Shown piece after piece: positions 1 through 64,000 of a stretch of DNA of 64,000 nt; position 1 is the stretch's first letter, and the number at the start of each line of letters is the position of its first letter. The stretch is taken from positions 5,176-69,175 of the forward strand of contig JBBIPG010000002.1 of assembly GCA_037442925.1 (NCBI GenBank). Direction: 5' to 3'. The DNA comes from Candidatus Fraserbacteria bacterium (lineage in GTDB: Bacteria > Bipolaricaulota > Bipolaricaulia > RBG-16-55-9). The translations under genes were made by a program, and so were the position numbers. Below the pieces are notes generated by a model. It made no database searches, had not been told where the DNA came from, and saw only the letters and a list, made by a program, of their open reading frames with translations.

Positions 1-200
1 TGGGAAGTGGATGTTGTGCTCGCTGTACTTGTGGTGGGCGTAGAGGCGACAGCGGACGGTATGGGCTGCTTGCTTGAAGTTGAGGAACTCGCCTGCTGTG
101 ATGGCTGAGTGTTCCCTGAACAACCTATGAGCAATACGATGAGGAAGATTCCTAGCATCATGACAGCAAGACGGCGCGACAAGTCCTGTGTATTCATCAT
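1..200 (-). CDS. Lipoprotein, 5' part only (gene runs off window start). Signal peptide MMNTQDLSRRLAVMMLGIFLIVLLIGC-SG with lipobox, then a Ser/Thr/Pro-rich linker
   Basis: Manual reverse-complement translation. ATG at 200 preceded by AAGGAG Shine-Dalgarno 7 nt upstream. Not in ORF track because no stop lies in the window. Confidence 0.5.
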   Translation of the reverse strand, partial: MMNTQDLSRRLAVMMLGIFLIVLLIGCSGNTQPSQQASSSTSSKQPIPSAVASTPTTSTASTTSTS

Positions 201-325
201 GTCATGCGCTCCTTATTTGTCTCAGTATTCTCGGGTGACTCCAAACGCATTGTGAGTCGCGGGCATTTTAAGACCTGCACATCTTGTATACAATGATTCG
301 CATCATTAGGCTGGCTGATCTACAT

Positions 326-348
326 CAGGGGCTGCAAGCGTGCCCCTG
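326..348. terminator. GC-rich hairpin (7-bp stem caggggc/gcccctg, 9-nt loop) immediately 3' of narK2 stop; no clear U-tract
   Basis: Inverted repeat seen directly in sequence, abutting the stop of the minus-strand gene 349-1761. Confidence 0.35.
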
Positions 349-1761
349 CTACCCCTTCGGGGTGGTCGTTCTCCCTCTGGCATCCCACCACGTTCCCCAC
401 CTGGCGCCGAAGTCCCAGCGCTCCTTGCCGGGCCGTGTGTAGAACCAGAAGTTGATGGCCGAGGCCACGACCCAGAAGGCGATGGCGCCCCAGAAGAAGG
501 GCACCGCAGAGCCTATGGTAGCAATGGATGTGCCAATGAGACCGGAGAAGATGAAGGGTCCGTAGGCCGCAATGGCCGCCGAGAATCCGATGACACCCGC
601 GCCCTGCCGGGGCGAGTGGGCGAAGATAATGGGGAACTGCCTGAAGGTGGAGGCGTTGCCCATGCCGGAGAAGAAGAAGAGGAGCAGCATGAGCACCACA
701 AAGACCGGGAACTGATCCAGCGAGGTCGGCGCGAGATATCCGCCGATGATGAGCAACAAGCTACAGATGATGAGCCCGGCGCCCGCGAGCTGGGTGAAGA
801 TGCTCCCACCCCAGCGGTCGCTGGGCCAGCCCATGACAACCCGGGTCAAGGACCCCACAAGAGGGCCCAGGAAGGCGTAGGTGAGGGGATCGGGCGCGTT
901 GGGGAAGTCGCCGTAGAGGGCCCGTATCATCATCGGAAACGCTGCCGACAGCCCAGAGAAGGAGCCAAAGGTCATGATGTAGGTGATGGTGCAGAAGTAG
1001 GTATGCCTATCCTTGAAGATGTCCAGTTGCTCCCGCAAGGTTGCCCGCACCGGGACGCTGCGCAGGAAGACCCAAGCGATGATTCCTAACGCCAGTAGGA
1101 AAGGCACGAACCAGAAAGCAGCGTTCTGGAGCCAGATGTCGGTCGCGGGGCGGCCTGCCCGCTGGTAGACCTGGGAGCCGCCCAGAAGGCCCCCGAAGAG
1201 GGCGAAGCCGATGATCCAGGGTGCCACGAACTGGGTCAGGCTGACACCAAAGTTGCCGATCCCGGCCTGAATGCCCAGGGCAGTCCCCTGGAGTCTCCGG
1301 GGAAAGAAGAGGCTAGTGCTAGGCATATAGGAGGAGAAGTCTCCACCCCCGAGGCCCAAGCTGAGGGCCAGGACCATGAAGACCCAGAAGGGGGTTGTCG
1401 GGTTCATGACGGCCAGGCCCAGTCCCACGCAGGGGAAGATCTTCAAAAGGGTCGCCACGGCGATGACATGCCGGGTGCCGAATAGAGGAATGAGGAACGT
1501 GTGGATGATGCGAAGCGTGCCCCCCGCCAGACCCGGCATGGCCCCCAGCCAGAAGAGTTGCAAGGTGGTGAACTGGAACCCTACCTGCGGCAGGCGCACC
1601 ACCACGGCGCTCATCACGAACCACGTGGCAAAGGAGAAGATGAGGCTGAGGGTAGTGATGGTGAGCGTCGTGAAGGCAATCCGGCGGCCGGTTTCCCGCC
1701 AGAATGCAGCGTCTTCCGGCTGCCACACCGTGAGCCACGTGGATGGTCTGCTCATGCTCAT
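349..1761 (-). CDS. narK: MFS nitrate/nitrite transporter NarK (second copy; NarK2/NarT-like)
   Basis: 470-aa polytopic membrane protein with a NarK-like N-terminus. Start overlaps stop of upstream narK1 (ATGA). Last gene of the nar operon. Confidence 0.8.
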   Translation of the reverse strand: MSMSRPSTWLTVWQPEDAAFWRETGRRIAFTTLTITTLSLIFSFATWFVMSAVVVRLPQVGFQFTTLQLFWLGAMPGLAGGTLRIIHTFLIPLFGTRHVIAVATLLKIFPCVGLGLAVMNPTTPFWVFMVLALSLGLGGGDFSSYMPSTSLFFPRRLQGTALGIQAGIGNFGVSLTQFVAPWIIGFALFGGLLGGSQVYQRAGRPATDIWLQNAAFWFVPFLLALGIIAWVFLRSVPVRATLREQLDIFKDRHTYFCTITYIMTFGSFSGLSAAFPMMIRALYGDFPNAPDPLTYAFLGPLVGSLTRVVMGWPSDRWGGSIFTQLAGAGLIICSLLLIIGGYLAPTSLDQFPVFVVLMLLLFFFSGMGNASTFRQFPIIFAHSPRQGAGVIGFSAAIAAYGPFIFSGLIGTSIATIGSAVPFFWGAIAFWVVASAINFWFYTRPGKERWDFGARWGTWWDARGRTTTPKG

Positions 1762-3017
1762 GGTACGGGTACCCGAGAAGCCTCTGCGCAGCCGGTAAAC
1801 AAACGCCCTTCCTCCTCCGCTCTCCTATCCCTCCTAGCAGCTAGGAGCTGCCAGGCGGAGCAAGAGACGGAGACGAACAGTAGGACCATCCACGTCGTCT
1901 CCGGTATGCCGGTAGCCGTTAGAGCGTAGGCCCAGATGGGCGGGAAGATAAAGCCCCCGAATGCGCCAATCTGTCCCACTAGGCCTCCCACGGCACCCAC
2001 GTCCCTGGGGAAGAAATCATATACGTAGCGGTAGACAGAGGCCTTCCCCGCCCCCATCCCGCACCCGAAGATGAAGACAATGCCTGCGAATACATACGGC
2101 GACCTTATAAGACCTGGGATGGAAACCACGATGCCTGTCGCTATCATGATGAGTAGGAACGTGTTGGTGGCACGGCGTGCCCCCCATAGGTCCGATAACC
2201 AACCGCCCACCGGGCGCATCAGGCTGGCGGGAAAGATAAAGCTCGCCGTGAGCAACGCCGCCGTTGCCAGACCCACTCCGAAGGTGTCTACGTAGTATTT
2301 CGGCAGCCAAAGGGAGAGGGCAACATAGGCACCGAACACAATGTTATAGTAATAGGAGAATCGCCAGGCGGCTATCGAGCGAAGGGGTCGATGCATATCG
2401 ATAAAGCTTCGCGTGGCTGCCGGTTTCCGGTCAGGGGTGGGGGCTCGAATCCACAGTGTAAGGGCCATGACGACCAGCATCACGGCATACAGCATGGGAA
2501 TAAACCGCCACCCACCCGGCAGCAAACCTGCGATATTGCCCGCTGGCATGAGCGCGATCACAGGAGGGGCTATGAACTTGGTCAACGAAGCCCCCACGTT
2601 ACCCGCCCCGAAGAAGCCCAGGGAAAACCCCTGGCGCTCCTTTGGGAACCAAGCAGAGTTCCAGGCTATACCCACGACGAAAGTGTTGCCGGCAAGGCCC
2701 GTCCAAACCGCCAAGCCTACCAGTTGCTCGTAGGTCTGGGCATAACTGACTATGATCGCACTCGGCGCGACTATCAGGAGTAGCGCCGTGAGAACGACCC
2801 GTCCTCCATATTTGTCGCTCAGCAGACCTATGGGCCCCCTGGGCAGCGCGCCGCCCAGGGCGCTGGCTGCCAGAAGCCATGCAAGTTGGGTGTCACTCAG
2901 TCCCAGCTCCTTACGAATGGGTATCCCCATAACTCCATACATCATCCAGACTGCAAATGCTATCGTGAATCCGGTAAAGGAGAGAGCCAGGACTCTGTTC
3001 TCTGGACGGCTAAACAT
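1758..3017 (-). CDS. narK: MFS nitrate/nitrite transporter NarK (first copy)
   Basis: 419-aa MFS protein with glycine-rich MFS motifs. Directly downstream of narI, as in Thermus narCGHJIK1K2. Confidence 0.8.
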   Translation of the reverse strand: MFSRPENRVLALSFTGFTIAFAVWMMYGVMGIPIRKELGLSDTQLAWLLAASALGGALPRGPIGLLSDKYGGRVVLTALLLIVAPSAIIVSYAQTYEQLVGLAVWTGLAGNTFVVGIAWNSAWFPKERQGFSLGFFGAGNVGASLTKFIAPPVIALMPAGNIAGLLPGGWRFIPMLYAVMLVVMALTLWIRAPTPDRKPAATRSFIDMHRPLRSIAAWRFSYYYNIVFGAYVALSLWLPKYYVDTFGVGLATAALLTASFIFPASLMRPVGGWLSDLWGARRATNTFLLIMIATGIVVSIPGLIRSPYVFAGIVFIFGCGMGAGKASVYRYVYDFFPRDVGAVGGLVGQIGAFGGFIFPPIWAYALTATGIPETTWMVLLFVSVSCSAWQLLAARRDRRAEEEGRLFTGCAEASRVPVP

Positions 3018-3026
3018 GGACGTGAA

Positions 3027-3725
3027 CTACCTCTTCAGCCCCACATACCTTCTCATGGAGATGTAGGGCCGGTTGATGTACGCAAAGGGATAACTGAAGA
3101 CATGCACCAGTTTGGTAAAGGGCAAGTAGGCCAAGAAGATGAGGGCCACAATCATGTGCAGCTTAACGATGAAGGGGGCTCCTGCAATCAACCCGGCATT
3201 AGGCTGTAAAGTGAATAGGCTTGCAAACCAGGGGCCCACGGCATACGAGACGCCCCAGGCCAATTGGACGGTCGAGTGGTACATGCCGAGCCCGGCGATG
3301 ACCATCAAGAAGAGAAGCACGATATAATCTTCCCGGGTGCTCATCGCGCGCAGCTGGCGTGAGACGAGTCGGCGCACGAACGCCCACGATGCGCCGTACA
3401 AGAGCAGCATACCCCCAAGCATTCCAGCCCATCTAAAAAAGTCGACCCATGAGGACCAACCTCTCGCGCCTCCGATAAACCCCAATAGGTGAGTCACAAT
3501 CACAATGACGAGTCCCCAGTGCAAGCTGAGCACCGCAGGCCCAATGGAGGCACGCCCGAAAAAGCCTGTCGACCGCGTCGTCCAGAGAAGGTCCCCCCGC
3601 GCACTCCAGTCCAACCTACCCCTGAACGCGGTCTTGATGCCGGTAAAGGCTCGATAGATCGAGCCTCCGATGAACAGCAGCAAGGCGATATACGGCAGGG
3701 CGACGAAGAAGAAGTTGTCAACCAT
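3027..3725 (-). CDS. narI: Respiratory nitrate reductase gamma subunit NarI (di-heme b membrane anchor)
   Basis: 232 aa with 5 predicted TM helices and conserved His-containing helices. Position after narJ. Confidence 0.85.
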   Translation of the reverse strand: MVDNFFFVALPYIALLLFIGGSIYRAFTGIKTAFRGRLDWSARGDLLWTTRSTGFFGRASIGPAVLSLHWGLVIVIVTHLLGFIGGARGWSSWVDFFRWAGMLGGMLLLYGASWAFVRRLVSRQLRAMSTREDYIVLLFLMVIAGLGMYHSTVQLAWGVSYAVGPWFASLFTLQPNAGLIAGAPFIVKLHMIVALIFLAYLPFTKLVHVFSYPFAYINRPYISMRRYVGLKR

Positions 3726-4311
3726 GGCTTACCCCCTTCGTTCCAGCTCCCAAGTCCAACTTCAACACCCGCTCCAGTGCCTCCAGAAGATCAAGATATG
3801 GGGTCTTCAATTTCTCCAGCCGATAGCGGATGGGTGGCAAAAAGGGAAGGATATACTCGTCAATGAGTCTCTGCCGGATAGGGTCTTCCAACTCGGCCGT
3901 TAAAGAAAGAAACTCCACCATCAACGGCAGGTAATCCGGCAACTCTTTCCCGTTCGGCGTCAACCCTAGATGCCTGTAAACACCGAGCAGCTCAATCATA
4001 TACCCATTTCTGTCGGAAACGGCGGCCTGGGCACAGGTTCTGGGCTCCTCAAAGACGTGACTCCCCAGATAAAGAGGGCATTGGGGGTCCAGCTCGAAGA
4101 GCTCCACGTACTCCTCCTCGGATATGCGGTTTTTCAAGAATCGGGAGAGCAAGGCAGCAGCCTCTTTGTCCATGCCGTTCAACTCTGTGATCGCTTCTTC
4201 TGCGCCCCTCTTTACGTCTTCCATATCGACATCCTGTGGGCTGCACCACAGCTCCGCCATAACAGCATAAACATCCCGCAACGCTTGCTTAGAACCTTGA
4301 ACTTTATTCAT
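3718..4311 (-). CDS. narJ: Nitrate reductase molybdenum cofactor assembly chaperone NarJ (delta)
   Basis: 197 aa. Placed between narH and narI with overlapping start/stop codons. Confidence 0.8.
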   Translation of the reverse strand: MNKVQGSKQALRDVYAVMAELWCSPQDVDMEDVKRGAEEAITELNGMDKEAAALLSRFLKNRISEEEYVELFELDPQCPLYLGSHVFEEPRTCAQAAVSDRNGYMIELLGVYRHLGLTPNGKELPDYLPLMVEFLSLTAELEDPIRQRLIDEYILPFLPPIRYRLEKLKTPYLDLLEALERVLKLDLGAGTKGVSHG

Positions 4312-5866
4312 ACTCTTTCTCCGGGGTATGGTGCGCCTTGTGGTAGCTCTTTCTCCGTTTCATCTTTGTCCAGGGGCCCATCGCGGAGAACCCGGCGAAC
4401 CCCCGTTCCGTGTATGGGCTGATGTCCGCTGCCTCCCGCTTCGTTGTGGGCACGACGAACCGTTCGTTATAAAACGACAGCGACAGGCCCCGCACAATCC
4501 CGTTCGCGTCTTCTTCGGTCAACCCCACCTTTTCGAGCAGGCGGACATCGGGCTTCCCCTCGACCCTGCTGCTTCTTTGATAGTGTCGTACGGCCAGCTG
4601 CCTCATGAGTGACTTCTTGACCTCCTCCTCGTTCCCTGCCGCAAACAGGTTCGCCAGGTATCTCATGGGAACCCTAAGCTTGTCGAGCTCATCTAAGTCA
4701 ATGAGCACTCCTTTCGGTTTGTCCATGTCAAAGACATCATCATGAGTGGGGGAGTCTTTCCCTACGCTGGTGACGATGGGGCTCAGCGGCGGAATGTAGA
4801 ACAACATGGGCAACGTCCGGAACTCCGGATGCAGGGGGAGCGCCAGCTCCCATTTCTTGAATAGCTTATACACGGGTGAGCGCTGCGCCGCAGCGAGCCA
4901 ATCATCACTGATCCCGTTCTCCTTGGCGCTTGCGATCACGTTCTGGTCAAAGGGATCAAGGATGAGCTCCCTTTGCGCCCGCACGAGGTCCTTTTCCTCC
5001 GCCAGCGCCGCCTGCTCCACCCGGTCCATATCGTAAAGAACGGGGCCAAAGGAGCGGATCTTTCCCACGCAGGAGTGGAAGCAGACCGGAGGCATGCCGG
5101 CCTCGACCCGCGGGTAGCAAAGAATGCACTTCTCCATCTTTCCAGAGACCCAATTGTAATAAGGCTTCTTATAGGGACAACTGGAGATGCAGTAGCGCCA
5201 GTTCCGGCACCGGACCTGGTCGATAAGAACAATGCCGTCTTCCTCCCTCTTGTAGGCGGCTCCCGAGGGGCAGGCGGCCACACAGGCGGGATTGAGACAG
5301 TGGTTGCATATGCGGGGGAGATAGAAGTAAAACACATCTCGGAATCGCAGACAGGCTTCGCGCTCCTGCTTGCTCGCCCCCTTGAAGTTCACGTCGTATT
5401 TCCCGGTAACGTGGGCTCCCCCGGCGTTATCCTCCCAGTTCACCCCCCAGGTCAGCGGGATGTCCTCCTCCTCGGTGACCATGGATTTGGGCCGCGCTAC
5501 GGGCTGCTGAGTCTGTTGCTCTGTCGTATGCAGGTCATCGTACGTAAAGGTGTACACATCCCCGCCGTAGTAGTCAGCCATCTCCGGCATGTGCGGATTG
5601 AAGAAGAGGTTGAGCAGCTGATAGGGCCTGCCGCCGTAGCGAAGCCCTAACTTATTCCCCTTCTTTACCCATCCCCCCTTCCATAGCTCCTGGTCCTCCC
5701 ACCGCTTGGGATAGCCGATCCCCGGCTTAGTCTCCACGTTGTTCCACCACATGTATTCGGCGCCTTCGCGGTTGGTCCACACGTTCTTGCACGCCACGGT
5801 GCAGGTATTGCAACCGATGCATTTTTCTAGATTGAACGTCATGCCAAATTGTGCCTTCACTCTCAT
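4304..5866 (-). CDS. narH: Respiratory nitrate reductase beta subunit NarH (4 Fe-S clusters)
   Basis: N-terminus MRVKAQFGMTFNLEKCIGCNTCTVACKNVWT and multiple Cys clusters typical of NarH. Confidence 0.92.
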   Translation of the reverse strand: MRVKAQFGMTFNLEKCIGCNTCTVACKNVWTNREGAEYMWWNNVETKPGIGYPKRWEDQELWKGGWVKKGNKLGLRYGGRPYQLLNLFFNPHMPEMADYYGGDVYTFTYDDLHTTEQQTQQPVARPKSMVTEEEDIPLTWGVNWEDNAGGAHVTGKYDVNFKGASKQEREACLRFRDVFYFYLPRICNHCLNPACVAACPSGAAYKREEDGIVLIDQVRCRNWRYCISSCPYKKPYYNWVSGKMEKCILCYPRVEAGMPPVCFHSCVGKIRSFGPVLYDMDRVEQAALAEEKDLVRAQRELILDPFDQNVIASAKENGISDDWLAAAQRSPVYKLFKKWELALPLHPEFRTLPMLFYIPPLSPIVTSVGKDSPTHDDVFDMDKPKGVLIDLDELDKLRVPMRYLANLFAAGNEEEVKKSLMRQLAVRHYQRSSRVEGKPDVRLLEKVGLTEEDANGIVRGLSLSFYNERFVVPTTKREAADISPYTERGFAGFSAMGPWTKMKRRKSYHKAHHTPEKEYE

Positions 5867-5875
5867 GATGGCCTC

Positions 5876-8800
5876 CTAGTCTTGCGGCAGCCTATCCAGT
5901 TCTTCCTCGCGATAGATGACCCCCTTCTTCCCCGCTGCCAGGGGCATCTTGCGGATGAGCACGCCGTGGTCCCTCTCCGAAGGGCTGGTCCCCCAGTAGT
6001 TGATGTAATAGCTGAACTGGGCATAGCCGCCGATCATCGTGTGGGGGTTCATCAAGATCCTCGTGGTCGCGTTGTTATTTCCTCCCCTAAGGTCCGAGCG
6101 CTGGCGTTTCTTGGCGAGGGGTGACAAAGGAATATTGACATGGCGCTCCACTTGGTGATAGGTGATGGCCATATTCCGCGGCACTTGATGACTGACCACA
6201 GCCCGCACCACCTCGATGCCGTTCTCGCAATACATCTCCACCCAGTCGTTGTCCTTTACGTCAATCTCTTGCGCATCGTCCGGGTTGAGCCACACGGTGG
6301 GGCCCCCTCGGGACATGTGCATCATGGGCCAGTGGTCGCGGAAGGAGCTGTGGATCTGCCACTTGCCATGGGGCGTGATGAAGCGGAACACTTTCGATTT
6401 GGCCTCAGCTTTTTGCAGATTGATATCTCCGATGGCCACCATGTCCAGCGGAGGTTTGTTGGTGGGCAGCGCCTCACCCAGTTCCCGGATGCCCTGGTGG
6501 TCGTAGTAGATTTCTTGTCTTCCCGAGAGCGTGTGCCACGGTTTCAGCCGCTCCACGTTCATGGTCCACGGCCCGAAGGTCCTTGGCTTGCCGGTCTTGG
6601 GCTCAAACAGAATGGCACTCCACTGTGCGTGGTGTGAATTCGTCTGGGTTTGTGAGATGATGTCTTTGTAGTGCACCCTTCTTTGTTTCACGCTCTCCAC
6701 CATGTCGGCCAGGGGCAGACCCACCTTCTTTTCCATCTCCTTGAAGAAGAGATACGCCAGCCTGCCGTTCAGTTCGGGCGAGATCTGGCAGATGAGTTCG
6801 CAGGCCTGTTCGGGTTTTTCAAAGTAAACCCGGCCGTCTCTTACCGTGAGGACCTCGTTGTTCTTGAGCTCCTCCTCCACGATGGGCGTGAGATCCGTAT
6901 ACTGACCCTTGGCGCCATAGCCTTTGGGCTGGCAGACCAGCGGGCCCAAGGAGACCAGCTTATCGTAGACCTTCGTATAATCCCGTTCCACGATCGCGAT
7001 CTCCGGGAATGTCTTGCCGGGGATGGGCTCTGTGTCGCCTTTGCGCCAGTCTCTCACCTCTCCCAGAGGTTGGGCGAGCTGGTCGGGGCTATCCATCCAC
7101 AGCGCCTTAAACACCACATCCTTTACGGGCTTAGGGAAATGTACTTGCGCCAGTTCCGAGAACTTCCTGGCGATGAGTTTGAATGCTTCCCAGTCGTGCT
7201 TCGTCTCCCAGGGCGGGTCGGTCGCCGGGGTCAGGGGGTGCACAAAGGTGTGCATATCCCCAAAGGTCACGTCGAATTTCTCGTACCAGAAGGCAGCCGG
7301 GAGCACCACATCCGCATAGTTGGCCGAAGAGTCCATCCGGATGTTCAGATTGACCAGAAGGTCCAGTTTGCCGACGGGTGAGGGGTCACGCCAGTTGATT
7401 TCTTTCGCCAGCCCTTTGGCCGGCTCCTCTTCCCACAATACGTTATGGTGTGTGCCGAGGAAGTGTTTTAGGGCGAGCTCATGTCCGCGCATGCTTGTCC
7501 CGATGAGGTTGCCGCGATAGACGGTGAGCACCTTGAGGCGGTTTTCCGCAGCATCAATGTCATGAATGGCAAAATTCAGCTTGCCTTCTTTGAACTGCTT
7601 AAGCACCCATTGCTTGACCTCTTGATCGGTCTTGCATCCTGCCTCGATGGCTTGCTGGTACAACTGCATGGGGTTCTTCTTATCCACCTGCGGGAAGAAG
7701 GGCAGCCATCCTAATCGTACGGCAAGCGCGTTCATGTCGGCCGCGTGGTTGTACTCCGGTAGCTTTTTGGCGCCTACCGCCCACTGGGTGTCCAGGGGCA
7801 TGGGGTCATATCGCCATTGACCAGTATGGAAATACCATAGCGAGGTAGAATTCATGAGTCGCGGCGGCCTTGACCAATCCAGGGCGCCACTCAGATTGAC
7901 AAAAGCGGCATTGAGGCGGGTGTGCTGCGTCCCGACGTAGTGATTGAAGTTGCCGCCGTTCACCCCGTTGCAACCGCACAGGGCAAGCATCACCGCTTCG
8001 TTGCGGTAATACATGGAAGCGCCATGGTACCAATGCTGTATTCCCGGACCGGTGATGAAGAGTGACTTCCCTCTTGTCTTTTCGGCGTTTTCGGCAAATT
8101 CCCTTCCCACCTGGATGGCCAGATTCCGGCTCACGCCCGTCTGTGACTCCTGCCATGCCGGGGTGTAGGGCTTGGGGTCGTCATAGTCCTTCGGATAGTC
8201 GCCTCCCAGTCCTCGTGACACGCCCGCCTGGGCCATGAACAAATCAAAGGCGGTAGTGACGAGCAATTCTTTGCCATCTTTTGTTTTTATTTTTCGAGCG
8301 GGGACCTCGCGCAAAAGCTCCTTTGCTTTTTTCATCTTGCCCTGGCTTTCCCCGAGATAGATGCTGAAGGTCTCGGTGAAATCGCTGAAGGAGACCATCG
8401 CCCGCAGGTCCTCTTTCCCGAGCAGGGTGAGGAGCGGGTCAAACTCTTCCTTCGTGACGGCATTCTTCAGTTGCAGGTTCCAGTTGCCGGTGGGTTCTTT
8501 TTCCCAGCGGAAGCCGATGGAGCCAGTGGGGACATGGAGTTTCCCGTCGGCGTCGGTCATGATCAGTTTCCAGTCAGCGTTTTCTTCACCGGCGTATTCC
8601 GCAAGATCTGACGCCCTGAGGAATCGCCCCATCTGGTATTTCTTGCCATCTTTTTCCAGGATGACGAGGAAGGGCAAGTTGGTGTACTTTTTCACGTACT
8701 CAGTGAAATAGGGCGTTTCCCTGTCGGCATAAAACTCTTTGAGGATGACGTGGATGCAGGCCATGAAGTAGGCGCCATCGCTTCCAGGGACGAGCGGCAC

Positions 8801-9634
8801 CCAGAGGTCGGCGTATTTTGAAACATCGGAATAATTGGGTGACACCACCACGACCTTAGCTCCCCGGTATTTCGCCTCGGGGAGGAAGTGACAGTCGGCA
8901 GTGCGAGTCATATTCAGATTCGAGCCAGCGACGATCCAGTACGTCCCGTTATACCAGTCGGAGGACTCGCAGTTCTCCGTCTGGTCGGCAAACATGGAAG
9001 AGGAGACGTGGGGCAGGTCGTGATACCACTCGTAATAGCTGCAGTATATGCCGCCAAGCAGGTTGTTATATCGGTGTCCCGAAATGAAGCTGAGCAGGCT
9101 CATGGCAGGGATGGGAGAGAAGTTGGCGATGTGGTCGGGCCCGTATCTTTTGATGGTGTAAATCTGCGCCCCAGCGACCAGCTCCGTCGCCTCGTCCCAG
9201 GTCACCCGTTTCCACCCTGCCTTCCCCCTGGCTGACTTGTATTTCTTGGCCCTCTCTTCGTCTTCTACGATGCTCGCCCACGCCTCTACCGGGTCCTTGC
9301 CCTTTTGGCGCTCCTCCCGGTAATAATCCCACAGAACCTTGCGAACATAGGGGTATTTGGGCCTAAGTGGGCTGTAAGGGTACCAGGATGCCGTGACTCC
9401 TCTCTGGCAGCCCCTGGGCTCCACATTGGGGATGTCTGGGTCAATTTGGGGATAGTCTGTCTTCTGAAGCTCCCAGCAGATGAGCCCATCTTTGACGAAG
9501 ACCTCCCAGCTGCAGGCCATGGAGCAATTCACGCCGTGGCTGCTCCGCACGCTGTAGTCATAGGACCACCTGTTCCGGTAAAAGTCCTCCCAGGAGCGGG
9601 AGTCGCTGCTGACGTTGAACCATCTGCTCTTCAT
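5876..9634 (-). CDS. narG: Respiratory nitrate reductase alpha subunit NarG (Mo-bisMGD catalytic subunit)
   Basis: 1252 aa. N-terminal HGVNCSMACSW FS0 His/Cys motif. Size and context. Confidence 0.93.
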   Translation of the reverse strand: MKSRWFNVSSDSRSWEDFYRNRWSYDYSVRSSHGVNCSMACSWEVFVKDGLICWELQKTDYPQIDPDIPNVEPRGCQRGVTASWYPYSPLRPKYPYVRKVLWDYYREERQKGKDPVEAWASIVEDEERAKKYKSARGKAGWKRVTWDEATELVAGAQIYTIKRYGPDHIANFSPIPAMSLLSFISGHRYNNLLGGIYCSYYEWYHDLPHVSSSMFADQTENCESSDWYNGTYWIVAGSNLNMTRTADCHFLPEAKYRGAKVVVVSPNYSDVSKYADLWVPLVPGSDGAYFMACIHVILKEFYADRETPYFTEYVKKYTNLPFLVILEKDGKKYQMGRFLRASDLAEYAGEENADWKLIMTDADGKLHVPTGSIGFRWEKEPTGNWNLQLKNAVTKEEFDPLLTLLGKEDLRAMVSFSDFTETFSIYLGESQGKMKKAKELLREVPARKIKTKDGKELLVTTAFDLFMAQAGVSRGLGGDYPKDYDDPKPYTPAWQESQTGVSRNLAIQVGREFAENAEKTRGKSLFITGPGIQHWYHGASMYYRNEAVMLALCGCNGVNGGNFNHYVGTQHTRLNAAFVNLSGALDWSRPPRLMNSTSLWYFHTGQWRYDPMPLDTQWAVGAKKLPEYNHAADMNALAVRLGWLPFFPQVDKKNPMQLYQQAIEAGCKTDQEVKQWVLKQFKEGKLNFAIHDIDAAENRLKVLTVYRGNLIGTSMRGHELALKHFLGTHHNVLWEEEPAKGLAKEINWRDPSPVGKLDLLVNLNIRMDSSANYADVVLPAAFWYEKFDVTFGDMHTFVHPLTPATDPPWETKHDWEAFKLIARKFSELAQVHFPKPVKDVVFKALWMDSPDQLAQPLGEVRDWRKGDTEPIPGKTFPEIAIVERDYTKVYDKLVSLGPLVCQPKGYGAKGQYTDLTPIVEEELKNNEVLTVRDGRVYFEKPEQACELICQISPELNGRLAYLFFKEMEKKVGLPLADMVESVKQRRVHYKDIISQTQTNSHHAQWSAILFEPKTGKPRTFGPWTMNVERLKPWHTLSGRQEIYYDHQGIRELGEALPTNKPPLDMVAIGDINLQKAEAKSKVFRFITPHGKWQIHSSFRDHWPMMHMSRGGPTVWLNPDDAQEIDVKDNDWVEMYCENGIEVVRAVVSHQVPRNMAITYHQVERHVNIPLSPLAKKRQRSDLRGGNNNATTRILMNPHTMIGGYAQFSYYINYWGTSPSERDHGVLIRKMPLAAGKKGVIYREEELDRLPQD

Positions 9635-10200
9635 GTCCTCACCTCCACGCGTTTTCTTGCCGCGATGAGCCCGATCACAGTGAGCGCCACGATGACCAGT
9701 ACACCGATCGCCAACGTGGGAATATATAGAGCCGGTATGGCGACGGGAGCTATCTCCTCAGTCTCAGTCGTAGTTTGCAAATAGGCGATGACCGCCTCTA
9801 CCTGCTGTTCCCTGAGTCCCAGGTTCGGCATGGGAATACCGAATTCTCTGAGCATGGCCAGCGCGATGGCATCCTCTTCCTTGAGCATCTGGTCCGGTTC
9901 GAGGATGAAACGTTTGAGCCAGGCCAGATCGCGCCGCTCGGTGACGCCCAAAAGATCCGGTCCTACGAGGACGCCTGCGCCGATGGTATGACAAGCGGTA
10001 CAGTTCAGCTCAAAGAGTTTTCGGCCCTCTTCTTGCTGGGGGGAAGAGCTTTTAGTGACTACCATGTCAGTAACGCTAAAGATGTCACTAAAAGCTTTTG
10101 GGCTGGGTTGAGCGAGCGGCAGCGCGAAGGACCCTCCCAGCAGAGCGAGCGCGATCACGACGAGCAGTGGTCGCTTGCGTGCGGTGCTTTTCATTCTCAT
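9631..10200 (-). CDS. narC: Membrane-anchored periplasmic mono-heme c-type cytochrome, NarC-like first gene of nar operon
   Basis: Signal peptide, single CTACH heme motif, C-terminal TM helix. Stop overlaps narG start. Thermus narC occupies the same position. Confidence 0.7.
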   Translation of the reverse strand: MRMKSTARKRPLLVVIALALLGGSFALPLAQPSPKAFSDIFSVTDMVVTKSSSPQQEEGRKLFELNCTACHTIGAGVLVGPDLLGVTERRDLAWLKRFILEPDQMLKEEDAIALAMLREFGIPMPNLGLREQQVEAVIAYLQTTTETEEIAPVAIPALYIPTLAIGVLVIVALTVIGLIAARKRVEVRT

Positions 10201-10306
10201 CTGGATTGACCTCCCGTTTCTCGTTCTTGCGTAGGCTCCCCTCTGCAGGCACAGGGGAATGGAAGCCCGCTGATCGTCTTCAGGAAGTCGCGCAGTTGGT
10301 CGAGAT

Positions 10307-10325
10307 CGTGAAAATATATCTCACG
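10307..10325. promoter_or_regulatory. AT-rich dyad cGTGAaaatatatcTCACg about 110 bp upstream of narC start; candidate Crp/Fnr-family (DnrT-like) operator or -10 region
   Basis: Inverted GTGA/TCAC arms around an AT-rich core in the 336-bp nar promoter region. Spacing (9) does not match canonical CRP (6). Confidence 0.25.
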
Positions 10326-10536
10326 GCCGCTTTGCACGTGCTGGCTGTGCCCGCGCCAGCAGCGCTCTCCCTCCGAGCCACGCTCTAACCAGAAGCGTGC
10401 GACGAATGAGACCGTCTCCCCAGAACTACTTCCCAAAGCCGATCACCTCTAACGAGATGAAGAGACGATGACATATGGCAGTGACAGTCCGGTGACACGG
10501 TACGACAACTGGGAGGCGGGAAGAGGTCAGTTGAGT

Positions 10537-11760
10537 TTAGGGAAGAGTGCTGTGGAGGATCTCTCTATAGAGGTGCTCCGTATCCGGCATCGGAGGGACC
10601 CCCAGTTCGCGGGCCAAAAGGGTGCGGCAGCGCTCAAACTGCGTTAACGCTTCGTCTCGGCGGCCTTGCCGCCACAAATGCTCCATCAGCGCCCGATGGA
10701 AGCTCTCTCGACATGGCTCTCTCACCAGAGCCTTCCGGCATACCTGAGCGGCTTCGCCATACTCGGCTCGAGCCGCGTATAAGTTTGACATGCGCATGAG
10801 CATCTCCAGATAGATCTCCCGCAGACGCTCACGTTCCTCGGCACACCAGTCAGAATAGCGCTCTTCTTCCAGATAATCCCCCTGGTAGAGGGCTTCCGCG
10901 TCTTGATAGTGCCGAAGGGCTTCCTCTGGATTGCCCCGTGCCTCCAGGGCTTCTCCCTGGCGAACCCGTTCTTCAAAGACGTGGGCATCCAGCCAGAACG
11001 CTTCTGGTCGCAGGCGATAGGCTTCCCCAGCCGTCTCGATCAACTGGCTTTCTACGCCGGATTCGCGGAGCTTCTTCCGCAAGAAATAGATGGCTACCTT
11101 GAGGCTCTCCCTCCCCTGCCGCTCAGAAACTCCAGGCCACACACACTCGATGAGTCGTTCCCGGTGTACAGCTCGGCCCCGCTGCGTGATCAGATATTTC
11201 AGCAGCAGCAGGGCCTGTTTCCTGGCCCAGCGGACAACAGGAATACCTCGATTTGCAACGGCTAGGCAGAAGCATCCCAACGTGTAGACCCGCAAGCCAC
11301 CCACGGTTGTTTCTTCTGCTTCCAGAGGCCGTACGAAGATCACGGCTGTGATGCCCTCATTCTGCGCGGTGCTTTGGGGGATGACCAAGCTGCCTAAGGA
11401 GAGCTTCATCCAACTGCCGTCTTTCCGGGGGACGAGGCAACTGCGCACCCCAAAGGGCTGATAGGAACAGAAGCAGAGTTTGGCTTGGCACTCTGGCGTG
11501 CAGAGCGGCTGGCCATCGGGCAAGATCCCACGAAGTACAGCGTAGCAAGGTCGGCCAAGAACCTCCTCGGCCCGATGGCCCAACAACTCCTGGGCGCGTG
11601 CGTTCCACGCCACGACTTTAAGCTCCTCATCCACGGCGATGGCCGCATCCGACGCGAAGTGTACCAAGCTCCTTGCGGCAGACAAGTGGGCTGGATCGGG
11701 GTAGGCGTACTGCTCCTGCCCATGAGTTTTCATAAGCTTCTGCCTTGCCGGTCTGGCCAT
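10537..11760 (-). CDS. Transcriptional regulator: N-terminal Cys-rich PAS-like sensor + OmpR-type winged helix + BTAD/TPR (SARP family); DnrS-like candidate nar activator
   Basis: PAS-like block (AIAVDEELKVVAWNARAQELLGHRAEEVLGRPCYAVL), Cys cluster CTPECQAKLCFCS, then a SARP winged-helix/BTAD region (LIECVWPG...ESLKVAIYFLRKKL...). Located directly upstream of the nar operon on the same strand. Confidence 0.65.
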   Translation of the reverse strand: MARPARQKLMKTHGQEQYAYPDPAHLSAARSLVHFASDAAIAVDEELKVVAWNARAQELLGHRAEEVLGRPCYAVLRGILPDGQPLCTPECQAKLCFCSYQPFGVRSCLVPRKDGSWMKLSLGSLVIPQSTAQNEGITAVIFVRPLEAEETTVGGLRVYTLGCFCLAVANRGIPVVRWARKQALLLLKYLITQRGRAVHRERLIECVWPGVSERQGRESLKVAIYFLRKKLRESGVESQLIETAGEAYRLRPEAFWLDAHVFEERVRQGEALEARGNPEEALRHYQDAEALYQGDYLEEERYSDWCAEERERLREIYLEMLMRMSNLYAARAEYGEAAQVCRKALVREPCRESFHRALMEHLWRQGRRDEALTQFERCRTLLARELGVPPMPDTEHLYREILHSTLP

Positions 11761-11783
11761 GGGATGCGCTCCAGAGAAGAATC

Positions 11784-12572
11784 TTACTCGATGGCGAAGG
11801 CGGAAGACAACGATCGGAGCTTTCGCAAGACCCCTGCGAAATCCGCGGGTAGCAGCGCTTCAAAGCGGACCGACTCTTGTGTCAGCGGGTGGGTGAACTC
11901 CAGTACAGAGGCGTGCAACATCTGCCGCTGCACGCCTAGCTCTCTGGAGAGTTGCTGATTCAAGCCAGCTTCCCCATACAAGTCATCACCCACGATGGGG
12001 CATCCCACGGCGGCGAAGTGTGCCCGCAACTGGTGCGTGCGTCCAGTGAGCGGTCGAGCCTCAACGAAGGAGAATTTTTCAGCTTTGAACGCGAAGAGCT
12101 CCAGGCGCCGGTAGTGCGTTTGAGCGAAGATACCCCCACGGCGCACCGGCGTCATCCGCGCCAGCCAACGCTTGCGATCCATCTGCTTCTGCAAGGCTAG
12201 ACGTATCGAGCCTTTGGGGCGAATCTCGCCCACGAGGAGAGCAAGATATGTCTTGCAAATCTTCTTGAGCTTGAGTTGGCGATTGAGGGATTGTATCGCC
12301 GAACGAGTTTTGGCCAGTAAGATCAGACCTGATGTGTCTTTGTCGAGTCTCTGGGCAAACGCCGGTTGGCAGTCCGATTCTGGCAAATACCTCAGAACAA
12401 GGGCCAAGAGCGTACGCTCGCTGGGGTGATGTCGATCCCCGTGGATCGGCCAGCCGGCAGGCTTATCGATGACCAGTAGATCCGCATCTTCATAGACGAT
12501 ACGCCTCTCAAATTCACACAGTATGAGATCTTGATTCATAGGCATCTTCAGGAAAAGCAAAGATGGTTTCAT
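11784..12572 (-). CDS. RluA-family 23S rRNA/tRNA pseudouridine synthase
   Basis: Motifs LLVIDKPAGWPIHGD and HQLRAHFAAVGCPIVGDDLYG. Confidence 0.85.
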   Translation of the reverse strand: MKPSLLFLKMPMNQDLILCEFERRIVYEDADLLVIDKPAGWPIHGDRHHPSERTLLALVLRYLPESDCQPAFAQRLDKDTSGLILLAKTRSAIQSLNRQLKLKKICKTYLALLVGEIRPKGSIRLALQKQMDRKRWLARMTPVRRGGIFAQTHYRRLELFAFKAEKFSFVEARPLTGRTHQLRAHFAAVGCPIVGDDLYGEAGLNQQLSRELGVQRQMLHASVLEFTHPLTQESVRFEALLPADFAGVLRKLRSLSSAFAIE

Positions 12573-12648
12573 CGTAGCTTTGGCCTAGATCCAGAGCAAA
12601 TCGACACGGCGGGCGAGAGGCGTGCTATAATGCTGACAGGAGAGACGT

Positions 12649-13860
12649 ATGAGTTCGCACACGAAAGCGCACCCAGCTGGGGACAAACTCGATTTCATCC
12701 GTCGGAATTTGGAAGAGCTAAAGAAGACGGGACTCTATAACCAGATACGCACGATCCAGTCACCCCAGGGAGCCTGGTTGAGGGTGGATGGGAAACGCGT
12801 ACTGAATTTCTGTTCCAATAACTATCTGGGTCTAGCCAATCATCCCGAGATGTGCCAAGCCGCGATGCAGGCTATCGAGGAATACGGTGTGGGGCCGGCT
12901 GCCGTGCGCAGCATTGCCGGAACGATGGATCTCCATCTGGAATTGGAGGAACGGCTGGCGCGCTTTAAGGGAGTGGACGCGGCCATTGCTCTACAATCCG
13001 GCTTCAATGCCAATCAAGCCGTGATCCCACTTCTTATGGGCGAAGGGGATCTCATCGTCAGCGATGAACTCAACCACGCTTCCATCATCGATGGGGTGCG
13101 TCTCTCGAAAGCCGATCGGGGAATTTACAAACACTGCGACGTAGCGGATCTCAAGGCACGTCTAGAAGAAGCAACTCAGAAGGGCTATGCGAAGGTGCTT
13201 GTGATCACCGATGGGGTCTTCTCCATGGATGGAGACATCGCGCCACTCGACAAGATCGTGGCTGTGTGTGAATCTTGCGGAGCATTGGTCATGGTGGACG
13301 ACGCTCATGGCGAAGGGGTGTTGGGCAAGGGTGGTCGCGGGATTGTCGATCACTTCGGCCTGCACGGTCGCGTGGACATCGAAGTGGGAACGCTCTCGAA
13401 GGCCTTTGGTGTGGTAGGCGGTTATGTGGCTGGCAAGGGACTCATCATTGAGTATCTGCGTCAACGCGCGCGGCCCTTCTTGTTCTCGAGTGCTACGACT
13501 CCCGCGGACACGGCAGCTTGCATCGCGGCGGTCGACATTCTGGAACGTTCTACGGAGCTGGTGGACCATCTGTGGGAAAACACGCATTACTTCAAAGAGA
13601 AGATGCTTAAGCTCGGGTTCGATACAGGTCGCAGTCAGACGCCCATTGTGCCCGTCATGCTGGGAGAAGCACCTCTGGCTCAGCAGTTCAGCCGAAGGCT
13701 CTTTGAAGAAGGGGTCTTCGCCATGGCGATTGGGTATCCCACGGTGCCGCAGGGCAAGGCGCGCATTCGCGTCATGATGTCCGCTTCTCATAGCCAGGAG
13801 GACCTCGATCAAGGCATTGCGATCTTTCAACAAGTTGGGAAGGAGCTTGGGGTGATATAA
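12649..13860 (+). CDS. kbl: Glycine C-acetyltransferase / 2-amino-3-ketobutyrate CoA ligase (Kbl; AONS family PLP enzyme)
   Basis: [19 protein letters not shown]-lysine region GTLSKAFG, 403 aa. Confidence 0.85.
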
Positions 13861-13863
13861 AGC

Positions 13864-14553
13864 GTGGTCGTCTCGGAGCGTTGCAAGTATTGCCTTAACG
13901 AGGCGTGCATCTTCCTCAACGTGAGTCGAGATGAGATATCGTTCCACCCGGAGGACTTCACGCGATCCCTCGAATACCAGCCGGGTCAGACGCTCTTCCC
14001 CGAGGGCGCGCCCCTGTACGGGTACTCGATCATCTGTGAAGGTGCCGTGAAGCTGGTGCGGCGTCTCAAGGAGGGCAGAAGAGTCATCGTCGCAGTGCTG
14101 GGACCAGGCGATATCCTGGGCTTGTCAGCGACTCGTGAAGGGCATTTCGCTTTGGAGGCGGAGGCGTTGGATAGGACGCAGGTGGGTTTCATAGATAAAG
14201 GGGACTTCATCCGGCTTCTTGAGAGATACCCGCGCTTGGCTGCCGCGCTCGTGCAGAAACTATCGGAAGAAGTGTCTCAGCTTCAGGAGCGTCTCTTTGC
14301 GACCGCTCGGCAGAGTGCGAGGGGCAAGTTGGCCTATCTGCTCCTGCAATTGGTTGCCTCCTATGGTCGAAAACATCCGCAGGGAACCCTTATTGATCTG
14401 GAACTCACTCGGTCAGAACTGGCGGAGATGATTGGGGTGGCCCGCGAGACGGTCAGCTTGACTCTCGGTCAGTTGAAGTCCAGAGGGTTAATTGCCCTAG
14501 AAGGCCACAAGATTGTGATCCTCAATGAGATGGGTCTTGAGAACCTTTTCTGA
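13864..14553 (+). CDS. Crp/Fnr-family transcriptional regulator (cNMP-binding-like + C-terminal HTH; N-terminal Cys cluster C-x2-C-x4-C), DnrT/FNR-like
   Basis: GTG start. N-terminus ERCKYCLNEAC. HTH ARETVSLTLGQLKSRGLI with RE residues compatible with GTGA half-site recognition. Confidence 0.75.
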   Translation: MVVSERCKYCLNEACIFLNVSRDEISFHPEDFTRSLEYQPGQTLFPEGAPLYGYSIICEGAVKLVRRLKEGRRVIVAVLGPGDILGLSATREGHFALEAEALDRTQVGFIDKGDFIRLLERYPRLAAALVQKLSEEVSQLQERLFATARQSARGKLAYLLLQLVASYGRKHPQGTLIDLELTRSELAEMIGVARETVSLTLGQLKSRGLIALEGHKIVILNEMGLENLF

Positions 14554-14581
14554 CTGCACCGCGTGGCATAGATCTCAATGG

Positions 14582-14591
14582 TGACCGGTCA
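14582..14591. promoter_or_regulatory. Perfect 10-bp palindrome TGACCGGTCA
   Basis: Seen directly; lies 30 bp after the crp/fnr stop. Confidence 0.3.
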
Positions 14592-14659
14592 TTGATAGCG
14601 AACAGGAAGGTTTGCCATCGCGCTCACGGGCCATTTATGTGAGAAGACCAACGCTATTT

Positions 14660-14675
14660 TGTGAGAATTCTCACA
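14660..14675. promoter_or_regulatory. Perfect 16-bp CRP-consensus palindrome TGTGAGAATTCTCACA (TGTGA-N6-TCACA), with an extra TGTGA half-site 21 bp upstream (14639-14643)
   Basis: Exact inverted repeat seen in sequence, between the Crp/Fnr regulator gene and the first por operon gene (about 80-90 bp upstream of its start). Confidence 0.7.
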
Positions 14676-14720
14676 GCACAACTTCCGCAAAAGAGCTAAT
14701 CTAAGCTGTCGGTAGCCGCT

Positions 14721-14733
14721 AGTGGTTACCACT
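14721..14733. promoter_or_regulatory. 13-bp palindrome AGTGGTtACCACT 20 bp upstream of the ATG at 14753
   Basis: Seen directly; position overlaps the expected promoter/5'UTR. Confidence 0.3.
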
Positions 14734-14752
14734 GAACAGGCAGGTGAACCAC

Positions 14753-16900
14753 ATGGCGAAGGCAGCAGAGCTACAACAGCCTATAGAATCAGAGATTCTC
14801 GCCATTCTAAGAGAAGCCAAGGCCGAAGTCCACACCGAACAGCTCGCCTCACAGCTTGGCATCACACGACACACGGCCGCAAAATATCTGGAGATCCTCC
14901 AGGCCAAGGGGCAAGTCAGCTGTCGCAAACTGGGCAACGCCAAGCTGTGGCGCGAGGCCTCTACCGAGATCGTGATTCGGCTCCTCACTTCCGCAGACCT
15001 AAATGCCATAGTAGCCATCCAAAAGCAACTACAGTCGGAGCCCGAATATGCACAGCTCAAGCTCAGTGACTTCGAGGACGAGGCGGCACTGAACAACTTC
15101 CGGCGGATGGTCGAACATCAGCTGGCGAGCAGCGATCCCGCGTGGATGTTGGGCGCGGAAGTGCAGGGACAACTCGTGGGCTTCATTCTGGGAGAGATTC
15201 GTCTCTGGGAGCGTGGCAGCGGGGAGCAGACGGGCTGGATCCGGGCGCTTGCAGTTGACCCGCGCTATCACGGACGCCACATCGGACGCCGCCTCGCGGA
15301 AGAGCTGCTGGCTCGTTTTCAAGCCCACGGAGTCCGACGTGTGAGAACGCTCATCGACTGGCAAGCCGGAAAACTCATGGCCTACTTCCAAGACCTTGGC
15401 TTCTCCATTTTAAGCATGTTGCCACTCGAAAAGGACTTGCTCGAGTCAGCTAGTGAGCCGAAGAGCATAGAAAACGGAGAGACTGTGAGTTCTCCCATAC
15501 TCGGCGAAGCGAATTTAACAGAAGGAGCAGAGATGAGCGTAAGAACCCCTGCGATCACAGAAGGAGCGTGTAGCACATTCGCAGAACTTCACCCACCATT
15601 GACAGATGGGGAAGCCGTCATGGAAGCCTATCGGTGCCTGGAATGCGGTGGGCCCTATGCTCCGGCTCCCTGCACGGTGGCGTGCCCCACGCACATTGAC
15701 ATCCCCAAGTTCATTCGCGAGATCCGCGAAGGTCGACCGTTGGATTCAGCCCGCACGATCTTTGAGGCAAATGTCTTGGGAGGCAGTTGTGCCCGCGTCT
15801 GTCCCGTGGAAGTCCTCTGCCAAGGGGCCTGCGTTCTGACGAAAGAAGGGCGACGTGCCGTGGAGATCGGTCGGCTGCAACGCTATGCGACCGATTGGGC
15901 TCTCACACGACATGAGCGGGTCATGCCAGCCAAAACGAAGACAAAGCACAACCGCCGAGTGGCCGTTCTCGGTGCAGGGCCAGCAGGGTTGGCTTGCGCA
16001 GCCGAACTGGCTCGCCTTGGTTACTCCGTGACGCTATATGAGAGTAAGACGATGCCGGGCGGACTCATCACTCATGCAATTGCCCCTTATAAGCAGCTGG
16101 TGGAGCCTCTGCCTCACGAGGTAGAGGAGATCCAGAAGCTGGGGGTCGAATTCCGGTTCGGTGTGGCCGTGGGGCGGGATCTCTCGCTTGAGGAGCTCGA
16201 GGGCGTGTACGATGCGATCTTCTTGGGGATCGGCCTCGGCGAAGATCAGTCAGCCGAGGTGCGCGGCGAGGATCTAGAAGGCGTTTACAACTCACTGGAT
16301 TTTGTGGATGAACTCAAGTTGGGCGACTGGCGCAAGCTTAAGCAGCGCTTGGGAGAGAGGATAGCAGTGCTTGGCGGTGGCAATACAGCGATTGACGTGG
16401 CTCGTGAGGCGGTGCGCCTGGGAGCCAAAGAAGTGACCGTGCTCTATCGGCGCACCGAAAAGGACATGCCGGCATACGCCCATGAATACGAGGCAGCACG
16501 CAAGGAAGGTGTGCGGTTCTTGTGGCTGACGGCTCCCAGACGCTTCGTCGGCAACGGAAGAATCCGGGCTGTCGAGTGTGTGCACTTGCGCATGGTCCAG
16601 CCGGAAGCCGGTCGCAGCTCGCCTCTGGAGCCTGTGGCGGGAACGGAGTTTCTCCTCGAAGTCGATGGTGTCATTAAAGCGATCGGCCAGCGGAAGCGTA
16701 CGGCCTTTCTGCAGCAGATTCGCGGCTTACAGCTCGAGCGCGGGCTTGTCAAGGTCGACGAGTGGGGCCAGACGGCTGGAAAATACTTTGCCGGCGGAGA
16801 TTGCGTCAATGGCGGCGACACGGCCGTGCGTGCGGTAGCCGAAGGCCGACGAGCCGCTCAAGGCATTCATCGCTTCCTAAGTGGGGAGGCCATGTCATGA
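14753..16900 (+). CDS. Tri-domain fusion: winged-helix HTH + GNAT N-acetyltransferase + glutamate-synthase-small-subunit-like (GltD/SudA/NfnB-type) NAD(P)H oxidoreductase with Fe-S and FAD/NAD folds
   Basis: HTH LGITRHTAAKYLEIL. GNAT core ALAVDPRYHGRHIGRRLAEELL. GltD N-terminal Cys motifs CLECG...PCTVACP...CARVCP...C and Rossmann VAVLGAGPAGLACAAELA. ATG 14753 with GGTGA SD (ORF track begins at GTG 14744). Stop overlaps porG start. Confidence 0.75.
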   Translation: MAKAAELQQPIESEILAILREAKAEVHTEQLASQLGITRHTAAKYLEILQAKGQVSCRKLGNAKLWREASTEIVIRLLTSADLNAIVAIQKQLQSEPEYAQLKLSDFEDEAALNNFRRMVEHQLASSDPAWMLGAEVQGQLVGFILGEIRLWERGSGEQTGWIRALAVDPRYHGRHIGRRLAEELLARFQAHGVRRVRTLIDWQAGKLMAYFQDLGFSILSMLPLEKDLLESASEPKSIENGETVSSPILGEANLTEGAEMSVRTPAITEGACSTFAELHPPLTDGEAVMEAYRCLECGGPYAPAPCTVACPTHIDIPKFIREIREGRPLDSARTIFEANVLGGSCARVCPVEVLCQGACVLTKEGRRAVEIGRLQRYATDWALTRHERVMPAKTKTKHNRRVAVLGAGPAGLACAAELARLGYSVTLYESKTMPGGLITHAIAPYKQLVEPLPHEVEEIQKLGVEFRFGVAVGRDLSLEELEGVYDAIFLGIGLGEDQSAEVRGEDLEGVYNSLDFVDELKLGDWRKLKQRLGERIAVLGGGNTAIDVAREAVRLGAKEVTVLYRRTEKDMPAYAHEYEAARKEGVRFLWLTAPRRFVGNGRIRAVECVHLRMVQPEAGRSSPLEPVAGTEFLLEVDGVIKAIGQRKRTAFLQQIRGLQLERGLVKVDEWGQTAGKYFAGGDCVNGGDTAVRAVAEGRRAAQGIHRFLSGEAMS

Positions 16901-17490
16901 TGATCGAAATCCGTTGGCACGCTCGCGGCGGTCAAGGAGCCATCACGGTTGCGGAGATCCTCGCTGCCGTCGCGCTTTGTCAGGGTCTCTACGTGCAATC
17001 GTTTCCCGAGTACGGACCAGAGCGCAGCGGCGCACCACTTCATGCGTATAATCGCATCTCCGATGAACCCATCAAACTCCATAGTGGCGTCTACGAGCCA
17101 GATATCGTCGTCGTGCTCGACCCGACGCTGCTCCATGCCGAGCCCGTGGCAGAGGGACTCAAAACCGAGGGGCTTCTGCTCGTAAATACGTCAGATGCTG
17201 CAAAAGAGATGGCAAAGCGCACGGGCTTTCGCGGCAGAGTCTTGGCAATTCCCGCCGTTCAACTGGCCGAACAGGCAAAGATCCGCTTCGCCAATGTGCC
17301 CATGTTGGGTGTGCTGTTGAGACTTCTGAACTTCCCGCTCGAAGCGGGACAAGAAGAATTCCAAACTGTCTTTAGCGAAAAGCTCAGTCCTGCTGTGCTC
17401 GAAGCGAATCTGGAGGCTTTGCGCCTCGGGTACGAAGCCGTTTCGCAGGAGAGCGTCGTAGATATGAAACGAGGTGTCATCGCATCATGA
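16897..17490 (+). CDS. porG: 2-oxoacid (pyruvate-type):ferredoxin oxidoreductase gamma subunit
   Basis: MMIEIRWHARGGQGAITVAEILA. ATGA overlap with upstream stop. The ORF-track N-terminal extension (from 16762) is an out-of-context readthrough. Confidence 0.88.
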   Translation: MMIEIRWHARGGQGAITVAEILAAVALCQGLYVQSFPEYGPERSGAPLHAYNRISDEPIKLHSGVYEPDIVVVLDPTLLHAEPVAEGLKTEGLLLVNTSDAAKEMAKRTGFRGRVLAIPAVQLAEQAKIRFANVPMLGVLLRLLNFPLEAGQEEFQTVFSEKLSPAVLEANLEALRLGYEAVSQESVVDMKRGVIAS

Positions 17491-17810
17491 TGGCGAAAGG
17501 AAAACTGAAAGCGTGGCAAGAACTGGAGGTTGGGGCTGTCGTTCTCGAAGGCGGGAGCACCCAAGCCATTCTCACCGGCGGATGGCGCACAGGCAAGAAG
17601 CCCATCGTCGACGCCCAGAAGTGCGTCAACTGCCTGCTCTGCTGGATCCACTGCCCGGAGCCTGCTATCGTCACGGAGAAGGCTCAGATGCGCGGGTACA
17701 ACTACGAACATTGCAAGGGCTGCGGCATTTGCGCCGAAGCCTGTCCTTCCGGTGCGATTTCCATGGTCCCCGAAGAAAGGGTCGTCCCCGAGAGAGGGTG
17801 GATCGAATGA
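17487..17810 (+). CDS. porD: OFOR delta subunit, 2x[4Fe-4S] ferredoxin
   Basis: CVNCLLCWIHCP and CKGCGICAEACP motifs, 107 aa. Confidence 0.88.
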   Translation: MMAKGKLKAWQELEVGAVVLEGGSTQAILTGGWRTGKKPIVDAQKCVNCLLCWIHCPEPAIVTEKAQMRGYNYEHCKGCGICAEACPSGAISMVPEERVVPERGWIE

Positions 17811-19018
17811 CTGTTGCCATGAAGCAGAAGCAATTACTCACAGGTGCTGAGGCAGTGGCTCAAGCGTGGCGCCAGATCGATCCGGATGTCGTGCCCGTCT
17901 ACCCCATCACACCCCAGACGCCGATCATCACGGCCTTCTCCGAGATGGTCGCTGAGGGACTTGCGAGCACAGAGATCATCAATGTGGAGAGTGAGCACTC
18001 GGCGATGAGCGCGGCCGTCGGTGCCGCAGCGGCTGGAGCCCGTGTGGCCACGGCCACAAGCTCGCAAGGGCTGGCTCTCATGCTCGAGATCTGTTACATT
18101 GCTGCATCCCTTCGGCTGCCCATCTTGATGAACGTGGGAGCGCGGGCACTTTCGGGTCCTATCAATATTCACTGCGACCACTCCGATGCCTATATGGCTC
18201 GCGATGCCGGATGGGTGCAGATCTTCACAGAGAATGCCCAGGAGGCTTACGACTACACGCTTATGGCACAGCGTCTCGCGGAACACGACCGCGTACGCCT
18301 GCCGGTGATGGTGATGCTCGATGGGTTCACTACCACACACTCCGCGGATGTGGCTGAGATCTTACCCGACGACCTGGCAAGACAGTTCATCGGCGAGTAT
18401 GAGCCGCCCTTCTCGTTGCTCACGCAGGTCGCGACTGTCGGCCCCTTTGACATGCCGGACTACTACTTCGAGCACAGACGAGCTCAGCAGCATGCCTTAG
18501 AACAGGTGCGTGAGGCCTTCGAGCAGATTCAAAGAATGTTCAAAGAGCAGAGTGAACGTCCGTATGAAGGGCCTTTCGAGGCGTATCAGATGGACGATGC
18601 GCGAACGGCTCTCGTGGTGATGGGTTCAGCCGCAGGCACCGCTAAGGCCGTTGTGGATATGCTGCGCCGCGAAGGTCGGCGTGTTGGTCTCATTAAACTG
18701 TGGCTCTTTCGCCCCTTCCCGCGCGCAGCCATCGCCCGGGTTTTGGGATACGTCGACAGTGTAGCTGTGTTCGATCGGGGCCTAAGCTACGGTAGCTTCG
18801 GCCCGCTGTATCTTGAGGTCACTTCAGCACTCTACAGTCGAGTCTGGGGTGTGGAGAATTCCAGGCGACCCAAACTAGCCAACATCATCTATGGACTGGG
18901 CGGACGGGATTTACGACCCGATCAGATTCGAAAAGCCTTCGATGATCTGGAGGCTGGGCGCTTGCGAGCTGATCAACTCTACTATGCCGGTTTGCGGGAA
19001 GAAGGAGACCAGCGATGA
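17807..19018 (+). CDS. porA: OFOR alpha subunit
   Basis: MTVAMKQKQLLTGAEAVAQAWRQIDPDVVPVYPITPQTPII. ATGA overlap with porD. Confidence 0.88.
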   Translation: MTVAMKQKQLLTGAEAVAQAWRQIDPDVVPVYPITPQTPIITAFSEMVAEGLASTEIINVESEHSAMSAAVGAAAAGARVATATSSQGLALMLEICYIAASLRLPILMNVGARALSGPINIHCDHSDAYMARDAGWVQIFTENAQEAYDYTLMAQRLAEHDRVRLPVMVMLDGFTTTHSADVAEILPDDLARQFIGEYEPPFSLLTQVATVGPFDMPDYYFEHRRAQQHALEQVREAFEQIQRMFKEQSERPYEGPFEAYQMDDARTALVVMGSAAGTAKAVVDMLRREGRRVGLIKLWLFRPFPRAAIARVLGYVDSVAVFDRGLSYGSFGPLYLEVTSALYSRVWGVENSRRPKLANIIYGLGGRDLRPDQIRKAFDDLEAGRLRADQLYYAGLREEGDQR

Positions 19019-20025
19019 TCCACCTCAAAGAACTGGCGCGGCGCGAGGAGAAGACGCAGAAGTTCTTCGGAGGACATGGCCTATGCGCGGGCTGCGGAGC
19101 CCCCATCGTGGTGCGCACCGTGCTCAACGCGATTGACAGGCCCATGGTCGTCATTAACGCTACAGGGTGTCTTGAGGTCGCCACGACGCGCTTCCCCTAC
19201 ACGGCATGGAGTGTCCCATGGATTCACGTGGCTTTCGAGAATGCTGCCGCCGTGGCCAGTGGAATTGAAACGGCTTATCGCGTCTTGCGGCGCAAGGGCA
19301 AGATCTCCCAGGACATGGTGTTTGTGGTCTTTGCTGGCGATGGGGGCACGTATGATATCGGGTTTCAGGCCCTCTCCGGAGCCCTGGAGCGCGGCCATCG
19401 CCTTATCTACATCTGTTACGACAACGAAGCGTACATGAATACGGGTAATCAGCGATCCGGAGCTACACCACGGGGCGCATATACTGCCACCACGCCGATT
19501 GGCAGTCGAGGCTCCGGCAAACCCCAGCGCCGCAAGGACTTGACCGAGATTGTCGTGGCCCACCACATCCCCTATGCTGCCCAGGCATCCATCTCCGACT
19601 GGCAAGATATCGTGATGAAGATCGAGCGAGCCGTGGCCGCGGACGGTCCAAGTTTCCTCAACGTCTTGTCCACGTGCACACGTGGTTGGGGGTTCCCAGC
19701 GGAGAAAGCCGTGAAGATGGCGCATCTTGCGGTCCAGAGCTGTTACTGGCCGCTCTATGAGGTCATTGACGGCGCGTGGCGCCTGAGCTACGAGCCGGAG
19801 CCGCGTACGGCCGAGGAGCGTGCCAAGTGGGGGCGCTACGGGCTCGACATCACGGAATGGCTCAAGCTCCAGGGGCGCTTCGCCCATCTCTTCCAGAAGA
19901 AGCAGGAAGGGATCTTCGTAAGGCCAGAGCACAGGGAACTGATAGCCGAGATTCAGCGTCAGGTCGAGCGCGACTGGGAGAAGCTCCTCGCCAAGTGTGG
20001 CCGCGCCATACCGGTGCTCGCCTGA
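19015..20025 (+). CDS. porB: OFOR beta subunit (TPP-binding)
   Basis: GHGLCAGCGAP and GDGGTYDIGFQALSGALERGH TPP motif. Confidence 0.88.
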   Translation: MIHLKELARREEKTQKFFGGHGLCAGCGAPIVVRTVLNAIDRPMVVINATGCLEVATTRFPYTAWSVPWIHVAFENAAAVASGIETAYRVLRRKGKISQDMVFVVFAGDGGTYDIGFQALSGALERGHRLIYICYDNEAYMNTGNQRSGATPRGAYTATTPIGSRGSGKPQRRKDLTEIVVAHHIPYAAQASISDWQDIVMKIERAVAADGPSFLNVLSTCTRGWGFPAEKAVKMAHLAVQSCYWPLYEVIDGAWRLSYEPEPRTAEERAKWGRYGLDITEWLKLQGRFAHLFQKKQEGIFVRPEHRELIAEIQRQVERDWEKLLAKCGRAIPVLA

Positions 20026-20038
20026 GGGAGAGACGCCT

Positions 20039-20293
20039 ATGGAACGCTTTCATCAAGGGGAGTTTCAGCTGATTCTAGAGCCAACCTTCTGCAAGGGCTG
20101 CAGTCTCTGCGTGAAGAGTTGCCCGACGGGCATTCTCTATTTGAACGGGCAAGGGAAGATCGCAACGCGCTCGGAGGACGTTGCGGAGAAGTGCATCTTT
20201 TGTGGATTATGCGAGGCGCGGTGTCCCGATTTCGCCATCTGGGTCGTGAAACCTGCTCGGGTTGTGCGCAAACAGAAGGCAGGGGTTATCTGA
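20039..20293 (+). CDS. 2x[4Fe-4S] ferredoxin, delta subunit of second OFOR (KorD-like)
   Basis: CKGCSLCVKSCP and CIFCGLCEARCP. ATG at 20039 inside ORF-track 19997 frame. Confidence 0.75.
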   Translation: MERFHQGEFQLILEPTFCKGCSLCVKSCPTGILYLNGQGKIATRSEDVAEKCIFCGLCEARCPDFAIWVVKPARVVRKQKAGVI

Positions 20294-20308
20294 GGCAGTG
20301 AAGGGAAT

Positions 20309-21496
20309 ATGAAGATGGCCGATAGCGGAGCCAACAATAAGAAGAAGCCACGGCTCATCCAAGGCAACGAAGCGTGCGCCTACGGTGCGCTCTACGCGGG
20401 CTGTCGCTTCTATGCGGGTTATCCGATCACGCCCAGCTCCGAGATCATGGAGATCATGTCGAGAGAGCTGCCTAAGATCGGCGGAGTCTTCATCCAGATG
20501 GAAGATGAGATCGCATCGATATCGGCCGTGATTGGAGCTGCTTGGGCGGGAGCTAAGGCGATGGCGGCCACCAGCGGCCCGGGTTTTTCACTCATGCAAG
20601 AAGGCATAGGCTACGCGGCGATCACCGAGACCCCGTGCGTGATTGTGGACTCGCAACGCTGGGGGCCATCGACAGGCCAACCCACAAAAACGGCCCAAGG
20701 CGATGTGATGCAGGCCATCTGGGGCACCCACGGCGATCACCCCGTGATTGTGCTCACGGCCTCGCATGTGCGAGAGGTCTTCGAAATGACCGTTACGGCG
20801 TTCAACTACGCTGAGCAATACCGGGTTCCCGTGATCTTACTGTTGGATGAAGTCCTGTCCCACATGCGGGAGAACGTGTTCATCCCCGAGCCAGGGGAGA
20901 TCGAGATCATCGAGCGGAAACGACCGCCTTCCCTGAGCGACTTCCGGCCGTTCAAAGACCTCAGTTTCTTGCCGTTTGGAGATGGTGCCCGCTTCAACGT
21001 GACGGGAATGGCCCACGATGAGTGGGGTTTCCCTGCACAAGGACCAGAGGCGGAACGCCAGCTACGCCGCATCATCGACAAGATTCACGTCGATGTCGAA
21101 TCCCTCGCGCTCTTTGAAGAACTGCATCTTGATGATGCTGACAGCGTGATCGCAAGCTATGGCATCACAAGTCGCGCGGCCGAGAGCGCCGTCGAGCAGT
21201 TGCGTGCTGAGGGCCTACGAATCGGGTTCTTGAATTTGAAGACGCTTTGGCCATTCCCAGATTTCCTCTTCGAGCGGCTTCCAGCACACATCGAATATAT
21301 TCTAGTCCCGGAGTTGAACCTGGGCCAGCTGGTGCGTGAGGTGCGGCGGGCCGTGCAGGGACAGCGCGGGCAATCTCTTAGAGTCGAACACCTGGGGCGG
21401 GTGGACGGCAGCTTGATCACACCGCAACAGATCATCGAAACCGTTCACGCCTTCCCCGGCTCTAGGGTTTCAACGGGAGGAGCCCCACGATGCTGA
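20309..21496 (+). CDS. Second OFOR alpha subunit (KorA/VorA-like)
   Basis: GNEACAYGALYAGCRFYAGYPITPSSEIME, 395 aa. Confidence 0.85.
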   Translation: MKMADSGANNKKKPRLIQGNEACAYGALYAGCRFYAGYPITPSSEIMEIMSRELPKIGGVFIQMEDEIASISAVIGAAWAGAKAMAATSGPGFSLMQEGIGYAAITETPCVIVDSQRWGPSTGQPTKTAQGDVMQAIWGTHGDHPVIVLTASHVREVFEMTVTAFNYAEQYRVPVILLLDEVLSHMRENVFIPEPGEIEIIERKRPPSLSDFRPFKDLSFLPFGDGARFNVTGMAHDEWGFPAQGPEAERQLRRIIDKIHVDVESLALFEELHLDDADSVIASYGITSRAAESAVEQLRAEGLRIGFLNLKTLWPFPDFLFERLPAHIEYILVPELNLGQLVREVRRAVQGQRGQSLRVEHLGRVDGSLITPQQIIETVHAFPGSRVSTGGAPRC

Positions 21497-22329
21497 AAGA
21501 ACCATATAGAGAGTACCTACGCTCCGATGAGTTGCCAAGCGTCTGGTGTCCGGGCTGCGGCAACGGAGTCATCGTCAAAGCTCTCGTCAACGCTATAGAC
21601 AGTCTGAAGCTGAAGAAAGACGATGTGGTGGTCGTGGGAGGCATCGGGTGTTCGGGACGTACACCGTTCATTTTGGATTTCAATACCATGCATACGACTC
21701 ATGGTCGTGCGCTGGCTTTCGCTACAGGGATCAAGCTCACACGACCGGAACTTAAGGTGATCGTCGCGATGGGCGATGGCGATGCCTCGGCCATCGGCGG
21801 CAATCACTTCATCCACGCCTGTCGCCGCAACATTGATCTCACAGCCCTCATCTTTAACAACGCCATCTATGGCCAGACGGGAGGGCAACTGGCCCCCACC
21901 ACACCCCAAGGCAAACGAAGCGCAACCTCACAATGGGGGAGCATCGAGCCGAACTTTGATCTATGTCAGCTGGCGCTGGGTGCCGGAGCCGGTTTTGTGG
22001 CACGCACGACGGTCTTCGACTTTCAAGAACTGAAGGGATTTCTCGAAAGGGCTCTCTGGCACAAGGGGTTTTCGGTGGTGGAGATCATGACTTCGTGTCC
22101 AACCTACTTTGGCCGGATGAACGACATCCGCGAACCCTACGAGATGCTGCACTATCTCAAAGACTTGACGATTCCCCAAGATGCGGCCGCCATGGAAGAG
22201 GAACGAGAACGGATGAGAAGGCTTCCGACGGGGGTTTTCAAGGACGAAGAACGAACGGAGTACACGCAGCTCTATCGAGAACTCTGTGAGACGGCCAAGG
22301 CGGCCACAGACGGTTCCCGTGGAGAATGA
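21490..22329 (+). CDS. Second OFOR beta subunit (TPP-binding, KorB-like)
   Basis: WCPGCGNG and GDGDASAIGGNHFIHACRRN. Confidence 0.85.
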   Translation: MLKEPYREYLRSDELPSVWCPGCGNGVIVKALVNAIDSLKLKKDDVVVVGGIGCSGRTPFILDFNTMHTTHGRALAFATGIKLTRPELKVIVAMGDGDASAIGGNHFIHACRRNIDLTALIFNNAIYGQTGGQLAPTTPQGKRSATSQWGSIEPNFDLCQLALGAGAGFVARTTVFDFQELKGFLERALWHKGFSVVEIMTSCPTYFGRMNDIREPYEMLHYLKDLTIPQDAAAMEEERERMRRLPTGVFKDEERTEYTQLYRELCETAKAATDGSRGE

Positions 22330-22919
22330 ACAGCAAGAGAAGCCGTAGAGGCAGAAAGAGCAAAGATCCTGTGCAGATTCGTCTGAGCGGCTCAGGCGGC
22401 CAAGGCTTGATCACAGCCGGTGTCATCTTGGCGGAAGCCGCGTTACTCGATGGCAAGAACGTCGTGCAGACGCAAAGCTATGGCCCTGAGGCGCGGCTGG
22501 GCGCGAGCAAATCCGAAGTGATCATCTCCAAAGGGAAGATTGCCTATCCCCAAGTCATGAATCCAGACATCCTTCTTTGCTTATCGCAAGACTCCTTCGA
22601 CAAGTACATCTCGCAGACCAACGCGGAGGCCATGATCATTGTGGATTCTGACTTTGTGGAGCATGGGTCATCCACGAACAAGCGGATCTATGCACTTCCG
22701 ATCACCAAGACAGCTACCGCCGTCGGCAGCAAGGTGGTGGCGAACGTTGTCGCCTTGGGAGTGATGAATGCTCTGGCAGGCTTGGTTGCTTCCACGAGTT
22801 TGCACGAAGCGGTAGTCAAGCGCGTGCCAGAGCGATTCCGTGCACTCAATGAGCGAGCGGTAGAAGCCGGTGAGAAGCTCATCGAAGAATCTCCGGATTC
22901 CGAAAGGAGGGCCATATGA
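22326..22919 (+). CDS. Second OFOR gamma subunit (KorC/G-like)
   Basis: IRLSGSGGQGLITAGVILAEAA. Confidence 0.82.
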   Translation: MNSKRSRRGRKSKDPVQIRLSGSGGQGLITAGVILAEAALLDGKNVVQTQSYGPEARLGASKSEVIISKGKIAYPQVMNPDILLCLSQDSFDKYISQTNAEAMIIVDSDFVEHGSSTNKRIYALPITKTATAVGSKVVANVVALGVMNALAGLVASTSLHEAVVKRVPERFRALNERAVEAGEKLIEESPDSERRAI

Positions 22920-23224
22920 AACGCCGTTGGGATGATGAAGAGGAAGCATTGGGACAGACGGCAGGTCTACTCGCGGAATGTGGCGAGAAGGGAAAGAACT
23001 GTTGGGCACTCTACGTCGTGATGGATGAAGTGATCGAGACGGTAGGACCTTCGTGGCTCGCTCATTTCATCGCCACTACCAAGAACAAAGTGGCTGCCGT
23101 TGAACTGCAGAGCTACTTGCAAGCTCACTGGCCCGCTTACGCAGAACTGGTTGAACAGCTCCTCGCTGGCACCAACTGGACGAGAGAGACCGACGGCCTC
23201 GAAAAAGACTTCGGCGACGACTGA
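22916..23224 (+). CDS. Small acidic hypothetical protein (102 aa), translationally coupled to OFOR gamma (ATGA overlap)
   Basis: ORF with 4-nt start/stop overlap to the upstream gene. No recognisable motif. Confidence 0.4.
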   Translation: MKRRWDDEEEALGQTAGLLAECGEKGKNCWALYVVMDEVIETVGPSWLAHFIATTKNKVAAVELQSYLQAHWPAYAELVEQLLAGTNWTRETDGLEKDFGDD

Positions 23225-23225
23225 G

Positions 23226-24167
23226 GTGTTGTCAACGCAAGTGAAGAGTGCCTCGTACCCAAGTTACCTGGCGCTCCATGAACGCGGTATACTGCACGAG
23301 CGGGTCGAAGAAGTCCGCAAGCGCCTAGAAGCCTGTACGCTTTGTCCACGCGTCTGCCGAGCGAATCGCGTAGAGGGTGAGATCGGTCAGTGCAATGGGA
23401 GTCGTTATGCGCTCGTGAGTTCGTTCGGCCCACACTTCGGCGAAGAGCGCGTTCTACGGGGGACACGGGGCTCAGGCACAGTTTTCTTTGCTGGCTGCAA
23501 TGTACGGTGCGTTTACTGCCAAAACTACCAGATCAGTCAATTGCTCGATGGCTCTCGCGTCACAGCAGAGCAGTTGGCAGAGATCTTCTTACGAGTGCAA
23601 CAAATGGGATGCCATAATTTGAATCTTGTCACCCCCAGCCACGTTGTAGCTCAAATTCTCGAAGCGCTTGAGATCGCCATCCCGCAGGGCTTTCGGCTGC
23701 CTCTTGTGTACAACACGAGCGCGTATGATTCCGTTCAATCTCTAAAGCTTCTGGATGGCGTTGTGGATATCTACATGCCCGATTTGAAATACAGCGACTC
23801 TCAGATCGCTCACAAATACTCCGGCATCGCTCACTACTGGGACGTCGCGCGGGTGGCATTCATAGAGATGCACCGTCAAGTGGGTGATTTGGCTGTTGAA
23901 GATGGCTTGGCCAAGCGCGGACTGCTCATTCGGCATCTGGTCTTACCCTCCGGCCTAGCGGGCTCTCAAGCAGTCTTGAGCTTCATCGCTGAAACACTCT
24001 CGCGCGATTCATGGGTCAACATCATGGCGCAATATCATCCAGCTTACAAAGCCTTCGAGTATCCCGAGCTGTCGCGTAGAATCACACCCAAAGAATATGG
24101 GGAAGTCGTCGAATACGCGCACTCGCTGGGGTTGCATCGCGGAATCCCACTGGAATATGCAGACTAG
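23226..24167 (+). CDS. Radical SAM enzyme, PflX/pyruvate-formate-lyase-activating-enzyme-like
   Basis: CNVRCVYCQNYQIS CxxxCxxC motif. Conserved N-terminal CTLCPRVC...GQCNG. Probable GTG start at 23226 (ORF-track start 23100 overlaps the upstream gene). Confidence 0.7.
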   Translation: MLSTQVKSASYPSYLALHERGILHERVEEVRKRLEACTLCPRVCRANRVEGEIGQCNGSRYALVSSFGPHFGEERVLRGTRGSGTVFFAGCNVRCVYCQNYQISQLLDGSRVTAEQLAEIFLRVQQMGCHNLNLVTPSHVVAQILEALEIAIPQGFRLPLVYNTSAYDSVQSLKLLDGVVDIYMPDLKYSDSQIAHKYSGIAHYWDVARVAFIEMHRQVGDLAVEDGLAKRGLLIRHLVLPSGLAGSQAVLSFIAETLSRDSWVNIMAQYHPAYKAFEYPELSRRITPKEYGEVVEYAHSLGLHRGIPLEYAD

Positions 24168-24182
24168 CCGCTCTGCCTGACA

Positions 24183-24207
24183 AAGACCGCTTAGAGCAAG
24201 AGGTCTT
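24183..24207. terminator. Hairpin aagacc-N13-ggtctt after the radical SAM gene (weak, no U-tract)
   Basis: Inverted repeat in sequence. Confidence 0.25.
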
Positions 24208-24216
24208 AGCCACAAG

Positions 24217-24246
24217 TTGTCAATTGCAGACGAGCCCGACTATATT
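24217..24246 (+). promoter_or_regulatory. Sigma70-like promoter: -35 TTGTCA (24217-24222), 18-nt spacer, -10 TATATT (24241-24246) upstream of PEBP gene
   Basis: Hexamers and spacing read directly. Confidence 0.4.
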
Positions 24247-24269
24247 TATATTTGGATAGGGTGACGCGC

Positions 24270-24842
24270 ATGCCCAAGGGGCAGAGAATCTTACTCGTCT
24301 GTGTTCTGATCGGTGTGTTGCTCCTGGCCACTTGTGGAGGAAAAGAGACGGCTTCCAAGAAAGGAGATGAATCTATGGCAACTTCATTCATGCTGACAAG
24401 TCCTGCTTTTTCAGAGGGTGGACGCATTCCAGACCGCCACACTTGCGCGGCAGAAGATCTCTCGCCCCCGCTCAACTGGAGTGGAGTTCCTTCGGGGACG
24501 CAAAGTTTCGCGCTCGTCGTCGAAGATCCAGACGCCCCCAGTGGAACCTTCATTCATTGGGTGATCTACAATCTGCCACCCACGCTTACAAGCCTAAGCG
24601 AAGGATTGCCGCAAAGCGAGCAGTTGACAAACGGAGCCGCTCAAGGGATCAGCGATTTTGGGAGCATAGGCTATCGAGGCCCCTGTCCGCCGCGGGGAAA
24701 GCCTCATCGTTACTTCTTCATCTTGAGGGCGCTGGATACCCAACTGACACCGAAGCCCAAGATGACAAGAGTTCAATTGGAGAAGGAGATACAAGGCCAT
24801 GTACTGGCAGAAGCCCGTCTGATGGGAACGTACAGTCGCTGA
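24270..24842 (+). CDS. YbhB/YbcL (PEBP / Raf-kinase-inhibitor-like) family lipoprotein
   Basis: Lipobox LLATCGG. PEBP motifs FIHWVIYNLP and YRGPCPPRGKPHRYFF. ATG 24270 preferred over ORF-track TTG 24252. Confidence 0.78.
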   Translation: MPKGQRILLVCVLIGVLLLATCGGKETASKKGDESMATSFMLTSPAFSEGGRIPDRHTCAAEDLSPPLNWSGVPSGTQSFALVVEDPDAPSGTFIHWVIYNLPPTLTSLSEGLPQSEQLTNGAAQGISDFGSIGYRGPCPPRGKPHRYFFILRALDTQLTPKPKMTRVQLEKEIQGHVLAEARLMGTYSR

Positions 24843-24847
24843 TTGTT

Positions 24848-25546
24848 ATGACGATCCGAGCGGTTCTACTCGATGTGGGTAACGTGCTCGTGGACGAGAC
24901 AGAACTCTATGAGATGTATCAGAACCAACTCTTGGAGCTCCTGCAAGATGATGGTATTGACGTGTCCCAAGACGAGATGAAAGAATATTTGCAGCAATTC
25001 TGGCAACGTGGCTTGTCCAACTACCGTGCAGCAATCCTCTGGCACTTCGTGAAGCCAGATATCGAGAAGTTTCGGCGATTGCGGAAGGATCTCAAACCTC
25101 TGCTGGCGTTCTATGAAGCTTGGAAGCCAAAGCTGATCTCTGGTGCCAAGGAAGCCGTCGCCTCGTTGAGTCAGAAGTACCAACTCGCACTGGCGGGAAA
25201 CCAACCGACCCAGATCAAGAGATTTCTACAATCTCAAGACATCTTGCAATACTTTGAGTATCATCTTGTTTCCGAGGAAATGGGGCTGGCCAAGCCCGAC
25301 CCACTCTTCTTTCAGATCATCTTGGATCGGCTGGGTGTAAGTCCCCAAGAAGCCGTGATGGTGGGGGATCGAGTGGACAATGATATCGCGCCAGCAAAAC
25401 GACTGGGGCTGAAGACGATTCGCTTTTTGTTCTGGCCCTTTTCGCTCCAGAACGTGCACACGCCTCTAGAGATGCCGGACTGGACAATTGAGAATCTTGG
25501 AGAACTTCCTGAGACGATCACGGCCCTCAGCGTAGAGCCAGCATAG
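24848..25546 (+). CDS. HAD-superfamily hydrolase
   Basis: N-terminal LLDVGNVLVDE (motif I) and GDRVDNDI (motif IV). True start inside ORF-track 24443 frame. Confidence 0.7.
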   Translation: MTIRAVLLDVGNVLVDETELYEMYQNQLLELLQDDGIDVSQDEMKEYLQQFWQRGLSNYRAAILWHFVKPDIEKFRRLRKDLKPLLAFYEAWKPKLISGAKEAVASLSQKYQLALAGNQPTQIKRFLQSQDILQYFEYHLVSEEMGLAKPDPLFFQIILDRLGVSPQEAVMVGDRVDNDIAPAKRLGLKTIRFLFWPFSLQNVHTPLEMPDWTIENLGELPETITALSVEPA

Positions 25547-25557
25547 CTGAAAAACCA

Positions 25558-25589
25558 AGATCCCCGGAGCTTAGGAAGTCCGGGGATCT
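25558..25589. terminator. Bidirectional intrinsic terminator: perfect 10-bp stem agatccccgg/ccggggatct, 12-nt loop, flanked by A-run (5') and T-run (3')
   Basis: Seen directly between convergent genes (HAD + and repeat protein -). Confidence 0.7.
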
Positions 25590-25621
25590 TTGTGCTGCTA
25601 CGACCGTAGAGTGATAACGAC

Positions 25622-26341
25622 CTACCTCTTGACTTCGATCTTGTAGATCGTCTTGTTGGCGTCGAACTTGATCTCGACGCTTCTGCCGAGGTAGTTCGGT
25701 AGCTGATCGAATGAGATGCGACCTTCTTCCTCAACCTCGACTTCTACGTTGTTCCTAACGGAGTAGACTCTGCCATCAACTGTGATCTTCAAGCCGGATA
25801 CGTCGACAGCATCCAGCCGCCCCGTCGCTTCCCATTGGACCTCGATCTGGTAGACTGTCGTGCTGGAACTGAGCTTTAGTTCGACAATCCTGCCGATGTA
25901 GTCCGCCAGTTGGGCAAAAGAGATATGCCCTTGATCCTCGATTTTGACCTCTACGCTAGATGTGACGGAGTAGATTCGACCGTCAACGGTGATCGTCCAT
26001 CCTGCCACATCTACGGCATCGAGTCTACCGCGCGTCTCCAGTTTGACTTCGATCTCGCGGACCGTGTTGTCTGTAGTGAGTTTCAGCTCAACGATCCTGC
26101 CCACGTAGTTGGGCAACTGGCTGAATAAGATGTGCCCTTGTTCCTCCACTTCGATCTCCACGTTGGGGCTGACGGAGTAGATCTGACCGTTGACGGTCAC
26201 TTTCAGCGCTGGCACATCTACAGCATCGAGCCGCCCCTTGGCTTCGACTTCTCCATCCGAGCTGGCCCAAGCCCCTACCGCCAGTGCGGCCAGAACGATC
26301 ACCACGAACATGAGTGAGTTGAACGCCTTCATAGGGATCAC
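25622..26341 (-). CDS. Secreted protein made of three tandem 69-aa repeats (GRLDAVDV..ITVdG.iYSV...VEv..E.qG.IsF.QL..Y.GR.VElK.....tv..IEV)
   Basis: Signal peptide MIPMKAFNSLMFVVIVLAALAVGAWA. Three near-identical repeat units visible in the translation. Possibly a DUF5666-like beta-rich repeat (uncertain). Confidence 0.65.
   Translation of the reverse strand: MIPMKAFNSLMFVVIVLAALAVGAWASSDGEVEAKGRLDAVDVPALKVTVNGQIYSVSPNVEIEVEEQGHILFSQLPNYVGRIVELKLTTDNTVREIEVKLETRGRLDAVDVAGWTITVDGRIYSVTSSVEVKIEDQGHISFAQLADYIGRIVELKLSSSTTVYQIEVQWEATGRLDAVDVSGLKITVDGRVYSVRNNVEVEVEEEGRISFDQLPNYLGRSVEIKFDANKTIYKIEVKR
25625..26236 (-). repeat. 3 x ~207-bp in-frame tandem coding repeats inside gene 25622-26341
   Basis: Repeat boundaries derived from the protein periodicity (units at about 26030-26236, 25823-26029, 25625-25822). 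Confidence 0.6.
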
Positions 26342-26353
26342 CTCCTTTCTGTT

Positions 26354-26836
26354 TCACTCATCAGCTGAGCTCTGCTTTTCAATGGGCTGAGTGAGTTTGA
26401 CGCCTGCACCATGCTCATAGACGAGTTGGCCTCCGCGATAGCCTGTGACAGTGAGTAGACCCAAGCCGACGACTCCGGCGATCACATAGACTGCCAAAGC
26501 TACCCTAGACACCAGCGGTCGCTTGATCCAAGTCGTCGCCAGAAGAATTCGCAAAATCGCCACTGCCATCAGCAGATACGCCGTGAGTTGGCCAAGCTGA
26601 GCGTGGTTGTCCAAGACCGCTTCGCCAGCCTCACTCAAACCCGCTTCTACCGTCTCTTCCACGCTGAGTCCCGTGAGCATCGCTGCTAAGGCACCCAGCG
26701 CACCCAAGACCACGAGTACGAGCCCCATCTTCTTCAGCGTTTCTCGTTCGGCTAGATGCCCCATCACGTCAACCACCAAGCCCGTGATGAAGAGCGCGAT
26801 GGGGAAGTGGACTACAATCGGATGTACATTCGGCAT
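26354..26836 (-). CDS. DUF2231-family integral membrane protein
   Basis: N-terminus MPNVHPIVVHFPIALFITGL, 4 TM helices. Confidence 0.65.
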   Translation of the reverse strand: MPNVHPIVVHFPIALFITGLVVDVMGHLAERETLKKMGLVLVVLGALGALAAMLTGLSVEETVEAGLSEAGEAVLDNHAQLGQLTAYLLMAVAILRILLATTWIKRPLVSRVALAVYVIAGVVGLGLLTVTGYRGGQLVYEHGAGVKLTQPIEKQSSADE

Positions 26837-26883
26837 ATACTCATGCTCCTCTCTGGATCACAGCCCCAGCTTACGCCATTGCC

Positions 26884-26946
26884 GGTGAAGGACCCATAGC
26901 AGGGAGAGGAAAACCCTCTGAAAGGTGGGTGAAAAATCGGTGAAAA
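26884..26946. promoter_or_regulatory. Direct repeats GGTGAAAA at 26928 and 26939 (11-bp period) plus related GGTGAAGG at 26884 (44 bp = 4 x 11 upstream); candidate OmpR-family response-regulator binding site
   Basis: Seen in the 128-bp gap between the response-regulator gene and the DUF2231 gene. Confidence 0.4.
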
Positions 26947-26964
26947 CGCTGGACGTGGGTCTGG

Positions 26965-27627
26965 CTACGCTGCCAGCTTGTACCCGAAGCCGGCCACTGT
27001 CTGAATCAGTTTGGGTCTTTTAGCATTCTGTTCCACTTTACGTCGCAAGAGATAGATATAGCGCTTGACATCGGTGGAAGAAGCCAGGCTCCCTTCCGGC
27101 CAGATGCTCTTGATGATCTCTGCATCCGAGAAGACGCGGCCGGGTTGCGAAGCCAGGAGCTTCAAGAGATCGTACTCTTTAGGCGAAAGCCTCACTTCAT
27201 GCCCTCGCCGCCTGACGATCTTGCGCACATCGTCGATCTCAAGTTCCCCAACTCTAAAGAGGGCCACCGGCCCCAGGCGACGTATTACGGCCTCCAGGCG
27301 CGCCTCAACCTCGCGCAGCTTGAAGGGTTTTACAATATAATCGTCTGCCCCAGCCTGCAGGGCTTGCACGACATCGTCCGTGGCATCTCTTGCCGTGATC
27401 ATGAGCACGGGAGTTTGCCCCGATGCGCGGATGTAATGCAAGACTTCCCAGCCGTCCAGCTTGGGCATCATGATGTCCAGCAAGACTATGTCTGGCTTGA
27501 GTTCGGAGTACTGCTTGATGGCTTCCATGCCGTCGGCAGCCGTGATGATCTCATACTCTTTGGCAGCCAGAAATGTCTTCAGAATCTCGCGGGCATCGGC
27601 ATCGTCCTCGGCAATCAGAATCTTCAT
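26965..27627 (-). CDS. OmpR/PhoB-family response regulator (receiver + winged helix)
   Basis: MKILIAEDDADAREIL, DIVLLDIMMPKLDGWEV, C-terminal trans_reg_C. Confidence 0.9.
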   Translation of the reverse strand: MKILIAEDDADAREILKTFLAAKEYEIITAADGMEAIKQYSELKPDIVLLDIMMPKLDGWEVLHYIRASGQTPVLMITARDATDDVVQALQAGADDYIVKPFKLREVEARLEAVIRRLGPVALFRVGELEIDDVRKIVRRRGHEVRLSPKEYDLLKLLASQPGRVFSDAEIIKSIWPEGSLASSTDVKRYIYLLRRKVEQNAKRPKLIQTVAGFGYKLAA

Positions 27628-29012
27628 CGCTCGCTCCTTCGCGGGAGGGATATGTAAAAGGTGCTTCCCTGATGGAGTTGGCTCTCGACCCAGACGCGTC
27701 CACCGTGCATTTCCACGTAACGCTTGACGATAGCCAATCCCAGCCCCAAGCCTTCCGTTTCACGTGTCGTCGAAGCGTCCAGTTGGGTAAAGGGCTCGAA
27801 GATCCGCTTCTGATCTTCCTCTTTGATCCCGATCCCACTGTCATGCACCGCGAAGAGCACTGTATCTCTCTTCTGTTGAAGTCGAATCTCCACAGATCCC
27901 TGTTCGGTGTACTTGATGGCATTGCTCAACAAGTTAATGAGAATCTGCTTGAGTTTTGTGCGATCGGCTTGCAATGGCAGAGCGCTCTTTCGCCCGAAAC
28001 GAAGGGTGACCTTCTTGGCAAGTGCCAGCGCTTCTACACTGTGCATCGCTTCCTCAACGACGTGCTTGGCATCGACCTGCTCCATGTGGAGTTTCTCCTC
28101 ACCCATCTCCAGCTTGGAGAACCGCAGCACATTCTCGATCAACTCCGAGAGATGTTCTCCCGATCTCATGATGGCATCCAGGCGCTTCTTCTGAGCCTGG
28201 TTGAGGCGACCCTCGACCTCCTCCTTCAGCAGTTGTGCGGAGCCGAGCAGTGTGTGAAGTGGGGTGCGCAGTTCGTGACCCATGATGGTGAGAAACTCCG
28301 ACTTGGCGCGATTGGATTTCTCCAGCTCTTGCTTTGTGTGAACGATCGAGTCTGCCATGTGATTGAATTCTTCTGATAGCGTCTCCAGCTCGTCCCCGCT
28401 TTTGACAGAAGACCGCGCCTCGAACATCCCTCGGCCAAACGCCCGCACGGATGCCATCAACTGTTCCACCGGCCGCAAGATGACTCGATAAAGCCCGAAT
28501 GCCACCAGTGTCCCTAGCAGTATAAAGCCGACGCTGGCACCCGAGACGATCAGAATGTCCTGCCCAATCTCGTACTGGATATACGTAATCGAAAGCCCCA
28601 AACGGACATAGCCTGAGCTGCTGCGTTGTTTGATGTCTAGATATGGCGTGCCGTCGAGCAGACGACCGCGACGGATCTCAAACTCTGCTGTCACCGCTTC
28701 CGTTGGCAGATCGACCGCAACACGCTTTTCTTCAGCGAGAACTCTTTGGTCTTGGACGATCTGCGCGTAGATGACGGGTTCTTCGAGGAGGTTCCGCAGC
28801 AGCCCTGGCAGCCTATTCTCCTCACCTAACGAGAGCAGGTGGGCCGTTTCTGTGACGGTATGTTTCGCTAACTGTCGGCCTCGTTCCACAAACTGTTCTT
28901 CGAGCTCGTAGGCCATGCGATAGGCAGCAATTGCCCCAAACAGAATCGAAAGCAGGATCGTAAAGGCAACGAACGCAACGATGAATTTGCCCTTCAGGCC
29001 AAAACGTCGCAT
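27624..29012 (-). CDS. Sensor histidine kinase (2 TM, HAMP, HisKA, HATPase_c)
   Basis: H-box MGHELRTPLHTLLGSAQLL. N/G boxes LLSNAIKYT and HDSGIGI/GLGLGLAIV. Confidence 0.9.
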   Translation of the reverse strand: MRRFGLKGKFIVAFVAFTILLSILFGAIAAYRMAYELEEQFVERGRQLAKHTVTETAHLLSLGEENRLPGLLRNLLEEPVIYAQIVQDQRVLAEEKRVAVDLPTEAVTAEFEIRRGRLLDGTPYLDIKQRSSSGYVRLGLSITYIQYEIGQDILIVSGASVGFILLGTLVAFGLYRVILRPVEQLMASVRAFGRGMFEARSSVKSGDELETLSEEFNHMADSIVHTKQELEKSNRAKSEFLTIMGHELRTPLHTLLGSAQLLKEEVEGRLNQAQKKRLDAIMRSGEHLSELIENVLRFSKLEMGEEKLHMEQVDAKHVVEEAMHSVEALALAKKVTLRFGRKSALPLQADRTKLKQILINLLSNAIKYTEQGSVEIRLQQKRDTVLFAVHDSGIGIKEEDQKRIFEPFTQLDASTTRETEGLGLGLAIVKRYVEMHGGRVWVESQLHQGSTFYISLPRRSER

Positions 29013-29039
29013 GGCACGCCGTAAGTCTAGAGCCTGCCT

Positions 29040-29477
29040 TCAGGATTTTCCGCGAGCTTTGCGGTTTTTCTTCCTCTCCACGGCATAGGCCATCTCAGAC
29101 AACGTTGTCGATTGCAGATATTCCTTGATCTGCTGGCGCAGTGGCTTGAACGTCTCATGGAGCGGACAGGGCATCTTGTCGTTGCACCGGGAGAGTCCTA
29201 CGGCACACTCGTCCAAGTCAGCCACGCCATCCACGGCTTTCTTGATCTCGTAGAGGGTGAACCTCTCTGCGGCCTTGGCCAGCTGGAAACCGCCTCCGGG
29301 TCCCTTGGTGGATCGTAGGAGCCCATCTCGAGCCAGATCTTGTAAGATCTTGCTTAAGAAATAGTGTGGGATCTTCTCGCTCTGGGAGATCTCCTTGGTG
29401 AGACAGAGCCTATCCGGATGCCGCGCCAAGTATGTCAAGGCCCGAATGGCATACTCGCAAGCGTTCGAATAGATCAT
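29040..29477 (-). CDS. Rrf2-family transcriptional regulator with Fe-S ligand Cys triad (IscR/NsrR/RsrR-like)
   Basis: MIYSNACEYAIRALTYLA HTH. C-x6-C-x5-C (CAVGLSRCNDKMPC). Confidence 0.85.
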   Translation of the reverse strand: MIYSNACEYAIRALTYLARHPDRLCLTKEISQSEKIPHYFLSKILQDLARDGLLRSTKGPGGGFQLAKAAERFTLYEIKKAVDGVADLDECAVGLSRCNDKMPCPLHETFKPLRQQIKEYLQSTTLSEMAYAVERKKNRKARGKS

Positions 29478-29519
29478 AATGAGAACCAGAAATCTTTATA
29501 ACACAATTCGGTCGTTGTT

Positions 29520-31988
29520 TCAAGTTTTATGGCGCTTCGGAGGAGTTGGTGGCTTTCTTTTCGTCACTTTTGCCTGCTTCTTGCGTGCTGGCTCTTCTTC
29601 CGGGGCTTCTTGGAGGCACTCGGCCAGCTCTTTCAATCGTTCCTGGATGCGATAGTTTACCGTGTCCTTAGGAAACGTTCCATCGGAGGCACGCTCCCCC
29701 GCGGGGACGCCGGTCAGGATCTCTATGCCCTCGTCGATTGTCTTTACGGCCCACACATGGAATCTGCCTGCTTGCACCGCATCGATCACTTCTTCGCGCA
29801 ACATCAAGTTCCGCACGTTGCTCGCGGGGATCATCACTCCCTGCTCCCCCGTCAGCCCTTGGATTTGACAGATCTCGAAGAAACCTTCGATCTTCTCGTT
29901 CACGCCACCGATGGCCTGGATCTCGCCATGCTGGTTGACCGAGCCCGTTACGGCAATGCTCTGTTTGAGAGGGAGTCCCGCAAGCGACGAGAGGAGGGCG
30001 TAGAGTTCCGCGCTGGAAGCGCTATCGCCCTCGATGCCTTCGTAGCTCTGCTCAAATACCAATCGCGCTGCCAGCGTGATCGGCATTCCTTGCGCGTACT
30101 TGTGAGAGAGGTAGCCGCTTAAGATCATGACCCCCTTGCTGTGAATGGGGCCACCCAGCTCGACTTCACGCTCGATGTCGATGATCCCTTCTCGTCCCGG
30201 TGCTACGCTGGCTGTGATGCGAACCGGTCGTCCAAACTCATAATCGCCCAGATGGATCACGGAAAGACCATTCACTTGACCCAGGGCATAATCGCGGGTA
30301 TCGATCAAGAGGGTTCCTTTGGCAATGAGCTCCTGAATGCGATCCCGCAGCAAGCTCTCACGATAGACTTTCTCTCGTAAGGCGCGGTGGACGTGCTCGG
30401 CGGTCACATACAAGGAATTCTCTTGAGTCGCCCAGAAGTGGGCTTCTCGTACGAGATCGGCAATCGCGCCGAAGTGGGTGGAGAGTTTTCCTTGATCTTC
30501 CGCTCGGCGCGCGGCATACTCCAGCATCTTGGCCATAGCGCTGGCATCCAAGTGTTTGAGCTTCTCCTTCTGGCAGAGGGTACACAAGAAGGAGAGGAAA
30601 TTCCGCACGTTCTCTTGGGTGCAGTCCATGTGGGTATCGAAGTCGGCTTTGACCTTGAAGAGCTCGGCAAACTCATCATCGTAGGTGTGCAACAGATAAT
30701 ACAAGATAGGCTCTCCTACGAGGAGCACTTTCACATCCAGGGGGATGGGTTGCGGTCGCAGGCTCTTGGTGCTCAGAAATCCCAGACGTTCCCCCAGCTC
30801 CTCGATCTGGATCTCCTGACTGCGCAGTGCCCGCTTCAGCCCATCCCAACTGAAGAGATTGCTTAAGAGGTCTTCGACCGGCAGGACTAAATAGCCCCCA
30901 TTCGCCCGATGGAGCGCGCCCGCTTTGATCATCGTGAAATCGGTGTAGAGAGCACCGAAGACCGTCTCCTTCTCGATGCGCCCGAAGAGATTGCTGTGGC
31001 TGGGATTGAACTCCACGACGACCGGCGCTCCCTGCTGCTCACTGTTGTCCACCAGCACGTTGACCTGGTATTTCCGAAAGGGGAGATCCGACAGCCATGG
31101 CGTGGGAGGGCCCGCTTCCGCAGGAGGCGGAGAGTCCGTCGGTTTCGCCTTGAAAGAGTCTATATTTTCGAGAATGTCTTGGGACACGGCTTCGAGATGA
31201 TCTATTACTTGCGGTAGGTCTTGGTATTTCTCCAGAAGCTCTTCGATCAAGCCACCGACGATGTAGAGGGCTACTTGCTGATCCAATTCTTGGATTTCCC
31301 CTTGGGCGGCGCGTTCCAGTTCGCGCGCTTGCTTCATCATGACCTTTAGTTCCTCCTGCAGCTGCTCGCGGCGCCGTTGCAGATCCTCGCGTACGGTCGC
31401 GGGCAAAGCGAGAAATTCCGCATCACTTAAGGGTTTGCCTCCCACCACAGGCACCATCATGACGCCCAAGGGTGTGGCCTGTAGGGTGAAGCCTGCTTCC
31501 GCCGCTTGTGCACCCAAGCGTTGCAGCATCGCTTCTCGCTGTTGGTTCACTGCTTTGACGATCTCGTCACGACGGGCGTTGTATTCATCGCTCTCAAAGA
31601 CTTTGGGGATCTCTCGGCGCGCATGCTCGAGGAAGTTCTTCATGTCCCGCTGGAGCTCTTTACCGCGACCTGGAGGAAGCTTCATCACTTGGGGTTGATC
31701 AGGATCCGCGAAGTCATTCACATAGCACCAGTCCGGCGGAGTCTCTTTCTGTTTCGCAAGCTTCTCCAAGAACGCCTTGATGGCCGTCATTTTGCCGATG
31801 CCCGGCAGTCCAGCGACATACGTGTTGAAGCCGATCGCTTGGATGCCCAAGCCAAATCGCAGGGCATTGACCGCGCGTTCCTGGCCGATGATGCCCTCCA
31901 GCAATGGGAGATTCTCCGTGGTTTCGCAGTCAAGTTCTTTGGGATCAAACACGCGTCGAAGTTGCGTGGGTGACAGTTTCTGACTCAT
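29520..31988 (-). CDS. Lon-related protease (LonC/YcbZ-like): AAA+-like N-domain + C-terminal Lon S16 proteolytic domain
   Basis: LPGIGKMTAIKAF Walker-A-like. C-terminal GDSASSAELYALLSSLAG...K Ser-Lys dyad region. Confidence 0.7.
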   Translation of the reverse strand: MSQKLSPTQLRRVFDPKELDCETTENLPLLEGIIGQERAVNALRFGLGIQAIGFNTYVAGLPGIGKMTAIKAFLEKLAKQKETPPDWCYVNDFADPDQPQVMKLPPGRGKELQRDMKNFLEHARREIPKVFESDEYNARRDEIVKAVNQQREAMLQRLGAQAAEAGFTLQATPLGVMMVPVVGGKPLSDAEFLALPATVREDLQRRREQLQEELKVMMKQARELERAAQGEIQELDQQVALYIVGGLIEELLEKYQDLPQVIDHLEAVSQDILENIDSFKAKPTDSPPPAEAGPPTPWLSDLPFRKYQVNVLVDNSEQQGAPVVVEFNPSHSNLFGRIEKETVFGALYTDFTMIKAGALHRANGGYLVLPVEDLLSNLFSWDGLKRALRSQEIQIEELGERLGFLSTKSLRPQPIPLDVKVLLVGEPILYYLLHTYDDEFAELFKVKADFDTHMDCTQENVRNFLSFLCTLCQKEKLKHLDASAMAKMLEYAARRAEDQGKLSTHFGAIADLVREAHFWATQENSLYVTAEHVHRALREKVYRESLLRDRIQELIAKGTLLIDTRDYALGQVNGLSVIHLGDYEFGRPVRITASVAPGREGIIDIEREVELGGPIHSKGVMILSGYLSHKYAQGMPITLAARLVFEQSYEGIEGDSASSAELYALLSSLAGLPLKQSIAVTGSVNQHGEIQAIGGVNEKIEGFFEICQIQGLTGEQGVMIPASNVRNLMLREEVIDAVQAGRFHVWAVKTIDEGIEILTGVPAGERASDGTFPKDTVNYRIQERLKELAECLQEAPEEEPARKKQAKVTKRKPPTPPKRHKT

Positions 31989-32031
31989 CGATAGCCTCCC
32001 CTGCGATGATTAAAGCAAAAGAGTTTGGACC

Positions 32032-33087
32032 TTAGCAAATCCTCGGTAATTGCTCACCACTCAGCATATCCAGAATGCGATTGGCACCAATGTGACTCTG
32101 TAGCCTCACGAGGCCACCGCGATCCTCGGTAACCCGACCGATCAGAGACGCATTTCGACCCAAGTCGTCCGCTCGCATCAGCTCAAGAGCGCGCTCTACA
32201 TCCGACGGGGAGACAAATGCGATGAATCGACCCTCGTTCGCGACGTAGAGGGGATCAAGCCCCAACAGCTCACAGGCGCCCTGCACATCGTCTCTTACGG
32301 GAATCGCACTCTCCTCCACGGCGATGCCAGTTCCCGCGGCCTGCGCGATTTCATTCAAGGCACTGGCCAAGCCGCCGCGTGTGAGGTCTCGCAGACAGTG
32401 AATCGCAATGCCTGCGTCGAGCAGCCTGAGCACCAGGCGGTTCATGGGTGCAGAATCGCTCTCGATCTCGCTTTCAAACGCCAAGCCTTCGCGTACCGCC
32501 ATGACCGCGATCCCATGGCGTCCAATATCCCCATTTAGCAAGATGAGATCACCAGGCTTCACATTCTTGGGAAGGATGGAGACGCCATGCTCGATGCTTC
32601 CGATGCCTGCTGTATTGATAAACACGCCATCTCCCTTCCCTTTATCGACGACTTTCGTGTCGCCGGTGACCAGCTGCACTCCGGCGAGTTCTGCTGCCTG
32701 TTGCATCGAGCGCACCACACGCCAGAGTGTTTCCATCGGCAATCCCTCTTCCAAAATCAAACCGGCACTCAAGAATAGAGGCCGTGCGCCACACATAGCC
32801 AGATCGTTCACCGTGCCGTAGATAGCCAATTTCCCGATGTCTCCGCCGGGGAAGAAGAGCGGGCGCACCACATACGAGTCCGTCGTGAAGGCCAACTTTG
32901 CCCCATTGAAATTGACAATAGCTCCGTCGTGGCGTTCGTCGAGATAGGGGTTCTTGAAGGCCGGTCCGAAGATCTTCTCGATGAGTTGATGCATGAGTCT
33001 TCCTCCACCCCCGTGCGCGAGCAGCACCTGAGGGTACTCCGAGATGGGAATCGGACAACTGAGCATGAAATCTTCTCTTTCGGCCAT
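32032..33087 (-). CDS. hypE: [NiFe]-hydrogenase maturation protein HypE
   Basis: AIR-synthase-like fold. C-terminal ...GEQLPRIC. Start at internal ATG 33087 (ATGA overlap with hypD). ORF-track upstream extension is not HypE-like. Confidence 0.85.
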
Positions 33088-34202
33088 CAAGACCCCTTGA
33101 TTACACGGGCTGTCGCGGGCATGCGCCGGTAACGGTAGTAAGCAGCACAAGCTCCTTCCGAAGAGACCATCGTTGCTCCTAAAGGGTGTTCGGGAGTACA
33201 GCGTGTCCCGAAGGTGGGACACTCGTGCGGCTTCTTGATGCCCTGCAAGATGAGGCCACTGATGCATTCCGAAGATTCCTCGACCGTGTGCGCGGCGACG
33301 CCAAAGCGCCGCTCGGCATCGTATTCGGCGAATCTCGGCTGCAATCCTAATCCACTCTGAGGGATCTCCCCCATGCCGCGCCACTTGCGCGGGATAACTC
33401 GAAAGACCTCGCGAATGAGCTGCTGAGCTACTCGATTGCCCTCTCGGCGAACGGATCGCGTGTACTGGTTCTCCACTTCGGCTCGGCCCTCTTCGAGTTG
33501 CCGGACACACATGTAGACGCCCTGGAGAATGTCCAACGGCTCAAAGCCGGTGACCACAATGGGGACTCTGTATTTCTTCGCGATCGGTTCGTATTCCGTG
33601 TAGCCCATCACCGTGCAGACGTGACCAGCAGCTAAGAAACCCTGCACACGGTTGTGGGGTGAGGAGAGCAGAGCCTCCATCGCCGGAGGGACCAAGACGT
33701 GCGATACCAGCATCGAGAAATTTCTGATGTTCTGTTGATACGCTTGATAGACGGCCATCGCATTCGCGGGGGCTGTGGTTTCAAAACCCACGGCGAAGAA
33801 GACGACCTCTTTGCTGGGATTCTCTTGTGCGATCCGGAGGGCATCGAGTGGGGAGTAAACGATGCGAACGTCGCCTCCATTGGCTTTCGCACTCAGCAAG
33901 TCTTTCTTAGTGCCCGGCACGCGCAGCATGTCTCCGAACGAACAGAAGATGACATCGGGGCGTGAGGCGATCTCGATGGCTTTATCAATCAATTCCACGG
34001 ATGTGACGCACACCGGGCATCCGGGGCCGTGCACCAGCGTGAGCGCTTCGGGCAGGAATTCATCGATGCCAAACTTGACAATGGCGTGGGTCTGTCCGCC
34101 ACACACTTCCATGAGCGTCCAGGGTCTGGTTGCGATGCGCTGAATCAGACGTGCGTAGCGCTGTGCTGCCTGGGCATCGCGGTATTCACTGATGAATCTC
34201 AT
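33087..34202 (-). CDS. hypD: [NiFe]-hydrogenase maturation protein HypD
   Basis: [27 protein letters not shown] and C-terminal Cys motifs. 371 aa. Confidence 0.9.
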
Positions 34203-34462
34203 GTTGTTCCTGACTCCAGCTCTTTCAGTTCATCCATCTGCCGTAAGTACTCGAAAACGCGCTCGGCTTCTTGCTCATCGAGTGTGCTGATGGCAAAGCC
34301 CACATGCACGATGACGTAGTCGCCGACGTTGGCCTCGGGCACATAGGCGAGATGGACTTCTTTGATGATGCCGCCGAAGTTGACTCTGCCAGTGCGCCAC
34401 AGTGGGTCATCACTACTGATGCTTTCGATGCGACCGGGAACGGCAAGGCACATGGCGATCAC
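34199..34462 (-). CDS. hypC: Hydrogenase maturation protein HypC
   Basis: [13 protein letters not shown]-terminal MC(L/I)A(V/I)P signature. 87 aa. Confidence 0.88.
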
Positions 34463-36765
34463 TCCCTCGAGTTTGCCGCTGCCACAACCTGCCCTAGCGC
34501 GATGCCACCATCGTTGGGCGGCACGCGTTGATGCCAGTACACCCGAAATCCTTCCCCACGCAGCCGCTCCACCGCTCGCTCTGTGAGATAAATGTTCTGG
34601 AAACAGCCTCCCGTAAGCACTACTCGTTCCTCTCCTACTCTCTTTGCCATTACGACCATCATCTCAACAAGCGTGTTGTGAAACTTCGCCGATATCTTAC
34701 TCACAGAGATGTGACTCTGCATATCCGCGAGTACCCCATGCACCAAGGGCTCCCAGTCAAGGAGAATGGCCTCCCCCTCATCGCCGAGTTGGGCTCTCGC
34801 AATCTGGAAATCATAAACTTCATCGGTCTTGACGCCATGGAGCGCGAATTCCAACTCCATCGCTGCTTGTCCCTCGAACTTCGTCTCTTGCCGAAGTCCG
34901 ATAATGGACGCTACGGCATCGACAAGGCGCCCCGCGCTCGATGTGCGCGGTGTATTGAGCTTCTGCTGAAGCATCCTCTGTAAGAGCTTGCGCTCTGCGA
35001 GCGAGAAGGCCTCTAGCGGTGGAAGCTCGCGCAGGGAAAAGAGTGTATCCCCGAAGATCTCATAGAGAAGTCCAAGAGCTGTGCGTCGTGGCTCTTTAAT
35101 CGCCTGTTCGCCCCCCGGCAGGGGAAACGTGCGCAGATGCCCCACCCTACGGAAAGAAGTTTGCGTGGCCCACAAGAACTCCCCGCCCCAGACTGTGCCG
35201 TCGAGTCCGTAGCCCGTCCCATCCCACGAGACGCCCAGCACAGGCTCCTTGGTAAGTTCGTTTTCGGCCATGCACGAGAGGACGTGGGCGTAATGGTGCT
35301 GCACACGGGTCAAGGGCAAGCCACGCTGTCGGGCATACTTACTGGAGAGATAATCAGGGTGGGCATCACAAGCGATGCTCTGGGGCTTCAAGTCGTAGAG
35401 GCGCTCGCAATCTGCAATGACACGACAGAAGGCTCCGAAAGCCTCTGCCGTCTCCAAGTCTCCAACGTGTTGACTGATAAAGACATCCTGACCCAAGGAG
35501 ATGGCGATGCTATTCTTGAGATGCGCTCCCACAGCCAGTAGGGGCGACCGGCCGGTCGCCTCTACGAGATGGATCGGCAAGGGCGCATACCCACGAGCGC
35601 GGCGCAGTACGAGCTCTCGCCCCATTACGATGCGCACGATGGAATCGTCGACATGGCGAGCAATCGGACGATCATGAACGAGAAAGAGATCCGCGATCTT
35701 CCCAAGGCGTGTCAGGGCGTCGCGCTCATCAATGCAGATGGGCTCATCGGAGAGATTGCCGCTGGTGGCGACCACGGGGAAGTCCAATTCGGCCATGAGC
35801 AGATGATGCAAGGGCGTATAGGGCAGCATGATGCCAAGATAGGGATTACGCGGGGCGACAGAGGGCGCGAGCTCGGCGCGCTCAGATCGGCGCTTGAGCA
35901 GCACAATGGGCGACTCCGGTGAGGTGAGGAGTCGCGCCTCCAACTCTGAGACCTCACAATGAGCCTTGACCCATTGCAGATGGGGATACATGAGAGCCAA
36001 GGGTTTTTCCTCGCGGTGCTTGCGCTGGCGCAGGCGCTCTACGGCTTCTTCATGGCGTGCATCTACCATGAGATGAAATCCGCCCAGGCCTTTGACGGCA
36101 ACAATCTTCCCTTCTTGAATGGCATATGCAGCTTGCAGGAGGGCGTCGTCATGGGAAGCTAAGATCTTGCCCGCGCTATCCCACAGTTCCAAGTGTGGTC
36201 CACATTCAGGGCAGGCGTTGGGTTGGGCATGAAAGCGTCTATCCATGGGATTTTCATACTCTGCTTGGCACATGCGGCACATGGGGAACACCTTCATCGT
36301 TGTATGGGGGCGGTCATACGGCAGGGTCTCGATGATGCTGAAGCGCGGGCCGCAATTGGTGCAATTGGTGAAGGGGTAGCGAAAGCGGCGATTATTGGGG
36401 CCGAAGGTGTCCTGAAGGCAATCTGCACATGTGGCGATGTCCGGCAGGATAAGGACGCTCTTTTCTCCCGAGTCGTCGCTGTGCCGAATCTCAAACGTCT
36501 CATAGCCGACGGCCTCGAGAAAGGAAGACTCTAAACTTTGAATGAAGGATCGTGGAGGTCTTTCTCGTTCGATGCGCAGCAGGAATCTCTCTAACTGTTC
36601 GCGGCCACCCTCCACTTCGATGAAGACACCTTTGGTGGAATTCTGTACCCAGCCTGTGAGCCCCAAGTCAGTAGCCAGGCGATAGATGAAGGGGCGAAAG
36701 CCGACGCCCTGCACGGCACCGCGGATTACAACACGCAAACGTTGCAATTGCTTATCATTCGCCAC
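34459..36765 (-). CDS. hypF: Carbamoyltransferase HypF
   Basis: Acylphosphatase domain, two Zn-finger CxxC pairs, YrdC and Kae1-like domains. 768 aa. Confidence 0.92.
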   Translation of the reverse strand: MANDKQLQRLRVVIRGAVQGVGFRPFIYRLATDLGLTGWVQNSTKGVFIEVEGGREQLERFLLRIERERPPRSFIQSLESSFLEAVGYETFEIRHSDDSGEKSVLILPDIATCADCLQDTFGPNNRRFRYPFTNCTNCGPRFSIIETLPYDRPHTTMKVFPMCRMCQAEYENPMDRRFHAQPNACPECGPHLELWDSAGKILASHDDALLQAAYAIQEGKIVAVKGLGGFHLMVDARHEEAVERLRQRKHREEKPLALMYPHLQWVKAHCEVSELEARLLTSPESPIVLLKRRSERAELAPSVAPRNPYLGIMLPYTPLHHLLMAELDFPVVATSGNLSDEPICIDERDALTRLGKIADLFLVHDRPIARHVDDSIVRIVMGRELVLRRARGYAPLPIHLVEATGRSPLLAVGAHLKNSIAISLGQDVFISQHVGDLETAEAFGAFCRVIADCERLYDLKPQSIACDAHPDYLSSKYARQRGLPLTRVQHHYAHVLSCMAENELTKEPVLGVSWDGTGYGLDGTVWGGEFLWATQTSFRRVGHLRTFPLPGGEQAIKEPRRTALGLLYEIFGDTLFSLRELPPLEAFSLAERKLLQRMLQQKLNTPRTSSAGRLVDAVASIIGLRQETKFEGQAAMELEFALHGVKTDEVYDFQIARAQLGDEGEAILLDWEPLVHGVLADMQSHISVSKISAKFHNTLVEMMVVMAKRVGEERVVLTGGCFQNIYLTERAVERLRGEGFRVYWHQRVPPNDGGIALGQVVAAANSRE

Positions 36766-36823
36766 AACTTACAGGCTACAAAAAGCCTACGTCGTTGACC
36801 AGCGCAGGGAGGACAACAGCAAA

Positions 36824-37714
36824 CTACATATGGTCCCGGCACTTGGCGAGTAATCTCTCCCATTCTGTGTCCACGATCTTCTGGATACGCTCGGTGTCCT
36901 CTTCACGGAGATGGCTGAAGCGTCCCTGCTGCGTGAAGTACTCACGTGCGGGGATTCCATCAGGCATCACGCTGATTGTGTAATGGGTGCCTTCCTCGAT
37001 TTCATAGAGAGGGAAGACTTTCGTCTGCACGGCGAGCCGGGCGAGCTTTACCGAAAGCTCGGAAGAGATCTTCCAGCCGGGTGGACAAGGCGATAGCAGA
37101 TGGATGAACTTCATTCCGCGAATGCTCTTGGCCTTTTCGATCTTGCGTACCAGATCATCGGGATAGGCAATCGACGCCGTCGCGGCATAGGGAATCCTGT
37201 GCGCGGCCATAATCCCCATCATGTCCTTCTTGGGTTCGCCCTTGGGAGATAGTTTTGGAGTGGTCGTGGTCCACGCAAGATAAGGCGTTGCAGAGCTTCG
37301 TTGAATCCCGGTGTTCATATACGCTTCATTGTCATAGCAGACATAGAGGATGTTTTCGTTGCGTTCAGCAGCACCGGAGAGGGATTGCAGCCCGATATCA
37401 AACGTCCCGCCATCGCCGGCCCAAGCCAGCACTGTCGTTTCGGTATCCCCTTGCACGTCCAAGGCGGCTCGCACACCCGAAGCAGCTACAGCTGCTGTCT
37501 CGAAAGCCGTATGCAACAGCGGCACCTTAAGCGATGAGTACGGGAAAGGCCCGGCAATGATCGTCCAGCAACAAGCGGGCAGCACGACAATCGTCTTGGG
37601 GCCGAGAGCCTTGAGCACATAGCGCATGCCCAGCGTCGCCCCGCACCCCTGGCAACCCAGATGCCCCGAACCCATCAACTCCACTTCGGGCACAGTAAAA
37701 TTCACGTGGCTCAT
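36824..37714 (-). CDS. Third OFOR, beta subunit (TPP-binding)
   Basis: GCQGCGA and GDGGTFDIGLQSLSGAAERNE. Start MSHVNF at 37714 gives ATGA overlap with alpha stop (ORF track starts at 37732). Confidence 0.82.
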   Translation of the reverse strand: MSHVNFTVPEVELMGSGHLGCQGCGATLGMRYVLKALGPKTIVVLPACCWTIIAGPFPYSSLKVPLLHTAFETAAVAASGVRAALDVQGDTETTVLAWAGDGGTFDIGLQSLSGAAERNENILYVCYDNEAYMNTGIQRSSATPYLAWTTTTPKLSPKGEPKKDMMGIMAAHRIPYAATASIAYPDDLVRKIEKAKSIRGMKFIHLLSPCPPGWKISSELSVKLARLAVQTKVFPLYEIEEGTHYTISVMPDGIPAREYFTQQGRFSHLREEDTERIQKIVDTEWERLLAKCRDHM

Positions 37715-38880
37715 CGTTTCACCCCAATCCAAACGAGATCTTCTGGTTCATCGTGAGCCTGTGCATACTGAATGATCTCCTGAATCGTGGCAGGCGTGAT
37801 GTCACGCCCGCCCAGCCCTGCCACAAAGCCGAAGATGGGCACGCCCCGATGATTGTGCAAGGCTGACTTGATCTCTTGAGCGAAGATTCCCCCTGCACCG
37901 AAGCTGATGTTGCGATCGATCACGGCCACTTTGCGCGCACCCCGGAGCGCGTGACGGACGGCTTCGGACGGGAAGGGTCGGAAGAGTCGAATCTTCAAAA
38001 GTCCAACTCTTTGTCCCTGCTCCCGCAATTCATCGATCACGACGCGAGCTGTGCTGGTCACCGTGCTCGATGTGACAAGTACCAAATCAGCATCTTCTGT
38101 GTGATACGGCTCGATGAGTCCGTAGCGACGTCCGAAGAGTTCTCCGTACTCTTCGTCAGCGCGCTCCCACTCCGAGAGCGCTTGTTCCATTGATTGTTGC
38201 ATCTGGTAGCGCAGCTCCATGTAGGTTTCCGGAGGTGCCAAGCCACCGAAGGCATGGGGGTTGTTTACGTCAAGTCTGTAAAGAGGTCGAAATGGAGGCA
38301 GATAGCGATCCACAAGTTCCTGATCGGGAATCTCCACCGGTTCCGCCGTGTGCGAGAGCACGAACGCATCCAGCACCAACATCACGGGAAGAAGAACCTT
38401 TTCGGCTACTTTATAGGCACAGATCACGCTATCTAGGACTTCTTGATTGCTCTCACAGTAGAGCTGCATCCAGCCGGTGTCCCTTTGAGAGAGGCTGTCA
38501 TTCTGATCGGTCCAGACCGACCAGGGTGGTCCCATGGCGCGGTTGACATCGGCCATCACAATCGGCAAGCGGGCACCCGCTGCCCAGTGGAGCATCTCGT
38601 GCATCAACGCCAGACCGTGGGAACTGGTTGCCGTGAAAGCCCGTGCTCCTGCGGACGAAGCTCCAATCAGGGCTGCCATGGCTGAGTGCTCCGACTCCAC
38701 TTTGATGAATCTCGCGCTGAGAGTCCCATTGGCACAGAACTCGCTCAGCAATTCGACGATCTGGGTTTGAGGCGTGATAGGATAGGCGGAGATCACCTGC
38801 ACCCGGGAGAGCATGGCCCCATACGAGACGGCATGGTTGCCGGTGATCACTTTCTTCGTGCTGGTTGCGATAGCCTTCAT
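37711..38880 (-). CDS. Third OFOR, alpha subunit
   Basis: MKAIATSTKKVITGNHAVSYGAMLSRVQVISAYPITPQTQIVE. ATGA overlap with upstream gene. Confidence 0.82.
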   Translation of the reverse strand: MKAIATSTKKVITGNHAVSYGAMLSRVQVISAYPITPQTQIVELLSEFCANGTLSARFIKVESEHSAMAALIGASSAGARAFTATSSHGLALMHEMLHWAAGARLPIVMADVNRAMGPPWSVWTDQNDSLSQRDTGWMQLYCESNQEVLDSVICAYKVAEKVLLPVMLVLDAFVLSHTAEPVEIPDQELVDRYLPPFRPLYRLDVNNPHAFGGLAPPETYMELRYQMQQSMEQALSEWERADEEYGELFGRRYGLIEPYHTEDADLVLVTSSTVTSTARVVIDELREQGQRVGLLKIRLFRPFPSEAVRHALRGARKVAVIDRNISFGAGGIFAQEIKSALHNHRGVPIFGFVAGLGGRDITPATIQEIIQYAQAHDEPEDLVWIGVKR

Positions 38881-40562
38881 CGTTCCTCCTCGACTAAGGA
38901 GATCACACCCCGCGGGCACTCTTCGGCACAGATCCCACAGCCCTTGCAGAACTCAGCGTTGACTGCGTATGCGCTATCCACCCGCGAGATGGCCACATCT
39001 GGACAGAAGACGCGACAGTTATCGCAGAAGTTGCAGACCCCGCAGGAGAAACAGCGCTGGGCTTCTGCTATGGCCTGCTCTCGGGATATAGCTCCTTTGA
39101 CTTCCGAAAAGCTTGCTGTTCGGGTGGAGGGGACAAGATGCGGAGCATCGGCTCGTGGCGCGGGCGTGAAATAGTCAGGGTTGAGGTGTTCAAAAGCAAT
39201 CTCTTCGGTGAGGCTTCGCTTGTCTCTTCTCTTGGGAGGACGGACGTGCCCGTGTTGCAGGTAGAGTTGAATTGCCTTAGCTGCTTGTTTTCCCGATGCG
39301 ATGGCGTCGATGACGGTGCTCGGTCCGCTTTGAGCATCCCCACCGATGAAGATGCCTTCGCGTTCCAGAAGACCCTTGGGATTATGGATCACAAGCCCAG
39401 CACTCGTCTCCATGCTCTCTGAGAGGAATGGGAGTTCAGGCTCCTCGCCGACGGCTTTGAGTACACAGTCGGTCTCGATCACAAATTCGGAGTTCGGAAT
39501 GGGCACAGGATGCCGCCGCCCGCTCGCATCCGGGGCCCCCAGCTCCACGCGGATGCACTCGACTTCCAATGTGTTGCCCACTCGTCGGATCTGCCGGGGT
39601 GCCGCGAGAAAGATAAACTCAATTCCCTCTTGTTCTGCTTCCTCAATCTCTTCCGCAATGGCAGGCATCTCTGCTCGCGTGCGACGATAGACAACGGTGG
39701 GATGGGCACCCAGCCGAAGAGCGGTCCTGGCCGCATCCATGGCCGTGTTGCCGCCACCGATGACGATAACTCGCTTGCCAATCTCGATGTCGTGGTCTGC
39801 GTTCACCGACCTCAGAAACTCCAAGCCCGTCATGACTCCCGCGTTATCTTCGCCGGGGATCTTAAGCGGACGGCTGTGATGAGCGCCTGTGGCGATAAAC
39901 AGGGCATCAAAACTCTGCCAGAGCTCTTCCAGTTCGACATGCGAGCTGATCCGCGTCCCAGGCTGGAACTTTACTCCCAACGCGGCAATGTCTTCAATCT
40001 CCTTATCGAGAATATCGCGTGGCAAGCGATAGGATGGAATCGCAAGCCGTAGCATTCCACCCGGTTCCCTTGCCGCCTCCAGAACGGTGACGCCCACTCC
40101 TTGACGAGCGAGAAAATACGCACACGCAAGCCCAGCCGGCCCGCTGCCTACCACGGCCACTCGCTCGGATCTTGGCTCTCTCTGGTGAGTCTCAGGCCGT
40201 AGATCCAAACACGCGTCGGCAATGAACCGTTCCAGGGCCTGAATCGAAACGGCTCCATCAAAGTGCTCGCGATTGCAGGCAGCCTCGCACGGATGGTAAC
40301 AGACCCGGCCACAGATTCCCGGCAGTGGGTTCTCTGCTCGGATCAGTCTCCAAGCATCGATGAACTGGCCCTCAGCAGCGAGGGTCAGCACGCGAGGCCA
40401 GTCTGTGCCCGCGGGACAGCTTACGCGACACGGGGCGAGCTTCTCCAGATAGACAGGCTTCAAGTAGCGCCAGCCGCCGGTCTTGTTGAACCCCATATCG
40501 TTCAGGGAGATGGCCATCGGTGGCATCTCTCGCGCGCTCTGAAAGACAACTTGTTTGCTCAT
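38877..40562 (-). CDS. GltD-like NAD(P)H oxidoreductase fused to a C-terminal 2x[4Fe-4S] ferredoxin domain; occupies the delta-subunit position of the third OFOR
   Basis: GltD N-domain Cys motifs (CRVSCP...CGRVCYHPCEAAC). Rossmann VAVVGSGPAGLACAYFLA and second VIVIGGGNTAMDAA. C-terminal CFSCGVCNFCDNCRVFCP + CKGCGICAEECP. Confidence 0.78.
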   Translation of the reverse strand: MSKQVVFQSAREMPPMAISLNDMGFNKTGGWRYLKPVYLEKLAPCRVSCPAGTDWPRVLTLAAEGQFIDAWRLIRAENPLPGICGRVCYHPCEAACNREHFDGAVSIQALERFIADACLDLRPETHQREPRSERVAVVGSGPAGLACAYFLARQGVGVTVLEAAREPGGMLRLAIPSYRLPRDILDKEIEDIAALGVKFQPGTRISSHVELEELWQSFDALFIATGAHHSRPLKIPGEDNAGVMTGLEFLRSVNADHDIEIGKRVIVIGGGNTAMDAARTALRLGAHPTVVYRRTRAEMPAIAEEIEEAEQEGIEFIFLAAPRQIRRVGNTLEVECIRVELGAPDASGRRHPVPIPNSEFVIETDCVLKAVGEEPELPFLSESMETSAGLVIHNPKGLLEREGIFIGGDAQSGPSTVIDAIASGKQAAKAIQLYLQHGHVRPPKRRDKRSLTEEIAFEHLNPDYFTPAPRADAPHLVPSTRTASFSEVKGAISREQAIAEAQRCFSCGVCNFCDNCRVFCPDVAISRVDSAYAVNAEFCKGCGICAEECPRGVISLVEEER

Positions 40563-40567
40563 TGTCT

Positions 40568-41152
40568 CTACCTCCCTGCTGCCGCTCCTTCCCTGAGTGC
40601 GATCCGGACCTGGTTGTAGGCCGCGTGCGCCGCCGCGCTGTTCTCTTGAGGGCGAATCGGCACTCCTTCAGAGATGGCCTCGATCACAGCTTCCACACCC
40701 ACCAGCCCGGTGACGCGCGCAAACGCTCCTAGAATCGCTGTGTTCACGATGGGGTTGGTTCGCGATCCCAATCGGTGTTGCACCGCGATGGCACTGGCAT
40801 CGACGGTGGCAACTCGCCAGCCGCCCTGAATGAAAGCGGAGAACGACTCTGGCTCACGGTCACTGTTGATGAGAATCCAGCCTCCGGGCTTTAGTCCTGC
40901 CGTGACCTCCACGACGGGGAGAAGCGTGGGTTCTAGAACGATGACGTGGTCGGGTTGATAGATCTGACAGCGAAGCCGAATGGGAGCCGAATCGATGCGA
41001 AGAAAAGCCATCACAGGTGCGCCGCGCCGTTCCACGCCGAAGGCCGGAAATGCTTGGACGAACTGGCCCTCCTTAAATGAAGCCACTGCCAACAGTTCTG
41101 AAGCTACCACGGCTCCTTGGCCGCCACGCCCATGGAAGCGAATCTCAATCAT
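40568..41152 (-). CDS. Third OFOR, gamma subunit
   Basis: [24 protein letters not shown]. Start at internal ATG 41152 preferred over ORF-track 41251. Confidence 0.78.
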
Positions 41153-41198
41153 CCTGCACTCCCTTTCGGCCAATTGCGTTCGTTTCATCGTATCCGTG

Positions 41199-41237
41199 CC
41201 TAGCATGGAAAAACCATGATCTAGGCTAGCCCCATGG
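41199..41237. promoter_or_regulatory. Cluster of CTAG/CATGG inverted repeats (CCTAGCATGG-aaaaa-CCATGatCTAGG ... CCATGG) in the divergent promoter between OFOR3/hyp genes and the cooC-acs operon
   Basis: Seen directly in the 138-bp divergent intergenic region. Confidence 0.35.
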
Positions 41238-41290
41238 ATGATCTTCGTCATTTTACATCGCTATACGCAACACATACAATACAGACACGT

Positions 41291-42058
41291 ATGAAGATCG
41301 TTATATCTGGCAAGGGTGGTGTGGGCAAGACAACCGTGTGTGCACTCCTTGCCAAAGAGGCGGCGAGCAAGGGCTATCACGTGCTGGCTGTGGATGCTGA
41401 TCCCAGCCCCACGCTGGCAGCGACCTTGGGAGTCTGTCAGGAACCCACGCCGCTCATCGAGTTCCGCGATCTGATTGAGGAACGCTTAGGCTCACTCGAG
41501 GGGTTCCTCCGGCTCAACCCGAAAGTGGACGACATCCCGGAGCGGTTTGCCATGGAGAAGGACGGAGTCAAGATCCTCGTCATGGGATCGATTCAGCAGG
41601 GTGGAGAAGGATGTGCCTGCCCTCAGAACACGTTCCTAAAGAGCCTCCTACAGCATATAGCTTTCGAGCGGGAGGATTGGGTCTTCATGGATCTGGAGGC
41701 CGGTTTGGAGCCCTTAGGCCGGGCCACCGTGCGTGGCTTCGATGTGCTACTCGTGGTCGTAGAGCCAGATAGCCGCAGTCTCACCACGGCCGGCCGAATC
41801 CACAACTTGGCTCATGACCTGGGGCTAACACACATCTATGCCATAAACAACAAGATTCGGGAAGCGGCGGATGTAGCGTTCGTTGAAGATCGGCTGCCTC
41901 GAGGAGTCACCTTACTCGGTGCCCTGCCCTATAGCGAACCGATTCGCCGAGCTGGCCGTGATGGGTCACTCCATAAGGACCCACTGGTTCAACAAGAAAT
42001 CAGAAGAATCCTGGAGCAGCTGGAAGCTTCACACGGCATGGAGAGAGTTTCAGCCTAG
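41291..42058 (+). CDS. cooC: CooC-type (MinD/ArsA-family) Ni-insertion ATPase for CODH
   Basis: MKIVISGKGGVGKTTV deviant Walker A. 256 aa. Confidence 0.85.
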   Translation: MKIVISGKGGVGKTTVCALLAKEAASKGYHVLAVDADPSPTLAATLGVCQEPTPLIEFRDLIEERLGSLEGFLRLNPKVDDIPERFAMEKDGVKILVMGSIQQGGEGCACPQNTFLKSLLQHIAFEREDWVFMDLEAGLEPLGRATVRGFDVLLVVVEPDSRSLTTAGRIHNLAHDLGLTHIYAINNKIREAADVAFVEDRLPRGVTLLGALPYSEPIRRAGRDGSLHKDPLVQQEIRRILEQLEASHGMERVSA

Positions 42059-42076
42059 CCAAGAAAGGAACGGAAC

Positions 42077-42592
42077 ATGGAGCGACTCTTCTGTGACCCA
42101 CGAAAGTGCGTGGGCTGCCATTCGTGCGAACTGGCCTGCGCGCTGGAGCATACCCCCTCCAAAGATCTATTCCGGGCCGTCCTCACCGGGGAGTCGGGTC
42201 CGCCGCGTCGGCGCGTCCAGACGGTAGGGGACCGGCCCTATCGGGTAGCGATTGGTGGCGTTGTTCTCTCACTGGGCTGCCATCACTGCGATCCTGCCCC
42301 TTGTGTCGATGCGTGCATCGCTGGGGCGATGCATAAAGAAAACGGCGAGACGATCTGCGATCTGGACAAGTGCGTAGGTTGCTGGATGTGCGTGATGAGC
42401 TGCCCGTATGGGGCCATCACGCCTCACGTCAAAGCACTGAAGTGTGATCTCTGCCCCGATCGTCGAGACAAGACCGGGCGATCTCGCTACGCTTGCATCG
42501 AGGCCTGCCCTACGGAGGCCCTCTTTGCCGGGACGTTTGAAGCATTCGAGAAGACCCTATCTCAGCCAATTGTTCAGGGGGTGGCCCGATGA
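42077..42592 (+). CDS. cooF: CooF-like poly-ferredoxin (4 [4Fe-4S] motifs)
   Basis: CVGCHSCELAC, CHHCDPAPC, CVGCWMCVMSCP, CDLCPD...CIEACP. Confidence 0.85.
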   Translation: MERLFCDPRKCVGCHSCELACALEHTPSKDLFRAVLTGESGPPRRRVQTVGDRPYRVAIGGVVLSLGCHHCDPAPCVDACIAGAMHKENGETICDLDKCVGCWMCVMSCPYGAITPHVKALKCDLCPDRRDKTGRSRYACIEACPTEALFAGTFEAFEKTLSQPIVQGVAR

Positions 42593-43917
42593 GATACGTC
42601 ATCATCGGTGCTTCCGCGGCAGGAGTCAGTGCGGCAGAGACGCTGCGAAAGCATGAGCCCGCTGCTGAGATCGTCATGATCTCCGATGAACAACTCATAT
42701 ATTCCAAGCCGCTTCTCTCGTACTACTTGGCCGGGAAGCTAAAGGAAGAGCAACTGCTCTGGCGCGCGCCGGATTTCTTCGAGCGCAACCAGATTGAAGC
42801 GTTGCTGGGAGTCCGCGCCAGCGAATTAGCACCCCAGCAGAGCAAAGTTGTGCTCAAAGATGGCCGCGAGGTTTCGTACGATAGGCTTCTCTTGGCAAAC
42901 GGGGCTTCTCCGAGATTTGCGGCGCTCGAAGGCCGCGAGAAGGCCGGGCTTTTTGGTCTGCGCAAGCTCGAAGATGCGAGGAGCATTTTGGCGCTACTGG
43001 CACGATCCCGGCGGGCGGTCGTGCTCGGCGGGGGCTTAGTCGGTCTTAAGGTCGCGGCGGCTCTCAAAGAGCGGGGTGTTGAAGTGACTGTCTTGGTGGA
43101 TTCGCCTCATGTCCTCTCGCAAATGCTTGACGAGACCTCTGCGCGTATCTTCGAAACAGTGTTCGAGCAGAACGGTGTGCGCATCTTGTGCAAAGCTCGG
43201 CCAGTAGCGCTTACCGGAGGCGAGCGGGTTACCGGTGTCAAGCTAGCATCTGGCGAAGAATACCCGGCAGATCTGGTCGTTGCCGGTAAGGGCGTGGATG
43301 CTAACCTCGATCTGGCCAAAAGTGCTGGCATCGCCTGCGATTATGCGATCTTGGTGGATGAGTATTGCCGCACGAATGTCGAGAATATCTACGCAGCGGG
43401 TGACGTGGCGCAAACGCGCGATGTGCTTCGGGGTGAACCGTGGGTGAACGCGCTCTGGCCCTGTGCCGTCGAGCAAGGGCGCATCGCTGCTCTCAACATG
43501 TTAGGTCAGAAGACGGCGTATCGGGGTTCCATGCGCATGAACAGCGTCCAGTTCTTTGAGTTGCCTGTGATCTCAGCGGGATTGGCTGTCTTGACGCCGG
43601 GCCCGCTGGGAGGGCGATCCGGCGAGCATGACAAGACGATCGAGACGCGACCCGCTCCAGCAGTCTACCGCAAGATCTTCTTAAAAGACGACACCATCGT
43701 GGGGTTCGTCCTCATCGGCGGTGAGCGGGACCTGGAAGCCGCAGGACTGCTGCGCATCTTGATGGAGCGTCGCATGGGGGTCGCAGGAATGGAGGAGGAG
43801 TTACTGGAGATAGGACCGGACCTGGGGCGCTTATTGCCACGGATCGTGCAAGACCGTGAGCGATTCGTCGAGCGAGAATTTCAAGAACTCATCCAAACGG
43901 TGAAGGTGGGGGTGTGA
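42589..43917 (+). CDS. FAD/NAD(P)-dependent pyridine-nucleotide oxidoreductase (CODH-associated, CooF partner)
   Basis: YVIIGASAAGVSAAE FAD Rossmann, second VVLGGGLVGLKVAAAL NAD Rossmann. cooF-FNOR synteny known from CODH gene clusters. Confidence 0.78.
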   Translation: MRYVIIGASAAGVSAAETLRKHEPAAEIVMISDEQLIYSKPLLSYYLAGKLKEEQLLWRAPDFFERNQIEALLGVRASELAPQQSKVVLKDGREVSYDRLLLANGASPRFAALEGREKAGLFGLRKLEDARSILALLARSRRAVVLGGGLVGLKVAAALKERGVEVTVLVDSPHVLSQMLDETSARIFETVFEQNGVRILCKARPVALTGGERVTGVKLASGEEYPADLVVAGKGVDANLDLAKSAGIACDYAILVDEYCRTNVENIYAAGDVAQTRDVLRGEPWVNALWPCAVEQGRIAALNMLGQKTAYRGSMRMNSVQFFELPVISAGLAVLTPGPLGGRSGEHDKTIETRPAPAVYRKIFLKDDTIVGFVLIGGERDLEAAGLLRILMERRMGVAGMEEELLEIGPDLGRLLPRIVQDRERFVEREFQELIQTVKVGV

Positions 43918-43921
43918 CGAT

Positions 43922-46900
43922 ATGTCAAAAATCATCGCGTCGGCGGCCATCCGCGGTGCACAACACTACTTCTCGGAGGCGGAGACCCAACTCAAACAAG
44001 CCATAGCGACCTACAAACCGGAGAAGAAGATCGCCTTTCCCAACACGGCGTATCATTTGCCTCTCATTTTTGCACTCACAGGACTTAAGGTCGAGACTCT
44101 TAAAGACTGTGAAGAAGCATTGAACCATGCCCGCTCTTTGCTTCCGCCATTGCCGGCGGATTCCCTGTGGCTGCCGTATTTGGGTGATGCACTGGATGCG
44201 GGCATTGCCACACTGATCGCGGAAGAGATCATTGAAGCGCTCAAGTATCTCGACCCGAGCTACAAGCCGGATCCGCCGTGGCTGGGCTTCACGGACGACT
44301 CGATCCTGAGAACTCAGGGAATTAAGTTGGTAGATGGGAGGATGCCGGGCTTCGCGGCCTGCGTGGGGGCGCTTCCCACCAATGGAGACGCTGTGGAACT
44401 GATTCGAGCCCTGCAGGAGCGAAGCATTCTTGTCTTCATTGCAGGCAGCTCCAATGGGCGCTCGATGGCCGAGCAATTGAACGAGGAGGGCATCGAGTTG
44501 GGCTGGGACACCTACGTCGTCCCCTATGGCAAGGAGATGAGCGCTGCAGTCTATGCTCTCAATTTCGCCGCTCGTGCGGCCATGACCTTCGGCGGGATCA
44601 AACCCGGCAGCTTTGAAGCGGCAAGAAAAATCTTGCTCTACAACAAAGAGCGCGTCTTTGCGTTTGTGCTCGCACTGGGAGCTGACCCGAACGTCAATGG
44701 GAACGGCCAGCTGCTAACGGACGAGAAATATGCGACGGCTGCGGGTGCGATCAACTTTGGCTTTCCTGTCATTGCCGATGTGAACATTCCTCAGATCCTT
44801 CCCCGAGGCATCTGCACGTATGAGCACGTCGTCTCGGGAGTCTCGCTGGACAAGATCATCCAGAAGGCCGTCGAGGTGCGTGGCCTCAAACTCAAGCTGG
44901 CTCAGATTCCCATTCCGGTGCCCTACGGCGCAGGCTTCGAGGGCGAGCGCGTGCGCAAGGAGAATCTCTATGTCGAGTTCGGAGGCAAGTACAGCACAGC
45001 GTTTGAGCTCCTGCGAGCGCGACCGATGGATGAAGTGGAAGATGGGAAGATCGAACTCATCGGACCCGATTTGGATCAAGCCGAAGAAGGTGGGGCCATG
45101 CCCCTAGCCGTACTGGTCGATGTTGCTGGGCGCAACCTCAAGGCGGACTTTGAGCCCGTGCTGGAGAGAAGAATCCATCACTTCATCAGTTGCATCAATG
45201 GTGTGATGCACATCGGACAGCGAGACATCCCCTGGGTGCGCCTGAGCAAAGAAGCGTACGAGAAAGGCTTTCGCTTGAAGCATTACGGCGAAGTCCTCGT
45301 TGCCAAATTCAAAGACGACTTTGGTGCCATCGTCGACAAAGTGCAGGTGAAGCTCGTGACAGATCAGGCACAAGTCGATCAACTGCTGAAAGAAGCGCGA
45401 GAGATCTACCGACAACGCGACGAGCGCGTCATGGGTATGAAGGACGAAGACGTAGATACCTTCTACAGCTGCATCTTGTGTCAGAGCTACGCGCCCAATC
45501 ACGTCTGCATCGTGACGCCTCAACGCTTGGGCCTTTGTGGTGCGTATACCTGGCTCGACTGCGGCGCGTCCTACGAGATGGACCCGCACGGCCCCAACAA
45601 GCCGGTCACTAAGGGCATCTGTCTCGATCCTGTCTTAGGGGAGTGGCAAGGGGTCAACGAGTACGTGCGCGTTGCCTCCAACGGCAATCTCGAAAGGGTC
45701 TCGATGTACTCGATCATGCAGGACCCCCAAACGTCGTGCGTTGTTGGGGAGACCGAACTGATCATCGACGGCGTTCCCACACCCCTTGGGGAGTTCATCG
45801 AGCAGCACCGGGGGGGCGAGCGCTACAGAGATTCAGCGGCCTTGACGCTGCGCGAAGGCAAAGCCCGCCTGGAGCCGCTGGTAGCTCTGCAGCGCTTCGA
45901 TGCTCCTGAGGAACTGATTCGATTAGAAACGAAGTCCGGTGCTCAGCTGGTCTTGACGAAAGATCACGAGCTGGCAGTCGATCGGCCGGACGGCATGCGA
46001 TGGGTTCGCGCGGACCAAATCAAAGCGGGCGAGCGCCTGATCGCGCTCAAGCACTTGCGTCTGCCGGGACAGCTTCCCGCCGTGGTTGAGCTTTTGCCTA
46101 AGGACTTCCGATCTCGGAGGCAGCTGCCGAAGTCTTTAAGCCCTGAACTCTTCTATCTGCTGGGCTTGATCGCCAGTGACGGCTGCATCACACCGCGCGG
46201 CCGCTATGAGCGCATCATCCATTTCGTCAACACTGATGAAGAGCTTGTCCAGCAATTCACCGGGATTCATAAAGAGCTCTTCCCCGACTGCCATCTGGCG
46301 AGAAAGGTCAAATCGGCCAAGCCGACGACGCTGCGGGGACGCACGATCAAGCCTACTAGGCCCTGCTTCCAGCTTTCTAGCAACAATTCAGTGTTGGGTT
46401 TGCTGGCAGAGCGCTTGGGGCTTCGCGTCGGTAGTCAAGGGCACTGGGAGCTGGGACGGCTGGCGAGCTTACCGGAGGCTCACATCGCAGCCTTCTTGGC
46501 AGGGGTCTTCGACGGCGACGGCAGCGTCCGCTTACGTCAATATGCGGGAAAGTGGGACATTGCTGAGGGGTATGTGTGCATCGCCGACGAGCGGGCCGCG
46601 CGCCATCTGCAGCTCCTGTTGCGGCGGCTGGGCATTATAGGAAACCTCAACAAATCGGGATCGGTCTGGAAGATCGTGATGCACGGGGCGAATCTCCGAA
46701 AGTTCGCTGAGGTCATCCCGGCCAAGCACCCGGAGAAGCAGGCGGTCTTGGCGAGCGTTCGTCAGCTGCCGGGCAACGGCAGGCTCGACAAGACGCAAGA
46801 AGAAGTGCTGCCGTATTATGTGGGGCAGGCCTTGGCCCAGCTGCCCGCCTGCCACGAGGTTCTTAGCCCCAGCACGCTCTATTACTACCAGTCAGGCCGC

Positions 46901-47521
46901 TCGCGACCTGTAGCAGCCAATGTCCAGAAAGTGCTCGAAGCTGCTCCGGAGACTGGGCTGCTACGAGCCGCTCTGGAGACAGACTACTTCCTGGACACCG
47001 TGGTGACAGTGGAGACGGTGAGCAACACTGGGAAAGATCGCTATGAGCGCGTCTATTGCTTGACTCTTGCTGACATCCACTGCTTCTTCGCCAACACCAT
47101 CCTGATCAAGAACTGCGGGTGCTTCGAGTGCATCGTTGCTGTGTTGCCTGAGACCAACGGGGTGATGGTCGCCAGCCGCGAATATCAGGGTGAGACGCCC
47201 ATCGGCATGACCTTCTCGACGATGGCCGGCGAGGTCGGCGGCGGGGTGCAGACGCCGGGCTTTTTGGGCGTGGGCAAGCTCTATCTGACGAGCGAAAAAT
47301 TTATCAGCGCTGAGGGCGGGATCAGGAGATTAGTGTGGATGCCTAGCGAGCTTAAAGAAGAGATCAAAGAGAGACTCCAAAAGCGCTTGGAGGAGATCGG
47401 GATGCCCGAACTCTTCGACAAGATCGCCACTGAAAAAGACGCCACGACGACGGACGAGTTGATGGCATTCTTGCAGAAAGTGGGACACCCGGTGCTCGAG
47501 ATGGAAGCGATCATCGCCTAA
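43922..47521 (+). CDS. acsB: Acetyl-CoA synthase (CODH/ACS beta subunit AcsB), intein-containing precursor (740-aa extein + 459-aa intein)
   Basis: N-terminal AcsB-like region (KIAFPNTAYHLPLIFALTG ... AEEIIEALKYL). A-cluster motif SIMQDPQTS|CGCFEC interrupted by the insert. Extein length matches canonical AcsB. Confidence 0.88.
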   Translation: MSKIIASAAIRGAQHYFSEAETQLKQAIATYKPEKKIAFPNTAYHLPLIFALTGLKVETLKDCEEALNHARSLLPPLPADSLWLPYLGDALDAGIATLIAEEIIEALKYLDPSYKPDPPWLGFTDDSILRTQGIKLVDGRMPGFAACVGALPTNGDAVELIRALQERSILVFIAGSSNGRSMAEQLNEEGIELGWDTYVVPYGKEMSAAVYALNFAARAAMTFGGIKPGSFEAARKILLYNKERVFAFVLALGADPNVNGNGQLLTDEKYATAAGAINFGFPVIADVNIPQILPRGICTYEHVVSGVSLDKIIQKAVEVRGLKLKLAQIPIPVPYGAGFEGERVRKENLYVEFGGKYSTAFELLRARPMDEVEDGKIELIGPDLDQAEEGGAMPLAVLVDVAGRNLKADFEPVLERRIHHFISCINGVMHIGQRDIPWVRLSKEAYEKGFRLKHYGEVLVAKFKDDFGAIVDKVQVKLVTDQAQVDQLLKEAREIYRQRDERVMGMKDEDVDTFYSCILCQSYAPNHVCIVTPQRLGLCGAYTWLDCGASYEMDPHGPNKPVTKGICLDPVLGEWQGVNEYVRVASNGNLERVSMYSIMQDPQTSCVVGETELIIDGVPTPLGEFIEQHRGGERYRDSAALTLREGKARLEPLVALQRFDAPEELIRLETKSGAQLVLTKDHELAVDRPDGMRWVRADQIKAGERLIALKHLRLPGQLPAVVELLPKDFRSRRQLPKSLSPELFYLLGLIASDGCITPRGRYERIIHFVNTDEELVQQFTGIHKELFPDCHLARKVKSAKPTTLRGRTIKPTRPCFQLSSNNSVLGLLAERLGLRVGSQGHWELGRLASLPEAHIAAFLAGVFDGDGSVRLRQYAGKWDIAEGYVCIADERAARHLQLLLRRLGIIGNLNKSGSVWKIVMHGANLRKFAEVIPAKHPEKQAVLASVRQLPGNGRLDKTQEEVLPYYVGQALAQLPACHEVLSPSTLYYYQSGRSRPVAANVQKVLEAAPETGLLRAALETDYFLDTVVTVETVSNTGKDRYERVYCLTLADIHCFFANTILIKNCGCFECIVAVLPETNGVMVASREYQGETPIGMTFSTMAGEVGGGVQTPGFLGVGKLYLTSEKFISAEGGIRRLVWMPSELKEEIKERLQKRLEEIGMPELFDKIATEKDATTTDELMAFLQKVGHPVLEMEAIIA
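45737..47113 (+). mobile_element. Intein (Hint domain + LAGLIDADG homing-endonuclease) inserted in acsB; Cys1 ... terminal Asn, +1 Cys
   Basis: Block A CVVGETELIIDG. Block B LTKDHELAV (T-x-x-H). LAGLIDADG motifs LLGLIASDGCI and FLAGVFDGDGSV. C-terminal ...FFANTILIKN followed by extein CGC. Confidence 0.8.
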
Positions 47522-47529
47522 AGGAGCTT

Positions 47530-48870
47530 GTGATGGCCAAACTCACGGGAATAGAGATCTATAAACACCTGCCCAAGACTAACTGTGGTGACTGTAATTT
47601 CCCTACGTGTATGGCCTTCGCCATGCAAGTGGCCGCCAAGAAAGTGGGTCTCGAGCAGTGCCCACATGTCTCAGCCGAGGCGAAAGCGGCCCTTTCCGAA
47701 GCCCAAGCCCCACCGATGCGTGTGGTCACGATCGGGGCGGGAGATCGTGCGCTCAAAGTCGGCGGCGAGACGGTGTTGTTCCGACACGACGAGAAATTCC
47801 ATCGCCCGACGGTCATTGCCATTCGCGTGCGGGATGATCTGCCGGAAGCGGAGCTGGCTCAGCGTATCGAGAAGATCAATCAGATCCAGTTCGTGCGCGT
47901 CGGACAGAAGATCGCCGTCAATGCCATCGCCGTCGAGCAAACGAACAGTGGGAAGTTTGTGCCCTCCGTGAAGCTTGTCAGCGAAAGATCCCCACTCGTG
48001 CTCATCTTGATCAGCTCTGATCCTCGGGCTCTCACGGCTGCTCTTGAGATCTGTGCGGATCGACGCCCATTGATCCACGCGGCGACAAAAGAGAACTGTA
48101 AAGAACTGGCAGCGCTGGCAAAGCAGTTCAACTGCCCGTTGGCCGTCCGTGCCACATCTCTTGAAGAGCTGGCTGAACTTACTCACGAGATGAAAGCCTC
48201 AGGCGTCGAGGATCTCGTCCTGGACCCGAACGTACAGGGAATGGCTGAGGGACTGACCAAACTGACACAACTCCGTCGTCTGGCCCTAGAGAAGACGTTT
48301 AGACCCTTAGGATTTCCCACCATGACGATCGTTCCTGGCAGTGACCCGTTCATGGATACGGCTCAGGCGGCGGCGTACATCTGCAAGTACGCCAGCATCA
48401 TCGTGATGGATGGCTGCGAACGCTGGCAGCTGTTGCCCATTTTGACAGCGCGCCAGAACATCTACACCGACCCGCAAGTGCCCAACGCTGTCGAGGCCAA
48501 GCTCTACAAAGTGGGCGAGCCAGGATCTCAATCACCCGTACTGGTTACCACAAACTTCGCGCTCACCTACTTCACCGTCGAAGGCGAAGTGGAGAACAGC
48601 CGCGTCCCGGCCTACATCGCCGTGGTGGATACCGGGGGATTGGGTGTGCTCAATGCCTACGCAGACGACAAGCTCACAGCGGAGGGAATCGTCAAGACCG
48701 TCAAGGCCTCTGGAATCATGGATCAAGTTTCCCATAAGAAACTCGTCATCCCCGGATTAGTCGCCGTGCTCAAGGGCGAGATCGAGGACGAAGGAGGCTG
48801 GGAAGTGTTAGTTGGTCCGGAGGAAGCAGCGGGCTTGCCCGCCTACTTGCGAAACGATTGGAAAGCGTAA
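47530..48870 (+). CDS. acsC: Corrinoid iron-sulfur protein large subunit (AcsC/CdhE)
   Basis: N-terminal [4Fe-4S] motif KTNCGDCNFPTCMAFAM. 446 aa. Confidence 0.9.
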   Translation: MMAKLTGIEIYKHLPKTNCGDCNFPTCMAFAMQVAAKKVGLEQCPHVSAEAKAALSEAQAPPMRVVTIGAGDRALKVGGETVLFRHDEKFHRPTVIAIRVRDDLPEAELAQRIEKINQIQFVRVGQKIAVNAIAVEQTNSGKFVPSVKLVSERSPLVLILISSDPRALTAALEICADRRPLIHAATKENCKELAALAKQFNCPLAVRATSLEELAELTHEMKASGVEDLVLDPNVQGMAEGLTKLTQLRRLALEKTFRPLGFPTMTIVPGSDPFMDTAQAAAYICKYASIIVMDGCERWQLLPILTARQNIYTDPQVPNAVEAKLYKVGEPGSQSPVLVTTNFALTYFTVEGEVENSRVPAYIAVVDTGGLGVLNAYADDKLTAEGIVKTVKASGIMDQVSHKKLVIPGLVAVLKGEIEDEGGWEVLVGPEEAAGLPAYLRNDWKA

Positions 48871-48886
48871 AGGCAGGGGACTCGAG

Positions 48887-50797
48887 ATGCCCAAAGTCGT
48901 CTTTCACCCAGATGACGTGAGCGTCGAAGTCGAGCGCGGGGTGACGCTGCAAGCCGCCGCGAAGGCAGCCGGTGTTGAGCTGGCCAGCATCTGCGGCGGG
49001 GATGGCATCTGCGGTCGCTGCCGAGTGATCGTGCGAGACGGCAACATCCAGGCTTCTCCCACTACCTTGCTCAGCCGCGACGAGATCCAAAGAGGGTATG
49101 TACTCGCGTGCCAGACGAAGATCACCGGAGACGTCGAAATCGAAGTGCCCCCAGAAACACGCACGGAAGAGGGGCAGATTCTCATCGACATCGACGCCCA
49201 ACGCTTCCGGGCCCTCTATCAGGAGGAGAAGATCTCTTTTCGGCATGAGCCCTTGGTGCAAAAGCTCTACGCGGAGTTGCCTCGGCCCACGCTGCAAGAT
49301 AATCTGGCGGACCACCAGCGGCTCTACCGCGAAATCCGCCGCCACAAGAACTACCAGATCATGCAGACGGGCCTCAAGGTCTTACAGACTCATCCCAAGC
49401 TCTTTCGCACGAGTCGCTGGAAGATCACGGCTACCCTGGGTATGCGCGGCGGGACCATCGAAGTGCTCCAAGTCGAGGGCGGCAATACCGCAGAGCGCAA
49501 CTACGGCATCGCCGTGGACGTGGGAACTTCCACCGTCGTCGCTCACTTGCTCGATCTGAATACGGGCAAGACGGTGGATGCCGAAGCCATGTACAACTCA
49601 CAGCGTGCGTACGGCGAAGAAGTGACACGGCGCATCATCTATGCAGAACGCGGCGGACTGGACCAGCTGCAAAAGACAGTCGTCAACGATATCAACAACT
49701 TGATCACGGCACTTGTGGCGCGCAACCAGATTGCACAACACGACTGTCTCACGGTTCTTTGCGCCGGCAACACGACGATGATGCATCTCGTATTGGGTCT
49801 GGACCCCACCTACATCCGCCGCGATCCCTACGTTTCCTGTTCGACGGCGCCTCCGCCGGTGCGAGCGGCCGAAGTGGGAATTCAGATCAACCCTCGCGGG
49901 CTTCTGTACTGCCTGCCGGCCATCGGGGGCTGGGTGGGCGGAGATGTGACTGGTGGGATTCTGGCGACGGGACTTCACGAGTCGGATGAGACCGTGATGC
50001 TGATCGATGTCGGCACCAACGGAGAGATCGTCATCGGCAATAGAGAGTGGATGGTGGCCTGTTCGGCCTCCGCCGGTCCGGCCTTTGAGGGCTCGGGAGT
50101 GCAGTGCGGCATGAAAGCAAGCCGCGGCGCGATTGAGCGCGTACAGATCTCATCGGACGGAAACGTGCTCTATAAGAGTGTGGGCAACGTCAAACCCAAA
50201 GGCATCTGTGGCTCGGGGCTCATCGATCTGGTCGCGGCGCTTTTCACAGCTGATCTCATTGATCGGTCCGGAGCGCTGCAGCCGGAAGCCAGCCCCAGAG
50301 TCCGTGAGCGCAACGGCTTGCTCGAGTTCGTTGTCGTTCCCACCCAGCGCTCTGGCACCGGCAAGGATATCGTCATCACTCAAGCCGACATCGAGAATCT
50401 ACTGAGTGCCAAAGCCGCCATCTACGCCGGGGCACACATCTTAATCAAATCGCTCGATCTCGACTTCAACGATATCGAAAGAGTCTTTTTAGCCGGAGGC
50501 TTCGGGAACTATCTGGACCGCGAGAAGGCGATCACGATTGGCCTGATTCCCGATCTACCCCTGGAAAAGATTCGATTTGTCGGTAACACGTCCATCATCG
50601 GGGCCAAACTGGCGCTGCTCTCTCAAGAAGCGTTCGAGCGCAGCTACGAGATCGCGAGGAACGTGACGTATTATGATCTCATTAGCTTTCCGCACTATTA
50701 CGAGGAGTTTCTCGCGGCGAAATTCCTGCCGCATACGGAGCTGGAACGTTTTCCATCTGTGCAGGAGAGACTGAAATCAAAAGCGAGGATCTTCTAG
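48887..50797 (+). CDS. Reductive activator of CoFeSP (RACo/AcsV): N-terminal [2Fe-2S] ferredoxin + ASKHA ATPase
   Basis: CGGDGICGRCRV plant-type ferredoxin motif. About 636 aa. Start ATG 48887 with SD. Confidence 0.8.
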   Translation: MPKVVFHPDDVSVEVERGVTLQAAAKAAGVELASICGGDGICGRCRVIVRDGNIQASPTTLLSRDEIQRGYVLACQTKITGDVEIEVPPETRTEEGQILIDIDAQRFRALYQEEKISFRHEPLVQKLYAELPRPTLQDNLADHQRLYREIRRHKNYQIMQTGLKVLQTHPKLFRTSRWKITATLGMRGGTIEVLQVEGGNTAERNYGIAVDVGTSTVVAHLLDLNTGKTVDAEAMYNSQRAYGEEVTRRIIYAERGGLDQLQKTVVNDINNLITALVARNQIAQHDCLTVLCAGNTTMMHLVLGLDPTYIRRDPYVSCSTAPPPVRAAEVGIQINPRGLLYCLPAIGGWVGGDVTGGILATGLHESDETVMLIDVGTNGEIVIGNREWMVACSASAGPAFEGSGVQCGMKASRGAIERVQISSDGNVLYKSVGNVKPKGICGSGLIDLVAALFTADLIDRSGALQPEASPRVRERNGLLEFVVVPTQRSGTGKDIVITQADIENLLSAKAAIYAGAHILIKSLDLDFNDIERVFLAGGFGNYLDREKAITIGLIPDLPLEKIRFVGNTSIIGAKLALLSQEAFERSYEIARNVTYYDLISFPHYYEEFLAAKFLPHTELERFPSVQERLKSKARIF

Positions 50798-51580
50798 ATG
50801 GCTTTCACCATTGGGGTTGCCGGTAAAGGCGGCGTGGGGAAGACGACCCTGGCAGGTTTGATCGCACGATTGCTGTTGGAGCGCGGCGATGGGCCCGTTT
50901 TGGCGATTGACGCCGATCCCAACACCAACTTTCATCAAGTTCTGGGGCTCCACGTGGAACAGACCATCGGCGAACTGCGCGAAGAGACTCTCAAGAAAAT
51001 AAAAGACTTACCAGCTGGCATCTCCAAGGATCAGTATCTCGAGTACGGCCTGCACCAGTGTCTCGTCGAGGACAATGGCATCGATCTATTGGCCATGGGA
51101 CGAGGCGAGGGTCCCTTCTGCTACTGTGCCGTCAACCACGTACTGCGACGCTACATGGATCTTCTGGCCAAGAACTACAAGTACATCGTCATGGACAACG
51201 AGGCTGGCCTGGAACATCTCTCACGACGAACCACACAAGATGTTGATGTCTTGCTCATAGTGAGCGAATGCTTTCCCGTGGCACTTCAGGCTGCCGCCAG
51301 AATCAGCAAGATCGCCGATGAACTCAAATTACGCATCGGTCAGAGATTCCTCGTGCTAAACCATGTGAACGACGGAACCCTGTCTGGGCCGGCCCAGGAA
51401 GCTCTACAAGAGAGCATTGGGCAGGCGGGGCTCATGCTCATCGGGGAGATCCCCCGCGATGAGGCGATTCGGCGCCTCAGCGTGGAAGGCAAACCGCTGA
51501 GCGAACTACCCGCCTCCTCGCCGGCCAAGTCAGCCGTGAAGGCGATTCTTGAAAGAGTGCTGGAGAAAGGAGGCCCCTGA
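50798..51580 (+). CDS. acsF: AcsF/CooC-type Ni-insertion ATPase (second copy)
   Basis: MAFTIGVAGKGGVGKTT Walker A. CxC motif GPFCYCAV. Confidence 0.85.
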   Translation: MAFTIGVAGKGGVGKTTLAGLIARLLLERGDGPVLAIDADPNTNFHQVLGLHVEQTIGELREETLKKIKDLPAGISKDQYLEYGLHQCLVEDNGIDLLAMGRGEGPFCYCAVNHVLRRYMDLLAKNYKYIVMDNEAGLEHLSRRTTQDVDVLLIVSECFPVALQAAARISKIADELKLRIGQRFLVLNHVNDGTLSGPAQEALQESIGQAGLMLIGEIPRDEAIRRLSVEGKPLSELPASSPAKSAVKAILERVLEKGGP

Positions 51581-52560
51581 TGCCGGTAGCCATTCCCGAT
51601 GTGAAGAAGACTTGGACGAACGCGATCAACGTGGTGACACTGGGGGCCACGCGCGAAGAGGGGGGGACCCGCACGTCGAAGGTGACGGTAGGCGGCGCGA
51701 CTTCGCTCTCCTTCCATCATTTTGAGGGCACGATGCCCCACCCACCTGCGATCGCCATGGAGGTCTGGGATATTGCCCCCACCGACTGGCCCCAGATTCT
51801 GACAGAACCCTTCGCGGATGTGCTGAACGACCCCGGGCTCTGGGCCAAAAAGTGCGTCGAGCAGTACGGTGCCGAGTTGATCTGTCTGCGTCTTATGGGG
51901 TGTGATCCCATTCGTGGCAATCGCGGCCCTCAAGAGGCCGTGCCAGCGGTGAAGCGAGTACTCGCGTCCGTGGGTGTGCCACTCATCATTTGGGGTACGG
52001 GCAACGATGAGAAAGATAATGAGATCTTCCCCGCTGTGGCGGAAGCCGCAGCGGGTGAGAATTGCTTATTAGGCACGATCACGGAAGACAACTACAAGAC
52101 GCTCGTTGCCGTCTGCACGGCGTACAAACATAAGCTGATCGCCGAGTCGCCTTGTGATGTCAACATTGCGAAGCAAGTGAACATCCTTGCCACAGATATG
52201 GGCTTCAAGCCGGAAGACATAGTGATCTATCCCACGAGCGCGGCATTGGGCTATGGACTCGAATACGTCTATTCCATCATGGAGCGGGCCAGGCTCGCGG
52301 CGTTACGCGGCGACAAGATGCTCTCGCAACCCATGATCTGTGATATTGGCATTGAGACATGGGGCGTGAAAGAAGCCAAGGCAAGTGAGCAAGAACTGCC
52401 CGAATGGGGTGAGCAGAAGGAGCGCGCGCCGCTGTGGGAAGCGACAACGGCATACATCTATTTGCTGACGGGGGCAGATCTTCTTGTGCTGCGCCATCCA
52501 CGGGCTGTCGCCAGCGTGCGGCAAGCGATCCAGCAACTCATGGGAGCCGGAGGCGGTTAG
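51580..52560 (+). CDS. acsD: Corrinoid iron-sulfur protein small subunit (AcsD/CdhD)
   Basis: TIM-barrel CFeSP small-subunit-like sequence. 326 aa. Context between acsF and acsE. Confidence 0.85.
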   Translation: MPVAIPDVKKTWTNAINVVTLGATREEGGTRTSKVTVGGATSLSFHHFEGTMPHPPAIAMEVWDIAPTDWPQILTEPFADVLNDPGLWAKKCVEQYGAELICLRLMGCDPIRGNRGPQEAVPAVKRVLASVGVPLIIWGTGNDEKDNEIFPAVAEAAAGENCLLGTITEDNYKTLVAVCTAYKHKLIAESPCDVNIAKQVNILATDMGFKPEDIVIYPTSAALGYGLEYVYSIMERARLAALRGDKMLSQPMICDIGIETWGVKEAKASEQELPEWGEQKERAPLWEATTAYIYLLTGADLLVLRHPRAVASVRQAIQQLMGAGGG

Positions 52561-52561
52561 C

Positions 52562-53365
52562 ATGATCCTCATTGGCGAGCGAATCAACGGCTCTTTCAAA
52601 GACGTCGGGGCTGCCATCAAAGAGAGGAACAAAGAACCCATTCAAGACTGGGCAAAGAAGCAGACCGAAGCGGGAGCGGATTATCTCGATGTCAACTTGG
52701 GCGCGGTATCGAAGAATCCCGCTGACTTCGCCTGGCTCATTCAGACCGTTTGTGAAGCTGTGCCCACGCCGCTTTCGATCGATTCGCTCAAGCTCGATCT
52801 GGTGCGCGCGGGACTGGAAGCTTATAGAGAATTCGGAGGCAGGCGACCTGTCATTATCAACAGCACGACCGCCGAAGAGAGCAAACTGATGCCGTTAGTC
52901 GAGTTGGCGGTTCAGTACAACTCAGGTCTCATTGGCGTCGTGATGGATGAGCGTGGCAGCCCGCAAGATATTGACCGACGAGTTGAGCTGGGAGCGAAGA
53001 TCTTTGCCATCGCGAGCGAAGCGGGTCTACCTCCGGAACGAGTCTATCTCGACCCCATCGTCATGCCGGTCAAGTTTATGCAAGAGCAGGGCAAGAACGT
53101 CCTAGAAGCCATAAGGCAGTTCGCGATGATCTCCGACCCTCCGCCGCATATCTCTATCGGGCTCAGTAATATCTGCTCCAAAGCCCAAGAACGCTCGCTC
53201 ATCACTCGGACGTTTCTCGTCATGGCCATGGCGGCTGGCTGCGATGCCGCAATCTGCAATGTGATGGACGCGGAACTCGTAAACGCTGTAGCCACAGCGG
53301 AGTTGATTCTCAACAAAGAAATATACAGCGACAGCTACTTGAAGGCATATCGAAAGCGGGGCTGA
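52562..53365 (+). CDS. acsE: Methyltetrahydrofolate:corrinoid iron-sulfur protein methyltransferase (AcsE/MeTr, pterin-binding)
   Basis: MILIGERINGSFKDV N-terminus typical of MeTr. 267 aa. Confidence 0.85.
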   Translation: MILIGERINGSFKDVGAAIKERNKEPIQDWAKKQTEAGADYLDVNLGAVSKNPADFAWLIQTVCEAVPTPLSIDSLKLDLVRAGLEAYREFGGRRPVIINSTTAEESKLMPLVELAVQYNSGLIGVVMDERGSPQDIDRRVELGAKIFAIASEAGLPPERVYLDPIVMPVKFMQEQGKNVLEAIRQFAMISDPPPHISIGLSNICSKAQERSLITRTFLVMAMAAGCDAAICNVMDAELVNAVATAELILNKEIYSDSYLKAYRKRG

Positions 53366-53366
53366 A

Positions 53367-54266
53367 ATGAGACTTACAGGTGTACATCTGCTCCTGACGT
53401 ACGAGTGCAATCTCGAGTGCGATCATTGCTTCGTCTGGGGCAGTCCCTGGCAACGTGGCACGATGACTCTCAAGACCATCCGTGAGATCCTACAGCAAGC
53501 TAAGGATCTTGGAACGGTAGAGTGGATCTACTTTGAGGGTGGCGAACCCTTTCTCTACTACGCCACTCTGCTCAAAGGGGTGCAAGTGGCTGCACGCCTG
53601 GGCTTTCAAGTGGGGATCGTATCGAATGGCTACTGGGCCACCGATGCGCAAGATGCTCTAGAGTGGCTAAGACCCTTCGCGGGTCTTGTGCAAGACTTAT
53701 CGATCAGTAGCGACCTCTATCACTGGAAGGAGAGCCTCAGCCAGCAAGCCAAGCACATCTGCTCCGCGGCGGGAAAGCTAGACATCCCCATGCAAATCCT
53801 CCACATCGCGGCACCCGAAGTCGCGGATGCCCCATCCGCGGTGGGACAACTTCCGCCGGGTACGTCGAAGGTCATGTATCGTGGGCGTGCGGCAGAGAAG
53901 TTGGCAAACAAGACTCCACGCCGACCTTGGACAGAGTTCACGGCTTGTACGCATGAGGACCTCCGTGAGCCAGGGCGGGTACACATCGACCCCTTTGGGA
54001 ATGTCCACATCTGCCAGGGGATCGCGCTGGGTAACGTCTACCAAACACCGCTGAGGAGCATGTGCAGGAAGTACGATCCGGATACTCACCCGATTGCCGG
54101 TCCGTTGCTTTCGGGCGGTCCCGCAGAGCTTGTGCGCCGCTACAAGCTGGCTCACGAAGCACGATGTGCCGATTCATGCCATCTGTGCTATGAGGCCCGT
54201 CGGGCTCTGCGCAGTCGCTTTCCGGATGTCCTAAAACCGGATCAGATGTATGGAGTGGTGCCGTGA
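53367..54266 (+). CDS. Radical SAM protein of unknown function embedded in the acs operon (CxxxCxxC + C-terminal Cys-rich auxiliary region)
   Basis: LTYECNLECDHCF radical-SAM motif. C-terminal CTHE...HICQG...CRKY...CADSCHLC. 2-nt gap after acsE. Confidence 0.7.
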   Translation: MRLTGVHLLLTYECNLECDHCFVWGSPWQRGTMTLKTIREILQQAKDLGTVEWIYFEGGEPFLYYATLLKGVQVAARLGFQVGIVSNGYWATDAQDALEWLRPFAGLVQDLSISSDLYHWKESLSQQAKHICSAAGKLDIPMQILHIAAPEVADAPSAVGQLPPGTSKVMYRGRAAEKLANKTPRRPWTEFTACTHEDLREPGRVHIDPFGNVHICQGIALGNVYQTPLRSMCRKYDPDTHPIAGPLLSGGPAELVRRYKLAHEARCADSCHLCYEARRALRSRFPDVLKPDQMYGVVP

Positions 54267-54324
54267 ACGTGCTAGGTACAGCAGTCGAAAGACTCGCGTT
54301 GACCATCTTGGGGAAGGGGGAGTC

Positions 54325-56232
54325 ATGAAAGAAAAAAGCGTAGATCGAGCCTCACAAGAGATGCTCGAGCACGCAAAGCAAGAGCATCTGGAGACAGCTT
54401 GGGATCGCTGGGAACTTCAACAACCCCAGTGCGGCTTCGGACAACTGGGTTTATGTTGCCGGATCTGCAATATGGGTCCGTGTCGCATTGACCCGTTTGG
54501 GAGCGGACCCAAGCGCGGCGTATGTGGTGCTGACGCCGATACGTTCGTTGCTCGCCATCTAACCCGCATGATCGCTGCCGGGACGGCAGCGCACTCGGAC
54601 CACGGGCGCGATGTGGCACATACGCTGCTGCTGGCTGCGGAGGGCCATCGCGGCTATCGCATCAAAGATCCACGGAAGCTGCGTAAAGTCGCTGCCGAGT
54701 TTGGCATTGGGGCAGACACGAAGAGCGATGCAGAGATTGCCAAGGCGTTGGCAGAAAAGGCGTTGGCGGAGTTCGGCCAACAAGAGGGAGAACTGACACT
54801 AACTCGACGTGCTCCCAAGGCGCGGCAAGAGCTCTGGCGCAAGCTAGGAATCATGCCGCGCGGGATCGACCGCGAAGTCGTGGAGATGATGCACCGCACG
54901 ACGATGGGGGTAGACACAGATTATAAGAACATCTTGCTCCAAGGCATGAGGACATCGTTGGCTGATGGCTGGGGTGGCTCGATGCTCGCCACAGACATTC
55001 AAGACATTCTCTTTGGGACTCCAATGCCTCTACGTTCCCGCGTGAATCTGGGAGTGCTAAAGAAGGACGAGGTCAACGTCGTCGTTCATGGCCACGAACC
55101 CATCTTGTCAGAGATGCTCGTGGTAGCCAGCCGTGACCCAGAGCTGGTGAAGTTAGCTCAGCAAAAGGGCGCTCGCGGAATCAATATCACCGGCATCTGC
55201 TGCACGGCCAATGAGATTCTCATGCGCCACGGCATCCCGATTGCAGGCAACTTCTTGCAGCAGGAGCTGGCACTGGCCACGGGAGCCGTGGATGCCATGA
55301 TTGTGGACGTGCAATGTGTCATGCCCGCTCTGGCGAGTCTCGCTCAGTGCTTCCACACAAAGCTCATTGCCACCTCACCCAAGGCGAAATTCCCCAATAC
55401 AGACTTTGTGGAGTTCCGCGAGGAACGCGCCATTGAGGCAGCGAAAGAGATCATCCAGCGCGCGATAGAGAACTACCCGAATCGCGAGCCGCGTCGCATG
55501 CAGATCCCGGATGCCTCGATGGATCTGATCGCTGGCTTCACTTCTGAGTCTGTATTTCGATTCTTAGGCGGACGCTATCGAGCTACCTACCGGCCGCTTA
55601 ACGATGCCATCATGGACGGGAGGCTCCGCGGAGCCGTCGGCGTCGTCGGCTGCAACAACCCCAATATCACCCATGACTGGGGGCACCTGACGCTCACCAA
55701 AGAACTCCTGAAGAACGATGTACTAGTCGTGTCAAGTGGCTGCTCAGCCATCGCGGATGCCAAGTTCGGCCTGCTTAGGCCGGAGGCGGCCCACAATTAC
55801 GCCGGACCCGGCTTGCGTGAGATCTGCGAGACGGTAGGCATACCGCCGGTGCTCCACGTGGGAGCCTGCGTGGATAACTCACGCATCTTGACGACGCTGA
55901 TTGAGATCGTGGGTGAGGGTGGCTTAGGAGACGACTTCGCGAAACTGCCTGTGGCGGGATCTGCACCTGAGTGGATGAGCGAAAAGGCCGTGGCCATCGG
56001 GTTCTATTTCGTCGCTTCCGGAGCTCTGGTGCACTTTGGGACACCCCAGCCGATCTACGGCAGCAAGAACGTGACAGAGTTCTTGACGAAAGATGTCGAG
56101 ACGCTTGTGGGTGGCAAGTTCGCCTTCGAGCCTGATCCACAAAAGGCGGCCAAACTGATCCTCGAGCATCTAGATCGCAAGCGGGCCGACTTGAAGCTTC
56201 GAGAACCGATGTATACTCCTGTGTACGCGTAG
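54325..56232 (+). CDS. cooS: Ni-dependent CO dehydrogenase catalytic subunit (CooS/AcsA)
   Basis: QCGFGQLGLCCRICNMGPCRI D-cluster/B-cluster motif. 635 aa. ATG 54325 with strong SD. Confidence 0.92.
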   Translation: MKEKSVDRASQEMLEHAKQEHLETAWDRWELQQPQCGFGQLGLCCRICNMGPCRIDPFGSGPKRGVCGADADTFVARHLTRMIAAGTAAHSDHGRDVAHTLLLAAEGHRGYRIKDPRKLRKVAAEFGIGADTKSDAEIAKALAEKALAEFGQQEGELTLTRRAPKARQELWRKLGIMPRGIDREVVEMMHRTTMGVDTDYKNILLQGMRTSLADGWGGSMLATDIQDILFGTPMPLRSRVNLGVLKKDEVNVVVHGHEPILSEMLVVASRDPELVKLAQQKGARGINITGICCTANEILMRHGIPIAGNFLQQELALATGAVDAMIVDVQCVMPALASLAQCFHTKLIATSPKAKFPNTDFVEFREERAIEAAKEIIQRAIENYPNREPRRMQIPDASMDLIAGFTSESVFRFLGGRYRATYRPLNDAIMDGRLRGAVGVVGCNNPNITHDWGHLTLTKELLKNDVLVVSSGCSAIADAKFGLLRPEAAHNYAGPGLREICETVGIPPVLHVGACVDNSRILTTLIEIVGEGGLGDDFAKLPVAGSAPEWMSEKAVAIGFYFVASGALVHFGTPQPIYGSKNVTEFLTKDVETLVGGKFAFEPDPQKAAKLILEHLDRKRADLKLREPMYTPVYA

Positions 56233-56234
56233 CT

Positions 56235-56873
56235 ATGAAGCCCAACCCGACATGGGAGAAGAGCCTGGAGCCGCAGATCCAGCGGGCGCGGGAGGAACTG
56301 CGCCGCCGCGACCCCCACATAATAGCCGATCTCAGTGGGGGGGAGTACATTGAGAGTACATCAGGCAGCGGCGAGATGCGTCTGCAATTCTTTGGGCGCA
56401 TCTACAAGATCGACTGGCCGGAGTTGGAGACTGTGGATCCCCAAGGACGCCCTTGCTCGAATCCCATGCAAGCATCGCTCTTGCAGTATCTTCTTCTGGC
56501 TGACGGGTCGCCGCTTGCGGACCAGTGGGTTTCGCTGCGAGAGCTGCCCAATGGGGCCTTCTACGAGCGAGCCTTTCAGAGCTATTCTGGAAATCTGGTT
56601 GCACGTACGTTCAAGAGCGACGTGCAAGCCTTTCGCAATGCCGCGCTCAAGCTGGGCGGTGAGCTCCTATCGCTCGGAGATGCTTCGTTTCGCTTCTGGG
56701 CGCTTCCCAAGATCCCGCTGGCTCTTGTCTACTGGTCCGGTGGCGATGAATTCCCCGCAAGTGCACAAGTCTTGTTTGACGCTTCTGCAGGACACTATCA
56801 CCACTTGGAGATGCTGGCACATCTGGGGGCGTTGCTCTGCGATAGGGTCATCGCGGCGCACGAAGCGTGCTAG
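56235..56873 (+). CDS. DUF3786-like protein commonly found in CODH/ACS clusters
   Basis: 212 aa. Motif recollection (ALPKIPLALVYWSGGDEF) and synteny. Family assignment made from memory. Confidence 0.5.
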   Translation: MKPNPTWEKSLEPQIQRAREELRRRDPHIIADLSGGEYIESTSGSGEMRLQFFGRIYKIDWPELETVDPQGRPCSNPMQASLLQYLLLADGSPLADQWVSLRELPNGAFYERAFQSYSGNLVARTFKSDVQAFRNAALKLGGELLSLGDASFRFWALPKIPLALVYWSGGDEFPASAQVLFDASAGHYHHLEMLAHLGALLCDRVIAAHEAC

Positions 56874-56916
56874 GAGAGATCGTCACGATGGGCAAGAAGA
56901 AGTAGGTATTACGCCA

Positions 56917-57117
56917 ATGAATCTCGATTTCTACGCACCAGATTTGCGAGAGCAGTTGGGCAAACTTGACCGAGAGAAGACGTATGTCGTCTACTGTCGA
57001 ACGGGAAATCGCTCTGCGCAGACTGTGGCCCTGATGAAGGAGTTGGAGTTCCGCCGGATCTATAACTTAGAGAGCGGGATTGTGGCATGGCAGAGTGAGG
57101 GCCTACCACTCAAGTAA
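56917..57117 (+). CDS. Short rhodanese-like domain (C-terminal half with active-site loop CRTGNRS); possibly truncated
   Basis: VVYCRTGNRSAQTVALMKELEF...GIVAWQ. Only 66 codons from first ATG. The upstream part of ORF-track 56335 frame is an overlap artefact. Confidence 0.5.
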   Translation: MNLDFYAPDLREQLGKLDREKTYVVYCRTGNRSAQTVALMKELEFRRIYNLESGIVAWQSEGLPLK

Positions 57118-57135
57118 GCGAGGGGAGGGAGTTCT

Positions 57136-58302
57136 ATGCGAGACGTTGTGATCGTTGGAGCCGCCCGCTGCGCCGTAGGCAGAGCGGTCAAGGGCATCTT
57201 GAGAAATACGCGGCCAGATGAGATGGCGGCGGAAGTGTTGAAGGGTTTGATTCAAAAGACGGGCGTTAACCCCGCCGAACTCGATGACCTTCGTCTGGGT
57301 TGTGCTATACCGGAGGCAGAGCAGGGCCTTAACGTCGCCCGCATCACACAGTTTTTGGCCAAGATTCCCGAGAGGGTTCCCGCCTGCACGATCAATCGCT
57401 TCTGCGCCTCAGGGCTGGAGTCCATTGTCAATGCTTGCTATCAGATTGCGTATGGCGACGCGGATTTGATCATGGCGGGTGGTGTGGAGAGCATGAGCAA
57501 GGTCCCCATGACGGGGCACACGCCGCGGCCCAATCCCAAGCTGGCCGTAGAGTATCCCGAGGTCTACACTCCCATGGGAATCACAGCGGAGAATCTCGTC
57601 GAACGATACAAGATCTCTCGTGAAGCCCAAGACCAGTTCGCGTACGAGTCGCACAGGAAAGCAGCCCAAGCGACCAGAGAGGGCCGCTTCAAAGAGGAGA
57701 TTGTCCCGCTCGAGGTACAAGTCGACGGCAAGCGAGTCTTGCACGAAATCGATGAGACCATTCGCCCAGATACGACGGTAGAAGCCTTGGCAACGCTTAA
57801 ACCTTCCTTCAAAGAGGGGGGAACGGTCACGCCGGGGAACTCTTCTCCCCTGACCGACGGAGCCTCGGCGGTGTTGATCGCATCCAAGAAGAAGGCCCGC
57901 AGCTTGGGTTTGAAGCCATTCGCTCGATTCGTCTGTGCCGCGACCTCGGGTGTCGCTCCGGAGATCATGGGGATCGGCCCGGTCTACGCCATCCCCAAAG
58001 CTCTTGCGAAGGCGAATCTCTCACTCAAAGACATCGACTTGATTGAGCTGAACGAGGCGTTTGCTGCCCAATCGCTGGCCGTCATTCAAGAGCTGGATCT
58101 GCCAATGAGAAAACTTAACGTCAACGGCGGGGCAATCGCACTGGGCCATGCCCTTGGCTCTTCGGGAGCTCGCCTGACGACAACGTTGGTCTATGAGATG
58201 GCCCGGCGAGAGGTGGCTCTTGGGTTGGTCTCGATGTGCGTGGGAGGCGGCCAAGGGATGGCTGCCATCTTCGAGCGCGTGTGGGAAGGGAGCAGAAGGT
58301 GA
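57136..58302 (+). CDS. Acetyl-CoA C-acetyltransferase (thiolase II)
   Basis: VIVGAARCAVGR, NRFCASGLESI active-site Cys, C-terminal GGGQGMA. 388 aa. Confidence 0.9.
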   Translation: MRDVVIVGAARCAVGRAVKGILRNTRPDEMAAEVLKGLIQKTGVNPAELDDLRLGCAIPEAEQGLNVARITQFLAKIPERVPACTINRFCASGLESIVNACYQIAYGDADLIMAGGVESMSKVPMTGHTPRPNPKLAVEYPEVYTPMGITAENLVERYKISREAQDQFAYESHRKAAQATREGRFKEEIVPLEVQVDGKRVLHEIDETIRPDTTVEALATLKPSFKEGGTVTPGNSSPLTDGASAVLIASKKKARSLGLKPFARFVCAATSGVAPEIMGIGPVYAIPKALAKANLSLKDIDLIELNEAFAAQSLAVIQELDLPMRKLNVNGGAIALGHALGSSGARLTTTLVYEMARREVALGLVSMCVGGGQGMAAIFERVWEGSRR

Positions 58303-60704
58303 TGCGAAAAATCAAGACAGCGGTGGTGTTGGGTGCCGGAACCATGGGAGCAGGCATCGCGGCCCTTTTGGCAAGCGTGGGCATCAAGACGTATCTACTG
58401 GACATCGTACCCAAGGAATTGACGCCGGAAGAGAAAGCGAAAGGCTTGAGTCTCCGTGAGCCCGTCGTCCGCAATAGAATTGTAAACTCCGGTCTTCAGC
58501 GGGCCCTCAAGGCAAGCCCGGCCCTCTTCTATGATCCGGCCGATGCACAACTCATCACAGTGGGAAACATCGAGGACAATCTCGACTGGCTGAGAGAAGC
58601 CGACTGGATCGTCGAGGCGGTCTTTGAAAGACTCGATGTCAAACAAGACATCTTTGCCAAGATCGAGAAGTTCAGGAACCCGCATTCCATCGTCAGCTCC
58701 AATACTTCGGGGATTGCACTCAAAGCGATCACTCAAAAGTCCTCACCGGAGCTCAAGAAGCACACACTCATCACGCACTTCTTCAACCCCGTTCGCTACA
58801 TGAAACTTCTGGAAGTCGTCGCCGGCACGGAGACCGACCCGAAAATCCTAGAATTCATGAGCGACTTTGCCGAGCGCAAGCTAGGCAAGGGAGTCGTCCT
58901 GGCGAAGGACACGCCTAACTTCATCTGCAATCGTATCGGCATCTTCGGCATCTGCTATCTGTTAAAAGCTATGCAAGAGGGCGACTATAAAGTCGAAGAG
59001 ATTGACGCGATCTTTGGACCGTCATTGGGGCGCCCCAAGAGCGCCGTCTTCCGAACGGTCGACTTGGTCGGCTTGGATGTCATGGCCGATGTCATCAAGA
59101 ATATCTATACGAGCTTGCCGAACGATCCGATGCGTGAGGTCTATCGCCCGCCCGATTTCATCCAGAAGATGCTCACTCAAGGGCTCTTGGGACGCAAGGC
59201 AGGCAAGGGGTTCTATCAAGAAAAGACCCTCAACGGCAAGCGGGAGTTCTGGGTCTTCGATTACAACATTCTCAACTATCGTCGCCAGGAGAAGTTCGAC
59301 TATCCCTCGTTAGCCAAAGCGACGCAGCAGTCCACTGTCGGCGAGAAGATCAAGACCGTCGTCTACTCTGACGACCGCGCAGGTCAGATCGCCTGGAAGG
59401 TGCTCTCAGAAACTCTGCTCTATACGGCCACTCTGATTCCGGAGATCTCGGACGATGTCTACCCCATTGATCATGCGATGAAATGGGGCTTCAACTGGGA
59501 GCTAGGGCCATTTGAGACATGGGATGCGATCGGCGTTCGCGAGTCTGTGGAGCGGCTGCAACGCGAGGGCAAGAAGATCCCTAAGCTTGTTGAAGATCTC
59601 TTGCAGCGAGGAGAGAGCTTCTATCACAAGCGGGACTCCAAGAAGCTTTACTATGACATCCAGCTAAGAGACTATCGCGAATTGCCACGGCCTGCCGGTG
59701 TCATAGTGCTCTCGCAGCTTAAAGAAGACAGGAAGAGGATCATCAGAGAATCGCCGGGGGCTTCGCTCGTAGATCTAGGCGATGGCGTGGCGTGTCTCGA
59801 ATTCCACACGTACATGAACACCGTGGATGCGGATGTCATCGAGATGATGAACGCTTCGCTTGATGAGGTCGAGAAGAACTACGAGGGGCTCGTCATCGGG
59901 AACGAAGGCCAGAACTTCTGTGTCGGGGCCAACGTCGCGTTGCTTCTGGGAGCGATGCAGAGTCAAAGCTGGAATGAGATCGATCGGCTGGTGAAGGCCT
60001 TTCAAGACACCAACATGGCAATCAAGTACTTCGACAAGCCCGTCGTCGCTGCTCCCTTCAATATGACGTTAGGAGGCGGTGCGGAGATCGCCATGCACTG
60101 CGCTCGCATTCGCGCCCATAGCGAGCTGTACATGGGTCAAGTCGAGTTCGGGGTCGGCTTGATCCCGGCGGCAGGAGGCTGCAAGGAGCTTTGGATCAGA
60201 AATATAGAGAACGTCCCCGAGGATGCCAGCGTAGATCTCTTCCCGTACTTGCAGAGGGCTTTCGAGACGATCGCATTGGCGAAAGTGGCGACGAGTGCGA
60301 AAGAAGCTAGAAAGTTAGGCTTTCTTCGCCGAGTGGATAAGATCACACCAAACCGAGATCGCCTGATGGCTGAAGCGAAAGAGCAAGCGCTGGCGCTCGT
60401 CCGCGAGGGCTATGAACCGCCAGTTCCGAGAAGGTATCAAGTCTTGGGGCGAAGCGGGTATGCAGCGTTACAGATCGCGATCAAGAGCTTCCAGTGGGGC
60501 AAGCGCGTCACAGATCATGAGGTCGTGATGGCGACGCAGCTAGCCAAAGTGCTCACGGGTGGAGATGTAGAAGCGGGCACGGAAGTGACAGAACAACACT
60601 TGTTGGATCTGGAGCGTGAGGCGTTTCTCCATCTCTGCGGAACCGTCAAGACTCAAGAGCGCATCCAGCACTTTCTGACTACGGGGAAACCACCGAGGAA
60701 TTGA
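58302..60704 (+). CDS. Fused 3-hydroxyacyl-CoA dehydrogenase (N) / enoyl-CoA hydratase (crotonase, C) multifunctional enzyme
   Basis: N-terminal VVLGAGTMGAGIAALLA Rossmann. C-terminal crotonase-like FCVGANVALL...GGGAEIAMHC. ATG overlaps thiolase stop. Confidence 0.85.
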   Translation: MRKIKTAVVLGAGTMGAGIAALLASVGIKTYLLDIVPKELTPEEKAKGLSLREPVVRNRIVNSGLQRALKASPALFYDPADAQLITVGNIEDNLDWLREADWIVEAVFERLDVKQDIFAKIEKFRNPHSIVSSNTSGIALKAITQKSSPELKKHTLITHFFNPVRYMKLLEVVAGTETDPKILEFMSDFAERKLGKGVVLAKDTPNFICNRIGIFGICYLLKAMQEGDYKVEEIDAIFGPSLGRPKSAVFRTVDLVGLDVMADVIKNIYTSLPNDPMREVYRPPDFIQKMLTQGLLGRKAGKGFYQEKTLNGKREFWVFDYNILNYRRQEKFDYPSLAKATQQSTVGEKIKTVVYSDDRAGQIAWKVLSETLLYTATLIPEISDDVYPIDHAMKWGFNWELGPFETWDAIGVRESVERLQREGKKIPKLVEDLLQRGESFYHKRDSKKLYYDIQLRDYRELPRPAGVIVLSQLKEDRKRIIRESPGASLVDLGDGVACLEFHTYMNTVDADVIEMMNASLDEVEKNYEGLVIGNEGQNFCVGANVALLLGAMQSQSWNEIDRLVKAFQDTNMAIKYFDKPVVAAPFNMTLGGGAEIAMHCARIRAHSELYMGQVEFGVGLIPAAGGCKELWIRNIENVPEDASVDLFPYLQRAFETIALAKVATSAKEARKLGFLRRVDKITPNRDRLMAEAKEQALALVREGYEPPVPRRYQVLGRSGYAALQIAIKSFQWGKRVTDHEVVMATQLAKVLTGGDVEAGTEVTEQHLLDLEREAFLHLCGTVKTQERIQHFLTTGKPPRN

Positions 60705-60741
60705 GCGAGAAGCCACTGCGCACCGTGATGTGGGAGGTGAG

Positions 60742-62211
60742 ATGATGTTCAACAAGATTGCAGCTAAATTGGCGATCTTGAGCACAGCAGCGTCGCTATT
60801 GGCCGTAGCGTTACTCTTGGGCCTGAATCAGCCTGCGATGCAGGCTCAGAGCACAAGCGTCTGTGTGGACTGTCACACGAAAGAAACCCCAGGCATCGTC
60901 GCTCAGTGGCAAAAGGGGAAGATGGGTCAGATGGGTCTCGATTGCTCCGTCTGCCACGGCTCTGAACATAAAGATGCGAGTGATGCCGCGAAGGCCCAAC
61001 GGCCCACTCCCGAGACCTGCAAGACCTGCCATGCGCAGCAGGTCGAGCAGTTTCGATCCGGCAAGCACTCGCTAGCCTGGGTGGCTATGAAAGCCATGCC
61101 CATGGTCGTTCATCAACCCGTAGCCGTGATCGGTTCCGAAGGCTTTAAGGGTTGCTCCGGTTGCCATAAGATCGGCGAGAAGTCAGCCGAAGAGCTACAA
61201 GGGTTCCGCTACGGCACGGGAAGTTGCGATTCTTGTCATACCCGCCATAGTTTCAATGTTAGCGAAGCGCGCGACCCCAGAGCTTGCCAAACTTGCCACA
61301 TGGGCTTCGACCACCCCCAGTGGGAGATGTGGTCCACTTCCAAGCACGGCACCATCTGGCAGATCGAGGGAGACACCGGACGTGCCCCCACGTGCCAGAC
61401 CTGCCACATGTCCGAGGGCAATCACGCCGTGATGACCGCCTGGGGATTTCTCGCTCTGCGCGTACCAGAGGACGATCCAGAGTGGTGGGCTGATCGGGTG
61501 GAGATCCTCAAAGCTTTGGGGGTCTTCGATGAGAAGGGTCAAGGCACGGAACGTCTCGAGGCAGTCGAAGCAGCGAGAATGGCTCGCTTGACCAAAGAGG
61601 AATTTCAGGCTGAGCGGGCTAAGACGGAAGGCAACTGCGCACGCTGCCACTCGGCCAGCTATGTGGCTGAGCAATTGGCCGCCGGTGATGCGATCATTCG
61701 CGAAGCAGATCGCATCATGGCCGAAGCCATCCGCACGGTCAAGGGTCTCTACAGTGACGGGCTGCTACAAGTGCCCCAAGGATGGAAGTATGCTCCTGAC
61801 CTGCTGCAGTTCTATGAGGCCAAGAGCAGCGTGGAACAGGAGCTATACGTCATGTTTCTGGAATACCGCATGAGGGCCTTTCAAGGCGCGTTTCACGTCA
61901 ACCCGGACTACATGCACTGGTATGGCTGGGCTCCGATGAAGGAGTCCTTGCAGAAGATCAAGGATGAAGCAGTCCGCATGAGAGCTGAAGCTGCCGCCAA
62001 GCCCGCCGGAGAGGCTGTTCCACAGAAAGAGATCACTACGCTCAAGAGCGAGCTCGATAAGGTCACACGTGATCTGGAGAAGCTCGTCATCGAAGGGGAA
62101 ACACTGAAGGGTGAGGTAACCGAGGCAAAGCAAGGCCAGACGCTTGTCCTTAGGGCTGTAGTCATCGGCCTGATTGCCTTGATCCTCAGTGCCCTCGCAC
62201 TGTTGGGATAA
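60742..62211 (+). CDS. Membrane-anchored octaheme c-type cytochrome (8 CxxCH)
   Basis: Signal/TM N-terminus. Heme motifs CVDCH, CSVCH, CKTCH, CSGCH, CDSCH, CQTCH, CQTCH, CARCH. Coiled-coil then C-terminal TM helix. Confidence 0.8.
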   Translation: MMFNKIAAKLAILSTAASLLAVALLLGLNQPAMQAQSTSVCVDCHTKETPGIVAQWQKGKMGQMGLDCSVCHGSEHKDASDAAKAQRPTPETCKTCHAQQVEQFRSGKHSLAWVAMKAMPMVVHQPVAVIGSEGFKGCSGCHKIGEKSAEELQGFRYGTGSCDSCHTRHSFNVSEARDPRACQTCHMGFDHPQWEMWSTSKHGTIWQIEGDTGRAPTCQTCHMSEGNHAVMTAWGFLALRVPEDDPEWWADRVEILKALGVFDEKGQGTERLEAVEAARMARLTKEEFQAERAKTEGNCARCHSASYVAEQLAAGDAIIREADRIMAEAIRTVKGLYSDGLLQVPQGWKYAPDLLQFYEAKSSVEQELYVMFLEYRMRAFQGAFHVNPDYMHWYGWAPMKESLQKIKDEAVRMRAEAAAKPAGEAVPQKEITTLKSELDKVTRDLEKLVIEGETLKGEVTEAKQGQTLVLRAVVIGLIALILSALALLG

Positions 62212-62255
62212 CAGAGAAAGGCAGGTCTGCGCACGGTGAAAGTGGGGAAAGGCTT

Positions 62256-62747
62256 ATGACGGAGATTGAGGCAGTGGAATCGCGCCTGCAACAGATCTTC
62301 ACGGCATATCAGGGCGAGGCTGCTGAATTGATTCCCCTCTTGCAGGCAGCCCAAGCGCACTTTGGCTATCTTCCCAAAGAAGTCCTATGTGCCATCGCGC
62401 GCTTCACCAGAGTGCCCGAGAGTAAAGTCTACGGCGTGGCGACGTTTTATGCCCAGTTCAAGCTGACTCGACAGGGCCAGCACTCGGTCAAGGTTTGTCA
62501 AGGAACAGCGTGTCACGTCAAGGGCGCTCCCCGACTCATGCGAACAGTTGAGACGGAGTTGGGCATTCAGCCGGGCGAGACGACAGGAGATTATCGATTC
62601 AGCTTAGAGCGGGTAGCCTGCTTTGGCTCCTGTGCGTTGGCTCCGGTCATCGTGATCGACGAACGCGTCCACGTCAAGATGACGACCCAGAAAGCCAAGG
62701 AGCTGCTGAGGAAATATGAGAAACATGAACTTCGAGAAGCTTCGTAA
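62256..62747 (+). CDS. NuoE/HoxE-like thioredoxin-fold [2Fe-2S] subunit
   Basis: CQGTACHVKG and CFGSCALAPV motifs. Confidence 0.85.
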   Translation: MTEIEAVESRLQQIFTAYQGEAAELIPLLQAAQAHFGYLPKEVLCAIARFTRVPESKVYGVATFYAQFKLTRQGQHSVKVCQGTACHVKGAPRLMRTVETELGIQPGETTGDYRFSLERVACFGSCALAPVIVIDERVHVKMTTQKAKELLRKYEKHELREAS

Positions 62748-64000
62748 CCAAGCCCTGGCCGAATGGGAGACGTTGCAACACAGTGACAAGCCCCAGATCA
62801 TTGTGGGCGCTGGGACCTGTGGTCGAGCGGCGGGCGCGCTGGAAGTGCTCGATGCCATCACGAGGGAACTCGCCCTCTGTGGTATCAAGGCTGTGGTTCG
62901 AGAGGTTGGCTGCATGGGCCTCTGCTTTGCCGAGGTTCTTGTCGACATCATCAAGCCGGGACGACCGCGCATCTGTTACAAGAACATGACGCCGGAGCTG
63001 GTTCCAGAGCTGATCGAAGAGTATTTGGTGAGAGACAATCCACGGCCTGATCTGGCTCTGGGGGCCTTGGGTGAAGGTCAGATCGATGGCATCCCCCGTT
63101 TGATGGATCTCCCGCTGATGGCGACCCAGCGGCGCGTCGTTTTGGCTCGCTGTGGTCACATCAATCCCGAGAGCATTCATGAATACATCGCTACTGACGG
63201 TTATGCGGGTTTGCTCAAAGCGTTGGAACAACCTCCCGAAGCAATCATTGATGAGGTAAAACGATCCGGCTTACGCGGGCGTGGCGGCGCGGGTTTTCCG
63301 ACGGGGCGCAAATGGGAGCTCTGCCGCCAAGCCCCCGGCGACGGAAAATATGTTATTTGCAATGCCCACGAGGGTGATCCCGGCTCCTTTCAGGATCGCA
63401 CGATTCTGGTCAGTGACCCGCATGCTGTGATCGAGGGCATGATTATTGCCGCTTATGCCATCGGTGCCAAGCAGGGCTATATTTACATGGGGGCTGAGAA
63501 CGCTCTGGTGATGGAGCGTGTGCAGAAGGCTCTTCAGCAAGCTCGAGAGAATGGGCTCTTAGGCAGGGATATCTTAGACAGCGGCTTCGATTGCGACATC
63601 GAGATCTTTGCGGGTGTGGTCGCCTATGTGTGTGGCGAGGAGACGGCTCTGATTGCTTCCATAGAAGGCAGCCGCGGGATGCCTCGCCCCCGCCCGCCCT
63701 TCCCGGCCCAGTCGGGCCTTTGGGGCAAACCCACTGTGATCAACAACGTCAAGACCTTGGCCAGCGTTCCGGCCATCATCCGGCAGGGAGCCGACTGGTA
63801 CGCCCAAATCGGGACCGAAAAGAGCAAAGGGACGGCGATCTTTTCGCTGGCCGGCAAGATCCAAAACTGTGGACTGCTCGAAGTCCCGATGGGTACGACG
63901 CTTTCTCGGATTATTGCTGACATCGGCGGTGGGGTTGCCGGTGGCAAGGCCCTCAAAGCTGTACAAACGGGGGGCCCTTCGGGAGGCTGTCTGCCGGCGA
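62716..64000 (+). CDS. NuoF/HoxF-like NAD(H)-binding flavoprotein subunit (FMN, Fe-S), 3' end beyond window
   Basis: N-terminal thioredoxin-like GTCGRAAGA domain, then GLRGRGGAGFPTGRKW NuoF signature. Translated manually; not in ORF track because no stop lies in the window. Confidence 0.8.
   Translation, partial: MRNMNFEKLRNQALAEWETLQHSDKPQIIVGAGTCGRAAGALEVLDAITRELALCGIKAVVREVGCMGLCFAEVLVDIIKPGRPRICYKNMTPELVPELIEEYLVRDNPRPDLALGALGEGQIDGIPRLMDLPLMATQRRVVLARCGHINPESIHEYIATDGYAGLLKALEQPPEAIIDEVKRSGLRGRGGAGFPTGRKWELCRQAPGDGKYVICNAHEGDPGSFQDRTILVSDPHAVIEGMIIAAYAIGAKQGYIYMGAENALVMERVQKALQQARENGLLGRDILDSGFDCDIEIFAGVVAYVCGEETALIASIEGSRGMPRPRPPFPAQSGLWGKPTVINNVKTLASVPAIIRQGADWYAQIGTEKSKGTAIFSLAGKIQNCGLLEVPMGTTLSRIIADIGGGVAGGKALKAVQTGGPSGGCLPA

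Follow-up and report, generated by a model that had tools for sequence, protein, structure and literature searches.

The archaeal and yeast class 1 inteins that bear an endonuclease and have solved structures reside in an ATPase, a polymerase or a ribonucleotide reductase, and in the Thermococcus litoralis VMA intein (7qss), PI-PkoII (2cw7), PI-PfuI (1dq3) and PI-SceI (1vde) the Hint splicing domain is split by a two-motif LAGLIDADG endonuclease. Asp at F:4 and His at G:6 are assisting, less conserved intein positions, inteins lacking His G:6 exist, and class 3 inteins have an obligate Cys at F:4 (PMC4031507). For the MoaA intein of Pyrococcus abyssi, whose host is an O2-labile Fe-S enzyme, redox control has been demonstrated (PMC10663303).

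Here we describe an insert of the same split architecture in a metabolic Ni-Fe-S enzyme, acetyl-CoA synthase (AcsB), which adds the central Wood-Ljungdahl enzyme to the list of intein hosts. Judged by its sequence and predicted structure, nt 45737-47113 of the window (the whole stretch of 64,000 nucleotides that was analysed) is an intein, composed of a Hint splicing domain with a nested LAGLIDADG endonuclease (Table 1). The four inteins named above are its best structural matches (TM 0.46-0.77), at a sequence identity of only 12-19%. In contrast to the archaeal and yeast class 1 inteins, the AcsB intein has Lys in place of the penultimate His, Asn or Cys in place of Asp at F:4, and an extra helical module.

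The host is a Bipolaricaulota/Acetothermia-like bacterium, an uncultivated anaerobe. Its acs cluster comprises a cooC-like ATPase, a ferredoxin, an FAD oxidoreductase, acsB, acsC, RACo, a second CooC/AcsF-like ATPase, acsD, an acsE-like pterin-binding protein, a radical-SAM protein and CODH, and the intein-bearing gene is the sole acsB of this complete operon. The product matches NF040764 (CODH_ACS_al_bet) with 1017.6 bits against a cut-off of 800. The earlier note had described the gene as an acsB of 1199 codons, about 460 of them extra, with an intein exactly ahead of the Cys-Gly-Cys of the A-cluster; the reading frame and its 459-aa insert bear out the former, and the profiles, the alignment to 1OAO, the AF2 model and Foldseek support the latter.

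Table 1. Features of the acsB locus, in window coordinates
Feature	Position	Strand	Basis or remark
acs (Wood-Ljungdahl) gene cluster around acsB	41234..56232	+	intein-bearing gene is its only acsB
acsB precursor gene	43922..47521	+	1199 codons + stop; CO-methylating acetyl-CoA synthase, one intein inside
N-extein, aa 1-605, ending ...MQDPQTS	43922..45736	+	alignment to Moorella ACS
Empty second intein site (site a), L519/C520, Moorella Cys509 position	45476..45481	+	comparison with L002
Upstream extein tract, candidate co-conversion tract	45600..45736	+	70-86% vs L001, background 93.7%
Intein of 459 aa, AcsB site-b allele, precursor residues 606-1064	45737..47113	+	translation, profiles, model
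Hint N-terminal part, intein aa 1 to ~110	45737..46066	+	TIGR01445 match aa 1-80; beta-rich model; mini-intein P0012 boundaries
LAGLIDADG homing-endonuclease core, intein aa ~132-345	46130..46771	+	PF14528, Foldseek, conserved acidic residues
Helical module between endonuclease core and C-terminal Hint strands, aa 346-415	46772..46981	+	model secondary structure
Hint C-terminal part, aa 416-459, blocks F and G, VYCLTLADIHCFFANTILIKN, terminal Asn459	46982..47113	+	TIGR01443 near cut-off
C-extein, 135 aa + stop, first residues C-G-C	47114..47521	+	CGC at 47114-47122
Downstream extein tract, candidate co-conversion tract	47114..47420	+	68-82% vs L001

Where does the insert interrupt the enzyme? 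Its stop-free translation begins with CVVGETELIIDG and ends with ANTILIKN, and it is preceded by ...SIMQDPQTS and followed by CGCFECIV.... Deletion of the insert leaves an AcsB of 740 aa, the length of the intein-free relatives, which aligns end to end with Moorella thermoacetica ACS (1OAO, E 2.5e-212). The alignment is ungapped across the junction, which falls at S594/C595-G596-C597 when the numbering is counted from the alignment. The A-cluster positions Cys506, Cys509, Cys518, Cys528, Cys595, Gly596 and Cys597 (Moorella numbering), whose ligand roles we take from the established structural literature, are all kept. The [4Fe-4S] ligand cysteines C517, C520, C529 and C539 of the N-extein correspond to Moorella C506, C509, C518 and C528, and the C-G-C that opens the C-extein corresponds to C595-G596-C597, which bind Ni in the A-cluster. 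A metal-ligand Cys had been predicted as the +1 nucleophile, and in the 1OAO alignment this nucleophile indeed takes the place of Cys595. Two solved structures of C-terminal ACS fragments, 3s2x and 5gol, begin one residue ahead of the junction, their residue 1 aligning to S605, the last residue of the N-extein. The predicted masses are 132.6 kDa for the precursor, 81.4 kDa for spliced AcsB and 51.2 kDa for the free intein, and the ligated junction would lie in a span between Arg residues, ...DPQTSCGCFECIVAVLPETNGVMVASR, that has no Lys or Arg inside.

The insert resembles inteins in both sequence and fold, and the resemblance goes well beyond chance. TIGR01445 (intein_Nterm) scores 29.4 bits, above its cut-off of 24.5, and Pfam LAGLIDADG_3 (PF14528) matches two stretches (E 4e-18), while Intein_splicing (PF14890; 35.1 against a curated cut-off of 35.8) and TIGR01443 (intein_Cterm; 15.3 against 15.6) stay slightly under their thresholds. 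The NCBIfam models of intein-containing DnaB, RFC, PolII and Tes match the insert with their intein portions, and a sequence search of the PDB returns the VMA, RadA and PI-PkoII inteins. The AF2 model of the insert has a pLDDT of 93.7 and a pTM of 0.93, and its top Foldseek matches in the PDB are all inteins, the best being an endonuclease-bearing intein crystal structure (E 1.4e-21). The structures 7qss, 2cw7, 1dq3 and PI-SceI are matched with E 1e-21 to 1e-9 and TM up to 0.77, and the endonuclease part also matches I-DmoI and I-SceI.

In the model, the Hint fold is built from the two ends of the insert, N-terminal and C-terminal, and a 151-aa mini-intein, P0012, keeps just these parts. Cys1 lies at 45737-45739 and block B, T74-K-D-H77, at 45956-45967. 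The endonuclease core has the alpha-beta-beta-alpha-beta-beta-alpha fold of monomeric two-motif LAGLIDADG proteins, with two helices that each carry an acidic residue; the first motif is FYLLGLIASDGC (46151-46186) and the second is AAFLAGVFDGDGS (46487-46525). The helical module is conserved in the family, has a dN/dS of 0.105 and may have an accessory DNA-binding role. The Cys start, the T-x-x-H block, the two LAGLIDADG motifs and the ANTILIKN ending before CGCFEC, all pointed out earlier, were reproduced, and with Cys1, a block-B TxxH, a terminal Asn followed by Cys+1, and a host protein restored on removal, the insert has the features of a class 1 intein.

Could the insert instead be an artefact, or an element that acts on RNA? 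The sequence is metagenomic, group I introns also carry LAGLIDADG reading frames, and a mosaic patch in the acsB of a close relative, L002, could stem from chimeric assembly. Against misassembly, a chimeric contig or an RNA intron that splices itself stand an insert that is in frame and stop-free, with a length of 1377 nt, a multiple of three, and Hint blocks A and G at its ends, and the recurrence of the same insertion across many phyla and samples in assemblies made independently. The window gave no hit to any Rfam family, those of introns among them, and the GC3 of the intein (0.72) is within the host range of 0.69-0.79. We give such an origin almost no credence. Nor does the segment behave as an ordinary AcsB domain, since alleles of 740 aa that lack it are known with identities of up to 97%. 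The earlier note had listed an ordinary domain, missing Hint similarity and misassembly as grounds for abandoning the intein; the Hint similarity is present, and many independent assemblies share the architecture.

We then compare the intein with its homologs at the same position. Site-b inteins occur at the identical junction, in uninterrupted frames, in at least 45 GTDB species-level genomes from about nine phyla, and all carriers are metagenome-assembled genomes (MAGs). All 67 homologous site-b inteins have C1, T74, H77, V439, Y440, N459 and Cys+1, and the LAGLIDADG acidic residues D148, D259 and D261 are kept in 65-66 of them. The window intein lacks both canonical assisting residues, Asp at F:4 and His at G:6, and the family has Asn or Cys and mostly Lys at these positions. 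The penultimate residue G:6 is Lys in 57 inteins, Ala in six, Gln in two, and His and Glu in one each; F:4 is Cys in the window intein (VYCLTL) and its closest relatives (6/67) and Asn in the remaining 61; and at F:13, 47 inteins have His and 20 have Asn. The clade of the window intein has a further Cys at intein position 449. At site a, the ending KN/C recurs in 11 of 13 inteins. The Lys that was earlier singled out as atypical is non-canonical with respect to His, but it is not peculiar to this copy; by the alignment, it is the family norm and no defect. The missing assisting residues lower the canonicity of the intein and not its membership, because these positions rank as less conserved and variants splice (PMC4031507). 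Class 3 inteins share the F:4 Cys with the window intein and its closest relatives, whereas most AcsB inteins have Asn there; class 3 inteins, in which conserved positions of blocks B and G go with the F:4 Cys, also lack a Cys1 or Ser1 nucleophile, whereas Cys1 is present throughout the AcsB family, and we reject a class 3 assignment.

The lack of Asp F:4 and His G:6, together with the two splicing-domain profiles slightly under their cut-offs, could be read as the mark of a dead intein, which would leave acsB in effect a pseudogene or the 459 residues as a permanent inserted domain. We consider this quite improbable. The nucleophiles and block-B residues never vary in the 67 homologs, the frame is intact in all the species counted above, purifying selection is strong, and the gene is the sole acsB of a complete operon. 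Random decay would do the opposite of what is seen, namely conservation of the same non-canonical residues throughout the family. Moreover, a retained 51-kDa insert would part Cys595-Gly596-Cys597 from the remainder of the A-cluster pocket, and a functional unspliced ACS is implausible from what is established about ACS structure.

Close relatives differ in their intein content: some have no intein, and others have one at site b only, at site a only, at both sites, or at site a together with a 151-aa mini-intein at site b. The earlier note had proposed a search for intein-less acsB alleles at the same site, and they are present in L001 and other relatives. L001 is collinear with the window at 92-93% nucleotide identity and differs by a clean 1377-nt indel; its intein-free target reads ...GACCCGCAAACGAGC/TGCGGCTGCTTCGAG.... 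L002 is a near-identical independent assembly with a site-b intein 99.6% identical in amino acids, and this 99%-identical genome also has a 544-aa intein at site a, which is unoccupied in the window. The acsB of L002 contains a mosaic patch.

The extein tracts on both sides of the intein are diverged from L001, with a joint identity of 76.6% against a background of 93.7% (binomial p = 3e-31). They are candidate co-conversion tracts, but could equally mean that the L001 lineage lost its intein when it recombined with an intein-free allele of foreign origin. In a comparison with an intein of 81% identity, dN/dS is 0.11 overall and 0.10 in the endonuclease part, and the exteins give 0.04-0.10. 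The divergence of the intein correlates with that of the exteins (Spearman 0.73), and much of the distribution therefore reflects long vertical residence, not frequent homing; the endonuclease could be conserved but currently idle. Taken together, the purifying selection, which includes the endonuclease, the presence/absence polymorphism and the diverged flanking tract point to a maintained, mobile element.

Based on these comparisons, we hold it very probable that this is a bifunctional intein, which splices the 132.6-kDa precursor and homes into acsB, and that the A-cluster is assembled after splicing. The proposed steps are the standard chemistry of class 1 inteins. The precursor would be translated first, and Cys1 would form a thioester at the N-terminal junction. 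Then, Cys+1, the future Ni-bridging Cys595, would attack this thioester to give the branched intermediate, the cyclisation of Asn459 would free the 51-kDa intein, and finally, an S-to-N shift would restore the peptide ...PQTS-CGCFEC..., joining Ser605 and Cys606 of the mature protein. As the Cys-Gly-Cys would be contiguous only after splicing, A-cluster assembly, and hence ACS activity, would follow it; that ACS activity depends on splicing is soundly inferred. In the DNA, intein-free acsB would be cut by the endonuclease at a highly conserved site, and recombinational repair would copy the intein in. Such homing would account for the patchy presence in close relatives and the spread across many phyla. 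The sequences show what the element is, how it is built, its exact site, its conservation, the selection on it and its presence/absence polymorphism; that it can splice, that its endonuclease is active and that splicing precedes metal insertion are what we infer from them.

A further reading elaborates this explanation: the intein may be domesticated, with splicing gated by redox state or metal. A disulfide between Cys1 and Cys+1, or with neighbouring CGC cysteines, would form under oxidising conditions, or Ni or Zn would bind the CGC at +1 to +3, so that the intein would act as a checkpoint that withholds O2-labile ACS or places splicing ahead of nickel insertion. The Cys that serves as +1 nucleophile also binds metal, two more cysteines (+3 and +6) adjoin the splice site, and the window clade has the extra cysteines at F:4 and 449. 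The P. abyssi MoaA intein is alike in its O2-sensitive metallo-enzyme host, its anaerobic bearer and its junction-adjoining cysteines able to form a disulfide; this disulfide "redox trap", and inhibition by Zn or Cu through active-site residues, serve as precedents (PMC10663303). Long residence and purifying selection are compatible with a retained function, and in other anaerobic redox enzymes, related inteins lie at cysteines that bind metal. However, the MoaA intein is an unrelated allele, AcsB differs in that the +1 residue is itself a catalytic-cluster ligand, and redox control in AcsB is speculative. Invariant catalytic residues are also the expected target of purely selfish inteins, as they offer a stable homing site where imprecise loss is lethal; the intein-free alleles at 97% identity indicate that the host does well without the intein, and the conserved endonuclease suggests a mobile-element lifestyle. 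We therefore regard gated splicing as speculation and unlikely, and the same low standing applies to the idea that the inteins at site b (Cys595) and site a (bridging Cys509) are both conditional-splicing checkpoints in A-cluster biogenesis. If it were true, premature metal binding or oxidation (a disulfide among Cys1, Cys+1 and Cys+3) would block splicing, as the +1 Cys are Ni-binding thiolates, and the output of an oxygen-labile, nickel-costly ACS would be coupled to a reducing environment as well as to the maturation machinery, the CooC/AcsF-like ATPases encoded nearby.

Returning to the bifunctional intein, the residues at both insertion sites, equivalent to Cys595 and Cys509, bind the Ni-Ni-[4Fe-4S] A-cluster, and the two sites present a very clean case of inteins at the most constrained residues. 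Carrier lineages would have an extra obligatory step in ACS maturation, with splicing ahead of metal insertion, and they offer a natural system in which to study how splicing interacts with the assembly of Ni/Fe-S clusters, with redox state and with inhibition by metals. The Cys1/Cys+1 inteins with a Lys-Asn C-terminus and the natural 151-aa mini-inteins might serve protein engineering. We found no paper describing inteins in CODH/ACS in the searchable literature, which agrees with the earlier note as far as publications go; public databases nevertheless hold them in abundance under automatic names. The NCBI pipeline names many carrier genes "LAGLIDADG family homing endonuclease", and some gene calls break them into fragments. 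Surveys that score MAGs for carbon-fixation potential can therefore overlook acsB, for instance in Chloroflexota, Omnitrophota, Aerophobetes and Bipolaricaulota.

Hydrogenase-type and Fe-S enzymes are likewise targeted by related inteins. In a representative search, the nearest relatives outside AcsB include inteins of [NiFe]-hydrogenase/complex-I 49-kDa-like large subunits, NuoB-like small subunits and HdrA-like proteins, 27-33% identical to the AcsB intein; a limited literature search returned no paper on inteins in these hosts. They are uncharacterised metagenomic sequences, and differ from the AcsB intein in host protein and insertion site. All of them end in ...N/C directly before a metal-motif Cys, as in ERICGI/C..., LDCGS/C...NGC and TLDCSI/C....

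The acsB gene for acetyl-CoA synthase (ACS) is interrupted by a 1,377-nt insert that begins CVVGETELIIDG, ends ANTILIKN and is flanked by ...SIMQDPQTS upstream and CGCFECIV... downstream. Without the insert, AcsB has 740 residues and matches the Moorella thermoacetica ACS (1OAO/1MJG) over its full length (E about 1e-212), with no gap at the junction. Counted along this alignment, the junction is Moorella S594↓C595-G596-C597 (↓ marking the point of insertion, hereafter called “site b”), and the upstream cysteines correspond to C506, C509, C518 and C528. In the established structure of ACS, C595, G596 and C597 are ligands of the two A-cluster nickel ions, and C509 is the bridge between the [4Fe-4S] cubane and the proximal Ni. 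The earlier note on this DNA had described the insert and placed it directly before the A-cluster Cys-Gly-Cys motif; all of its sequence description was found in place, and the gapless S594↓C595 junction confirms the position.

Features of the acsB locus and its surroundings (window positions)
Feature	Positions	Strand	Remarks
acsB precursor ORF	43922-47521	+	1199 aa
Empty site a	45476-45481	+	L519↓C520, directly ahead of the Moorella Cys509 equivalent
Intein	45737-47113	+	459 aa, translates without a stop; precursor residues 606-1064
C-extein	47114-47518	+	
RACo (corrinoid activase), mechanical ORF	48812-50797	+	TTG start; 59-nt overlap with the end of acsC
NarG (respiratory nitrate reductase alpha subunit)	5876-9634	-	TIGR01580, 1335 bits

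In the alignment, the first residue of two solved C-terminal ACS fragments, PDB 3s2x (137 aa) and 5gol (135 aa), falls on S605, with which the N-extein ends, so that both start one residue ahead of the insertion point; residues 605-740 of the query align to chain positions 1-137. This start suggests that the C-extein folds independently as a module of its own and that the intein lies where two subdomains meet.

Profile and structure matches both identify the insert as an intein with a LAGLIDADG homing endonuclease nested in it, the reading that the earlier note had reached. The Pfam profiles detect two LAGLIDADG_3 stretches (E 4e-18). The NCBIfam intein N-terminal model scores above its cut-off (29.4 vs 24.5), while Pfam Intein_splicing (35.1 bits vs 35.8) and the NCBIfam intein C-terminal model (15.3 vs 15.6) fall slightly below theirs. 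Further matches are to the intein parts of the NCBI models for intein-containing DnaB, RFC, PolII, RNA polymerase A'', IF-2, V-ATPase and Tes. A PDB sequence search retrieves the VMA, RadA and PI-PkoII inteins. The AlphaFold2 model of the intein, computed with 35 homologues as input (pLDDT 93.7, pTM 0.93), has exclusively endonuclease-bearing inteins as its top PDB structure matches: TliVMA (7qss; E 1.4e-21, TM 0.72/0.77), followed by PI-PkoII, PI-PfuI and PI-SceI, and then by free-standing LAGLIDADG enzymes such as I-DmoI and I-SceI. The VMA, PI-PkoII and PI-PfuI inteins are thus nearest in fold, yet only 12-19% identical in sequence. Scanned against Rfam, whose families include the group I and II introns, the whole window gave no match, which rules out an RNA intron or other RNA element. 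A misassembly is likewise ruled out by the presence of the same insert in independent assemblies.

The precursor was searched against a 5.8-billion-protein collection; an exact look-up of the window protein in the contig index gave no record. The search retrieved dozens of AcsB proteins with Hint and LAGLIDADG domains (1170-1310 aa, plus forms of 1700-1840 aa), as well as many intein-free AcsB proteins of 740 aa. The latter include close relatives up to 97% identical to the window exteins, and their lack of the insert, with clean boundaries, rules out an ordinary AcsB domain; these are the intein-less alleles that the earlier note had proposed to look for. Boundary mapping places 67 inteins at exactly site b (...P-x-T-(S/A)↓C...N↓CGCFE). 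In 13 of the retrieved AcsB proteins, a second position, site a, is occupied (...FYSC(I/T)L↓C...(K/R/Q)N↓CQS(Y/F)APNH). Its first C-extein residue (Cys+1) is the equivalent of Moorella Cys509 and that of site b is Cys595; therefore, both AcsB intein sites immediately precede an A-cluster ligand cysteine. In P0002, an AcsB with both inteins, the two share 31% identity, each with KN↓C at its end.

One genome per GTDB species was scanned, which gave ~50 loci at least 35% identical to the intein, all from metagenome-assembled genomes (MAGs); in at least 45 of these loci the frame is uninterrupted and the junction identical. According to their record labels, the carriers belong to Bipolaricaulota/Acetothermia, Fraserbacteria, Chloroflexota (Anaerolineae, Caldilineaceae, Ardenticatenaceae, Thermoflexus), Aerophobetes, Omnitrophota, Actinomycetota, Planctomycetia, Poribacteria and Clostridia. 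The nearest named relatives of both the exteins and the intein are Candidatus Bipolaricaulota/Acetothermia, and these names are the basis for placing the window in that group.

The catalytic residues were compared across the 67 site-b inteins. All of these have Cys1, Thr74 and His77 of block B, Val439-Tyr440 of block F, the terminal Asn459 and Cys+1, and 65-66 of them keep the acidic LAGLIDADG residues D148, D259 and D261. The penultimate residue is Lys in 57 inteins, Ala in six, Gln in two, and His and Glu in one each, and KN↓C also ends 11 of the 13 site-a inteins. The lysine that the earlier note had flagged as atypical is therefore real, but it is no oddity of this copy, being the conserved state of the family. 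Block F position 4 (F:4), usually Asp, is Asn in 61 inteins and Cys in six, including the window intein; at F:13, 47 have His and 20 have Asn. [quoted passage not shown] Judged by its residues against this definition, the AcsB intein shows the features that define class 1 and differs from the usual residue at two of the assisting positions. In kind, it is an ordinary bifunctional class 1 intein and mechanistically conventional. The Cys at F:4 had brought up class 3, which is ruled out by the invariant Cys1 and by Asn at F:4 in most members. Most family members (521-533 aa) contain a ~68-aa helical segment (consensus DFRVxDxxL...YGSL...LGxDW...) between the N-terminal Hint part and the endonuclease; the window intein and its closest relatives (439-464 aa) are without it, at about 46110-46130 in the window (intein aa 125-132).

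How would the precursor mature? The 132.6-kDa protein would undergo standard class 1 splicing: a thioester would form at Cys1, Cys+1 would attack it in a transesterification, Asn459 would cyclise, and an S-to-N shift would complete the peptide bond, yielding an 81.4-kDa AcsB and a 51.2-kDa intein. In the ligated ...DPQTS-CGCFEC... junction, trypsin would leave a long peptide ending ...VAVLPETNGVMVASR. We infer that A-cluster assembly must follow splicing, because the nucleophile is the thiol of Cys595 and, in the precursor, 459 residues lie between Ser594 and the Cys595-Gly596-Cys597 motif; that ACS activity depends on splicing can also be soundly inferred. The free intein would be expected to cut intein-free acsB at the extremely conserved site sequence, and then to home. 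By analogy, splicing might even be conditional, blocked by oxidation or by metal bound to the CGC motif. This speculative idea has precedents in the redox trap of the MoaA intein and the Zn/Cu inhibition of inteins (PMC10663303); however, near-identical organisms with intein-free alleles argue that the host has no need of the intein.

Selection, the presence/absence polymorphism and the diverged flanks point to an element that is maintained and mobile. The intein-free locus L001 (junction ...ATGACGGACCCGCAAACGAGC↓TGCGGCTGCTTCGAGTGTCTG...) runs collinear with the window to either side of the insert, at 92-93% nucleotide identity, and the alignment breaks cleanly at 45733/47110, with exactly 1377 nt missing from L001. 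Among AcsB proteins with exteins 87-100% identical, every state occurs: no intein (P0019 and others), b only (the window, P0003), a only (P0020), both (P0002), and a with a mini-intein at b (P0012). [quoted passage not shown] The extein flanks (45600-45736 and 47114-47420) are 76.6% identical to L001, as compared to 93.7% over the other 8 kb (binomial p = 3e-31), and P0019 is the closest relative of the window in the N-extein (94-99%) and among the more distant ones in the C-extein (87%). Such divergence would be expected from entry or exit of the intein by recombination, with its flanks co-converted. Across carriers, intein divergence broadly follows extein divergence (Spearman 0.73); the intein has therefore long resided in AcsB and been gained and lost sporadically, rather than spreading in a recent epidemic. 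Its GC and GC3 are in line with the host gene. Compared with the 81%-identical intein of locus L003, dN/dS is 0.11 for the whole intein and 0.10 for the endonuclease core, and the exteins give 0.04-0.10, all of these being approximate values with dS near saturation.

In the near-identical genome GCA_037444325.1 (L002:4001-9226), site a holds a 544-aa Hint and LAGLIDADG intein (1632 nt), and the surrounding 11.5 kb are otherwise 99-100% identical to the window. A ~1.2-1.4 kb patch of the acsB N-extein (window 43800-45000) is only 71-85% identical between the two. There, the window resembles the intein-free L001 (91-97%), and therefore L002 carries the foreign segment. The patch ends ~480 nt upstream of the L002 site-a intein, and may be a discontinuous conversion tract tied to the acquisition of that intein, or an assembly chimera.

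The nearest relatives outside AcsB include inteins in other anaerobic redox enzymes at 27-33% identity (P0146, P0150, P0148, P0142, P0147; L056-L060). These sit directly before a cysteine in [NiFe]-hydrogenase/complex-I 49-kDa-like large subunits (ERICGI↓C...N↓C(G/S)xxH), a NuoB-like small subunit (LDCGS↓C...N↓CNGC), an HdrA-like Fer4/Pyr_redox protein (TLDCSI↓C...) and the TPP enzyme P0147 (...RFLYI↓C...SN↓CYDNE). For the first three types of host, this cysteine is part of a metal-binding motif. The remaining close hosts are TruB/Cbf5 pseudouridine synthases.

The AcsB intein is already widespread in public sequence data. Consistent with the first impression that inteins in CODH/ACS were undescribed, we found no account of one in the full text of about 8 million open papers and preprints, and the AcsB intein is absent from the main text of the 2016 intein-host census (Novikova et al.; PMC4760082). 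What thus appears to be new is AcsB as a host, the location of both insertion points at cysteines that ligate the cluster, and the Lys-Asn C-terminus combined with Asn or Cys at F:4 throughout the family. The database names are automatic only: “acetyl-CoA synthase”, “intein/homing endonuclease” or the misleading “LAGLIDADG family homing endonuclease”, which the NCBI pipeline gives to P0010, P0018, P0058, P0076, P0083, P0087, P0108, P0122, P0125 and P0129. Some intein-bearing acsB gene calls are split into pieces. For RtcB and Tes, NCBIfam offers models dedicated to the intein-containing form; among the models matching the precursor, there was none of this kind for AcsB. Such misnaming and fragmentation could hide acsB in metabolic reconstructions of MAGs. 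The AcsB intein is a tidy case: it has practical consequences for annotation, and it links protein splicing to the maturation of Ni-Fe-S clusters in a way that is attractive for experiments.

Within the 64-kb window, six-frame ORFs searched with the family-built HMM for other inteins, and with spliced AcsB by phmmer for a second acsB, gave this locus only. The acs cluster is complete, in the order CooC-like ATPase, ferredoxin, FAD oxidoreductase, acsB, acsC, RACo, second CooC/AcsF-like ATPase, acsD, pterin-binding acsE-like protein, radical-SAM protein and CODH. A molybdopterin ORF, suspected from its length of carrying an insertion, proved to be a full-length NarG of normal size, ~35 kb from the Wood-Ljungdahl cluster. 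Finally, the RACo homologues in L002 and L003 have 636-643 aa, and the true RACo start is therefore probably ~20 codons downstream of the mechanical TTG.

Follow-up and report, generated by a model that had tools for sequence, protein, structure and literature searches.

The acs operon of a Candidatus Fraserbacteria contig carries, between acsE and cooS, a gene for a 299-aa radical SAM enzyme (hereafter RS). The question raised by this locus is whether the enzyme belongs to the CODH/ACS machinery, a first-pass annotation having suggested a maturation factor for the Ni-Fe-S A- or C-clusters or a corrinoid-related enzyme, or whether it owes its place in the operon to something else.

Gene organisation around the radical SAM gene

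The window (the whole 64,000-nt stretch of DNA that was analysed) holds the following features in this region:

52562..53365, + strand: acsE (methyl-THF:corrinoid/Fe-S protein methyltransferase), 267 aa; Pfam Pterin_bind, 62 bits
53367..54266, + strand: RS, 299-aa radical SAM enzyme (PF04055) with one putative twitch-type auxiliary cluster site and a predicted EpeE/YydG-like fold
54267..54324, + strand: RS-cooS spacer, 58 nt, containing the cooS ribosome-binding site GGAAGGGGGAG
54325..56232, + strand: cooS/acsA, Ni-CODH catalytic subunit, 635 aa; Pfam Prismane, 599 bits; TIGR01702, 717 bits against a cut-off of 478
56235..56873, + strand: DUF3786 protein, 212 aa; Pfam PF12654, 164.5 bits
56904..57117, + strand: rhodanese relic, 66-aa ORF at 56917-57117; Pfam rhodanese profile positions 50-102 only

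The acsE product scores 257 bits on NCBIfam NF005719, slightly below the 259-bit cut-off. Its TGA stop codon occupies 53363-53365 and the RS ATG begins at 53367, so that the gap is 1 nt; the tight junction described in the first-pass annotation therefore stands, although not its 2-nt spacing. The longest cooS ORF begins at 54250, but the start is likely the ATG at 54325, behind the ribosome-binding site and 58 nt past the RS stop; an independent gene call (635 aa) agrees with this start. Spacer similarity to a sister strain (98-99% identical) starts at 54314, and the three unrelated genes that this strain carries between RS and cooS lie upstream of that point.

From acsE to the thiolase gene no terminator-like site was found above background (20 found vs 15.2 expected in 20 kb), and those on the + strand in this interval are all intragenic; RS is thus very probably co-transcribed with the acs genes, as had been supposed from the spacing. 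An Rfam scan of the whole window detected neither a riboswitch nor any other RNA. The operon also encodes two CooC/AcsF-type ATPases (41234-42058 and 50798-51580). As a separate observation, the Ni-binding CGC motif of AcsB is the precise site of an intein, and literature searches returned nothing on such an intein.

Motifs, family assignment and predicted structure

RS contains both cysteine motifs noted at first pass (C14NLEC18DHC21 and C267ADSC271HLC274) and scores 42.7 bits on Pfam PF04055 (cut-off 29.5), confirming it as a radical SAM protein. The C14-x3-C18-x2-C21 motif, which provides the presumed ligands of the SAM-binding [4Fe-4S] cluster, is invariant or near-invariant in the family alignment, and the GGEP motif (G58-G59-E60-P61) is conserved. 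The proposed auxiliary ligands are C194, C216 (in Gx4C), C271 and C274, and the pattern C194-x16-G211-x4-C216 plus C271-x2-C274 is kept in 41 sequences with identity down to 31%. When members sharing 31-78% identity with the window protein are compared, C14, C18, C21, G59-E60, C194, G211x4C216 and C271xxC274 are among the positions that vary little or not at all. Several basic residues (R174, R204, H206, R278) are also invariant; besides the seven presumed cluster ligands there is no family-wide conserved cysteine, C233 being invariant among close orthologues only.

No curated family claims the protein. RS reaches no family-specific cut-off in NCBIfam, Pfam (beyond PF04055) or PADLOC, and literature searches on radical SAM proteins with acsE/cooS and on Fraserbacteria or Bipolaricaulota acs operons returned nothing on it, so that its description as uncharacterised holds. 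The best NCBIfam model is YydG for all 41 diverse family members (best E-value 2.7e-20), and the family profile matches YydG with an E-value of 3e-26 across residues 4-181. However, RS itself scores 66.3 bits on the YydG model TIGR04078, far below the cut-off of 300 and over residues 8-142 only. A PDB sequence search with the C-terminal half gave nothing relevant.

An AlphaFold model built from an alignment of 41 diverse sequences reached a pLDDT of 92.9; it replaced an earlier model from 25 sequences about 70% identical, which at a pLDDT of 53 was unusable. The sole full-length PDB match to the model is EpeE (Foldseek E 1.2e-13, TMq 0.72, TMt 0.67, about 320 columns), at 18-19% identity. The next fold match is SkfB (0.56), followed by viperins (0.44), which align with the N-terminal half only.

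The closest characterised relative of RS is accordingly the Bacillus subtilis peptide epimerase EpeE (YydG; PDB 8AI1-8AI6). The two proteins share a length of about 300-320 aa, a CxxxCDHC radical SAM motif at the extreme N-terminus and, according to the model, a radical SAM barrel followed by an extended twitch domain with one predicted auxiliary site. In EpeE the C-terminal domain is an extended twitch ('T-SPASM') domain with a single auxiliary [4Fe-4S] site (PMC13012085), and Cys223 serves as the H-atom donor (PMC13012085, PMC5682303). Unlike the barrel region, the C-terminal half of RS has no detectable sequence similarity to EpeE, and no counterpart of Cys223 could be assigned. Also unlike EpeE/YydG, RS is accompanied by no conserved precursor gene of the YydF/EpeX type, peptidase or ABC exporter at about 160 loci, and its family is far more conserved and widespread than epipeptide clusters.

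Other twitch/SPASM enzymes (SkfB, BtrN, SpeY, PqqE, MoaA) share with RS a Cx(n)Gx4C ... CxxC arrangement after the radical SAM core, and JGI annotates family members as 'MoaA/NifB/PqqE/SkfB family'. They are nevertheless weaker fold matches than EpeE; the first spacing in RS (Cx16Gx4C) is one residue longer than the canonical Cx9-15Gx4C, RS has a single auxiliary site, and no twitch/SPASM family HMM comes near its cut-off. The likeness to pVip viperins lies in the N-terminal radical SAM core (PADLOC pVip 59 bits, sub-threshold) and in the frequent occurrence of both as stand-alone genes, whereas the match is confined to the N-terminal 110-160 residues and viperins lack an auxiliary-cluster domain; on the viperin model NF038283, RS scores 50.4 bits over residues 9-116 (cut-off 180), and the folds overlap across about 158 columns. 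A role in defence was considered and rejected, as PADLOC gave only these sub-threshold viperin-core matches.

Distribution and genomic context of the family

The RS family comprises more than 7,500 proteins that are about 60-78% identical, and 193 of the clusters formed at 50% identity match it with E-values under 1e-30. Hosts are spread over many bacterial and archaeal phyla (Chloroflexota, Armatimonadota, Desulfobacteria, Gemmatimonadota, Bacteroidota, Bathyarchaeia and others), and some of these phyla and genomic settings are ones in which CODH/ACS would not be expected, for instance beside cytochrome c oxidase genes. Among about 165 loci with orthologues 60-78% identical to RS, the acs-operon position occurs in one clade only, while at the other loci (about 155) acs genes are absent from the surrounding 6-10 kb. 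Across genomes, the conserved synteny with acs genes by which a CODH/ACS role could have been recognised is thus largely lacking.

Nor does any other gene accompany RS consistently. The best protein cluster among the neighbours spans 14 of 80 loci, and the most frequent Pfam families are Aldedh upstream (8 of 140 neighbours) and ABC_tran downstream (6 of 136). The neighbour surveys revealed no conserved peptidase or ABC-exporter partner, and no kinase, sugar or cofactor pathway genes. A search of about 160 loci for conserved small ORFs (18-110 aa) within 700 nt of RS found none, the largest small-ORF cluster (9 loci) consisting of alternative frames of neighbouring genes, and Rfam scans of 59 orthologous loci detected no riboswitch, including no cobalamin riboswitch, or other RNA.

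Within the acs operon, the order acsE-RS-cooS-DUF3786 was found in four or more diverged lineages, all within one Fraserbacteria/Bipolaricaulota-like clade; RS has an acs context only in L002, L082/L083, L088, L172 and L173 of the loci compared, and all of them have the 1-nt acsE-RS junction. Against three syntenic orthologues its Ka/Ks is 0.075-0.137 with Ks saturated, and its GC and GC3 match those of the neighbouring genes: RS is a real gene under purifying selection. Recent horizontal transfer into the operon is rejected, because of the matching composition and the saturated Ks between syntenic copies. In two other Bipolaricaulota acs operons (L170, L171), with acs proteins 82-87% identical, RS is missing and acsE runs directly into cooS.

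In a single NJ tree the acs-embedded copies fall into two groups (the window copy with L082; P0023 with L088/P0027), both within a clade of 27 leaves to which P0006 (L003, no acs context) belongs as well, a tree too weakly resolved for choosing between single and multiple insertions. Retention at an identical junction in four lineages, at saturated Ks, is more than a neutral passenger needs and hints at some benefit of co-expression.

Proposed function and alternative explanations

The explanation that we favour with moderate confidence is that RS is functional and belongs to a large, strongly conserved and uncharacterised radical SAM/twitch subfamily, present in this operon as a clade-specific accessory or passenger and not as a Ni-Fe-S maturase. 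From the chemistry of the family and the predicted fold we infer cluster binding, radical chemistry and a substrate class. The N-terminal [4Fe-4S] cluster on C14/C18/C21 would bind SAM and cleave it reductively, and the 5'-deoxyadenosyl radical would remove an H atom from the substrate, which would sit between the partial TIM barrel and the C-terminal twitch domain; electron transfer or the quenching of a radical would fall to a second [4Fe-4S] cluster, on C194/C216/C271/C274. The EpeE analogy makes a C-H bond in a peptide or protein the most likely target, and this substrate would have to be encoded elsewhere in the genome, since RS has no precursor gene beside it. A single insertion into the acsE-cooS junction may have taken place within the one Fraserbacteria/Bipolaricaulota-like clade, after which RS would have been retained by purifying selection, co-transcribed with the acs genes, in an insertion-prone slot.

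The idea of a maturation factor dedicated to the A- or C-cluster draws on the position between acsE and cooS, the junction kept in four lineages and the purifying selection. As the family lies beside CODH/ACS genes in one small clade only, RS is probably not such a factor, and the first-pass suggestion is not borne out: otherwise identical operons of other Bipolaricaulota (L170, L171) do without it, three unrelated genes separate RS from cooS in the sister strain, acs genes are missing at more than 150 orthologous loci, and the family extends to lineages and contexts in which CODH/ACS is not expected. CooC/AcsF P-loop ATPases are known Ni-insertion accessory proteins of CODH/ACS, of a wholly different protein class and chemistry from RS; unlike RS they are kept in all operons examined, and this operon already has two. 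Furthermore, active ACS and CODH have been made heterologously with only Ni and CooC/AcsF-type help, without a radical SAM enzyme, and we regard a maturase role as highly improbable. An epipeptide-type RiPP maturase acting on a small precursor peptide is extremely improbable, notwithstanding that a RiPP epimerase is the characterised protein nearest to RS by sequence and by fold: the gaps of 1 nt and 58 nt in the window leave no room for a precursor gene, the surveyed loci offer no conserved small ORF, peptidase or ABC exporter in its place, the YydG score of 66 bits is far from the cut-off, and RiPP maturases are rarely 60-78% identical across phyla.

A small-molecule substrate (a nucleotide, sugar or cofactor intermediate, as in viperin, BtrN/SpeY or MoaA), with an incidental operon position, would suit a context-free family of extreme conservation across phyla with invariant basic residues, a viperin-like N-terminal half and twitch-type dehydrogenases among its fold matches. 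It is unlikely all the same, as viperin and SpeY cover only about 150-160 columns (TM about 0.4) where EpeE matches end to end, the viperin-type HMM scores are far under their cut-offs, and pathway genes of a fitting kind are absent from the neighbourhood. A corrinoid link, in which RS modifies or repairs a corrinoid protein, its methyltransferase or its RACo activator, or else has the cofactor as its target, would place RS in corrinoid-dependent methyl transfer and so account for its position after acsE. There are three separate arrangements in which a corrinoid system immediately precedes RS. The window clade has acsE-RS; L013, L014, L096 and L099 have RACo-MttB-corrinoid protein-RS with a gap of about 66 nt, the related L050 and L139 having this cluster further upstream; and L017 has RACo-157 aa-RS with a 4-nt overlap. 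B12-binding (4/140) and Pterin_bind (3/140) are among the commonest upstream neighbours, and on one Bathyarchaeia contig RS stands 1.6 kb upstream of a cdh operon, although with an opposite-strand gene in between. Yet about 95% of loci have no such neighbour, the approximately 1.9 Mb of flanking DNA should by chance hold a few RACo genes in MttB-rich Anaerolineae, 3-4 independent events are left once related genomes are collapsed, the theme was chosen post hoc among many possible ones, and cobalamin riboswitches are absent from the 59 loci and the window. We therefore hold this link, which the first-pass annotation had raised, to be quite unlikely, and it survives as a minor lead. In a bolder form, the family would modify corrinoid methyl-transfer proteins (AcsE/AcsCD here, MttB/MttC-type in Anaerolineae) through an unseen, possibly mass-neutral change such as epimerisation, which would explain the independent capture of RS downstream of acsE, of a RACo-MttB-corrinoid protein cluster and of a further RACo gene; this we judge very unlikely.

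If the favoured explanation, a subfamily member carried as a clade-specific accessory or passenger, is true, the acs-operon position of RS is a local curiosity, and the enzyme is not one to annotate or follow up as a CODH/ACS maturase. A very large and unusually conserved bacterial and archaeal family, with a predicted EpeE-like fold and no curated model, is now delimited, with a confident structural model and a set of conserved residues in hand, and the co-expression of RS with a defined enzyme complex is a natural case usable for a first substrate screen.

The DUF3786 protein and the rhodanese relic

In these operons it is the DUF3786 protein, and not RS, that accompanies cooS as its conserved, uncharacterised partner. 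Its assignment is confirmed by the PF12654 score (threshold 27 bits) over profile positions 1-175 of 176, and its gene lies directly 3' of cooS in all operons of this type, whether RS is present or not. The C-terminal motif H187-Y-H-H-L-E192-x-L-A-H196 is invariant or near-invariant in the alignment. No solved structure of a relative was found, and literature searches on DUF3786/PF12654 returned nothing on the cooS-linked protein.

The 66-aa rhodanese ORF is a remnant, as described at first pass: it matches only the second half of the 102-position profile PF00581 and is no complete domain, and approximately the first 86 residues of a 152-154-aa protein are gone. About 226 nt have been lost relative to L082, with the deletion junction at 56903|56904. 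The gene is full-length in L082, L083 and L173 and wholly absent in the sister strain, and the window copy, a decaying gene, retains the catalytic loop CRTGNRS.

Organisation of the CODH/ACS gene cluster

The CODH/ACS cluster spans ~41.2 to 62.7 kb of the window on the + strand, with the gene for a 299-aa radical SAM protein (hereafter RS) lying between acsE and cooS.

Genes of the CODH/ACS cluster (window coordinates, strand, product)
41234-42058, +, cooC-type ATPase
42077-42592, +, ferredoxin
42589-43917, +, pyridine-nucleotide-disulphide oxidoreductase
43922-47521, +, acsB
47530-48870, +, acsC
48887-50797, +, RACo (corrinoid protein activator)
50798-51580, +, second cooC/acsF-type ATPase
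51580-52560, +, acsD
52562-53365, +, acsE
53367-54266, +, RS, radical SAM gene
54325-56232, +, cooS
56235-56873, +, DUF3786
56917-57117, +, rhodanese fragment, 66 aa
57136-58302, +, thiolase
58299-60704, +, 3-hydroxyacyl-CoA dehydrogenase/enoyl-CoA hydratase fusion
60730-62211, +, multihaem cytochrome
62256-62747, +, NuoE-like protein

The first-pass annotation of the region around RS is correct except at the acsE-RS gap, previously given as 2 nt, which a reading of the sequence puts at 1 nt. The most likely start of cooS is ATG 54325, which has a strong ribosome-binding site ahead of it and lies 58 nt past the RS stop, and a consensus scan revealed no excess of terminator-like sites. An identical 13.9-kb contig was present in an independent assembly.

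Sequence family and predicted structure of RS

Pfam matched RS to the generic PF04055 only (42.7 bits), and the top NCBIfam model, the YydG peptide epimerase, scored 66 bits (cut-off 300), over residues 8-142 only. More than 7,500 homologues were found, the best 120 of which were all ~300 aa and 67–93% identical; after clustering at 50% identity, 193 clusters fell below E 1e-30. In a 41-member alignment (31–78% identical to the window RS), the invariant or near-invariant residues were C14, C18, C21, G58-G59-E60, G173-R174, C194, G211-x4-C216, C271-x2-C274 and R278, which make up a predicted radical SAM cluster and a single twitch-type auxiliary cluster site. The second Cys-rich region singled out by the first-pass annotation, CADSCHLC, coincides with this predicted auxiliary site, and C267 within it is specific to the window RS.

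The AlphaFold model of RS was taken from a diverse alignment (pLDDT 92.9) and a model from a shallow alignment was discarded. Foldseek searches of the PDB gave Bacillus subtilis EpeE/YydG, a radical SAM peptide epimerase, as the sole full-length match (E 1e-13, TMq 0.72, 18–19% identity), followed by SkfB (0.56); viperins and SpeY came next, their matches being confined to the N-terminal half. YydG was also found by the RS family profile (E 3e-26, residues 4-181). EpeE carries a radical SAM cluster and one auxiliary cluster housed in an extended twitch domain, and its Cys223 gives a hydrogen atom back to the C-alpha radical (PMC13012085, PMC5682303). The architecture predicted for RS is exactly that of EpeE. 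RS is an uncharacterised protein, but one of an already known enzyme kind.

Genomic context of RS

A one-genome-per-species scan returned more than 571 RS loci, and the best 80 (59–78% identical) were analysed; these came mostly from Chloroflexota/Anaerolineae, the remainder from Armatimonadota, Desulfobacteria, Zixibacteria, Gemmatimonadota, Bacteroidota, Caldithrix, Thermotogae, Bathyarchaeia and Thorarchaeota. A further 80 loci were obtained from a scan of JGI metagenomes. When all window proteins were searched against the scanned loci by tblastn, acs genes lay beside RS at two places only: in Candidatus Fraserbacteria RBG_16_55_9 (L002), the closest relative, and, loosely, on a Bathyarchaeia contig. 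Conserved RS-acs synteny, named beforehand as the test of a link between the two, is absent outside one clade, and the RS family has no specific association with CODH/ACS. When every ORF lying within 6 kb was clustered without bias, none recurred as a neighbour in more than 14 of the 80 loci, and a Pfam census was flat both upstream (Aldedh 8/140, PIG-L 5/140, B12-binding 4/140) and downstream (ABC_tran 6/136, DUF429 6/136). No small ORF conserved beside RS was found, nor were there Rfam elements in 59 RS loci.

Targeted look-ups recovered the order acsD-acsE-RS-cooS-DUF3786 in L082/L083, L088, L173 and the sister strain L172, with RS 78%, 69%, 71% and 98% identical to that of the window, respectively, and acs proteins 79–100% identical. 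In all acs-embedded loci, RS begins exactly 1 nt past the stop codon of acsE, RS Ka/Ks (0.075–0.137) resembles the values for acsE and DUF3786, Ks exceeds 1.7 against L082 and L088, and the composition of RS agrees with that of its neighbours, which together show the insertion to be old and under selection. Recent transfer of RS into the operon is ruled out by the high Ks and the neighbour-like composition. Two operons from other Bipolaricaulota, alike in architecture (L170 and L171; acsE 86–87% and RACo 82–83% identical to the window), run straight from acsE into cooS with no RS, and a Bipolaricaulia MAG (L028) carries RS on a non-acs contig. In a poorly resolved NJ tree, the acs-embedded proteins formed two groups (window/L082, and P0023 with L088/P0027), both inside a 27-leaf clade; P0006, another member of that clade, comes from a locus (L003) devoid of acs genes.

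From cooS onward the DNA of the sister strain (GCA_037444325.1) shows 98–99% identity to the window, and this strain has three additional genes between RS and cooS (L172 7949-10646, at window ~54314), encoding a 449-aa coiled-coil/TM protein, a 269-aa ORF without matches and a 181-aa DinB_2-like protein. The junction between acsE and cooS is thus a site prone to insertion, open to unrelated cargo.

Possible functions of RS

The first-pass annotation was confirmed in its observation of the genes and their layout, while its interpretation was borne out in part: RS is an uncharacterised radical SAM enzyme, very probably co-transcribed with the acs genes, but the suggestion of a maturation factor for the Ni-Fe-S A- or C-clusters is not supported, and that of a corrinoid-related enzyme weakly so. 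The best-supported reading, which we favour with some reserve, is that RS belongs with EpeE-like radical SAM/twitch enzymes and has a general function, probably abstracting a hydrogen from a peptide or protein whose gene lies elsewhere, and that this clade keeps it as a stably co-transcribed accessory gene. The extreme conservation and invariant basic residues of RS favour a small-molecule substrate instead, although we regard this as unlikely, and a RiPP role is scarcely to be expected. A dedicated CODH/ACS maturase is highly improbable because the family is unspecific, its synteny with acs genes being confined to one clade, because the operon already encodes two CooC/AcsF-type ATPases, and because active ACS and CODH have been produced heterologously without a radical SAM partner.

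A tie to corrinoid methyl-transfer systems is a testable minority hypothesis, and a rather doubtful one. Three settings place RS immediately downstream of corrinoid methyl-transfer genes: in the window clade it follows acsE; in Anaerolineae (L013 5729-10909, L014, L096 and L099), where RACo-like, MttB-family methyltransferase and corrinoid protein genes are followed by RS on the same strand after a gap of ~66 nt; and in L017, where a RACo-like gene is followed by a 157-aa gene that overlaps RS by 4 nt. The orthologous RACo-MttB-corrinoid protein cluster also occurs a few kb upstream of RS in L050 and L139. However, once related genomes are collapsed, this adjacency amounts to 3–4 events in ~130 lineages, and across the ~1.9 Mb examined chance could supply as many RACo genes in the MttB-rich Anaerolineae. 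RS is of modest interest for CODH/ACS, and of somewhat more as a way into a very large orphan family.

DUF3786 and the rhodanese relic

DUF3786 directly follows cooS in every operon examined, whether or not RS is present, and is the better candidate for a CODH-associated function. Its homologues share a C-terminal motif rich in His and invariant or nearly so, H187-Y-H-H-L-E192-x-L-A-H196, which would suit a putative metal site and makes it, on sequence grounds, a candidate metal-handling protein. No solved relative was found, and in the searchable literature the term DUF3786 appeared only in one paper, on an unrelated subject, and PF12654 gave no match.

The 66-aa rhodanese ORF, correctly described as a remnant, is the 3' part of a gene (152–154 aa) intact in L082, L083 and L173; ~226 nt have been lost in the window, with the junction at 56903/56904, and in the sister strain the rest has gone too. 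The gene is in decay, and a rhodanese fold is very improbable for the 66-aa ORF.

Other features of the cluster

The window acsB (43922-47521) contains a 459-aa intein (residues 606-1064; 45737-47113) with a LAGLIDADG homing-endonuclease domain, which begins CVVGETEL, finishes ILIKN and is inserted directly ahead of the first Cys in CGCFEC, the A-cluster Ni-binding motif. The top-ranked results of a literature search included no paper on an intein in AcsB. The L082 AcsB (740 aa, 91% identical) lacks it, and the sister-strain AcsB (1741 aa) has two LAGLIDADG_3 matches, implying two inteins.

The thiolase and fused 3-hydroxyacyl-CoA dehydrogenase/enoyl-CoA hydratase genes (57136-60704) directly follow the acs cluster in the window, L082, L172 and L173, and are lacking in L088, L170 and L171; their placement suggests that in this clade the synthesis or cleavage of acetyl-CoA is coupled to chemistry of the beta-oxidation type. 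Between these genes and the NuoE-like gene, the window encodes the 493-aa multihaem cytochrome c (60730-62211), with a hydrophobic segment at each terminus; L082 has no multihaem cytochrome at the matching position, where the NuoE-like gene comes directly.
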